From Nitrososphaerota archaeon (GTDB taxonomy: Archaea > Thermoproteota > Nitrososphaeria_A > Caldarchaeales > Calditenuaceae): a stretch of DNA of 32,000 nt. The stretch is taken from the NCBI GenBank assembly GCA_041641295.1, contig JBEPYO010000001.1, positions 485,262 through 517,261 of the forward strand. Direction: 5' to 3'. Below the pieces are notes generated by a model. That model saw only the letters and a program-made list of their open reading frames with translations. It did no database searches and had not been told where the DNA came from. Position numbers and translations under genes: made by a program. Shown here piece by piece: positions 1-32,000 of the stretch; within the stretch, counting starts at the first letter, position 1, and each line of letters opens with the position of its first letter.

Positions 1-1010
1 GGAACTGGTTGATGAGCGCTCTCGCTGTAGGATCCACAATCTTTCTCTATGATGGCGACCCAAATTATCCGGACTGGAGGACCATGTGGCGGCTTGTAGA
101 AGAACTTGAAATAACGGTCTTTGGCTGCAGTGCAAGCTACATAAACAATCTCAGAGGCTTGGCGGCGCGGCCGGGCGAGCTGCACAACCTCGAATCCCTC
201 AGGGAAATATCGCAGACCGGCTCGGCCCTTTCACCGGAAGGGTTTGAATGGATTTATACAATGGTTAAGAAGGACTTACACTTTAACTCCATTTCAGGCG
301 GTACAGATATAAATGGATGCTTCGCCGCCGGAAGCCCTATACTGCCGGTGTACGCAGGGCAGATCCAGTCTCCTGCCCTAGGTATGAAGATAAAGTGCTA
401 CAATGAAGAGGGCGAGCCCGTCCTAGATAGGGAGGGGGAACTTGTGTGCGAAGCCCCGGCACCATCGATGCCAATATATTTTCTCAATGACGAGGGGTTC
501 GAGAGGTATTTAGACGCATACTTCAGATTTTATACTAATAAGCGGGTCTGGAGGCACGGCGACTATGTCATATTCCACAGCGACACAGGGGGGATAACAT
601 TCTTGGGGAGAAGCGACGCCACACTTAAGCCCTCGGGCGTGAGGATAGGCACAGCTGAGATATACCGCGTGCTCGAGAGCTTTCCCGAGATAGTGGATAG
701 TCTTGCCGTGGGGCAGAGCTGGAGAGGGGATCAGAGGATAATACTCTTCGTCAAGATGGCTAAAGGATTTATGTTGACTGATGAGTTGATAGATAGGATT
801 AAGAAGGCTCTACGCGAGAGAGCTTCGCCGCGACATGTTCCTGCTATAGTCATAGAGGTACCTGACATACCTTACACGTTTAATATGAAGAAAGTCGAGA
901 TAGCGGTAGCGAATATAGTTAACGGGAGGAAAGTAACTAATAAGGCGTCGATAATGAATCCAGAGTCTCTTGATTATTTTGAGAAGATACTCCCTTTGCT
1001 CAGGGATTAG
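1..1010 (+). CDS. AMP-forming acetoacetyl-CoA / acyl-CoA synthetase, C-terminal ~333 aa (5' end outside window)
   Basis: The frame is open to the window edge. The translation carries the C-terminal half of the adenylate-forming family (WRHGDY, GRSDATLKPSGVRIGTAEIY, lysine loop PYTFNMKKVE). The LYDGDPNYPD...FGCSASY context is typical of acetoacetyl-CoA synthetases. Confidence 0.8.
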   Translation, partial: NWLMSALAVGSTIFLYDGDPNYPDWRTMWRLVEELEITVFGCSASYINNLRGLAARPGELHNLESLREISQTGSALSPEGFEWIYTMVKKDLHFNSISGGTDINGCFAAGSPILPVYAGQIQSPALGMKIKCYNEEGEPVLDREGELVCEAPAPSMPIYFLNDEGFERYLDAYFRFYTNKRVWRHGDYVIFHSDTGGITFLGRSDATLKPSGVRIGTAEIYRVLESFPEIVDSLAVGQSWRGDQRIILFVKMAKGFMLTDELIDRIKKALRERASPRHVPAIVIEVPDIPYTFNMKKVEIAVANIVNGRKVTNKASIMNPESLDYFEKILPLLRD

Positions 1011-1142
1011 TTCCACATTAGTAGCATCTAGTACTGTTAACTTTGCCCCTCTTTTTCAACCAACGTGGGCTTAGATGCGGGTTAAACCATATGGTCGCCC
1101 ATTCCATCATAGATATGTAGTATGTGGATAGGGTAATTACGG

Positions 1143-1592
1143 TTAGGTGGGGGTTTTCTGTTGTATTAGTTCTCTTGGCGTGCGTGTTTTTACGGGGAGT
1201 TTGTCTGCTTGGCCTGTTCTCCATGTTAAGTATAGCTGGACTTCTGGATTGTTGTCGAGCACCATTGCTTCAAGGGCATCCCTGTAGCTGAGCCCCCTCC
1301 CCAGATATCGCAGCATGTTCTCAATGTGCTCTTCCCAAGAGTCTGGGTGGGGTGGGAAAAGTATTCGATGCTCCTCGCTCTTTAGGTAGCTTAGGTATAA
1401 TTCCCGCCCGCTTCTTTCTCCTACGTGCCTTGAGACGGAGCCGACGAGGTCGAGCAGGGCATAGATTGTGACACCCTTTACTGAGCCTCTAAGCCTTCTG
1501 AGGGCTTCCTCGTTCTCGCTCCAGCGGGGGTCGTTCCTGAGTGCGAGGTGGTGGATGATTAGGACATCTGGGCCAATGACTATCAATCCCAA
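1143..1592 (-). CDS. putative PIN-domain (VapC-like) toxin
   Basis: This 149-aa ORF starts 9 nt after the RHH gene stop. An N-terminal hydrophobic strand ending in Asp (LIVIGPDVLI) and spaced acidic residues fit a PIN fold only loosely. The call rests mainly on the gene pairing. Confidence 0.4.
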   Translation of the reverse strand: MGLIVIGPDVLIIHHLALRNDPRWSENEEALRRLRGSVKGVTIYALLDLVGSVSRHVGERSGRELYLSYLKSEEHRILFPPHPDSWEEHIENMLRYLGRGLSYRDALEAMVLDNNPEVQLYLTWRTGQADKLPVKTRTPRELIQQKTPT

Positions 1593-1601
1593 TAGGCCAC
1601 C

Positions 1602-1868
1602 TCACTCCTCGTCGTCAACTTCAACCCTCGCTGGGCTGGGTGTGAAGATGAGGTCTTCGGGGTTTCCAGTTCTAGTTAGCCTGCCGCTCAGGTATAGTGC
1701 CGTGGCACGGGCCTCGGGCGAAGTCCTAGAATACCGGGCTAACAGCATCCTGATTGCGTCACTTATGGCCTCGCTCCTGTTTCTGAAGAGCCCCTCATTG
1801 CAGAGCTCGTCAATCCTCTTGACAAGGGCCGAACTGACCCTAACCTGTAAGAGTACAGTATCCGCCAT
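1602..1868 (-). CDS. ribbon-helix-helix (CopG/VapB-like) antitoxin / DNA-binding protein
   Basis: The N-terminus LLQVRVSSALVKRIDELCNEGLFRNRSEAISDAIRMLL is a textbook RHH (beta strand, helix, G/N turn, helix). It has an acidic C-terminal tail (VEVDDEE). A TATA-like TTTAATAA lies about 30 nt upstream on the minus strand. Confidence 0.65.
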   Translation of the reverse strand: MADTVLLQVRVSSALVKRIDELCNEGLFRNRSEAISDAIRMLLARYSRTSPEARATALYLSGRLTRTGNPEDLIFTPSPARVEVDDEE

Positions 1869-1948
1869 TCCAATCCCACCATACCATGTGAAGTATGATT
1901 ATTAAAGCATTTGAGATTATTCGCTGTTTTCGTATGGGGGAGAATATC

Positions 1949-1956
1949 TTTTTAAG
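1949..1956 (+). promoter_or_regulatory. TATA-like box (TTTTTAAG) for the wHTH gene
   Basis: This AT-rich octamer sits about 35 nt upstream of the in-frame ATG at 1990. The same octamer precedes pyrF-pyrE. The TTG start at 1957 in the ORF track begins immediately after this box, upstream of the likely transcription start, so it is unlikely. Confidence 0.4.
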
Positions 1957-1989
1957 TTGGGTTGTACATATTATGGTTTGAATACCCCT

Positions 1990-2397
1990 ATGCATGACTA
2001 TGTCAAGCTTGGTAAGTTGGAAGAGAGGGCCCTCAAGCTCCTACTTAAGCATGGGGAGAAGGGGCTCCTCCAGTCTGAACTCTGGCACTTATTGGGCATC
2101 ACCAGCAGGGATGGCTCGCGCGTGGCCATCAAGCTGGAGAAGAGGGGGCTGGTTAAGCGGGTTAGAGAGTTCGCAAATGATAGGTGGACTATGCGTCTAA
2201 TATCGCAGGTCAAGCTTCTGGATCTGAGCATTATTAAGGACGCTCCATGCCCTGCCTGCCCCTATAACGACTCCTGCGGCCCCTCTGGAAGCTATTCACC
2301 GACGGAGTGTGTATTGATAGAGTCTTGGCTCCTTAGCTTGGCCGATGCTAGGGCCAAGAAGGAGGAGACCACCGTTCAGACGCCGGTTAAGGCTTAG
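1990..2397 (+). CDS. winged-helix DNA-binding protein with C-terminal 4-Cys cluster (putative transcription regulator)
   Basis: LEERALKLLLKHGEKGLLQSELWHLLGITSRDGSRVAIKLEKRGLVKRV matches a wHTH pattern (H1-H2-turn-H3-wing). It is followed by CPACPYNDSCGPSGSYSPTEC. Confidence 0.6.
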   Translation: MHDYVKLGKLEERALKLLLKHGEKGLLQSELWHLLGITSRDGSRVAIKLEKRGLVKRVREFANDRWTMRLISQVKLLDLSIIKDAPCPACPYNDSCGPSGSYSPTECVLIESWLLSLADARAKKEETTVQTPVKA

Positions 2398-2405
2398 AGT
2401 AACTT

Positions 2406-2439
2406 TTTACACAGTTATGTCACCATTAAACTGTGTAAA
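2406..2439. promoter_or_regulatory. perfect 11-bp inverted repeat TTTACACAGTT-N12-AACTGTGTAAA (operator or terminator hairpin)
   Basis: Read directly from the sequence: arms at 2406-2416 and 2429-2439. It lies 9 nt after the wHTH stop codon and 10 nt upstream of the TATA-like box of the oxidase operon. Confidence 0.5.
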
Positions 2440-2448
2440 CAGTATTGG

Positions 2449-2456
2449 TTTATTTC
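2449..2456 (+). promoter_or_regulatory. TATA-like box (TTTATTTC) of cytochrome oxidase operon
   Basis: This AT-rich element sits about 35-40 nt upstream of the ATG at 2491. Confidence 0.35.
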
Positions 2457-2490
2457 TAACCCGAACCCTCAGAAGATGTTGAGCTAAGAT

Positions 2491-3126
2491 ATGGTTGCGA
2501 CCACCGTAGACATATTCACGTCTCTTTGGAGCATCTTCTCTACCCTCGGAGTTCTGGTAGGCGTTGTCGTAATGTCATACATGGTATATCTCATAGTTAA
2601 GAACCGCGCCAAGCCTGAGAAACCGGAGCCGGAGGACACGCCGAGGCCTGGCGAGCTCCCGCGGGAGCAGAAGGGTGCCAAAAAGCTTCTAATCTCAGTC
2701 GTCCTGAGCGCCTCCATCGTGATCACCCTAATCTCGCTCACATTCATAGCCCTTGACAATCTGGATAGGCCGCCAGCTGATGCCTTGGAGGTGAAGGTTG
2801 TTGCTTTTCAGTGGGGATGGAAGTTCATCTACCCCAACGGCTATGAGTCTGTAGGCGAGCTTAGAATACCGCGAGGAACCGCTGTCAAGCTCTATGTCAC
2901 AAGCCAAGACGTGTTCCACAACATAGGCATCATCGACTTGAGGCTTAAAGTGGACGCGATTCCAGGCAAGACCAATATAGGATGGACTAGAGTCTATGAG
3001 ACCGGTGTCTACGACATCAGGTGTTTTGAACTCTGCGGCGACGGGCATGGCGTAATGATAGGTAAACTCATCGTAATGGATCCTGGGGAGTTCAACTCAT
3101 GGTATTCCTCGCTGCAGGTGAGTTAG
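2491..3126 (+). CDS. coxB: heme-copper oxidase subunit II (CuA subunit)
   Basis: It has an N-terminal TM helix, FQWGWKF, and a complete CuA ligand set: H in DVFHN, then CFELCGDGHGVM (C-x-E-x-C-G-x2-H-x2-M). Confidence 0.9.
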   Translation: MVATTVDIFTSLWSIFSTLGVLVGVVVMSYMVYLIVKNRAKPEKPEPEDTPRPGELPREQKGAKKLLISVVLSASIVITLISLTFIALDNLDRPPADALEVKVVAFQWGWKFIYPNGYESVGELRIPRGTAVKLYVTSQDVFHNIGIIDLRLKVDAIPGKTNIGWTRVYETGVYDIRCFELCGDGHGVMIGKLIVMDPGEFNSWYSSLQVS

Positions 3127-3127
3127 G

Positions 3128-5455
3128 TTGGATCCCCACCAGCTCCCACCTTCCCACTCAATCAAGAGGTGGCTACTGACAACAAACCATAAAGACGTCG
3201 GAATACTATACCTCGTGACTTCTCTATACTTCTTGATTGTAGGCGGTGTGTTAGCCCTACTCTTTAGGCTACAGCTAGCTGGGCCTGGACTTAACATACT
3301 TTCTCCTCCAGCTTTCAACCAAGCGGTAACTATCCATGGATTGGTCATGGTTCTCTTCGTAGTCTCCCCACTAGCATTCGCCTTGGCTAACTATATTGTT
3401 CCGCTCCAGATAGGTGCGCGGGACTTGGCGTTTCCGAGGCTCAACGCCCTGAGCTACTGGCTCTACCTCTTCGGAGGGTTGCTTGTTGTGATTTCTTTCT
3501 TCCAGGATAGGACGCTTGATGTTGGATGGACTCTATATCAGCCCTTGTCATCAGCCTTCTCGCCCTATGTCGGCGTAAATACGGGGGGTTTAGGGCTGGC
3601 GCTCCTAACGGCTTCTGTAACAGTTTCTACTGTGAATTTCGTTGTAACTATCTTCAGGTCGAGGGCTAAGGGGTTGAGGCTGACCGCTCTCCCCATGTTC
3701 ACTATAGGCATCCTACTCACCGTGTTGATGATGCTCTACGCATTCCCCGCACTACTGGCTGGAATAATTCTCCTAGCCTCCGACAGGATTCTGGGGACGG
3801 TATACTTCACCTCCCCACAGGGAGGAGCAATCCTCTGGGACCACATATTCTGGTTCTTCGGACACCCGGAGGTCTACATAGTCCTATTCCCCGCCCTGGG
3901 CGTCTTTGGAGACGTCCTAGTCACTTTTTCGAGAAGACCACTCTTCGCCCGGAGGATTATAATAGCGGCCATGGTTGTGGTTGCTACTCTGAGCTTCCTC
4001 GTCTGGGGACACCACATGTTCCTCACGGGCATGCACCCTGATGTGAGGAGGGCGTTCACGGTTACGACAATCGCGATATCCCTGCCCTTCGATGCGATAA
4101 TCCTCTCATTCATCTACACTTTGGCTAAGGCCAGGATTGAGCTTAGGACGCCCATGCTCTTCGTGCTCGGCTCAATAGCAATATTCATCATAGGCGGGAT
4201 CACCGGGGTTTTCTTGGGCTCCATCGCTCTAGACTATGTCCTGCGAGGCACGTACTTTGTCGTGGCTCACTTCCACTACACGATGGCTGGAGGTGCTTTA
4301 GTGGGGCTGATAGCGGGTGTATACTACTGGTATCCCAAGATGACTGGGAGAATGTTTAGCGAGAAGCTGGGTAGGCTCCAGTTTGTACTGACCATGATAG
4401 GATTCAACATGCTCTACTTCCCACTCTTCCTTTCATGGGAGATGCCGAGGCGCGTCCCCCTATACATCGAGAAGCTCATGCCTCTACAGCAGATCGCAAC
4501 AATCGGCGGGTTCATTTTCGCAACATCGTTCCTCGTCATGTTCTGGAACCTGCTATACAGCCTAAGATATGGAGAGCCTGCTGGCAAAAATCCATGGGGG
4601 GCTCACACGCTGGAGTGGATGACTGAGTCTCCACCACCGCCCCACAACTTCGACGGCACCCCAACCTTCGCTGATGGGAGGCTATCCTTCATAGCGGCAA
4701 ACGGCGCAGCTCACGGCGAGCCTGAGACACATCTTAGCCCCTGGCCCTTCATGCTAAGCCTTGCCTCGTTTGTAGCCCTGCTGGGTTTGACGACGCATAT
4801 TCTAATATCGGTCGCTGGTGTGGGCTTGCTTGCCTTCTCGGTCCTAGGCTTCGCTGGTGAGAGATTTGTTAGCCGTGAAGAAGCCCTCGGCGAGAGGTGG
4901 CCATTCGAGCATGTAGATAGGATGAAGCTGGCCTGGTGGACATTCATCTCTTCTGAGGTCGTGCTCTTCGGGGTTATTCTCAGCGCCTATGTCTATGTGA
5001 GAACCGCGTCAGCTACTTGGCCTGCCCCTGGGACGCTTCTTGACATAAGCCACGGAGCGATGAATACGTTCATCCTCCTCACCAGCAGCCTAACGGTAGT
5101 TTTAGCGCTGGCCTCCTCGAGGGTGGGCAACAGGGTGGGAACGGTTGGATTCCTAGCAGCCACGCTATTCCTCGGCACCCTCTTCCTATTCAACAAGTAT
5201 AATGAGTGGTCTGAGCTCTTCAGCCACGGCATAACATTCTCCAGCAGTCTACCTGCGTCAACCTTCTTCCTAACTACAGGAATCCACGGAGCACACGTCT
5301 TTGCAGGACTCCTCGCGCTAGCCTATCTCTTGGCTCGGGCGTTGAGGGGGGCCTACATTGGCAAGGGTCACGAGACTCTAGAGTACTTCGGATACTACTG
5401 GCACTTCGTCGACATAGTTTGGGTCTTTATCTTCCCGCTCTTCTATCTGGTGTGA
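3128..5455 (+). CDS. coxAC: heme-copper oxidase subunit I fused to subunit III (SoxM-type I+III)
   Basis: Subunit I motifs are FFGHPEVYIV, VWGHHMFLTG and VVAHFHYTMAGG. About 200 further aa of subunit III-like helices end in YWHFVDIVWVFIFPLFYL. The TTG start lies 1 nt after the subunit II stop. Confidence 0.9.
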   Translation: MDPHQLPPSHSIKRWLLTTNHKDVGILYLVTSLYFLIVGGVLALLFRLQLAGPGLNILSPPAFNQAVTIHGLVMVLFVVSPLAFALANYIVPLQIGARDLAFPRLNALSYWLYLFGGLLVVISFFQDRTLDVGWTLYQPLSSAFSPYVGVNTGGLGLALLTASVTVSTVNFVVTIFRSRAKGLRLTALPMFTIGILLTVLMMLYAFPALLAGIILLASDRILGTVYFTSPQGGAILWDHIFWFFGHPEVYIVLFPALGVFGDVLVTFSRRPLFARRIIIAAMVVVATLSFLVWGHHMFLTGMHPDVRRAFTVTTIAISLPFDAIILSFIYTLAKARIELRTPMLFVLGSIAIFIIGGITGVFLGSIALDYVLRGTYFVVAHFHYTMAGGALVGLIAGVYYWYPKMTGRMFSEKLGRLQFVLTMIGFNMLYFPLFLSWEMPRRVPLYIEKLMPLQQIATIGGFIFATSFLVMFWNLLYSLRYGEPAGKNPWGAHTLEWMTESPPPPHNFDGTPTFADGRLSFIAANGAAHGEPETHLSPWPFMLSLASFVALLGLTTHILISVAGVGLLAFSVLGFAGERFVSREEALGERWPFEHVDRMKLAWWTFISSEVVLFGVILSAYVYVRTASATWPAPGTLLDISHGAMNTFILLTSSLTVVLALASSRVGNRVGTVGFLAATLFLGTLFLFNKYNEWSELFSHGITFSSSLPASTFFLTTGIHGAHVFAGLLALAYLLARALRGAYIGKGHETLEYFGYYWHFVDIVWVFIFPLFYLV

Positions 5456-5465
5456 GGTGAGTGAG

Positions 5466-5738
5466 ATGCGCGTGTGGGTGTACTTATCGGTCTTCGCCGC
5501 CCTGGTCTTGATGACTGTTCTGGAGCTGGTGCTCTTTAGTCTGCCGCTCCCGAGGCTTATCATAGACATGAGTATAGTGGGTCTGGCCGGTGGGAAGGCC
5601 ATCCTCATCGCCCTCTTCTTCCAACACCTAGCGTATGAGCCGAGAAGCCTGTCGGCTTTCGCCCTACTGGGGTTAGGAAGCGTGGTGGCCTTCCTCTTCC
5701 TCAGCGTATACTCAATAATCGGGATTGTGTTTAGATAG
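5466..5738 (+). CDS. small cytochrome oxidase subunit IV-like membrane protein
   Basis: It has three hydrophobic helices and GKAILIALFFQHL, which resembles the prokaryotic Cox IV (K..L....FMHL) signature. GAGGTGA lies 5 nt upstream of the ATG at 5466. The alternative GTG at 5457 begins 1 nt after the coxAC stop. Confidence 0.65.
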   Translation: MRVWVYLSVFAALVLMTVLELVLFSLPLPRLIIDMSIVGLAGGKAILIALFFQHLAYEPRSLSAFALLGLGSVVAFLFLSVYSIIGIVFR

Positions 5739-5761
5739 TTTCTGAGGGTGGTGGGCTTTCT

Positions 5762-5854
5762 ATGAGGAGCGCCTATCTTGTGGCGGTCTTCGCGGGTCTG
5801 GCCGGGCTGGTGCTTGTAGTTCTGCTGCTCTGGAGGCTGGTCGGAGGCCTATAG
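5762..5854 (+). CDS. 30-codon single-TM micro-ORF (MRSAYLVAVFAGLAGLVLVVLLLWRLVGGL)
   Basis: Found by hand; it is below the ORF-track cutoff. The ATG is preceded by GAGGGTGGTG. The product is one hydrophobic helix directly downstream of the oxidase genes on the same strand. Its 3' end overlaps the polB stop convergently. Confidence 0.35.
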   Translation: MRSAYLVAVFAGLAGLVLVVLLLWRLVGGL

Positions 5855-7915
5855 CCACCTCTCAAGCCTAGCGTCTTTCGCTGGATGGTTTATCGAGGCT
5901 CCTATGGCCTCGAAGACCGTCTCCGCCGCCCTCCTGAGATAGGCCCTGTAGTACTCCTTGTCGTATCTCCCCCTGAAGAGCTGTGTGGCCCTAACCCTGA
6001 GGAGGGGGTTTGGATGGCTCTGCGAGGTGATTATGAATCCGACCTCCATCCCCTTCTCAAGCCTTATCCCGAGGGCTTGGAGCTGGGTGGCTGCGGACGA
6101 TTGGGCGAGGCCGCGGCTATACTCTCTTGGGTCTTTTCCCAGCGTCTTCCTTATCTCAAGCTCCTCGACACCTAATCCGCCGTCGATGAGCCCTTCATAC
6201 TCTTCCAGCAGCTTGACGCCCTCCTCAACACCGCGAGTAAGGACCTCTCCGACACTGTCGAAGGACATGAGGGTTCTGATGAGCCGCTCCTGAAACTCCT
6301 TCACTATGGCCGGCGTGTCACTCCTTCTAAGCTCTATACCCCGCGCCTCAACCACCCCTTCGTAGGTTAGGCCGAAATACCTCTTTAGGGCCGGCGTGTC
6401 AGGGTCTGTCCTTAGGCGTGGGAAGGCTATGAACTTGAAGTGCCGGTCGAGGGACATGGGGAGCCCCGTTGCCGCCGATATCTCCTCTGCAAGCCTCTCG
6501 TAGTCCCTCCTCGACGCCCCATTCCTATGGACGAAGAGGGAGTCCACGTCGCCGTAGACTATCTCGAAGCCGTTCTCCTCGGCAACCCACTTGCTTATGA
6601 GCATCGCCTCCCTCGAGACCCTGTTTATCTCCTCGAATGCGAGGGTGTTTCCGAACCTGTTCCAGCAGCAGCCGCTTATCCCATACTGGGTGCAGAGTAT
6701 CAGCTTGAGGGCCTCTATCCTCTCCGTGCAGTAGAGCTCCTCGTCGCTTAGTGGTGGTAGGGTTTTCCTGAGCCTCTTGAGCCTGAGCCGCCTCTCAAGC
6801 CACGGCCGCAGGATTGAGGGTATGAGCCTCCCACTGCCCGAGGGGCTCTCATAGCTTATCCTATGCTTCAGTATGATGCTGGGGTATTGGGAGTCGAAGT
6901 CTAGGGCTGCCACGTTCTCGTGGAGGCCTGGCTTGGGCGTGAATGTCACACCGCCCCGGTCGCGCTCCAAGAGCTCAACCAGACATCTCACCTCCTCCAT
7001 ATACTCGAGCCTCGGCGCGTGGATGCCCATCCTCGCGAGCTCGTAGAGGTTTCGCGAATCAATACACCTGTTGCTGGTCCACCTAGTCGCTAGGCCTAGT
7101 GTCGTGAAGGAGAAGCGGGCCCTCTCAACAAGACCCGCGAGACCATACTCGTCAGGCTCGAAGCCGTAGAAGACATCTCCCAAAAAGACCCTGCCAGCAG
7201 CCGAGCCCTGAGAGAGCCTCCAAGCATCAAGACACCTCCCAACAGCCCTACGGACCTCGGGGCTCGCCAGCCACTCCATAAACGGTCCACAAGAACCACG
7301 ATGAAGGCCGGGAACATAGATTAGATCTGGGTCAAGGCTGGCGATCAGCCTCACCAGCTCTTCCAAGACCCTGTCCTCAGAGCCTTCAACCCACCAGGAG
7401 CTCCTGGCACGCTGTATATGCAGGCCAGCCAACCTCGCACCCGAGTATCTCGGCAAAATCTTTAGGAGTGAGAATGGGGGTGGTCTGATCTCGTCCAAGT
7501 CCTCTAGGCGTTCGGCGGAGACTATCCTGTCCCCCGAGACCGTGAAGACTGCGCGGCTGGATGGCTCGATCTGTAGGCGGTTGAATAGGTATCTCTGGAC
7601 GTGGGGGAGGTCGTCGCCGTATGTCTCCACCGCTAGACCACTACGCTTGACTAGCCTTGAGACGCGGCCGATGCTCCTCGCGCAGAAGGACTCTATCCTC
7701 ACCAGACACCTCCGCTCTGTATTCCTCAGGCCTACAAGCCCCTCGACAACCTTGACACTTCTGACAAGGGGTGACTGCTCGAGGAGCTGGACCAGCTCCC
7801 TCAGAGCCTCGACACTCCGCGGCTCAGCGAGGATGTGTGGGCGATACTCGTCGACCAGTCTCAGAGCCTCTCCGCTAGGCGTCTTAACCCACACAACCGC
7901 CTCGTCGTCTAGCAC
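5849..7915 (-). CDS. polB: family-B DNA polymerase, PolB2-like, exonuclease motifs lost (true 5' end probably upstream of 7915)
   Basis: Polymerase motifs are LDFDSQYPSII (motif A), KLILCTQYG (motif B, degenerate), VYGDVDSLF (motif C) and LKRYFG (KKRY-like). At the Exo I position it reads LLKILPRYS in place of FDIE. At Exo II it reads DPDLIYVPGLHRGSCGPFMEWL in place of YNGDSFDFPYL. Confidence 0.85.
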   Translation of the reverse strand: MLDDEAVVWVKTPSGEALRLVDEYRPHILAEPRSVEALRELVQLLEQSPLVRSVKVVEGLVGLRNTERRCLVRIESFCARSIGRVSRLVKRSGLAVETYGDDLPHVQRYLFNRLQIEPSSRAVFTVSGDRIVSAERLEDLDEIRPPPFSLLKILPRYSGARLAGLHIQRARSSWWVEGSEDRVLEELVRLIASLDPDLIYVPGLHRGSCGPFMEWLASPEVRRAVGRCLDAWRLSQGSAAGRVFLGDVFYGFEPDEYGLAGLVERARFSFTTLGLATRWTSNRCIDSRNLYELARMGIHAPRLEYMEEVRCLVELLERDRGGVTFTPKPGLHENVAALDFDSQYPSIILKHRISYESPSGSGRLIPSILRPWLERRLRLKRLRKTLPPLSDEELYCTERIEALKLILCTQYGISGCCWNRFGNTLAFEEINRVSREAMLISKWVAEENGFEIVYGDVDSLFVHRNGASRRDYERLAEEISAATGLPMSLDRHFKFIAFPRLRTDPDTPALKRYFGLTYEGVVEARGIELRRSDTPAIVKEFQERLIRTLMSFDSVGEVLTRGVEEGVKLLEEYEGLIDGGLGVEELEIRKTLGKDPREYSRGLAQSSAATQLQALGIRLEKGMEVGFIITSQSHPNPLLRVRATQLFRGRYDKEYYRAYLRRAAETVFEAIGASINHPAKDARLERWL

Positions 7916-7947
7916 GTATACGTCGAGGATCCAGCCCTCTATACTCC

Positions 7948-8250
7948 TCAGCCGCCAGACCCCCTCCCCATCTCCCTGAGCCTGGCCTCTATCTCCGCGA
8001 TCCTCTTCTTCAGCTCCTCTATCTCGGCCTTGTTATGTATGTTGGCCGCCAGGTTCATCGAGTCTAGGATGGTTATCTCACCCAAGCCGCCCATCGCAGC
8101 GTGCTCCTGGCCCCAGACCTCCCTGATCAGCGTGTCCAAGGCCCTCCTATGCCTCTCCTCCCTTAGAAGCGGTCTATAGGTCCGCCTAAGCCGCTCCACA
8201 ACCTGCCTGTAGAGCTGTCTGAAGGGAGGGGTAATCCTACCCAAGCCCAC
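7948..8250 (-). CDS. 100-aa Arg-rich protein with C-terminal coiled coil, unknown function
   Basis: The ORF overlaps the upstream gene by 14 nt and ends 32 nt before the polB GTG. The C-terminus KAEIEELKKRIAEIEARLREM shows a heptad-like pattern. I recognise no family. Confidence 0.5.
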   Translation of the reverse strand: MGLGRITPPFRQLYRQVVERLRRTYRPLLREERHRRALDTLIREVWGQEHAAMGGLGEITILDSMNLAANIHNKAEIEELKKRIAEIEARLREMGRGSGG

Positions 8251-8947
8251 CAGCCAGGGGGAGGATCCGAGGGAGACCAGCCGCGGAGCAGGCAGCGAAG
8301 CGTGCTTGACGAGCCTGGCGACTAGGCCCGAGCCCCTCAGGGCGAAAAAACACTATCACTGCAGCCCTATGAATGATCTGGGCCGGGAGCTTGGGCGTGG
8401 CGCGGGCCGGGTCTGGTGAGTCTTCTATGGAGGGGGCTGTGACCACCAGCGGTGCAGAGGCCCTAGAGGCGGCCTCCATGAGGATTGAGACCGACTTGAC
8501 GAGGGCGGATGAGGCCTCGCCGCCCTCCCTATCCAGGAAGGCTGGGGCGTTGTGCATGGCTATGAGCGCCACCCTCCCCCTCTTTCCGATATCCTCTGAG
8601 AGCTCCTCAGCCGCGCAGACCTGCCGCCTAGCGTTGAAGGCCGCGGCGCAGCGTATTGCTGACAGGACCTTGAGGGGCTCTACACCCGCCATCTTCGAGA
8701 CTGTCGAGAGGGATGTGGCGTCGATGAGTGTCTTCTCGCCATAGTAGTCAGTGTTGTTCAGATACGCCACCCACCCGTGCCTCGAGGCCTCAACCATCAG
8801 CCTGTAGAGCACGAGGTCGGTGACCACCCGGTCCCCGTAGAAGATGTGCAGGGCTCCGGGCCTAAGCCCACCTATCAGAGCGTCAAGCCGCTCCAAGCCG
8901 GTTGGTACTGGGCGGCGGAGAAGCATCAGCTCGGAGGCCCGTTTCAT
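8237..8947 (-). CDS. RadA/RecA-fold paralog with degenerate Walker A and B motifs
   Basis: VPTGLERLDALIGGLRPGALHIFYGDRVVTDL aligns to RadA ITTGCSSLDNLLMGGVETQAVTELVGEYGCGKTQ, but GxxGxGKT is replaced by GDRVVTD. The Walker B position reads VALIAMHN with no Asp. GGAGG lies upstream of the ATG at 8947. Confidence 0.6.
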   Translation of the reverse strand: MKRASELMLLRRPVPTGLERLDALIGGLRPGALHIFYGDRVVTDLVLYRLMVEASRHGWVAYLNNTDYYGEKTLIDATSLSTVSKMAGVEPLKVLSAIRCAAAFNARRQVCAAEELSEDIGKRGRVALIAMHNAPAFLDREGGEASSALVKSVSILMEAASRASAPLVVTAPSIEDSPDPARATPKLPAQIIHRAAVIVFFRPEGLGPSRQARQARFAACSAAGLPRILPLAGGLG

Positions 8948-8997
8948 CAAGACTCATCAACGCCTCCGGGGGGAGACCACCCTCCCGGCCCACGCAG

Positions 8998-10017
8998 CTA
9001 CCGCTTTGACTCCGCGTCCTCTATGCCCTTCTCCGAGATCCTAAAGCGCGCCTCCAGGTCAGACGGGTGGTAGGGGCTGTCCATTATCCTGGCTATCCTC
9101 GTATCATCTGGCCCCCTCCTCAGGAATACTCTATACGTCGTGCTGTGGGCTAGGACGTGGCCGCCGCTGGGCTTTGTGGGGTTCCCATAGAAGGCTCCGG
9201 GGTCTCCGACGACCTGGTTAGTAACTACTACTGCAACATTCCTAATCTCCGCCAGCCTGAGCAGGCGGTGGAGCGTCGCGTTAAGCTTCTGCTGCCTCTC
9301 CGACAGATTCTCCCTACCCACATAGTCTGCCCTGAAGTGTGAGATGATCGAGTCTACGACAACGAGCCTAGCCTTGTACTTCTCCAAGTGCCTCCCAAGC
9401 TCCCTCACGACGAGCTGGAGGTGGCTCGAGTTATACACCTCCGACACCACAACACCTTCTAAGACCTTGTCAGGATTCAGGCCGCGGGCCTTGGCTATCT
9501 CGTAAATCCTCTCAGGCCTAAACGTCGACTCGGTGTCGATGTATATCGCTCCTGCGGAGAGGCCGCCCTTCTCCCGCGGCAGCTGGACAGTGACGCAGAG
9601 GGTGTGGCATATCTGGGTCTTCCCACACCCATACTCGCCTACCAGCTCAGTCACCGCCTGAGTCTCCACACCACCCATCAGCAGGTTGTCAAGAGACGAG
9701 CAGCCGGTAGTTATCCGCTCCAGGCTCTTCCTACGCTCCAAGACCTCCTTCCCAGTCATCAGCTCGGAGTCCAAGAATCCGCTGCTGACCAGTAGGACCC
9801 TGGCCTGGAGGCAGAGCTCCTCGGCCTTCTTCGCATCAATCCCAGCCTCAACAAGCTCGCGGGGAGAGGCCGCGGCTAGGTCTAGCAGGCTATATATCCC
9901 AATGGAGGTTAGCTTCTCTTTAGTAGCCTCACCCACGCCCCTCAGGTCTGCTAGGCTGTAGATGTCCACCTCCTCGCCGTCCTCGCGGGCCTCACCCCTC
10001 TTGGCTGCGGGGCTCAT
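8998..10017 (-). CDS. radA: DNA repair and recombination protein RadA
   Basis: It has an N-terminal HhH (LADLRGVGEATKEKLTSIGIYSLLDLA), Walker A GEYGCGKTQ and Walker B ARLVVVDS, with a RadA-typical C-terminus. A TATA-like CTTAATCTATAT lies about 30 nt upstream. Confidence 0.95.
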   Translation of the reverse strand: MSPAAKRGEAREDGEEVDIYSLADLRGVGEATKEKLTSIGIYSLLDLAAASPRELVEAGIDAKKAEELCLQARVLLVSSGFLDSELMTGKEVLERRKSLERITTGCSSLDNLLMGGVETQAVTELVGEYGCGKTQICHTLCVTVQLPREKGGLSAGAIYIDTESTFRPERIYEIAKARGLNPDKVLEGVVVSEVYNSSHLQLVVRELGRHLEKYKARLVVVDSIISHFRADYVGRENLSERQQKLNATLHRLLRLAEIRNVAVVVTNQVVGDPGAFYGNPTKPSGGHVLAHSTTYRVFLRRGPDDTRIARIMDSPYHPSDLEARFRISEKGIEDAESKR

Positions 10018-10099
10018 GGCCAGAATCGGGGACCCGGCATAGATATAGATTAAGACCCCTCGGCGAAAGTAACGAATGAAAAGTAAAGGGACGGCGGGG

Positions 10100-10534
10100 C
10101 TACTCTATCACGACCCGCTCGATCTTGAAGTGCCTCTTGGCCATTCTCCGCACTATCCCCACGTTCCGGCCGCCCTTTCCAATCACCATCGCCTTGTCCT
10201 CGGGGTCGACCTTGATGATGGCTGTGAGCTGCCCATCCTTGCCAGGAACTATCTTGACCTCCCGCGCCTTAGCTGGCTTCACCGCGTTGGATAGGAAGGA
10301 GGCTGCATCCCCACAGTATTCCACGACCTTCAGCCGCTTCTTCAATAGGTTTGACAGCTCCTGTATCTTCACTCCCTTCTTACCGATGGCTCGGCCGAAC
10401 TCGCCCTCCCTGACCAGGAAGACGATCTGCTCGTCGTCGGCTAGGCAGTCAATCACGGTTGCCCCAGTATAGCTCTGGAAAAGGGAGACAAGCCTCATCT
10501 CACGTTCTGTTAGCTTGATCTCCTCGTCTGTCAA
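10100..10534 (-). CDS. nusA: archaeal NusA-like protein (two KH domains)
   Basis: Two GxxG KH loops are present (IGKKGVKIQ, IGKGGRNVG). It occupies the conserved position after rpl30e. The TTG start overlaps the rpl30e stop (GTTGA). Confidence 0.85.
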   Translation of the reverse strand: MTDEEIKLTEREMRLVSLFQSYTGATVIDCLADDEQIVFLVREGEFGRAIGKKGVKIQELSNLLKKRLKVVEYCGDAASFLSNAVKPAKAREVKIVPGKDGQLTAIIKVDPEDKAMVIGKGGRNVGIVRRMAKRHFKIERVVIE

Positions 10535-10827
10535 CTGGCCTCGCCCAGTAGTGAAGAGTTTCCAAGATCGATTATCGCAACGGCTGATGCTCCGAACGGC
10601 TTACCGAGCGCTTGGCCTATCTCTCTCGCGGTCAGGTCAGAGTAGATTATAGGGATCGCCGAGATCTTAGCTGCGAGTTCCATCTTCTGCCTCACGCTCT
10701 CCGGGCAGTTACTGGCTAGGACTATAGCCTTAGCCGACTTCCTCACCACGCTCAGATAGCTCTGCCTAAACCCGAGCAGGTATTTCCCAGTGAGCCTGAT
10801 AACTCCGAGCTCCTTCCTCACGTCCAT
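10531..10827 (-). CDS. rpl30e: 50S ribosomal protein L30e
   Basis: KSAKAIVLASNCPESVRQKMELAAKISAIPIIYSDLTAREIGQALGKPF is an L30e/L7Ae-fold signature. The ATG overlaps the rpoA stop (TAATG). Confidence 0.9.
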   Translation of the reverse strand: MDVRKELGVIRLTGKYLLGFRQSYLSVVRKSAKAIVLASNCPESVRQKMELAAKISAIPIIYSDLTAREIGQALGKPFGASAVAIIDLGNSSLLGEAS

Positions 10828-13800
10828 TACTTCCCACCCGCATCGGAGCCCGACCCGCTATTCTGGTTCGGCAGGAGGTCGCTATACCTCATCAGGAGGC
10901 TCACCCTGCCAGTACCGACAGGAACCTCCCTGCCTATTAAGATTCTCTCAATGTTCCCCTGCAGATGATCAACCTCGCCAGATGCAGCCGCCTCAACCAG
11001 CGTCTGGAAGCTAATCTCGAAGGCCGCCCTCGCAAGGACGCTCGACTTCAGCCTCACAACACCGTGCCTCCCAACCTGTCTAACCCTCCCATCTAATGTC
11101 ATGGCGTCTGCCAATAGTAGCAGGTGTCTGACGTCGACGTCGAGGCCCTGCTCCCTCAAGAGCTGTTGAGCCTCCTCGACTATTAGCTGCCTCGCCGCCT
11201 CAATGCCGAGGACTGAGGCCACCTCGTGAATGTCGTTCGTCCTAACCCTTCTGAAATCAACCTCAGGTATGGACATGACCTCCTTGAGGTTTGAGCCCTC
11301 TGTCTGTATGAGGTATTCACCACCCTTCTTCCGGACGACAGCCTTTGTTATCTTCTTCACACCTCTCAGCCTCGTGTTAAGTATCCTAGTTTTCAGAAGT
11401 TCTAGAGAGTCTTGTTCAACCTCCTTAACTGTCAGGGAGACAGCCCGTTTAGACTCGATGAACTTGGGCTTGTAGGGCTTCAAGGCCTGGCTTAACTCCT
11501 CCCGCGTCACGTTTAGTTCCTTCAAGGCCTCTTCATCGAGCATGAGTATTATGTTGCCGGTCCTCGCCTCTATCCTAATCTCGTCTACAACATCGCCGAC
11601 GCTTATGTATTGGAGCCTGCTGGCAATCTTCCTAGCTAGCTTCGGATCCTGGTTGTAGGGTGGTTTAAGATATATGTACATCATGGGCGTGGAGGGTGCC
11701 CTTCTTGCATCGATTATCTCGATAAGCCTAGGTAGTCCTACGAGGATGCTCTGCTCCCTAACACCAGCGAAGTGGAATGTCCTGAGCGTGAGCTGTGTCC
11801 CAGGCTCGCCAAGGGACTGGGCTGCGATGATTCCGACAGGGTCTCCAGCCTCAACCATGCTTTGGAGATAGACCCGGTACGCCGTTGCGAAGACCCTCTC
11901 TATAGCGTCCTTCGGGACCTTAAGTTTGAGACAGGCGTCCGATAACTCCTGGATAGCCAGGGGTGGCATCAACCCCTCATACTTCTTGGCTACAGCCTCG
12001 ACATCCTCTTTTGCGGCTGGGCTGCCTTCGCCCTGCTGCTCCATTAGGACTTGCGATATGATGTTGGCGGGGATAAACGGCTTTCCGTGGTCGCTCTTAC
12101 CAGGGTCGACGCCGTCCTCGCCGTATAGGAATTGAACGATTTTCTTGGTGTCTGACATTCTGACTGAGCCGTCAAACTCTACGTAGAGTGATTCGAGGGC
12201 GTTTATGAGCCTACGCTGCATGTAGCCGCTCTGCTGCGTCCGGACCGCAGTGTCGACCAGCCCATCCCTTCCGCCCATCAGGTGGAAGAAGAACTCTATC
12301 GGGTCGAGGCCCTTGATGAATGGGTTGTATACGAAGCCTCTGGCGCGTGGAGATAGGTCGCCCCTCTCGAAGAACGTTAAGACTCTGTCCGTAAATCCTC
12401 TGCTAGGCCTCTCCCTCCTAACCGCCTGCTGACCAACTATGGCAATCATCTGGTCAATGTTCAGGGTGCTCCCCCTCGCTCCGGTCCTAGCCATGATGAC
12501 GAGTGGGTTGTCTATGGAGACATACTTCCTCACGAAGCTGCCAATCTCGTCCCTAGTCCTGGAGAGGAGTTCAAGTATTTCGGACTCAAACGCTTTCTCG
12601 GGAGTCTCACCGGGCTTAACTTCCAGTCTCCCCTTCTCATAGTCGGACTTTAGCTGCTGGAACTCCTTCTCCATCTTGTGGAGGTAGGATTGGACCTGCT
12701 TGTACACTTCCTCGGGTACCGTTAGATTCTCTATGCCGAATGTGAAGCCTCGGAGGTTTATGTACGTGTTGGCGAGCCTAATGACTCCGTTGAGGAATCT
12801 TGCAGCCTCCTCGTAGCCGTATTCCCTGAATATTCTGTGCAGAACGCTGTTAGCCTTCTCTACACCCACTATAGCCTTATCAATGAATCCTTGGACTAGC
12901 TTCCCCTTCTCTATTACGACCTGAGTATCTGAGCTGAAGTTGGACTGGACCCTGTGAGACAGGGTGGGTGGCAGGAGTAGGCTGAACACCTGCTTGCCGC
13001 TCCAAAGAGGCTGAGGATCTGTCTTCTCAGGTGGAGGCAGCTCGCCCTTGTACCCTATCGCGGAGAGGAGGTAACCAAGCGTCTGCTTATCCACATATGT
13101 GCCGTCTTTTGTCAACAGGTAGAGCGAGGTCAAGAAGTCTCTTATTGCACCTATAATCGGTGCGCCATATCTGGCGGAGATTATGTTTCGCTGGACCTGT
13201 AGTAGGAGCCTTGCCTCGGCCTGAGCCTCCTCACTCTGCGGGACGTGGAGGTTCATCTCGTCGCCGTCGAAGTCGGCGTTATAGGGTGTGCAGACTGCTA
13301 GGTTGAGTCTGAAGGTCTTATAGGGTAGGACTTTGACGCGGTGAGCCATGATGGAGACTCGGTGTAGGCTTGGCTGCCTGTTGAATAGTACAATGTCCCC
13401 GTCCCTTAGATGCCTCTCGACGATCCAGCCCTCCTCGAGGCTCTCAGCAACCTCGTCCAAGTTCTGAACATTCTTCAGACGAATCATCTTCCGGTCAGGC
13501 TTGATCACGTATTTTGCTCCCGGGTACTTGTCAGGCCCGTTCCTCACCATCTCCTTCAGCTTCTCCTTATTCCAGGGAGTGACGATCTCCGGTACGGTGA
13601 GCTGCATAGCTATCTCGAGTGGGACGCCCACCTCGTCGAAGTCTATGAGGGGATCGGGTGAGATGACTGTGCGCGCGGAGAAGTCGACACGTTTCCCGGA
13701 GAGGTTAAGCCTGAAGCGGCCCTCCTTACCCTTAAGCCTCTGGGCGAGCGTCTTCAATATCCTGCCCGACCTGTGCTGGGCCGGTGAGATACCTATCGTC

Positions 13801-14633
13801 TCGTTGTTGATGTAGGTTGTTACGTGGTATTGTAGTAGGTCTGAGAGCTCTGCTATGACTGGCGAGGGTGCGGCCGCTGCTATGCTCTCCTTCAGCCTCT
13901 GATTTACCCTCAGTATGTCGACCAGCTTGTGGGTTAGGTCGTCCTCAGAGCGGTAGTTGCTCTCAAGGGTTATTGAGGGCCTTACATAGACAGGGGGGAC
14001 GGGGAGTACTGTTAGAACCATCCACTCCGGCCTTGAAGACTGTGGGTCGATGTCGAGGAGCTCCAGGTCTGAGTCCGGTATTCTCTCGAGCCGCTGTCTC
14101 ACTGAGCCTGCTGTAAGCCTGACAGCCCCCTGTGGGGTGGATTCTACGAAGGTTGAGGGCTTCTCCAGCTCTATCTTAAACTGCTTCTCGCCGCAGTGTG
14201 GGCAGGTTTGGGTGGCCATTGCCTTTTGCTTAACCTTGTAGAAGAGGTGTCTGTACATTCTCCCCTCCTGCTTCAGCTGCCGCAGCCTCGCCCTGGTCTC
14301 CTCGATCTCGTTCTGGCTTAGCAGCAGCCTTCCACAAGACCTGCACGTACACCTAAGCAGTTCATGAATAATCTTGACGAATCCTATGTGTATGACGGGG
14401 ACTGCAAGCTCTATATGCCCAAAGTGTCCCGGACACGAGATGTATGTGTTTCCGCAGGTCTTGCACCTCTGCCCCGGCTCAAGAGTGCCTAGCATCGGGT
14501 CCATGACACCTGTCGGTATCGGCATCCCGTCCTCGTCGTAGGTGTCTGGACTCTGAACCTCGACGACACTCATACTCCTGATTAGGTTTGGCGGAAGTAT
14601 ACCGAACTTAATTGCTGAGATTATCCCCCTCAA
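10827..14633 (-). CDS. rpoA: DNA-directed RNA polymerase largest subunit, A' and A'' portions in one continuous frame
   Basis: A' motifs are IKFGILPPNLIRSMSV, the zinc site CKTCGNTYISCPGHFGHIEL and the catalytic YNADFDGDEMNLHVPQS. A'' motifs are AAQSLGEPGTQLTLRTFHFAGV and GIEAARQLI. There is no stop between them. The likely TTG start at 14633 lies 8 nt after GGAGGTG and overlaps the rpoB stop. The ORF-track extension to 14807 lies inside rpoB. Confidence 0.9.
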   Translation of the reverse strand: MRGIISAIKFGILPPNLIRSMSVVEVQSPDTYDEDGMPIPTGVMDPMLGTLEPGQRCKTCGNTYISCPGHFGHIELAVPVIHIGFVKIIHELLRCTCRSCGRLLLSQNEIEETRARLRQLKQEGRMYRHLFYKVKQKAMATQTCPHCGEKQFKIELEKPSTFVESTPQGAVRLTAGSVRQRLERIPDSDLELLDIDPQSSRPEWMVLTVLPVPPVYVRPSITLESNYRSEDDLTHKLVDILRVNQRLKESIAAAAPSPVIAELSDLLQYHVTTYINNETIGISPAQHRSGRILKTLAQRLKGKEGRFRLNLSGKRVDFSARTVISPDPLIDFDEVGVPLEIAMQLTVPEIVTPWNKEKLKEMVRNGPDKYPGAKYVIKPDRKMIRLKNVQNLDEVAESLEEGWIVERHLRDGDIVLFNRQPSLHRVSIMAHRVKVLPYKTFRLNLAVCTPYNADFDGDEMNLHVPQSEEAQAEARLLLQVQRNIISARYGAPIIGAIRDFLTSLYLLTKDGTYVDKQTLGYLLSAIGYKGELPPPEKTDPQPLWSGKQVFSLLLPPTLSHRVQSNFSSDTQVVIEKGKLVQGFIDKAIVGVEKANSVLHRIFREYGYEEAARFLNGVIRLANTYINLRGFTFGIENLTVPEEVYKQVQSYLHKMEKEFQQLKSDYEKGRLEVKPGETPEKAFESEILELLSRTRDEIGSFVRKYVSIDNPLVIMARTGARGSTLNIDQMIAIVGQQAVRRERPSRGFTDRVLTFFERGDLSPRARGFVYNPFIKGLDPIEFFFHLMGGRDGLVDTAVRTQQSGYMQRRLINALESLYVEFDGSVRMSDTKKIVQFLYGEDGVDPGKSDHGKPFIPANIISQVLMEQQGEGSPAAKEDVEAVAKKYEGLMPPLAIQELSDACLKLKVPKDAIERVFATAYRVYLQSMVEAGDPVGIIAAQSLGEPGTQLTLRTFHFAGVREQSILVGLPRLIEIIDARRAPSTPMMYIYLKPPYNQDPKLARKIASRLQYISVGDVVDEIRIEARTGNIILMLDEEALKELNVTREELSQALKPYKPKFIESKRAVSLTVKEVEQDSLELLKTRILNTRLRGVKKITKAVVRKKGGEYLIQTEGSNLKEVMSIPEVDFRRVRTNDIHEVASVLGIEAARQLIVEEAQQLLREQGLDVDVRHLLLLADAMTLDGRVRQVGRHGVVRLKSSVLARAAFEISFQTLVEAAASGEVDHLQGNIERILIGREVPVGTGRVSLLMRYSDLLPNQNSGSGSDAGGK

Positions 14634-17600
14634 CTCCCACCCACCTCCTCGAAGATGAGCTTTGGATAGATACACATGGCTAGAAGCTCGTTCAGTAGGA
14701 GGAAGAATGCATACGACATCGAGACTTGGACTCCTGAGAAGTCTTTGCCATGTACGGGGCAGATTAGCTGGTTCTGCTTGAGGTCGTAGTATGCCGGTAG
14801 CCCGCACTTCTCGCAGAAGTATGCAGAATACTTGTCGCTCTGCTCGAGTAGCCGGTCGAGGAGTAGGTAGCTTGCCCCGTAGGCGATTAGGCAGTCCCTC
14901 TCCATCTCCCCGAACTTGAGGCCTCCACCGCGGGAGCGGCCCTCGGTAGGCTGCCTCGTCAGTATCTGAACCTGGCCCCTAGACCTCGCGTGTATCTTGT
15001 CCCGGACCAAGTGGTGTAGCCTCTGATAATACACAACGCCAACGAATATCTCAACCTCGTACTTTCTGCCTGTAAGGCCGTCATACATGACCTCCGTTCC
15101 AGTGCCCTTAAAGCCGAGAGCCTCTAGCTCCGCCTTTATCTCCTCGAGGGGCTTGCCTATGAAGGGTGAGCCGTCGATCTCCTCGCCCTTCAGCCCGGCG
15201 AGTTTCCCGGCGAGGCTCTCAATCAGCTGTCCGACAGTCATTCTGGAGGGGAATGCGTGTGGATTAATTATCAGGTCTGGGACGATCCCGCTGGCAGTGT
15301 AGGGCATGTCCGCCTGTGGGAAGAGCATGCCTACAACGCCCTTCTGACCATGCCTCGAGGCGAATTTGTCCCCAATCTCTGCAAAGCAGTCGGTTCTGAT
15401 CCTGGCTTTGACTAGGGTTGTCTCTTCGAGCGTCTTAGTAACAAAGATCGTATCCACCACACCCGCCTCTGTAGGCTTAACGACCTCAGACGAGTCTCTC
15501 CAGACCATCTCCCTGGCAGGGGCCCTCATGTACTCTTCCATGAACCGTGGAGGGCTAACCATTCCGACGATAGCCATTCCTCCCACAACCTCCGACTCGG
15601 GGAAGGCAAGCCCGTCGGTGTCTAATGCGCGGTAGCATTGCTCGCCCCTGTAGCCCCTCACACTCGGCTCGGGAATGCCCAGCCTATCCTTCTCACCGCC
15701 TATGTACTGCTTTGCCTCCACCTCGTAGGTCCTATAGCTGATGCTGTAGCCCACGCCGCGCTCAACGGAGGATTTGTTTAGGACTACGGCGTCCTCCATG
15801 TTGTATCCATATCCTGTCAAGACAGCCACGACCAAGTTCTGGCCGATTGGCCTCTCTGTGAGTGAGAGCCGCTTCGTGAAGCGCGTAGATACTAGGGGCT
15901 TCTGGGGATAGACCAGTAGGTGGAGCCTAGAGTCAGTCCTCAGGTTTAGGCTTGTTAGGGGAACTCCCAGCGCCTGCTTAGCCATTGAGGCTTCGTAGAC
16001 GTTTCTCGGCGACTGGTTATGGTTACTGTAGGGTATTATTGAGGCTACAGCGCCCATCGTGAGGAGCGGCGAAATTTCTAGATAGTTGTGGTTGGGGGTC
16101 AGGCTTTCTGGAGAGAGGGCGACCAAGACGTTTTCCTCCTCAGAAGCGTCTAAGAACTCTACAGCACCTATCGAAACCAGATCCCTAAACCTGAAAGTCC
16201 CATTGGACAGCGATTCAATCATCGCCCTCGAGATGCTAGGCACACCATTCTCCGCCACTATTAGCGGCCTCCTGACCCGGCCCTCGTCGGTGTAAATCTC
16301 AACTTCCTGGATGTGTGGATACTCGTTTAGGCAGATATTGACGGCGGGGCTAATCTCACCCTTCCTACGTAAGGCTCTAAGCTCGCGGACCAGAGCACGG
16401 CCGTCCGGATGATAGCCTATCAGCTCGTTGTCCAAGTAGACTTTTGCACCATACGTCTTCTTCCGCCCACGCCTCCTCTCGTCAAGCGCCACAAAGACGC
16501 CGACCATACCGAGGTCTACCAGCCTTCTCTTCAGCTCAATCCTGTCCTGCTGCGAGAGTGGGACTGTGACCTCGGCACCTAAGGCTAGGTTTTTGACGAG
16601 CCCGGAGTTCGCTCCTTCTGGCGTCTCAACGGGACATATTCTACCCCAGTGTGTCCCGTGTAGGTCTCTTGCCTCGAAGTGTGCTTGGCTACGGCTAAGC
16701 GGCGACTGCACCCTCCTCAGATGGCTGATAGTGGCTAGATAGTTAGTCCTGTTCAACAGCTGTGTTACGCCAACACGCCCACCGGGCCAGTTCCCAGTCG
16801 CAAATGCGTGAATAACGACGTCGTTAACTATGCTGGGCTTAACAAACGGTGAGATTGTGATTGGATAGCGCGACGCCATGCTCTTTTCGAGCTGATACTT
16901 GATGTCTCGGATCAGCTTGGTGAGAGCCATTCGGTAGAGTTCTGTCAGGAGTGGGTTCTCCAGCTTCAGCCTCTTGTTACCGTAGTGGTCTTTGTCCGAG
17001 GGCTTTCTGAGACCCACGCTCGTCTCGAGTAGCTTCCCAACTATGTCGCATAGGAGTATTCCCTTCTTGTATCTCGCGTCGGGGGTCGTCCCTACATGGA
17101 GCATGAATATGTTGTCTATCATCTGCTCAGCCCGCTGTTTCCTGTACTCCTCGGCATAGCCGAAGGCTATCCTGTTCCCTATGTACACTAGGGCGTCATC
17201 CGCCGTCTCAACGCCCTCGGCCTCCCTGAATGACGGCTCGAGAAGCTCCTGTATCGCGGAGTTGTTCGATATGAGATTGACTATCTCGCTGTCCTTAGTC
17301 AGACCAAGAGCCCTCAGCATGACTATCAGTGGAATACCCTTGTAGATCCTCGAGAAGAAGACCTTTATGGGGCCACCCGGCTTGTAGGTGACCTCAACCT
17401 TACTCATCCTACCCTGAGAGGAGGAGAGAAGCATCGCAGAGTACTGTGGATTCTCCTTCTGATCCTTCACAGTCACGAGAACCTTGTTGGGTGAGAGATC
17501 CTCTATCGCCACTATAACCCTCTCTGACCCGTTTATGATGAAGTAGCCGCCTGGGTCTAGCGGGTCTTCACCTATAGCCGCGAGCTCTTCTGGGGTCATC

Positions 17601-18025
17601 CTGCTCAGCGGACAGATAGAGGACTTAACCATGATGGGGATCGAGCCGATAAGAACGCGCTCAGCGACGACTACCGGCTTATCATCAACATATAGGCTCA
17701 TCTTGACATAGATTGGCGCCGCGTAGGTTAGGTTTCTCAGCCTACACTCCATCGGCGTTACGTCCTCCCTTACCATCCCGTCGATCTCGACGATCCTCGG
17801 AGACCCTATCTCGACGCTCTCGAACTTTAGCTCGGCTTTACCCCTCGCCTTAATCTCGACAGGGCTCATGCTCATTATCAGGTTCTTGAGGCCCTCTTTG
17901 ACGAAGTAGTCGTACGACATTAGGTGGTGGTTGATTAACCCAGCGTCGTCGATGTAGGCCTCGGCTACCTTCATCAGGTCTTCGGTTGTGAGGACTGACT
18001 GTTCAGAGGTTGGCTTTGGGCTCAC
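14630..18025 (-). CDS. rpoB: DNA-directed RNA polymerase subunit B (unsplit)
   Basis: The 1131-aa product carries [30 protein letters not shown] and the C-terminal zinc motif [23 protein letters not shown]. The GTG start overlaps the rpoH stop (GTGA). Confidence 0.95.
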
Positions 18026-18276
18026 TCCTCCCTCACCACCAGTCTATAATAGTGTGAGAGACCGGCTGTGGGTGACCTTCTATGTATCCTAAGTACGTCG
18101 CCGGGCTTGGCACCTATCTCACGCACCACTGGGTCGCTGGCAAGTATCCTCGGAAGCTCGTTTAGGGTGATCCTGTATCTGCTCAATAGTTCCTGTACCT
18201 CCTCCTGGCTCATAATCTCGTGCTTCGGAACCAGCTCATGCTCAAGTATCGAGACCGTCGACGGCACCTCTTTCAC
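18022..18276 (-). CDS. rpoH: DNA-directed RNA polymerase subunit H (Rpb5-like)
   Basis: The 84-aa product carries [47 protein letters not shown] and YYRLV, the conserved RpoH pattern. It is the first gene of the RNAP operon. Confidence 0.9.
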
Positions 18277-18531
18277 CTCAACCTTTTTAGATTTAGAAGA
18301 CTTCTGGGGCAGAATACACCACCATCCCTATAACCAGATTCACTTGGTGAGAAAAAGTTAGAATCCCTTTATTAACTTATCCTACCCCGCTGCGAGGCGC
18401 ATAATAGGGCCATAGGCACCATGCTTGTTCTGCGGGCTACGTAGCTATTCAGGCTGCGGGGCTGGGCTGTAGACTCATTGTTGGGGGCTGAGTCAAGGAT
18501 TATGTAGAAGGGAGCTTCGATTTGGCCTGTG

Positions 18532-18873
18532 ATGCAGGAGTTCAAGATCAACCTTACAGAGAGGGCCGCCCTCAAGATCAGGGAGTACCTAGCTGGTGAG
18601 GGGGAGGGGCTGGCGCTCAGGGTGTTTATAATGGGGCAAGGGTGTTGCGGATACCGCTACGGCATGGTTCTAGACAACGAGGTTTTGGAAGATGATATTG
18701 TCGTCCAGGACAACGGTGTTAGAGTTGTTGTGGATAAATACAGTGCATCACTCCTCGCTGGCTCCGAGATAGACTATGTAGAGAGTGAGGGGTTGGAAGG
18801 GTTCGTCGTGAAGAACCCGAACGAGCAGTCGACCTGTAGCTGTGGTAGACACCACCACTCTATGATTGAGTAA
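18532..18873 (+). CDS. IscA/HesB-type iron-sulfur cluster insertion protein
   Basis: LTERAALKIREYL, GLALRVFIMGQGCCGYRYGMVLD, IDYVES and the C-terminal CSCG are the three-Cys IscA pattern. Confidence 0.8.
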   Translation: MQEFKINLTERAALKIREYLAGEGEGLALRVFIMGQGCCGYRYGMVLDNEVLEDDIVVQDNGVRVVVDKYSASLLAGSEIDYVESEGLEGFVVKNPNEQSTCSCGRHHHSMIE

Positions 18874-18886
18874 GGTACTGGCGGGC

Positions 18887-19345
18887 ATGGAAGTGGGGGA
18901 CACCTGCCCAGACTTCTCCCTCCCTTCGACAGAGGGGGAGTTCAGGCTTAGTGAGAGGCTTGGAAAGAACCGCTACATAATACTCTACTTCTATCCAAGA
19001 GACAACACCCCCGGATGCACATCAGAGGCTTGTAGCTTTAGAGACAACATGGGTGTTTTGACAAGATATGGAGCTGAAGTCTATGGGATAAGCACCGACG
19101 ACCTTAAGAGCCACAAGAAATTCGCACAGAAATACAACATAGCCTTCCCGCTGCTCAGCGACAAGAACGGCGAGATATCACGACTCTTCGACGCGTATAA
19201 TAGCATTTTCAAGACGGCGAAGCGAAAGACCTTCATAATCTCCCCTGACGGTAGAATAGTCAAAATAATAGAATGGGTTAAACCGGAGGAGCACGTTAAA
19301 CTAGCTATCGAGTTTCTTGAGAGGGAAGCTCAGCGGGCTATCTGA
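18887..19345 (+). CDS. bcp: peroxiredoxin, Bcp (PrxQ) type
   Basis: YFYPRDNTPGCTSEACSFRD holds the peroxidatic Cys and a resolving Cys 5 residues later. KFAQKYNIAFPLLSD is also typical. Confidence 0.9.
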   Translation: MEVGDTCPDFSLPSTEGEFRLSERLGKNRYIILYFYPRDNTPGCTSEACSFRDNMGVLTRYGAEVYGISTDDLKSHKKFAQKYNIAFPLLSDKNGEISRLFDAYNSIFKTAKRKTFIISPDGRIVKIIEWVKPEEHVKLAIEFLEREAQRAI

Positions 19346-19590
19346 ACCCTCGCCCTAACCTCCTTGACTATCTCATCAGCAGTCGGGAACCTACCTCCCT
19401 GCTCCTTCCGCGAATAAACTTTCTTATCATCTATGTAAACATCAAAGGTGCCGCCGTCAGATGTGTCGAGGGTTACGGAGAAGCGTTTATTGTACTCCAT
19501 GCCGAATGTCTGTAGCAGGTGGTTTGCGAGCTCCATCGCCCTCGGAAGATGGCCACACGGCACGCAGTAGACTATCCTAACGTTGACCAC
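19330..19590 (-). CDS. Rdx / SelW-SelT-like CxxC thioredoxin-fold protein
   Basis: IVYCVPCGHLPRAMELANHLLQTFG, GGTFDVYIDDKKVYSRKEQGGRFP and ADEIVKEV follow the Rdx family pattern (YCxxC, G.FEV, SRK..GGFP). The 3' end overlaps bcp convergently by 16 nt. Confidence 0.7.
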   Translation of the reverse strand: MVNVRIVYCVPCGHLPRAMELANHLLQTFGMEYNKRFSVTLDTSDGGTFDVYIDDKKVYSRKEQGGRFPTADEIVKEVRARVQIAR

Positions 19591-19688
19591 GTATGATTTG
19601 CGGAATTCTTAATTTATTAACGTTATTTCTTTACCAAGAGTCTACAAGGTTTATATCCCCTGCCACAGCAGACCAGTTAGGGGGCTCA

Positions 19689-19805
19689 ATGCTGAGTAGG
19701 CAGACGGTGGAGGCCGAGGAGTGTCCTCGGTGCCACTTAGAAGTCCCAGCTGGGACAAGAAGATGTCCTAGGTGTGGCTTATGTATAGCCTGCTCCAGCC
19801 AGTGA
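19689..19805 (+). CDS. 38-aa zinc-ribbon micro-protein
   Basis: The ATG at 19689 follows a TTTATAT box (19650-19656) by about 33 nt. The product contains CPRC-x10-CPRC. The longer 70-aa version in the ORF track would start inside the divergent promoter. Confidence 0.35.
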   Translation: MLSRQTVEAEECPRCHLEVPAGTRRCPRCGLCIACSSQ

Positions 19806-19813
19806 AAAGAGTC

Positions 19814-20794
19814 TTAGACCCTGACGCATATTTTTTCCTCGAGGGCGTAGGCGTTGATTCCGAGGCGCCTCAGGTGTCTAGCAAGTGTGGATGAGAATCC
19901 GTATATTGTGAGGACTGTCTTATAATCATGGTTTTTCGCGTATGATACTAGGCCGTGGAAGTCTGAGTGGGCGGAGAGTGGGAAGTAGGCGTCGAATCCC
20001 TCCTGCCTCGTGGTGAGGACCCAGCCTGTGGCGAGCGCCCATCTGACACGCCTGTTTGCGAGCTGGGAGATGTCCCTCCGCGCAGAAACGTAGACCGCAC
20101 CACTCTTGGCAGCCTCATCGCCCTCCCGGGTCCCAGCCTTTAGGAAGTCCAGCCACCTGAACGTGTTCTTATAGACCATGGAGATTCTGTAGATCTCGGG
20201 TGTGGTGAGGACTGGCACGTTTAGCGTCTTGTTGATGAGGGCGACTATTTCCTGAGCCTTGCCGGCCGAGTAGACCTTTAGGGCGGGTATATCGCCCCGC
20301 GCTAGGGTCTCTTTCACCCACTTGATAATCTCGTAGTAGATTCCCTCCCTGTCCGGGAATTTGTAGATGGGGGAGCCGTAGGTTGCCTCTATCACTAGGA
20401 CATCGGCCTCGTCCTGTTCTGCACCCCTCTGAAGGATGTTGTCATAGACGTTCATGTCGCCTGTATATAGTATGGAGAGGCCGTCAGCTTCCAGCTTAAA
20501 CATGCTTGAGCCGAGCATGTGCCCCGAGTTCAGGGCAGTGAGGTGGATGCCATGTGGTAATTCTATCTTAACCCCGAGGGGGGATTCAATGAATCTCCTA
20601 TAGTATTTTTTGCGGGAGGCGAAGATTTTATGGGTCTCGCCCGTCATGACGTTGAGCTCTGTGGGCGAGCCTGCGTGGTCCATGTGCGCATGGCTCAGAC
20701 ACCTTAACCCCTGCCCCTCCGCAGCGTCAAAGAGGATCCGCGATCCGCGGTCCTCGAAAACCGGCGCAGCCCCCTCCATCCTTATCAGAGGCAA
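19814..20794 (-). CDS. short metallo-beta-lactamase / beta-CASP family nuclease
   Basis: MBL motifs are SHAHMDHAG (HxHxDH), NSGHMLGS and LYTGDMN. The beta-CASP-like motifs are VLVIEATYG (A) and LSAHSD (B). The start is uncertain (TTG 20794 or ATG 20779). Confidence 0.7.
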   Translation of the reverse strand: MPLIRMEGAAPVFEDRGSRILFDAAEGQGLRCLSHAHMDHAGSPTELNVMTGETHKIFASRKKYYRRFIESPLGVKIELPHGIHLTALNSGHMLGSSMFKLEADGLSILYTGDMNVYDNILQRGAEQDEADVLVIEATYGSPIYKFPDREGIYYEIIKWVKETLARGDIPALKVYSAGKAQEIVALINKTLNVPVLTTPEIYRISMVYKNTFRWLDFLKAGTREGDEAAKSGAVYVSARRDISQLANRRVRWALATGWVLTTRQEGFDAYFPLSAHSDFHGLVSYAKNHDYKTVLTIYGFSSTLARHLRRLGINAYALEEKICVRV

Positions 20795-20898
20795 GTCAAG
20801 TATTGGAGAGGCAGCCGCTTGATAAAAATTTAGGGATTGGGTCTCGGAGAGGTTTTACGTCTCTTAAGCCTATTGCGCTTCCGATGGGATGGAAATCG

Positions 20899-20906
20899 TT
20901 TTTAAG
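20899..20906 (+). promoter_or_regulatory. TATA-like box (TTTTTAAG) of pyrF-pyrE
   Basis: The AT-rich octamer is centred about 27 nt upstream of the GTG at 20929, implying a leaderless mRNA. Confidence 0.4.
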
Positions 20907-20928
20907 AGGTGAAACGAGGCGCTAGCAG

Positions 20929-22251
20929 GTGTCTTTGCTCAGGGATAGGTATGATAAGGCTGTCGAGGCTTCTGGCAGCATTCTATGCCTTGGACTCGAC
21001 CCGCCGCCGTGGGCCTACCCGGAGCCTAGTTTGAGGCTGAAGTTCTGTCTCGACAAGATCCAGCAGCTCGGCAGGTTTTGCTCCGCTGTTAAGCTGAATG
21101 AGAATCATGTGCGCGGCCTGGGGGAAGACGGGCACAGAGCTATAACCGGGTTGGCGAAGAAGCTGAACCTTTTAGCGATTCTGGACTGTAAGCTCGGAGA
21201 CATCGGCGAATCTGCTAAGGCTGGTGTAAACACCATCGCGAGGTTAGGCTATGACGCCTTTACCCTCAACCCCCTCTTCGGCAATGTCAGAGAAGTGGTA
21301 GAAGAGGCGCATAGGCAGGGGCTAGGCGTGTTCCTTCTCGCCCACCCATCAAGCAGATACGGCGAGAAATACTTCCGTCGCGTGGTGAATGGTGAGCCGC
21401 TCTACTGGAGGTTTATTGAGGAGGGGGTTGAGGCTGGGGTGGACGGATACGTAGTCGGGCTTTCACCTAGCCTCGGTGAGGAGGAGATAGCCGAGATTAG
21501 GAGGAGGATAGGAGAGGAGGCGATAATACTCTCACCCGGATTAGGCGCACAGGGAGGAGACCCAACGCCCATGATCAGGGCCGGCGGTGAGAGGATACTC
21601 ATCAATGTGGGCCGGTCGATAATACTTGCAGAGGACCCGGCCGTCGAAGCGGCAGGCATCGCTGAAACCCTCTCGAGCCGTAGGGAATTCATCCTCACCA
21701 GTAAGGCAATAATTGGGACGAAAGGAGTCTTGAACATATATGAGAAGCCGGTCCAGCTCTCGAGCGGCGGGTGGAGCCGTCTCTACATCGACTGTAGGGC
21801 GCTATACTCCGACCCAGTTTCGAGGTCGCTCATAGCAAGACTCATGACTGGGGCTATATCCAGACGCGTCGGCAGGTCCGGCTTCGAGATAGCGACCACA
21901 GCTACTGCAGGAATACCATTGGCGAGCATTGTGGCAGACAGGCTTGGCGTGGGACTTGTATACGTCAGGATGGAGAAGAAGGCGCACGGGCTTGAGCGGA
22001 AGGTGGAGGGAGTGGTTAAGCCTGGGATGCTCTATGTAGGCGTTGACGACGTGGCCACCACTGGTAAGAGCGCGCTTGAGTGTGTGAAGGCAGTGCGGGA
22101 GGAGGGGGGAGTGATAAACAAATACTTTGTGATCTTTGATAGGGATGAGGGCGCCGAACAGCTCCTCCGCGAGGCTGGAGTTGAACTCTACTCTCTCGCC
22201 CGTATGAGTAGCGAGTTCCTGACCATGGCAGGTGTTAGCGATAAGCCCTAA
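20929..22251 (+). CDS. pyrF-pyrE: fused orotidine-5'-phosphate decarboxylase (N-terminal) and orotate phosphoribosyltransferase (C-terminal)
   Basis: The N-terminal ~255 aa carry LCLGLDPP, AVKLNE, LDCKLGDIG (DxKxxD) and SPGLGAQGG. The C-terminal ~185 aa carry the PRPP-binding loop MLYVGVDDVATTGKSA and an OPRT-like hood region. Confidence 0.85.
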   Translation: MSLLRDRYDKAVEASGSILCLGLDPPPWAYPEPSLRLKFCLDKIQQLGRFCSAVKLNENHVRGLGEDGHRAITGLAKKLNLLAILDCKLGDIGESAKAGVNTIARLGYDAFTLNPLFGNVREVVEEAHRQGLGVFLLAHPSSRYGEKYFRRVVNGEPLYWRFIEEGVEAGVDGYVVGLSPSLGEEEIAEIRRRIGEEAIILSPGLGAQGGDPTPMIRAGGERILINVGRSIILAEDPAVEAAGIAETLSSRREFILTSKAIIGTKGVLNIYEKPVQLSSGGWSRLYIDCRALYSDPVSRSLIARLMTGAISRRVGRSGFEIATTATAGIPLASIVADRLGVGLVYVRMEKKAHGLERKVEGVVKPGMLYVGVDDVATTGKSALECVKAVREEGGVINKYFVIFDRDEGAEQLLREAGVELYSLARMSSEFLTMAGVSDKP

Positions 22252-22263
22252 AAATACGGGGTC

Positions 22264-23331
22264 TTATCTGCTCCTTACTATCAGGTATTCGGCCAGTGAG
22301 CGTAGAAGTTCTTTCGCATGGCTTGGCCTCAGCTCAGGCTCTATTGCATTCCACCCATCCTCTACGAGGCGTCTAGCAATGGACTTGCTATACTCTATAG
22401 CCCCGCTAGACTTTATCAGCTCTATCGCCTCGTCTATCGTCGCCCTGTCTGCTGTCTTCAAGCCTAACACCCTCCGAAGCTTTTCACTCTTCTCCCTAGG
22501 GAGTGTTCGCAGCGCGTGTATGACCATTAAAGTCCTCTTACCCTCCCTCAGATCTCCCCCAATCTCCTTACCGTAGAGAGACTCGTCTCCTATAAGATTA
22601 AGGAGGTCGTCCTGAATCTGGAACGCAACCGCGATGGAGGAGGCGAACCTGCTGAATTTCTCCTCAATCGCGCTATCCACGCCGGCCATTAGGCACGCAA
22701 TCCTTACTGAGAGTCTGGCGAGGCTTCCGGTCTTTAGGTCGCACATCAGGAGGTACTGCGACTCATTAACATCCCTGCCAATTCCTCTATGCCAAGCAAT
22801 GTCTAGGGCCTGTCCCAGGCTTAGTCGGAGCATCTCCTCCACGTAGATTTTCAGGAGGGCGGTTTGTACAGCCTCGGGGATGCGGATTTTCGACAAGACG
22901 GCGGCAACTGGGAGATAGTATAGAGTGTTACCGGCATTTATTGCGACATCCTCGCCGTATATTCTATGTATACAGGGCTTCCCACGTCTGACCTCGCTGC
23001 CATCCTCCACGTCATCAACTATCAGTGTCCCATTATGTATCAGCTCAGGGATTGTAAGCAGCTGCACTATGTCCTCGGCACGGCCGCCGAGGGCCTCGTA
23101 GACCAGCATCCCAAGCGCGGGCCTCCATCGCTTACCACCCCTATCCAACAGATCCCATGCAGGCCTTGTAACAACCTCGTTGAGAGAGTATACGTCTATC
23201 TCTCCGTAAGATAGACCGGCCACCCTTCGATAATAGTCCTCCCCGGGTGTTCTGGGGAAGAGTTCCTCGAGGGCCTCGTTGACGAGCCTCGCATAGTTGT
23301 TTAGCTCCTGCTCTATCTCCACATATGGCAA
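22264..23331 (-). CDS. trans-polyprenyl diphosphate synthase (GGPP synthase family, product length uncertain)
   Basis: The first Asp-rich motif is LIVDDVEDGSEVRRGKP and the second is FQIQDDLLNLIGD. GKEIGGDLREGKRT is also present. Confidence 0.85.
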   Translation of the reverse strand: MPYVEIEQELNNYARLVNEALEELFPRTPGEDYYRRVAGLSYGEIDVYSLNEVVTRPAWDLLDRGGKRWRPALGMLVYEALGGRAEDIVQLLTIPELIHNGTLIVDDVEDGSEVRRGKPCIHRIYGEDVAINAGNTLYYLPVAAVLSKIRIPEAVQTALLKIYVEEMLRLSLGQALDIAWHRGIGRDVNESQYLLMCDLKTGSLARLSVRIACLMAGVDSAIEEKFSRFASSIAVAFQIQDDLLNLIGDESLYGKEIGGDLREGKRTLMVIHALRTLPREKSEKLRRVLGLKTADRATIDEAIELIKSSGAIEYSKSIARRLVEDGWNAIEPELRPSHAKELLRSLAEYLIVRSR

Positions 23332-23374
23332 ATGCGTTGAGACTGGTAATAAATTGTTGCTCCGCGTCGAGGGG

Positions 23375-24157
23375 CTAAATTGTTAGGCCATTCCGCCTTA
23401 AAAACTCGGATGTCTCAGCCTCAAGCTCCTCCATCTCCCTATCCCTCCTAACCTTCTCGGCGAGGTATTGCCTATATGTGGACCGAATACCGACATACTT
23501 CAAGAGATACCCCTCAGCTGCAAGCTTCTCTGAGGCTTCATCAAGATACTTCTGAAGCTGCTCTCTCCTAGGCTCGCGATATGAGTCGTACATCAGCACC
23601 AAATCGAGAGGCATCCTCGGCCTCGTCGGCGGGTTCTCACCAGGCGGACCCATACAGATGAAAAAGAGTGGCGCCACCCCACCCGGGATGTCAAGGATCT
23701 TTTGGAGCTCCAGTCCAAGCTTAAGGGGCCAGTCGAGGATGACTGAGGAGTACCCTATGGCCTCGCCGGCCAGTATCAGATTCTCCGCGAACAGGCCGGC
23801 CTCGAATATAGCCTCCACAGTCTCTATAGGGTTTGGCGGCCTAGCCAGGGTGTGATCTGGCTCCAGCAGGTCGAACAGCATTCGCGTCCTTCTAAAATCT
23901 ATGCAGAGAAGCAGCAGAATCGGGGCCTGCTTAATGATGTTGTCCTCCGTCAACTCGTATATCTTTTCCCGGAGTTCAGGCCTCTCGATGTTGATTACAG
24001 TGTATGACTGGTAGACGCACGGTGCCCTCTGGCCCGCCTCCACCAAGAGTTCCAGAATACTCCTGCTGGGCTTCGCATCCCTGAAGACTCTGATTGATCT
24101 CCTCCGAAATAGGAGGGCGAGAACTCCATGCCTCTTCCTGGGACGAGCCGCCACCAT
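23375..24157 (-). CDS. nitroreductase-family flavoprotein with charged C-terminal extension
   Basis: RRSIRVFRD, VEAGQRAP and the overall layout fit the nitroreductase fold. About 70 extra C-terminal residues are rich in E/R/K. Confidence 0.65.
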   Translation of the reverse strand: MVAARPRKRHGVLALLFRRRSIRVFRDAKPSRSILELLVEAGQRAPCVYQSYTVINIERPELREKIYELTEDNIIKQAPILLLLCIDFRRTRMLFDLLEPDHTLARPPNPIETVEAIFEAGLFAENLILAGEAIGYSSVILDWPLKLGLELQKILDIPGGVAPLFFICMGPPGENPPTRPRMPLDLVLMYDSYREPRREQLQKYLDEASEKLAAEGYLLKYVGIRSTYRQYLAEKVRRDREMEELEAETSEFLRRNGLTI

Positions 24158-24270
24158 TAAGTCACCTGCCTCTGAGTATTATCGGCCACTAATTAAGCAG
24201 GCCGCAAAGGGGGTGCAAGTCTTATCCAGTAATATTTGGGTGGTAGCACCTGAGCACTAGCAGCGTGCCC

Positions 24271-25149
24271 CTAGCCCTCAGAGACCCACGCGATAATCTC
24301 CTCCACCGACCTAGCCAGCCTGAACTTTCTCCGGAAGAAGGTGGCTATGTTCTCTATGTCCCGTCTCAGATAGAGCTCGGCGTTGGGATGTGATGGCCCC
24401 ACCCACTGGGGCCAGTCAATTATCACGTGCCGCTCCTCGGGTGTGATGAGTATGTTGTAGTGGCTCAAGTCGCAGTGGATCACACCAGCTTCAAGAGCAG
24501 CTTTAACGGATTTGATTATCTCCCACAGCAGGGTTTCGGGCTCAGATAGCTTATTGACATGGGCCAGCAGCTCACCCTCGATCAGAGAAGTGACGACCAT
24601 GTGTCTGTTACGATATACGGGGGCTGGAACCGGCACTCCCTTAGGATATAGGATGCGGAGCGCCTGTATCTCGCGCTGGGCAGACATCTTCGAGGACGCG
24701 AGATAGTTTGCAGCCTCAAGGCCTACTTCCCGGAAACGCCTATGCTTCTTAATGCTTGTCCTGCCAATCCTGTAGAACTTGACTCCAACGACATTCCCCT
24801 CCCCAGTCCGTCCGATGTAGATGTCTGCCTCCTTCCCAACCCCTATTTTGACGCCTATGTGGGTGAGTATTCCACGCCTAGATGCGCTGTGCAGTGCAAG
24901 CATGTCAAGGCTGGCGAAGTTTAGCAAGTATTCGCGGCCCCTTCCGCGGGGGGACCAGACAAGCCTCCTCCTGTTCAGCTCCCTCAGCATCTTCTCGACA
25001 TAGTCCAAGCCGAGCCTAAGCGACTTGGCGATAGCCTCCGGGGTGGCTACACGCCCTTGGTCAGCCATCCGCTCAATTGTTTCCAGTACCTTGAACTCTA
25101 TCTCTGAGAGGCTTCCAACGAGGCTGGCAATCCGCTTCAGCTCCGTCAT
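24271..25149 (-). CDS. rio2: RIO-type serine protein kinase, Rio2 (N-terminal wHTH)
   Basis: An N-terminal winged helix is followed by GVGKEADIY, LKFYRIGRTS, the catalytic VIHCDLSHYNILI and the metal-binding IIDWPQ. The start lies 3 nt after the ileS stop. Confidence 0.85.
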   Translation of the reverse strand: MTELKRIASLVGSLSEIEFKVLETIERMADQGRVATPEAIAKSLRLGLDYVEKMLRELNRRRLVWSPRGRGREYLLNFASLDMLALHSASRRGILTHIGVKIGVGKEADIYIGRTGEGNVVGVKFYRIGRTSIKKHRRFREVGLEAANYLASSKMSAQREIQALRILYPKGVPVPAPVYRNRHMVVTSLIEGELLAHVNKLSEPETLLWEIIKSVKAALEAGVIHCDLSHYNILITPEERHVIIDWPQWVGPSHPNAELYLRRDIENIATFFRRKFRLARSVEEIIAWVSEG

Positions 25150-25152
25150 CGG

Positions 25153-28100
25153 CTAGGCAATCCTGCCCTCTTCCTCCAGCAATATGGCGACTGTCAGCAT
25201 ACCTTGCTCGAGCGTCCACTCCCGCCTATACGCAGTGCTAGGAATCTCTTTACCAGCACCCAAGCTTATCCTAGTCCTTGTCTCCTCCTCTATGTACTCG
25301 ATCAAAGGCTTAAGACTCTCCTGGAGCGGCTGAGGCTCAATCGAGACCAAGCACGATACCTCCTTGGTAATTTCTAGGTTGAGCTCCTTCCTCATGACCT
25401 GGATCCTCCTTATCACCTCGTTGGCGAGAGATATTGACTTCAACCTCTCATCCTCAGACACGTCTATGTAGACATGCACGAACCGCCCCTCACCCTCAAA
25501 CAAGTGGCTTGGAAGCTCCTCCACAACCTGGAAATCACCCTCGACCAAGTCGAAGACAGAGCCGTCACTTAACATCAGAGTGTAGCGTCCAGTCCTAGTG
25601 ATCTGGTCCAATACCTCACCCACACGCGCCCTAGATAAAGCCTCTGAGACGAGTGGGAGCTTCTTCCCAGCCCTAGGGCCTAGACGCGAGTTTACTGGTA
25701 CGAGCCTCCTGATTATTTCGGCTGGCTTCTGACCAACGTCTAGAACCTCGACAGAGAAGCTGTTGGTCATCCTCTCTATGTAGGATCTCAGGGCCTGGAC
25801 TGATTCCTTGGCGCGCGGAGACTTGGGCGCGATGATTGTACGCCTAAGGGGCCAGCGCAGCTTCCTCCTCGCCTTATTCCTAGCGTTAAGTGTTGCGGCG
25901 ATTACGTCCTCAGCCACCTGCATCTGGTCCTCTATCTCGGGGTTGATGAGGGCTTCGTCAGGCCGTGGCCACTTGTTTAGGCAGACACTGAGGGGGTCGT
26001 TCTCGGTCTTGAGCCGCTGGTATAGATACTCTGAGATGTAGGGGGCGAAGACGGATAGGACTGGCAGGAGTTTTCTCAGGACGTAGTGTAGTGTCGCGTA
26101 GGCGGCTATCTTCGATGGAGTCCTCTCCTCAATCCAGAACCTCCTCCTGACAGCGCGGACATATGTCCTGCTCAGATCCTCCACTATGAAGTTTAAGAGA
26201 CTTCTCGCCGCCTCATGAATCTCAAACCTCTCAATATTGGAGGTCACATACTTTATCAGCGTGTTTATCCTCGAGAGAATCCACCTGTCCTCAGGCTCCG
26301 CGTAGTTCAGCATAGCCCAGACGGTCTCCTTCTCCGGATCATACCTGTCCAAGTCAAAGTACGTCTTCGCAAATGAGACCACGTTCCACAGAATGTTAAG
26401 GGCTTGGTTGACTTGTTTAACTTCGTCCGGGTCGAAGTTTATTGTCTCCCAGCTCTGGGCCTTGCTTACTAGATAGAGCCTGACGTTATCCACACCCCAG
26501 TTATCCATCGCCTCCGTGGCCCAGAGCACGTTACCCCTGCTCTTTGACATCTTTTTCCCAAACTTGTCTAGGACGAAGTTCTGGCTTAGGACTGTCTTGT
26601 AGGGGGCTTTCCCGAACATCAGTGCTGATGTGAAGAGGAGGGTGTAGAACCAGCCCCTTGTCTGGTCTATCGCCTCGGTGATGAAATCGTAGGGAAAGAG
26701 CTTCTCGAATAGCCTCTTGTCTCCTAGCCAGTCTACACTCGCAAAATGCGCGACGCCAGAGTCCAGCCATGTATCCAGAACAAAGGGCTCCCTATACATC
26801 TCGCCACCACACTTCTCGCACCTGAATACGACCCTGTCCACCCAGGGCCTATGCATCCTCAGGGGAGTCGGCTTTTTCTCAGCCATCTCAAGCTCAGCCT
26901 TTGAGCCCACGGCCCGCGTGCTGCCGCATTTACTGCAGGTCCATATGTTGAGCGGAGTCCCCCAGACCCTTGTCCTAGATATGCACCAGTCCTCAGCGTT
27001 TTCGAGCCACTCCCCAAACCTGTTCTGCCCAGCCCAAGCCGGATACCACTTGACCTTCGCATTCTCCTCTATCATTAGCCTCTTGATCCTGTCAATCCTC
27101 AGGAACCATTGACGGCTTGTCAGATAGATGAGCGGTGTCCCACACCTCCAGCAGTGGGGGTAGGTGTGGAGTATCCGCCCCTCTTTAAGAAGCAATCCCT
27201 TATCCGCTAACACTCTTATCACCTTGTCAGCTGCATCCCTATACCCGAGACCAGCGAACCTCCCACCCTCCTCCGTGAAGACACCGCTAGTGCTGATTGG
27301 GCAGAATACAGGCAGCCCGTGGCTTTTACCCAGCTCGAAGTCCTCGGGCCCGTGGCCTGGGGCTATGTGGACCAGCCCAGTACCTTCTTCCATAGAGACG
27401 AAATCTGCCGGCAGGACTGTGTGGGCTGGAGGCACGTGGCTTGAATGCGCGTTTACTTCCTCGCCGAGAGGGTGAACATATCTCAGACCCACTAGGCTAG
27501 CACCTGTGAACCTGCTCACGACACTGTATCTTGTTATTCCCGCGTCGGAGCACACCTTTTCCAAGAGCTTCTGGGCAACAATCATCCTGCCAGCATCCGT
27601 CTCAAACTCAACATACTCTTCCTCCGGGTTGACTGCAACAGCCTCATTCGCAACTAGGGTCCAAGGCGTGGTTGTCCATATGACAAGATACCTCCCCCCA
27701 TCGCCTTCAAGTGGGAACTTCACATAGATAGAGTAGTCTTCAACCTCTTCGTATCCCTGCGCCACCTCGTGGGATGAGAGGGGAGTCTCACACCTTGGGC
27801 AGAAGGGTACTACCTTGAAGCTGACGACCAGGTCTCCACTCTCATAACACTTCTTCAACAAGTGCCACACATGCTCCATGTATCTCTCGTTCCGCGTCTG
27901 GTAGGCGGTGTCGTAGTCTAGCCATAGGCCTAGGCGCTCAGAAGCCTTCCTCCACTCATTGATATAATAGTCGACTAGGGCGTTTGCCTCTTCCACGAAC
28001 CTCTCCATCCCAACAGCCTCGATCTCCTTCTTACTGCTGATGCCGAGCCTCTTCTCAACCTCCAGCTCGGTGGGAAGTCCCTGACAGTCCCACCCAGCCC

Positions 28101-28341
28101 TCCGCCAGACATCAAGCCCCTTCATCGTCTGATACCTCAATACGATGTCTTTGTAGACCCGCCCCCTAGCATGGCCTATGTGCATGTAGGAGTTGACGGT
28201 CGGCGGCCCTTCGAGGAAGGAGAAGACAGGGGCGCCACGATTCATGTTCATGTGCTTCTTCGGAATATCATTCTCTGACCAGAACTTGGCTATCTCCTCT
28301 TCAACGCGTCTGAAGTCGTAGCGCGGTGGTAGCGCATACAT
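25153..28341 (-). CDS. ileS: isoleucyl-tRNA synthetase
   Basis: Class I motifs are PPTVNSYMHIGHARG (HIGH) and KMSKSRGN (KMSKS). A CP1 editing region (TTTPWTL) is present, and the 1062-aa length is typical of archaeal IleRS. Confidence 0.9.
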   Translation of the reverse strand: MYALPPRYDFRRVEEEIAKFWSENDIPKKHMNMNRGAPVFSFLEGPPTVNSYMHIGHARGRVYKDIVLRYQTMKGLDVWRRAGWDCQGLPTELEVEKRLGISSKKEIEAVGMERFVEEANALVDYYINEWRKASERLGLWLDYDTAYQTRNERYMEHVWHLLKKCYESGDLVVSFKVVPFCPRCETPLSSHEVAQGYEEVEDYSIYVKFPLEGDGGRYLVIWTTTPWTLVANEAVAVNPEEEYVEFETDAGRMIVAQKLLEKVCSDAGITRYSVVSRFTGASLVGLRYVHPLGEEVNAHSSHVPPAHTVLPADFVSMEEGTGLVHIAPGHGPEDFELGKSHGLPVFCPISTSGVFTEEGGRFAGLGYRDAADKVIRVLADKGLLLKEGRILHTYPHCWRCGTPLIYLTSRQWFLRIDRIKRLMIEENAKVKWYPAWAGQNRFGEWLENAEDWCISRTRVWGTPLNIWTCSKCGSTRAVGSKAELEMAEKKPTPLRMHRPWVDRVVFRCEKCGGEMYREPFVLDTWLDSGVAHFASVDWLGDKRLFEKLFPYDFITEAIDQTRGWFYTLLFTSALMFGKAPYKTVLSQNFVLDKFGKKMSKSRGNVLWATEAMDNWGVDNVRLYLVSKAQSWETINFDPDEVKQVNQALNILWNVVSFAKTYFDLDRYDPEKETVWAMLNYAEPEDRWILSRINTLIKYVTSNIERFEIHEAARSLLNFIVEDLSRTYVRAVRRRFWIEERTPSKIAAYATLHYVLRKLLPVLSVFAPYISEYLYQRLKTENDPLSVCLNKWPRPDEALINPEIEDQMQVAEDVIAATLNARNKARRKLRWPLRRTIIAPKSPRAKESVQALRSYIERMTNSFSVEVLDVGQKPAEIIRRLVPVNSRLGPRAGKKLPLVSEALSRARVGEVLDQITRTGRYTLMLSDGSVFDLVEGDFQVVEELPSHLFEGEGRFVHVYIDVSEDERLKSISLANEVIRRIQVMRKELNLEITKEVSCLVSIEPQPLQESLKPLIEYIEEETRTRISLGAGKEIPSTAYRREWTLEQGMLTVAILLEEEGRIA

Positions 28342-28434
28342 TTCTCAGTCTAAGGGATTGTTGATGAATCTCGATATTTTAGTCTTTTAAAACCCCCGCC
28401 CCTAGCTGGCAGCTATGTAGGTTAACGTGAAACA

Positions 28435-28442
28435 TTTAAAAA
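28435..28442 (+). promoter_or_regulatory. TATA-like box (TTTAAAAA) of the stomatin-NfeD operon
   Basis: It is centred about 29 nt upstream of the ATG at 28468. The TTG at 28456 in the ORF track would lie upstream of the likely transcription start. Confidence 0.4.
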
Positions 28443-28467
28443 CACGGCCCCCGTATTGAGAGGTGAA

Positions 28468-29268
28468 ATGGTGCTAACTCTCCAAGTGGGTGTAGGAACC
28501 ATCATTGGCCTTATACTACTAATCATCATACTGATTATAATCCTAGCTTCAGCGATCAGGGTTGTCAGAGAGTATGAGAGGGCTGTCATCTTCCGTCTCG
28601 GAAGGGTTATAGGGGCGAAAGGCCCGGGCCTAATACTTCTGATACCCATAGTCGACCAGCCCAGAATTATCGATCTCAGGATAATCACATTTGACGTGCC
28701 GCGTCAGCGTATCGTGACTAGGGATAACGTGACTGTGGAGGTTGATGCCGTAGTTTATATGCGGGTGGAGGACCCGCTGGCAGCTGTCCTGAGGGTGAGG
28801 GACTACCAAATTGCAACAAGCCTATTGGCTCAGACGACTTTGAGAGACGTGATAGGCCAAGTCGAGCTTGACGACCTGCTGGCGAGAAGGGATGAGCTCA
28901 GCAAGAAGATACAGATGATTTTGGATGAGGCGACGGAGCCTTGGGGGATTAAGGTGACCAACGTCTCTATCAGGGATGTCGTTCTCCCCGAGTCTATGCA
29001 GAGGGCTATGGCTAGGCAGGCAGAGGCTGAGAGGGAGAAGAGGAGCAGGATCATAATAGCTGAGGGTGAGCTCCTCGCAGCCCAGAAGATGGCGGATGCA
29101 GCCGCAGTCTATGCAACTAATCCCTATGCAATGAGGCTGAGGGAACTCCAGACTTGGGCCGAGATTGCGAGGGAGAAGAACTTGATAATAGTTACCGAGG
29201 GAGGGGGCGCGCTGGGAAGCCTAGTGGGAGTCGCGAGGGGCGTCGCCCAGGAAAGTCCGAAAAAGTAG
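28468..29268 (+). CDS. SPFH/band-7 stomatin-like membrane protein
   Basis: An N-terminal TM helix is followed by IRVVREYERAVIFRLGR, TRDNVTVEVDAVVYMRV and RAMARQAEAEREKRSRII, the prokaryotic stomatin pattern. Confidence 0.9.
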   Translation: MVLTLQVGVGTIIGLILLIIILIIILASAIRVVREYERAVIFRLGRVIGAKGPGLILLIPIVDQPRIIDLRIITFDVPRQRIVTRDNVTVEVDAVVYMRVEDPLAAVLRVRDYQIATSLLAQTTLRDVIGQVELDDLLARRDELSKKIQMILDEATEPWGIKVTNVSIRDVVLPESMQRAMARQAEAEREKRSRIIIAEGELLAAQKMADAAAVYATNPYAMRLRELQTWAEIAREKNLIIVTEGGGALGSLVGVARGVAQESPKK

Positions 29269-29278
29269 CGCTTAGCCC

Positions 29279-30568
29279 TTGAGGACGGCATCAAGGTTAG
29301 CGGTTTCATCTATCCTCCTGCTCTACGTAGCCCTACTGGCACCTCTAGCCGCTGGGCAGGGGGAGATAATGTGGCTCAACATCTCAGGAAACATATCGCC
29401 GGCCACCGCTGAGTACATTACCGCCGCATTAGAGGGCTCCAGTGGATACAGAGCAGTTCTGATAACGATAGACACCTTCGGCGGTTTAGGCGACTCCACC
29501 TTCAAGATAATAGACGCTATGATGGCGTCGCCGACGCCTGTAATAGTCTACGTCTATCCGCCGGGGGGACAGTCCCTCTCTGCTGGGACGTATATTTTGA
29601 TGGCCTCAAGCCTCGCAGCCATGGCTCCCTACACAACCATCGGGTCCGCCCAACCCGTGGTTAACGGGGTTCCATCAAACGACACGAAACTCATCAACTT
29701 TCTCGTAGAGAAGATGAGAAGCATGGCCAGGCTACATGGTAGAAATGAGACACAGGCCGCCCGCTTTGTCACACACAATGATAACCTTGGGCCAGAGGAT
29801 GCTTTGAGGTATGGTGTAATAGAGATAATTGCGGCCGACACCTCGGAGCTGTTGGAGAAGGCCGATGGGGCAGTAGTCAAGACCATCCACGGCGAAGTAG
29901 TCCTCAACACCCGCGGCGCAAGGTTGGTGAAGATTGACCCCGACGTTAGGATTCAGGTGCTTCAGTTTCTGAGCGACCCGCTGGTCTCCGGGCTATTACT
30001 TACCCTCGGCGTCCTGATACTCATAGTTGGCCTCTCCACACCCGGGTTCGGCGCGGAGCTCTTGGGGGGTGTGCTGATTGTTTTAGGGCTCGTGGGGCAG
30101 GGGTTCAACCTGAACTGGGCCGGGCTCGCACTAGTAATCCTAGGCTCGGTACTCATACTCTACGAGTTCTACTCCGGAGGAATAATGGCTGCTATGATAG
30201 GAGGAATCATTTTATTATCACTGGGGCTGATCCTTTTAGTGCGGGCGCCCCCCGGGGTGATTTACGTGTCACAGGAGTGGCTCAATGAGCTTCAAATTGC
30301 CATTGGCCTAGTGGCTGCCTTCGGGGGTGGCATAACAGCCTTCATACTCTACAAGGCGCTCCGGACGGTTAAGCGGAAGTCCTTCGAACTAGTGCCGGTG
30401 GCGAAAGTTGGGCGGTCTGTTGAGGATATTGACGCTGGCAAGATAGGCTACGTAGTCGTTGCTGGAGAGTATAGGAGAGCAAAGGCTCTAAAGCCTGTTA
30501 GGCAGAATCAAACAATAAAAGTTGTTGGTGTTGAGGACAGGATTCTCCTAGTCGAGCCTCTCGAGTAG
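29279..30568 (+). CDS. membrane-bound NfeD / ClpP-class serine protease (stomatin operon partner)
   Basis: It has a signal or TM segment, a ClpP-like domain (IDTFGGLGDS, GGQSLSAGTYILMAS), multiple TM helices and a C-terminal OB-like NfeD domain (GYVVVAGEYRRAKA, IKVVGVEDRILLVEP). Confidence 0.85.
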   Translation: MRTASRLAVSSILLLYVALLAPLAAGQGEIMWLNISGNISPATAEYITAALEGSSGYRAVLITIDTFGGLGDSTFKIIDAMMASPTPVIVYVYPPGGQSLSAGTYILMASSLAAMAPYTTIGSAQPVVNGVPSNDTKLINFLVEKMRSMARLHGRNETQAARFVTHNDNLGPEDALRYGVIEIIAADTSELLEKADGAVVKTIHGEVVLNTRGARLVKIDPDVRIQVLQFLSDPLVSGLLLTLGVLILIVGLSTPGFGAELLGGVLIVLGLVGQGFNLNWAGLALVILGSVLILYEFYSGGIMAAMIGGIILLSLGLILLVRAPPGVIYVSQEWLNELQIAIGLVAAFGGGITAFILYKALRTVKRKSFELVPVAKVGRSVEDIDAGKIGYVVVAGEYRRAKALKPVRQNQTIKVVGVEDRILLVEPLE

Positions 30569-30580
30569 GGTTTTTACTCG
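30562..30580. terminator. hairpin CGAGTA-GGGTTTT-TACTCG with T5 tract between convergent nfeD and ssb
   Basis: The 6-bp inverted repeat is read directly; it spans both stop codons. T5 at 30571-30575 on the plus strand fits archaeal oligo-T termination. Confidence 0.35.
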
Positions 30581-31011
30581 CTACCGAACCTGGTGCGAGG
30601 CCCCCTAGGAGACCAGCCCCGCCGCCTGGCACCCCCAGGCCTCGACGCACCCTGATAGACTGTCTTCTCGGATAGATTGTTCTCAACGTTCACGTTGCCT
30701 AGCTCCTCATCGGTTATCTCGAGCTTACCATATCTCCCCAAGTTCAGCTGCATCTTGCCTCTGAAGACCTTTACAAATGCGTTCGAGATCTTGACTGTGT
30801 CTCCCTCGTTTACCTTGTTTATGTTCTCGTCCCACAGGACTAGCTGTATTGCTCCTGTCTCATCGGCTATGAGCGACTCGGCGAGCTGGTGCTGGCTCTG
30901 GTCATACTGGCTTCCTACTGAGCGGGGCTCACTCTTAGACACTACTTTCGCGACAATGTTTACGTTCCGAGAGTTTGGTGTTAGGTTTTCAATCTTGTCT
31001 ACTCTTTCCAA
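30574..31011 (-). CDS. ssb: crenarchaeal-type single-OB single-stranded DNA-binding protein
   Basis: IENLTPNSRNVNIVAKVV, ESLIADETGAIQLVLWDENI, EGDTVKISNAFVKVFRGKMQLNLG and an RG-rich tail parallel the Sulfolobus SSB layout as I recall it. It has a TTG start with a TTATAT box about 27 nt upstream. Confidence 0.8.
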   Translation of the reverse strand: MERVDKIENLTPNSRNVNIVAKVVSKSEPRSVGSQYDQSQHQLAESLIADETGAIQLVLWDENINKVNEGDTVKISNAFVKVFRGKMQLNLGRYGKLEITDEELGNVNVENNLSEKTVYQGASRPGGARRRGWSPRGPRTRFGSE

Positions 31012-31111
31012 ACCTTTCCAACCACTTTAGGACGAGATATAACGCCGCCCCCGCTATATAAGTGTATCAGGACCCGCCGTCGCGGCTGTAATCAGCGGCT
31101 TATTACCCAGG

Positions 31112-31119
31112 TTAAATAT
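31112..31119 (+). promoter_or_regulatory. TATA-like box (TTAAATAT) of the TenA-family gene pair
   Basis: It is centred about 26 nt upstream of the ATG at 31142, implying a leaderless mRNA. Confidence 0.4.
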
Positions 31120-31141
31120 CTCAGGAGCCAATCCAGCCCCC

Positions 31142-31786
31142 ATGAGAGGGCGAGACCTCATCGAGGCTCTGCGCAGAGAGCTCGAGGCCCTGAACAGACG
31201 TATAGAGCATCATCCATTTCTCACCGATGCGGAGAAGGGGCATCTATCCAGAGACAGGTTGAGACTCTTCGTAGAGAACCAGTACTACATTGTTTATCAC
31301 GATTTGAGGAGTCTGGCTGTTATGGTTAGCAGGGCATCACACCACGACGAGGCTGATTACCTCTCACGCCTCCAGCAGGGAGACCTCACAGCATTCCAAG
31401 CACTACTCAGGCTCGGCGAGGAGTTGGAGGCGCCTTTCAGAGAGTTTAGTGAGTTGAGAGTCATGCCAGGTGCTGTAGCCTATACTCACTATCTCGCTTG
31501 GCTCGCCCTCTATGGTGGAGCTGGTGAGCAGGTGGCTGCGTTGATCGTGAATCTGCCGGTCTGGGGCCGAGCTTGTCAGAGACTTGCAACGGCACTCAGG
31601 AAGAACTATGGGATCAGGTCTACCGAGTTCTTAGATGCCTTCGCCAATCCACCAGGCTGGGTTGAGGAGGAGGGTGGGAGGATTCTGGAGAGATATATGC
31701 CTGGTATCGAGGCGAGGGCTCGTCTTGTCTCTAGGATGATCCAGAGCTATGAGCTCGGCTTCTGGGACTCTATCTATGGTGGGTGA
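31142..31786 (+). CDS. TenA/PqqC (heme-oxygenase-like fold) family protein lacking the TenA catalytic Cys
   Basis: HHPFLTDAEKGHLSRDRLRLFVENQYYIVYHD parallels the TenA N-terminus. The position of the TenA LLPCYW motif reads NLPVWG. Confidence 0.6.
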   Translation: MRGRDLIEALRRELEALNRRIEHHPFLTDAEKGHLSRDRLRLFVENQYYIVYHDLRSLAVMVSRASHHDEADYLSRLQQGDLTAFQALLRLGEELEAPFREFSELRVMPGAVAYTHYLAWLALYGGAGEQVAALIVNLPVWGRACQRLATALRKNYGIRSTEFLDAFANPPGWVEEEGGRILERYMPGIEARARLVSRMIQSYELGFWDSIYGG

Positions 31787-31793
31787 GGGGTAG

Positions 31794-32000
31794 GTGTTGA
31801 GCGGCTTCACCGACCGTTTATGGTCCTCGGTCAGAGACATTTATGAGGCTATTCTGACACACCCGTTCCTAACAGGGCTAACTGATGGAAGCCTAGACTT
31901 GGAGGTCTTCAAGGGATACATAATTCAGGACGCCCTCTATCTCAGTAGGTTCGCCAAGGCGGTTGCACTTGTAGGGGCCAAGGCGCCGGACGACGACGCA
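31794..32000 (+). CDS. tenA: thiaminase II / aminopyrimidine aminohydrolase TenA, N-terminal 69 codons (3' end outside window)
   Basis: This hand-translated open frame from the GTG at 31794 runs to the window edge. It reads LSGFTDRLWSSVRDIYEAILTHPFLTGLTDGSLDLEVFKGYIIQDALYLSRFAKA, a close match to the TenA N-terminal signature. Confidence 0.7.
   Translation, partial: MLSGFTDRLWSSVRDIYEAILTHPFLTGLTDGSLDLEVFKGYIIQDALYLSRFAKAVALVGAKAPDDDA

Follow-up and report, generated by a model that had tools for sequence, protein, structure and literature searches.

The locus raises the question of what is encoded by four co-oriented ORFs on the minus strand of the window (the whole 32-kb stretch of DNA analysed), which a sequence-only reading had taken for a candidate recombination-coupled or mutasome-like DNA-synthesis operon. 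Read mechanically, these are radA and ORFs of 236 or 237 aa (8947 or 8950 to 8237), 100 aa (8250-7948) and 688 aa (7915-5849), spaced in this order by 50 nt, a 14-nt overlap and 32 nt; coordinates and spacings agree on re-reading, and all features below lie on this strand. We consider it likely that the locus consists of radA followed by the PolB2 mutasome operon, with the iRadA-PPB2 gene recoded by a +1 shift.

To judge from their family matches, the three ORFs after radA are the known operon iRadA-PPB2(arCOG07300)-PolB2, in what appears to be its basal TACK form (DxD intact, exonuclease dead, iRadA fused to PPB2). The sequence-only reading knew of no description of such an operon, but the PolB2 (Dpo2)/arCOG07300/inactivated-RadA operon was published in 2013-2014 (Makarova and Koonin, 2013; Makarova et al., 2014, PMC4104785), and its product was modelled as a PolB2 : iRadA : PPB2x3 heteropentamer and likened to Pol V (Timinskas, Timinskas and Venclovas, 2025, PMC11791011). 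The mutasome analogy drawn in the sequence-only reading is the same as this published model, and its picture of one tight unit stands, in which a small helical protein and a PolB2 that is exonuclease-dead but polymerase-competent accompany a recombinase and an ATPase-dead RecA-fold paralog. What neither Makarova et al. (2014, PMC4104785) nor Timinskas et al. (2025, PMC11791011) mention are the +1 frame change, the adjacency of radA and the CTG start.

The first gene (8998..10017, 339 aa) encodes the canonical recombinase, as had been supposed: its product has an N-terminal HhH domain, Walker A GEYGCGKTQ and Walker B LVVVDS, matches Pfam Rad51 (2.9e-85) and HHH_5, and scores above the cutoffs of the NCBIfam models NF003301 (RadA; 397.5 bits, cutoff 259) and TIGR02236 (376.6 bits, cutoff 361). 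Upstream of radA lies a promoter block (10040..10070), in which an ACTTTC box at 10070-10065 is followed by GCCGAGGGGTC and the TATA-like TTAATCTATATCTA. The latter element, read as the AT-rich box CTTAATCTATATCTA at 10053-10040, is located 22-36 nt ahead of the ATG of radA and is the sole AT-rich box near any start codon in 5700-10200, in agreement with the claim of a single clear TATA-like element. The block is near-identical in all Aigarchaeota loci having upstream DNA. It is also kept where the gene before radA differs (NusA or PfkB). The ACTTTC box matches the Sulfolobales damage-response element ANTTTC (PMC6061795), though as a resemblance only. The 50-nt spacer between radA and iRadA is GC-rich and holds no AT-rich box. 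Only because no recognisable promoter separates radA from iRadA do we regard radA, iRadA-PPB2 and PolB2 as probably co-transcribed from the one conserved promoter.

The frame-0 ORF (8237..8947, 236 aa) comprises the iRadA RecA-like core to about residue 201 and a 35-codon off-frame tail. The iRadA family profile matches S. solfataricus RadA in the PDB (2bke, 1.4e-21), but other residues stand in place of Walker A and B. An AF2 model supports the RadA/Rad51 fold, the top Foldseek matches are RAD51/RadA (E=4e-15), and the window protein is 29% identical to published iRadA (E=3e-15), which bears out the proposed RecA-fold paralog without ATPase motifs. Its N-terminus retains an [F/I/M/L]xxA motif, which in the HMM alignment falls on the FKTA polymerisation motif of RadA. 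The small protein had been called unrecognisable, but the PPB2 module (7948..8244, 98 aa from TTG 8244) is homologous to published PPB2/arCOG07300: hhalign pairs it with the PPB2 of Ca. Bathyarchaeum MBN1784957 at 98.9% probability (E=1.7e-17, 86 columns), and it has an N-terminal MGRIT arm, three helices and a C-terminal coiled coil.

The iRadA paralog and a homolog of the small protein lie directly upstream of PolB2 at about 36 of the 40 related loci that are informative, which come from many lineages, so the order paralog-small protein-PolB is far from chance. The neighbourhood survey that the sequence-only reading had suggested as a check found this order conserved across several archaeal phyla. 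The count of four genes, in contrast, did not survive. In the relatives P0011 and P0012 and in about 30 loci, iRadA and PPB2 form one uninterrupted protein of about 330-380 aa, and an HMM of this fused family aligns end to end with the conceptual recoded product of the window (332 aa) at 363 bits, versus 190 for the frame-0 product and 147 for PPB2 alone. These comparisons identify the 236-aa and 100-aa ORFs as two frames of one putative iRadA-PPB2 gene (7948..8947). In the Aigarchaeota (Calditenuaceae-like) clade this gene has one extra T, which places its halves in frames 0 and +1. In every assembly, gene callers report it as two genes. The apparent 14-nt gene overlap is an artefact of frame-0 read-on, the PPB2 N-terminus being at TTG 8244 rather than at GTG 8250.

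The +1-frame segment between the T-run and the PPB2 start, ALRGSGLVARLVKHASLPAPRLVSLGSSPWLVG (8245..8343), corresponds to the two final beta-strands of the iRadA core: in the AF2 model of the fused P0011 its counterparts are strands E204-212 and E219-223, and it keeps the family motif A-x-L-V-K-H-x-x-x-P, common to relatives only 30-40% identical. Its frame contains no ATG, GTG or TTG before 8250, and is closed just upstream of the frame change by stops (TGA TAG in the window and in loci L004-L006, TAG alone in L009). The change itself falls at GTG TTT TTT CGC (8342..8353, T6 at 8350-8345). This site, GTGTTTTTTCG, is invariant across nine Aigarchaeota loci over the 11 nt GTG-TTT-TTT-CG, while the flanks vary; the frame-0 codon after TTT-TTT is CGC, or CGA in L044. 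Its T6 is the sole run of at least six T on the sense strand of the window and its TTT-TTT the sole such pair among 12 Phe-Phe codon pairs, TTT being the minor Phe codon (65 versus 226). Downstream of the site pN/pS is 0.35 in frame +1 versus 1.43 in frame 0, calculated over 22 ungapped codons of nine phylogenetically related sequences, and amino-acid identity across lineages is 74% in frame +1 versus 46% in the frame-0 tail. Upstream of the site, in frame 0, pairwise comparison gives 120/92/196 differences at the three codon positions; downstream, in frame +1, it gives 68/71/206. By these measures the frame under purifying selection appears to change from 0 to +1 precisely at the shift site, and this switch, together with the invariance of the site, points to +1 recoding and makes the site a candidate programmed +1 frameshift, a rarity in archaea.

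That the break falls in a T6 run could suggest that the homopolymer was missequenced or misassembled and that the gene is really in frame. We give this almost no credence, as T6 is present in nine independently assembled loci with diverged flanks, from different projects and assemblers, and a metagenome scan permitting T5 or T6 gave only T6 among true homologs. A different explanation is a fixed frameshift with fission of the gene and no recoding: in the ancestor of the clade, the extra T would have cut iRadA short. The products would then be a 236-aa iRadA ending in a junk tail and a separate PPB2 with a start of its own, and the +1 segment would stay untranslated. The two genes called in every assembly fit this account, as does the proposal that free PPB2 arises from inside fusion genes (PMC11791011). 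PPB2 has a start-type codon of its own, with an SD-like GGTGG 3-7 nt upstream of TTG 8244, and TTG, ATG or GTG occupies the PPB2 Met position in seven of the nine split-clade loci (counted at the DNA level; L006 and L044 are outside the seven read). An untranslated segment should however drift neutrally, which the pN/pS, identity, distant-family motif and two core strands described above all contradict, and fission does not account for an 11-nt slip site that is invariant despite the disfavoured TTT; we judge it quite unlikely.

Recoding might also occur during transcription, if RNA polymerase slipped on the template A6 and dropped one U in some transcripts, and the in-frame mRNA were then translated normally. 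Such slippage is an established route for frame corrections of this kind, the site is a homopolymer, the protein would be identical by either route (...VFFALRG...), and a ribosomal stimulatory structure was not found: neither a conserved RNA structure downstream of the site nor an evident upstream SD-like element was detected. Efficient transcriptional slippage usually needs runs of about 8-9 residues or more, whereas the site has six, and it requires neither the invariant C-G after the run nor a CGN codon in frame 0. Transcriptional slippage thus seems unlikely to us, and the invariant C-G and CGN (CGC; CGA in L044) are what is expected for a hungry-codon +1 ribosomal shift. Two points weigh on the other side: a T6 run also acts as an archaeal pause/termination signal, which counts against recoding, and CGC is only moderately rare (6.7 per 1000, with CGA at 2.1 and AGG at 43.9), which weakens the hungry-codon reading.

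PolB2 (5849..7951) matches PF00136 (2.5e-20) and is 30% identical to a published DxD-type PolB2 (E=6e-49). Motifs A (6901-6878, DFDSQYPS) and C (6556-6539, YGDVDS) are retained, motif B lies at 6706-6680, and the acidic residues of Exo I and Exo II are lost, as had been noted; the enzyme is predicted to be exonuclease dead with an intact, competent polymerase site. The 32-nt gap before PolB is probably coding, for the reading frame continues upstream beyond GTG 7915 and takes in the conserved EGWILDVYV. This conserved N-terminus contains no ATG, GTG or TTG. We infer a start at CTG 7951-7949, which overlaps the PPB2 stop codon (CTGA); a CTG and no canonical start occupies this position in nine of ten Aigarchaeota-type sequences, and in relatives outside Aigarchaeota the PolB2 ATG, TTG or GTG is mostly five codons before GW (in a few, four or two). 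CTG initiation is unusual in archaea. In L044, a GTG two codons before GW provides an alternative start. The C-terminus, ARLERWL-COOH (5852..5872), is a possible PCNA-binding (PIP-like) motif that resembles the published PolB2 clamp motif PRRLEEFL in sequence only; the closest relatives have RLE[RT]W[LI] there, P0022/P0023 have RLDDWL, and others TLEGWL or SLVQWM. An FxxA-type motif, EYGLAGLVE, is present as in the published beta-alpha motif.

If recoding is ribosomal, some ribosomes at GUG-UUU-UUU-CGC would slip +1 during the pause at the low-usage CGN Arg codon in the A site, with tRNA-Phe in the P site re-pairing from UUU to UUC, and would yield the 332-aa iRadA-PPB2 with a complete RecA-like core. 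RNA polymerase omitting one U would lead to the same product. Ribosomes that do not slip would translate 35 junk codons before terminating at TAG 8239-8237, within the Gly-Arg codons of PPB2 and atop its start TTG 8244 (MGRIT), where they could reinitiate and produce the free 98-aa PPB2. The frequency of shifting versus stopping and reinitiating could therefore help set the published ratio of 1 iRadA : 3 PPB2. Translation of PolB2 may be coupled to that of PPB2 via the overlapping CTG, and PolB2, iRadA and a trimer of PPB2 would assemble as in the published model, for damage-tolerant, proofreading-free extension, probably on PCNA.

The sequence-only reading had gone further, with radA as a functional member of the operon and the accessory proteins tethering PolB2 to RadA filaments for recombination-coupled D-loop extension or damage-tolerant synthesis. 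Canonical radA does lie directly upstream of iRadA (0-370 nt) at about 22 loci of five lineages (Aigarchaeota, Nitrososphaeria, Bathyarchaeia, Brockarchaeota and Geothermarchaeota), and the N-terminal hydrophobic-x-x-Ala motif of iRadA could dock on a protomer of RadA in the manner of BRC repeats. Yet the AlphaFold-Multimer model pairing PolB2 of S. islandicus with active RadA had a poor score of 0.28, the authors considering binding specific to iRadA, and radA is not reported as a neighbour in their wider PolB2 survey (PMC11791011). In Methanomethylicia and at several other loci radA is absent within 3-10 kb. Adjacency occurs where iRadA most closely resembles RadA, which is what a relic of tandem duplication would predict, and an origin of iRadA by duplication of radA would most simply explain it. 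We regard tethering as doubtful, and a RadA link of iRadA, suggested by the conserved adjacency and the retained [F/I/M/L]xxA motif, as unproven.

Similar to the published PolB2 mutasome operons, the window has the same three families in order 1a (iRadA-PPB2-PolB2), the iRadA-PPB2 fusion, the MGR[T/I] arm of PPB2, a dead exonuclease and a PIP-like PolB2 C-terminus, and its intact DxD matches the basal TACK members. It differs in the conserved +1 split of the fusion gene, in a PolB2 without canonical start codon and in having radA directly upstream under a conserved promoter. Dpo2 of S. islandicus is unlike the window, with IID instead of DxD and the gene order PPB2-PolB2-iRadA. With E. coli Pol V (UmuD'2C-RecA-ATP) and ImuA-ImuB-DnaE2 the locus would share a logic, an error-tolerant polymerase with a RecA-family subunit and a small accessory whose arm lies close to the active site, and the likeness of the PolB2 complex to the Pol V mutasome is already in print (PMC11791011). 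This is an analogy rather than family membership: the polymerases are non-homologous (family B versus Y or C), and in place of the active recombinase the RecA-family subunit of the window is a dedicated paralog with a dead ATPase. As in Rad51 paralogs and BRC FxxA docking, a degenerate Rad51-family adaptor is present, with FxxA-type motifs on iRadA and PolB2; eukaryotic Rad51 paralogs mostly keep their nucleotide-binding sites, however, whereas the Walker motifs of iRadA are dead and its RadA contact is only putative.

Known +1 shift sites include bacterial prfB (CUU-UGA-C) and yeast Ty1 (CUU-AGG-C). As in programmed frameshifts generally, two overlapping ORFs would here give one protein that is uninterrupted in relatives, and as in the +1 cases a conserved shift-prone site, with possible P-site re-pairing (UUU to UUC), is followed by a low-usage frame-0 codon. 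The single proven archaeal case, fucA1 of S. solfataricus, shifts -1 at A-AAA-AAT (PMC1616953, PMC8211752), whereas our candidate is +1 and known from sequence alone; no +1 case has been demonstrated in a cellular archaeal gene (PMC8211752), and if true, recoding at this site would be a rare programmed frameshift in archaea. The window site has no evident stimulatory structure or upstream SD-like element, and its frame-0 A-site codon is a sense codon that is only moderately rare. Like dnaX (tau/gamma), it would be a case of recoding in an accessory gene of a replication/repair polymerase that gives two products in a set ratio, though any role in stoichiometry here is only putative. In dnaX the shifted product, which arises by a -1 shift or by transcriptional slippage at A9, is the shorter one, whereas in the window it would be the longer fusion.

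Of the features of this locus, a variant of the already-known PolB2 mutasome system, the conserved +1 frame change within the iRadA-PPB2 gene is of greatest interest and the one most open to direct testing; the operon itself is not new. Its components are iRadA, an ATPase-dead RadA paralog, the small helical partner PPB2 (arCOG07300) and PolB2, an exonuclease-dead family-B polymerase. An ORF scan returned the same four minus-strand ORFs, with the same spacings, as the sequence-only reading: radA (10017-8998, 339 aa), an ORF of 236/237 aa (8947/8950-8237), a 100-aa ORF (8250-7948) and a family-B polymerase ORF (7915-5849, 688 aa). That description was largely correct, apart from its gene boundaries: the two small ORFs belong to one gene, and the starts of PPB2 and, probably, of PolB2 differ from those assigned.

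Upstream of the radA unit, rpoB, an unsplit rpoA and genes for L30e and a NusA-like KH protein lie on the same strand; rpoA (10827-14807, minus) is a single 1326-aa ORF with Rpb1 domains 1-5, and its ortholog in the related locus L044 (L044 1-4148) encodes 1725 aa and contains an intein. A cytochrome oxidase cluster is found on the opposite strand downstream of the PolB2 unit, and COX1 and COX3 are fused in a 775-aa ORF (3128-5455, plus). Further along, a 440-aa ORF (20929-22251, plus) fuses OMP decarboxylase to a phosphoribosyltransferase domain (pyrF-pyrE-like). Homologs of the window proteins were found in Candidatus Calditenuaceae and Nitrososphaerota MAGs, which places the source among the aigarchaeotes.

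The 331-aa proteins P0011 and P0012 from relatives run colinear with the two small ORFs, first the 236-aa and then the 100-aa one, and iRadA and PPB2 are fused in these two proteins and in about 30 loci. Extended upstream, the reading frame that the 100-aa ORF occupies in the window (frame +1, relative to frame 0 of the 236-aa ORF) gives ...CFFALRGSGLVARLVKHASLPAPR..., which matches ...VFLSLRGSFATARLVKHSSMPAPR... in the fused proteins, and contains no start codon before 8250. The two frames meet at GTG TTT TTT CGC (8353-8342), where deletion of one T produces a single ORF of 332 aa. On the HMM of the fused family this recoded product scores 363 bits (positions 8-331), against 190 bits for the frame-0 ORF and 147 bits for PPB2, and in the AlphaFold2 model of P0011 the +1 segment corresponds to the last two beta-strands of the RecA-like core. 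The sequence-only reading had taken the two small ORFs for separate genes; the fused relatives and the HMM fit identify them instead as two frames of one iRadA-PPB2 gene.

The frame change is not confined to the window. A tblastn search with P0011 splits into two frames at residues ~196-202 in the loci L004-L006 and L009, and the 11 nt GTGTTTTTTCG are invariant in 9/9 independently assembled Aigarchaeota loci (the window, L004-L009, L044 and L045), among which the flanks of the slip site vary and iRadA identity goes down to about 54%. An assembly error or homopolymer phase variation was rejected, as T6 is present in all nine assemblies. Pairwise differences by codon position peak at the third position upstream of the site in frame 0 (120/92/196) and downstream of it in frame +1 (68/71/206). 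Likewise, frame 0 has the lower pN/pS upstream (0.61, against 1.11 for frame +1) and frame +1 the lower downstream (0.35, against 1.43 for frame 0), in a small sample of 22 codons and nine related sequences. From these sequence comparisons we infer a candidate +1 recoding event. Stops in the +1 frame just before the T-run (TGA TAG; TAG alone in L009) confine entry to ~12 nt in the window, L004-L006 and L009; in L007, L008 and L045 the +1 frame is open further upstream.

The most likely route is that the P-site tRNA-Phe slips from UUU onto UUC when a putatively slow CGN codon comes next, the alternative being that RNA polymerase loses one U. The slip site is the only sense-strand T6 in the 32 kb. 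TTT is the minor Phe codon, and of 12 Phe-Phe pairs this one alone is written TTT-TTT; in frame 0 the T-run is followed by CGC (6.7 per 1000 codons) or, in L044, by CGA (2.1), both of low usage next to the preferred AGG (43.9). No conserved RNA structure was found downstream of the site, where RNAalifold gave a weak fold with a penalising covariation term (+0.82) and one compensatory pair. When metagenomes were scanned for the slip-site pattern with either T5 or T6 permitted, 17 matches came back, 15 by chance and two representing the lineages of L007 and L008; the scan revealed no new lineage and no in-frame T5 variant.

PPB2 begins with MGRITPPFRQ, including the defining MGR[T/I] arm, at TTG 8244, which is preceded by GGTGG; GTG 8250 is not its start. 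A start-type codon (TTG, ATG or GTG) occupies the PPB2 Met position in 7/9 loci with the split gene, L006 and L044 being unread. Because the frame-0 stop TAG (8239-8237) falls within the Gly-Arg codons of MGR, unshifted ribosomes would stop atop the PPB2 start. Termination-reinitiation at the overlapping TAG/TTG would then yield free PPB2, and the shift frequency would help to set the 1:3 ratio of iRadA to PPB2.

PPB2 has been described as a ~90-aa three-helix protein with a conserved N-terminal MGRT arm, and the AlphaFold2 model of the fused P0011 shows three PPB2 helices. The PPB2 part aligns over its full length with the published PPB2 of Ca. Bathyarchaeum (MBN1784957; hhalign 98.9%, E=1.7e-17), and the alignment of S. 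islandicus PPB2 with that of the window is limited to the N-terminal arm. Window PPB2 (7948-8244) gave no Pfam-A match, and PF26485 (DUF8156) may be missing from the copy searched or fall below its filters; precomputed annotations place PF26485 on the PPB2 genes of L044 and L045 and on fused proteins of close relatives. A second PPB2 lies between the fused gene and PolB2 in L030 (9580-9861), L033 (9539-9820) and L038 (9610-9891), where the arm of the fused copy has degenerated to MTGRN; this extra copy matches the published PPB2a/PPB2b duplication.

Searched singly against Pfam and NCBIfam, the 236-aa and 100-aa ORFs yielded no usable match, and family-level alignments were needed to recognise both. 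A profile built from 19 fused homologs matches S. solfataricus RadA (2bke, E=1.4e-21) over RadA residues 70-292, and 13/19 of these homologs match Pfam Rad51. The profile alignment describes a RadA/Rad51 core without the N-terminal HhH domain, with other residues in place of Walker A GSGKT and of the Asp of Walker B. In the AlphaFold2 model of P0011 (mean pLDDT 77, core above 85), Foldseek ranks RAD51 and RadA filaments on top, the best being RAD51 at 3.9e-15. The RadA profile match and the RAD51 hits uphold the initial assignment of the 236-aa protein as a RecA fold with lost ATPase motifs. Published iRadA, described as lacking the oligomerisation N-terminal domain, includes MBN1784958 from the same operon as PPB2 MBN1784957, to which window iRadA is 29% identical (E=3e-15). 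A hydrophobic-x-x-Ala element is kept at the iRadA N-terminus of the clade (FVRA, FERA; MKRA in the window, 8947-8930; columns ~19-22 of alignment A2), and in the HMM alignment it falls opposite FKTA, the polymerisation motif of RadA.

In Sulfolobales, PolB2 is the principal mutagenic polymerase induced by damage. The window PolB2 matches PF00136 (family B) and retains motifs A (DFDSQYPS), B (KLILCTQYG) and C (YGDVDS), and its exonuclease residues are lost (LLKILP lies opposite Exo I AFDIEV, and VPGLHRGS opposite Exo II NSNGFD); this alignment bears out the earlier view of a polymerase with intact catalytic Asp motifs that lacks the Exo I/II acidic residues. In BLASTP it matches the Ca. Culexmicrobium PolB2 MCS7385766 (DVD type, operon 1a) at 30% over 426 columns (E=6e-49), and IVD-type members more weakly. 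Its nearest solved structures are of PolB3 type (5mdn, 2.5e-67, then Thermococcales), with Dpo1 weaker (4e-40); these structure matches fit the published view that the closest relative of basal PolB2 is PolB3. In the published description of PolB2 a beta-alpha motif docks on iRadA, and a D(K/R) motif after it makes contact with PPB2. The family alignment holds a near-invariant [DE]x[YW]G[LIV]AG[LM]VE followed by ...IDSR, a possible counterpart of these motifs. At the C-terminus, ARLERWL-COOH (5852-5872, minus) is conserved in the closest relatives and reads RLDDWL in the homologs P0022 and P0023; it resembles, in sequence, the published PCNA-binding motif PRRLEEFL of PolB2. In the PolB2 homologs P0053, P0081 and P0082 the polymerase domain is interrupted by an insertion or intein (PF14890), and in L040 (11239-11768) the tblastn match is broken between residues 407 and 410, with ~530 nt between.

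The start of PolB2 probably lies further upstream than annotated. The conserved N-terminal EGWILDVYV is encoded upstream of GTG 7915, in a stretch without ATG, GTG or TTG. In loci outside Aigarchaeota with a recognisable GW, the canonical start mostly lies five codons before it (in a few, four or two), and CTG occupies the position five codons before GW in 9/10 Aigarchaeota-type sequences; in the window it overlaps the PPB2 stop codon as CTGA, and L044 also has a GTG two codons before GW. The open, startless PolB frame upstream suggested a -1 frameshift fusing PPB2 to PolB2. This was rejected because the frame of PolB2 relative to PPB2 differs between lineages, being -1 in the window and +1 in the related locus L001. 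In L006 just six open codons precede the GW. Gene callers mis-annotate all three downstream genes in the clade: iRadA is cut off early, PPB2 is called as a gene of its own, and PolB2 lacks part of its N-terminus.

Species-representative genomes scanned with a PolB alignment gave 40 loci, to which tblastn and ORF extraction were applied. A fused iRadA-PPB2 (~330-380 aa) lies directly upstream of PolB2 in about 36/40 informative loci, so that the proposed order of paralog, small protein and polymerase is conserved, in lineages that include Methanomethylicia, Nitrososphaeria, Bathyarchaeia, Brockarchaeota and Geothermarchaeota. In three further loci the fused gene is 1.3-6 kb from PolB2. L034 (Bathyarchaeota bin796 chromosome) encodes a PolB2-family homolog (36% identity) without iRadA-PPB2 or radA within 10 kb on either side, and may represent a solo polymerase.

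The radA gene is canonical, with Pfam Rad51 (2.9e-85), HHH_5, GEYGCGKTQ at residue 127, LVVVDS at residue 218, and NCBIfam scores above the cutoffs for NF003301 (397.5 bits; cutoff 259) and TIGR02236 (376.6 bits; cutoff 361.15). In about 22 distinct loci canonical radA precedes iRadA at a distance of 0-370 nt; they comprise all Aigarchaeota with upstream DNA together with loci from Nitrososphaeria, Bathyarchaeia, Brockarchaeota and Geothermarchaeota. In Methanomethylicia and several other loci radA is absent from the vicinity. It is not among the enriched PolB2-operon neighbours in PMC4104785 or PMC11791011. As the radA-adjacent lineages include those with the most RadA-like iRadA (e.g. keeping the LPxxKGG insertion), the simplest reading of this adjacency is a relic of tandem duplication, and if it holds in the basal, most RadA-like forms it would support the idea that iRadA arose when the recombinase was duplicated in tandem. 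A functional link between radA and iRadA is also possible, for which the hydrophobic-x-x-Ala element and a conserved radA promoter block are leads.

Sigma-70 promoter and terminator models are inapplicable to archaea, and the promoter search was a simple AT-richness scan; it recovered, as proposed, a sole AT-rich box near a start codon, 22-36 nt upstream of radA. Upstream of radA (10040-10070, minus) is a strongly conserved ~31-nt block, (T)CACTTTC-N-CCGAGGGGTCTTAAGCTATTTTTA, shared across Aigarchaeota and found in the window, L001, L002, L005, L007-L010, L044 and L045, where the upstream gene varies (NusA or PfkB). The ACTTTC within this block fits ANTTTC, the Orc1-2 damage-response element of Sulfolobales (PMC6061795), a likeness that serves as a lead. 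A C-rich box, CCCC(C)CTCCCC(TC), occurs in the radA promoters of Nitrososphaeria, Brockarchaeota and Geothermarchaeota loci (L026-L033, L037 and L038), ~15-25 nt upstream of a TATA-like AATAAATA or ATATTAAC and about 40-70 nt upstream of the radA start, and may be a lineage-wide radA regulatory element.

The fuller proposal, which we put forward tentatively and rate somewhat short of probable, is that GUG-UUU-UUU-CGN is a genuinely programmed +1 site, that its efficiency and TAG/TTG reinitiation set the ratio of fusion to free PPB2 for a translesion complex, and that in basal lineages this complex may also be physically linked to co-transcribed RadA via the FxxA-like N-terminus of iRadA. If true, this would be the first phylogenetically conserved +1 recoding signal in a cellular archaeal gene. 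A review lists only one demonstrated programmed frameshift in cellular archaeal genes, a -1 event in fucA1 (PMC8211752), next to which the site would stand as a clean, testable candidate for +1 recoding. It would also sit exactly where a stoichiometry of 1 iRadA to 3 PPB2 must be set, and the published structural model would gain a testable expression mechanism.

An operon predicted to unite PolB2/Dpo2 with arCOG07300, a small alpha-helical protein, and with an inactivated homolog of RadA was reported earlier (Makarova et al., 2014; PMC4104785), and the two partners were renamed iRadA and PPB2 by Timinskas et al. (2025; PMC11791011). The latter study modelled a PolB2 : iRadA : PPB2-trimer heteropentamer, compared it explicitly with the Pol V mutasome, and reported iRadA-PPB2 fusions, a DxD motif kept in basal TACK PolB2, and poor modelling of active RadA with PolB2; one part of its supplementary tables holds no Aigarchaeota/Calditenuaceae rows. 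The sequence-only reading, which knew of no description of such an operon for archaeal PolB2/Dpo2, is thus wrong on this point, and its mutasome-like idea, although right in kind, was already in print. As for the bacterial systems, the polymerases of Pol V (UmuDC-RecA) and of the ImuA-ImuB-DnaE2 cassette belong to the Y-family (UmuC/ImuB) or the C-family (DnaE2), whereas that of the window belongs to family B, and the resemblance of the unit to these cassettes is architectural only.

Follow-up and report, generated by a model that had tools for sequence, protein, structure and literature searches.

The question raised by this locus is where translation of the DNA polymerase PolB2 begins when its reading frame offers no canonical start codon ahead of its conserved N-terminus. 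The gene lies on the minus strand of the window, the 32,000-nucleotide stretch of archaeal DNA that was analyzed. Three ORFs follow one another on that strand, at 8950-8237, 8244-7948, and 7951-5849, encoding iRadA (an inactive RadA paralogue), PPB2 (a small helical subunit), and PolB2, in that order. Together they make up the iRadA-PPB2-PolB2 "mutasome" operon predicted by Timinskas, Timinskas and Venclovas (2025, PMC11791011), and the 100-residue ORF ahead of the polymerase is PPB2. The locus shares with the published operon its three genes, their order, the N-terminal MGR(I)T of PPB2 (the MGRT motif of that paper), and an upstream PPB2 frame that carries on iRadA, as in the fusions described there. 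It differs in that PolB2 has no canonical start here, in seven species. A term search of the main text of that paper finds neither 'start codon' nor 'frameshift'.

The coding sequence proposed for PolB2 runs from CTG 7951-7949 to the stop codon at 5851-5849. Counted from this CTG, the gene is exactly 700 codons long in all seven species (L001-L007, the window and six sister species). The protein matches Pfam DNA_pol_B (PF00136) with an E value of 3.2e-20, its alignment profile matches archaeal PolB structures at 2e-88, and its AF2 model has a pLDDT of 87 and a pTM of 0.81. Among the seven species, dN/dS is 0.14-0.20, with dS reaching 1.4; PolB2 is under purifying selection and must therefore be expressed. 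These ratios, together with the identical length in seven species, rule out a pseudogene. PPB2 (8244-7948) probably starts at TTG 8244-8242, which affords M-G-R-I-T, and the corresponding codon among the sister species is TTG, GTG, or ATG. The upstream ORFs of 18 relatives match PPB2 in phmmer searches (E 1e-11 to 2e-27). From about 8352, the conserved C-terminal ~35 residues of iRadA (8950-8237) are encoded in the frame of PPB2. When the one-frame iRadA-PPB2 protein of the basal sister species L008 is compared with the window, it aligns in two frames that swap near a T6 run.

The polymerase frame is open from an in-frame TAA at 8035-8033 to GTG 7915-7913, with no ATG, GTG, or TTG in between. 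The same holds throughout the group: none of the seven species has a canonical start codon between the upstream in-frame stop and the conserved N-terminal residues. The original prediction described this layout, with GTG 7915 as the first canonical start, CTG 7951-7949, ATA 7942-7940, and ATC 7930-7928 in the polymerase frame, the upstream 100-residue ORF ending at TGA 7950-7948, and a run of five G residues at 7964-7960; these coordinates hold. Its claim that PolB N-terminal homology lies upstream of GTG 7915 is also borne out. The block in question comprises codons 2-12 (7948-7916, R-S-I-E-G-W-I-L-D-V-Y) and forms most of beta-strand 1. In the PolB2 alignment of 37 sequences, numbered with CTG as residue 1 and GTG 7915 as residue 13, Gly6 shows no variation, and conservation of Asp10 is at least 90%. 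The AF2 model places a beta-strand at E2-14 with a pLDDT of 96. In profile alignment, the block G-W-L-L-D-V-Y pairs with Met-Ile-Ile-Asp-Ala-Asp-Tyr, the extreme N-terminus of Pyrococcus abyssi PolB (4flt). Its codons vary synonymously at the third position among species. In 19 orthologues belonging to other genera of the order, the block also lies within the ORF, 1-5 codons past a canonical start; the same is true of 20 of the 21 more distant relatives whose 5' end is intact. The sequence upstream of GTG 7915 is thus real PolB N-terminal homology, far beyond chance. This block must be translated, and a canonical start for it is absent.

The positions at which relatives begin point to the CTG at 7951-7949. 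An ATG or TTG start exactly five codons before the invariant Gly, which is the position of the CTG, is found in 15 relatives (L038-L042, L045, L046, L048, L049, L053, L055, L056, L059-L061). Such starts occur in most of the relatives from other classes (36-46% identity), where the start codon often overlaps the PPB2 stop as ATGA or TTGA. In L041, the PPB2-PolB2 junction reads ATGA, in a geometry identical to that of the CTGA in the window, and L008 carries TTG at the CTG position (TTG-AGG-AG). CTG itself occupies this position in all seven species, and in each of them the PPB2 stop, TGA 7950-7948, falls 14 nt ahead of the Gly codon. Comparable four-fold sites are invariant in 13% of cases, as compared to the retention of CTG in 7/7, and the neighboring PPB2 start drifts among TTG, GTG, and ATG. 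Given that baseline, conservation of the C of CTG is by itself only weakly significant, and the PPB2 stop places a constraint of its own on the T and G.

The CTG is also correctly spaced from a Shine-Dalgarno (SD) element. The G-rich tract GGGGAGGGGG (7969-7960), located in the 3' end of PPB2, contains both the G5 run and a GGAGG core at 7967-7963; the 3' end of the 16S rRNA reads GGATCACCTCC. The spacer from GGAGG to CTG is 11 nt, and the genome-wide peak of GGAGG before canonical starts lies at 9-12 nt. Under this spacing rule, neither ATA 7942, which is 20 nt from GGAGG, nor GTG 7915 has an SD. The tract is more likely an SD for CTG than a slip site. Across the genome, SD elements are not significantly enriched before in-frame CTG codons (8.1% versus a background of 6.5%), and a genome count of CTGA junctions shows no excess over NTAA or NTAG junctions. 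Because there is no bulk SD or CTGA signal, the argument stands on individual genes, and CTG starts are rare at most.

The CTG is therefore homologous in position to canonical starts, conserved, and rightly spaced from an SD. From these sequence comparisons, PolB2 is probably a 700-residue protein initiated at CTG 7951-7949, in a process led by the SD and coupled to termination of PPB2. We infer the use of CTG over a neighboring codon, a contribution from coupling, and the amino acid incorporated. PolB2 would be made as a separate protein, with the near-cognate CTG presumably read by the initiator tRNA. The ribosome may be placed in two ways, by the SD 11 nt upstream within the G-rich end of PPB2 and by termination on the overlapping PPB2 stop, in which CTGA would reproduce the ATGA/TTGA overlap geometry of the relatives. 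In an ancestor shared by the seven species, the original TTG or ATG would have been replaced by CTG, which all of them have kept. Weak, coupled initiation would also fit a low ratio of PolB2 to PPB2; the predicted complex contains them at 1:3 (PMC11791011). A variant in which a hairpin gates the coupling, with the G-rich SD paired with codons past the CTG, was rejected on a z score of -0.86 and the lack of covariation.

Three routes to the polymerase had been put forward in the original prediction: noncanonical initiation, with CTG 7951 among its candidates, slippage that fuses the two genes, and an assembly error. Noncanonical initiation is the one favored by the evidence. Programmed -1 ribosomal frameshifting is known from bacterial dnaX and IS elements, and the junction resembles those cases in having two overlapping frames and a homopolymer close to where the upstream frame ends. 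As originally described, a -1 slip on GGG does lead into the polymerase frame, and the G run is at least five long in six of the seven species. The operon offers two further hints, in that iRadA also appears to need a frame change and that one natural PPB2-PolB2 fusion is on record (PMC11791011). However, in G003/HR02 (L004/L033), GGGTG stands in place of the run, and TAG follows as the next codon of the polymerase frame, which leaves only two nonslippery codons before an in-frame stop. Upstream of the CTG, the polymerase frame contains stops in four of the seven species and is not conserved as protein. Unlike the known frameshift sites, the G run lacks a conserved slippery heptamer of the X-XXY-YYZ type and a supported stimulatory structure: the minimum free energy hairpin takes in the run itself, its z score of -0.86 is not significant, and the covariation term is +0.23, with one compensatory pair. 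The closer relatives, compared as to whether the junction is fused or separate, have separate PPB2 and PolB2 genes with a start at the equivalent spot, and the complex as predicted calls for free PPB2 trimers (PMC11791011). Ribosomal frameshifting or transcriptional slippage on 7964-7960 that fuses PPB2 to PolB2 is thus very improbable. A homopolymer assembly error, masking one fused gene or the loss of a start codon, can be practically dismissed. The near-single-contig assembly of the window (G000) could be based on long reads, but six other metagenome-assembled genomes with differing isolate and sample names (BF2, S1, HR02, JZ-1, JZ-3, and SKYB103) have identical frames and the same CTGA junction.

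Two other codons in the polymerase frame could serve as the start. Re-initiation after the PPB2 stop at a noncanonical codon just downstream, chiefly ATA 7942-7940, would yield 697 residues. This ATA lies only 5 nt past the PPB2 stop, its position is GTG, ATG, or TTG in 9 of 19 family- or order-level orthologues and ATG in the further relative L052, and another gene of the clade, CofD, apparently starts at ATC or ATT. However, L006 has CTG and L007 has CTC at this position, and GGAGG is too far away to act as an SD. Changes in the three codons that separate CTG from ATA are also mostly synonymous (AGG/AGA, AGT/AGC), like those of coding sequence, and an ATA start is unlikely. The gene-finder call, GTG 7915, would give 688 residues without strand 1 and make the upstream similarity a relic. 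In its favor, GTG 7915 comes before any other canonical start in the window, as it does in three sister species. Orthologues do not begin at this position without the Ile-Leu-Asp-Val block, the pattern that the original prediction had named as counting against it. Half of the six sister species (L002, L006, and L007) have GTT there, and L008 has GTC; in the three with GTT, the next canonical start lies 13-44 codons past the Gly. The codons upstream of GTG 7915 show coding-type substitutions and an invariant Gly, an SD is lacking, and a start there would remove nearly all of strand E2-14. We regard initiation at this codon, which is probably an internal Val codon, as highly unlikely, and CTG 7951 remains the preferred start.

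Four-base ATGA and TTGA stop-start overlaps with translational coupling are common ground in prokaryotic operons. The CTGA junction has the identical geometry; L041 has its ATGA at the homologous junction, and several relatives have TTGA or ATGA a few bases away. It differs in its first base, C, so that the restart codon is CTG, and coupling here is putative. The closest parallel for the codon is found in Deinococcus deserti, in which noncanonical starts of rpsL (CTG), dnaA (ATC), and infC were proven by N-terminal proteomics (Baudet et al. 2010, PMC2830850). In both instances, a near-cognate codon stands in a conserved gene exactly at the canonical start of its relatives, related species retain the codon, gene finders miss it, and DNA-metabolism genes are among those affected. 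The D. deserti cases are bacterial, with IF3, and supported by peptides, whereas that of PolB2 is archaeal, with aIF1/aIF2, is drawn from comparative genomics, and sits in a stop-start overlap. Archaea have been credited only with AUG, GUG, and UUG starts (review, PMC4705826). Full-text literature searches on near-cognate starts in archaea, CTG included, and on a non-AUG start of methionyl-tRNA synthetase (MetRS) listed nothing relevant.

Gene callers that accept only ATG, GTG, and TTG would start PolB2 12 to about 50 codons late in these species and lose the first strand of the fold along with an invariant residue. Such truncation affects structure predictions, models of the PolB2 mutasome complex, and attempts to express the enzyme. 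The locus adds a well-controlled case to the evidence for CUG and AUY starts in some archaea, since it combines seven species, dS above 1, a rightly spaced SD, and homologous canonical starts in outgroups. PolB2 is a translesion-type, error-prone DNA polymerase of a hot-spring archaeon; for the catalytic subunit of such an enzyme, weak and coupled initiation would be a plausible way to hold its level low relative to PPB2.

Other genes in the genome of the window show a similar arrangement. In CoxG, Cas7, CbiQ, and CofD, the Pfam domain begins ahead of any canonical start, and CTG or ATC/ATT occupies the codon at which relatives have ATG, GTG, or TTG. For CbiQ, the CTG is present in four species; for CofD, ATC or ATT is present in seven. 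Among control junctions carrying CTA, GTA, or TTA, none of six informative cases has this pattern. An SD core is found at six of seven such sites, as compared to 15% of first canonical starts. Pfam was uninformative for three further candidates, at C1:815545, C1:1203821 (RIO kinase), and C1:282518 (CCA-adding enzyme), and Cbf5 (C1:190645) was set aside as a start-codon case; it looks like a split or intron-containing gene.

The initiation machinery was inspected for a cause of relaxed start selection, and nothing unusual was found in aIF1/SUI1 or the initiator tRNA. The genome encodes aIF1/SUI1, a factor that rejects near-cognate codons in Sulfolobus (PMC4705826), and the initiator tRNA looks ordinary, with A1 and three G-C pairs in the anticodon stem; both points count against a CTG start. 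A separate observation concerns the essential gene for MetRS. In 23 of 30 genomes sampled, CTC or CTA is placed exactly 6 nt past GGTGA; a canonical codon is absent from that site, and a one-mismatch codon usually is as well. A tentative and rather doubtful generalization is that in Caldarchaeales/Aigarchaeota the SD largely dictates the start and the codon is relaxed, with CUG or AUY starts in ~1% of genes and MetRS starting at CTC or CTA. Were it true, MetRS would initiate with two mismatches or independently of the initiator tRNA, which might couple MetRS synthesis to the supply of Met-tRNAi, and the CTG of PolB2 would be one visible case of start choice dictated by the SD.

The three minus-strand genes considered here, encoding a RadA paralogue (iRadA, 8950-8237), the small ORF PPB2 (8250/8244-7948) and a family-B polymerase (PolB2, first canonical start GTG 7915), form an iRadA-PPB2-PolB2 operon, which has been described computationally as the PolB2 "mutasome" (PMC11791011). 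PPB2 of the window finds matches in 18 relatives, in each case to the ORF that precedes PolB2 (E values from 1e-11 to 2e-27). Read from TTG 8244, it comprises 98 residues and begins M-G-R-I-T, the conserved N-terminal arm, in agreement with the published MGRT arm. In sister species, GTG or ATG occupies the position of TTG 8244 (within 8242-8250, minus strand), and PPB2 probably starts there rather than at GTG 8250. iRadA ends in ~35 conserved residues, and these are found in the PPB2 frame, from about 8352 (minus strand). When the one-frame iRadA-PPB2 protein of the basal sister, L008, is aligned to the window, the match runs in two frames and switches between them close to a T6 run (region 8340-8352), consistent with a +1 frame change that would yield an iRadA-PPB2 fusion.

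The original prediction placed PolB homology upstream of the first canonical start of the polymerase, and all of its coordinates were correct upon re-checking. Downstream of TAA 8035-8033 the polymerase frame stays open, with no ATG, GTG or TTG ahead of GTG 7915. The homology is genuine. In a 37-sequence PolB2 alignment, numbered with CTG 7951 as residue 1 and GTG 7915 as residue 13, all sequences share Gly6, and conservation of Asp10 is at least 90%. A profile built from this alignment places the block opposite the initial residues of Pyrococcus abyssi PolB, confirming the N-terminal homology that had been proposed. In an AlphaFold2 model of the 700-residue PolB2 (pLDDT 87.4, pTM 0.81), residues 2-14 form the first beta-strand (pLDDT 96), which a start at residue 13 would remove. 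The ORF is intact in seven species of the genus (this genome, G000, and sister genomes G002-G007, from different samples and studies), spanning exactly 700 codons from CTG in each, with pairwise dN/dS values of 0.14-0.20 and dS up to 1.4. The intact ORF and these dN/dS values indicate that PolB2 is expressed, under selection, and in need of a start.

Orthologues from the same family and order with an intact 5' end carry ATG, GTG or TTG 2-4 codons ahead of the invariant Gly in 19 of 19 cases. In most of the highest-identity relatives (36-46%), which belong to other classes, ATG or TTG precedes this Gly by exactly five codons, frequently in an ATGA or TTGA overlap with the PPB2 stop; at L041, the locus of one relative, the overlap is ATGA, with geometry precisely as in the window. 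The window and its six sisters all have CTG as this fifth codon before Gly (7951-7949 in the window); in L008 the corresponding place reads TTG-AGG-AG, and an insert of six codons follows. PolB2 also lacks a canonical start in an independent lineage, represented by a single Candidatus Geothermarchaeota MAG (JAUWBL01, L051:2985-3010). Its 24 open upstream codons include no ATG, GTG, TTG or CTG, and ATC stands five codons ahead of the invariant Gly, where it overlaps the PPB2 end.

The C of CTG is the third base of the final PPB2 Gly codon, where any substitution would be synonymous for PPB2 and create a canonical start. CTG is kept in 7/7 species, against an invariant fraction of only 13% among comparable four-fold sites, and the neighboring start of PPB2 itself drifts among TTG, GTG and ATG. 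The G-rich tract that includes the proposed slip site (G5 run 7964-7960, minus strand) contains GGAGG 11 nt upstream of CTG; across this genome, the GGAGG peak lies 9-12 nt ahead of canonical starts. Among species, changes in the codons that separate CTG from ATA are mostly synonymous. The conservation of CTG, the outgroup starts at the same position, and the Shine-Dalgarno (SD) spacing support a non-canonical start, the first option originally raised. From these sequence comparisons, we consider it fairly likely that PolB2 is a 700-residue protein initiated at CTG 7951, led by an SD and probably coupled to PPB2 termination.

The main rival start is ATA 7942, two codons before Gly in the window. 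We consider it unlikely, as ATA lies 20 nt from GGAGG, has no SD by the genome's own rule, and is replaced in two sisters, once by CTG and once by CTC. GTG 7915 also lacks an SD under this rule; three sisters have GTT at this position and L008 has GTC, so GTG 7915 is probably an ordinary Val codon. The headline claim of the original prediction, a -1 frameshift at the G run fusing PPB2 to PolB2, was not supported: in the sister species HR02 (G003) the run reads GGGTG, and the next polymerase-frame codon is TAG. Stops interrupt the polymerase frame upstream of CTG in 4/7 species, and this stretch is not conserved as protein. The canonical slippery heptamer is absent at the junction, and the local RNA fold has a z score of -0.86 with no covariation. 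A homopolymer assembly error hiding a fused gene is excluded because six further assemblies, whose records carry different isolate and sample names, share this layout.

CTG is a listed start codon in NCBI table 11. In Deinococcus, peptides prove a CTG start for rpsL and an ATC start for dnaA (PMC2830850). A review of archaea gives AUG, GUG and UUG as allowed starts and describes rejection of AUU by aIF1 (PMC4705826); our literature search found no described archaeal CUG start. The 1.56 Mb genome was searched both for overlaps of stop and start codons and for coding signal ahead of the first canonical start. Seven CTGA junctions lack any nearby canonical start, four of them informative by homology. 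In three of these four, CoxG (G000:C1:397479), Cas7/Csa2 (G000:C1:849217) and CbiQ (G000:C1:323699), the Pfam domain begins ahead of any canonical start; the fourth is PolB2, judged by its orthologue block. Among control junctions (CTA, GTA or TTA), 0/6 informative cases show this pattern. The CofD domain (G000:C1:51817, minus strand) also begins before any canonical start; the seven species all have ATC or ATT there, and the eighth genus member has ATG. For CoxG, Cas7, CbiQ and CofD, relatives have ATG, GTG or TTG at exactly the same position. The Cas7 CTG occurs in this genome alone, and those of CoxG and CbiQ are shared with three sisters. An SD core is present at 6/7 candidate non-canonical sites versus 15% of first canonical starts (binomial P ~7e-5). 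Bulk genome-wide statistics alone show no CTG signal in this genome, so such starts would be rare, on the order of 1% of genes. Pfam matches add CTG, ATT or ATA candidates, whose domains extend 5-27 residues upstream of the first canonical start: Nep1 (G000:C1:287680, minus strand, CTG), a PduO-type adenosyltransferase (G000:C1:697278, CTG), TrpE (G000:C1:440657, minus strand) and a beta-CASP nuclease (G000:C1:1043536, minus strand).

Outside the window, the methionyl-tRNA synthetase gene (G000:C1:255074-255116; compared across L167-L196) has no ATG, GTG or TTG from the in-frame stop to the HIGH-motif region in 8/8 genus genomes, and of 30 genomes from across the order, 23 likewise lack a canonical start there. 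The conserved layout consists of GGTGA or GGTGG, a gap of six nt, and CTC or CTA; this gap equals the commonest GGTGA-to-start spacing in the genome. It could reflect a CUC/CUA start, an unusual codon beside it, or an unseen upstream exon. Introns in cbf5 are known in Crenarchaeota, and the Cbf5/TruB ORF here (G000:C1:190645), which has no start and whose match to TruB_N omits the initial ~24 profile positions, looks split or intron-containing.
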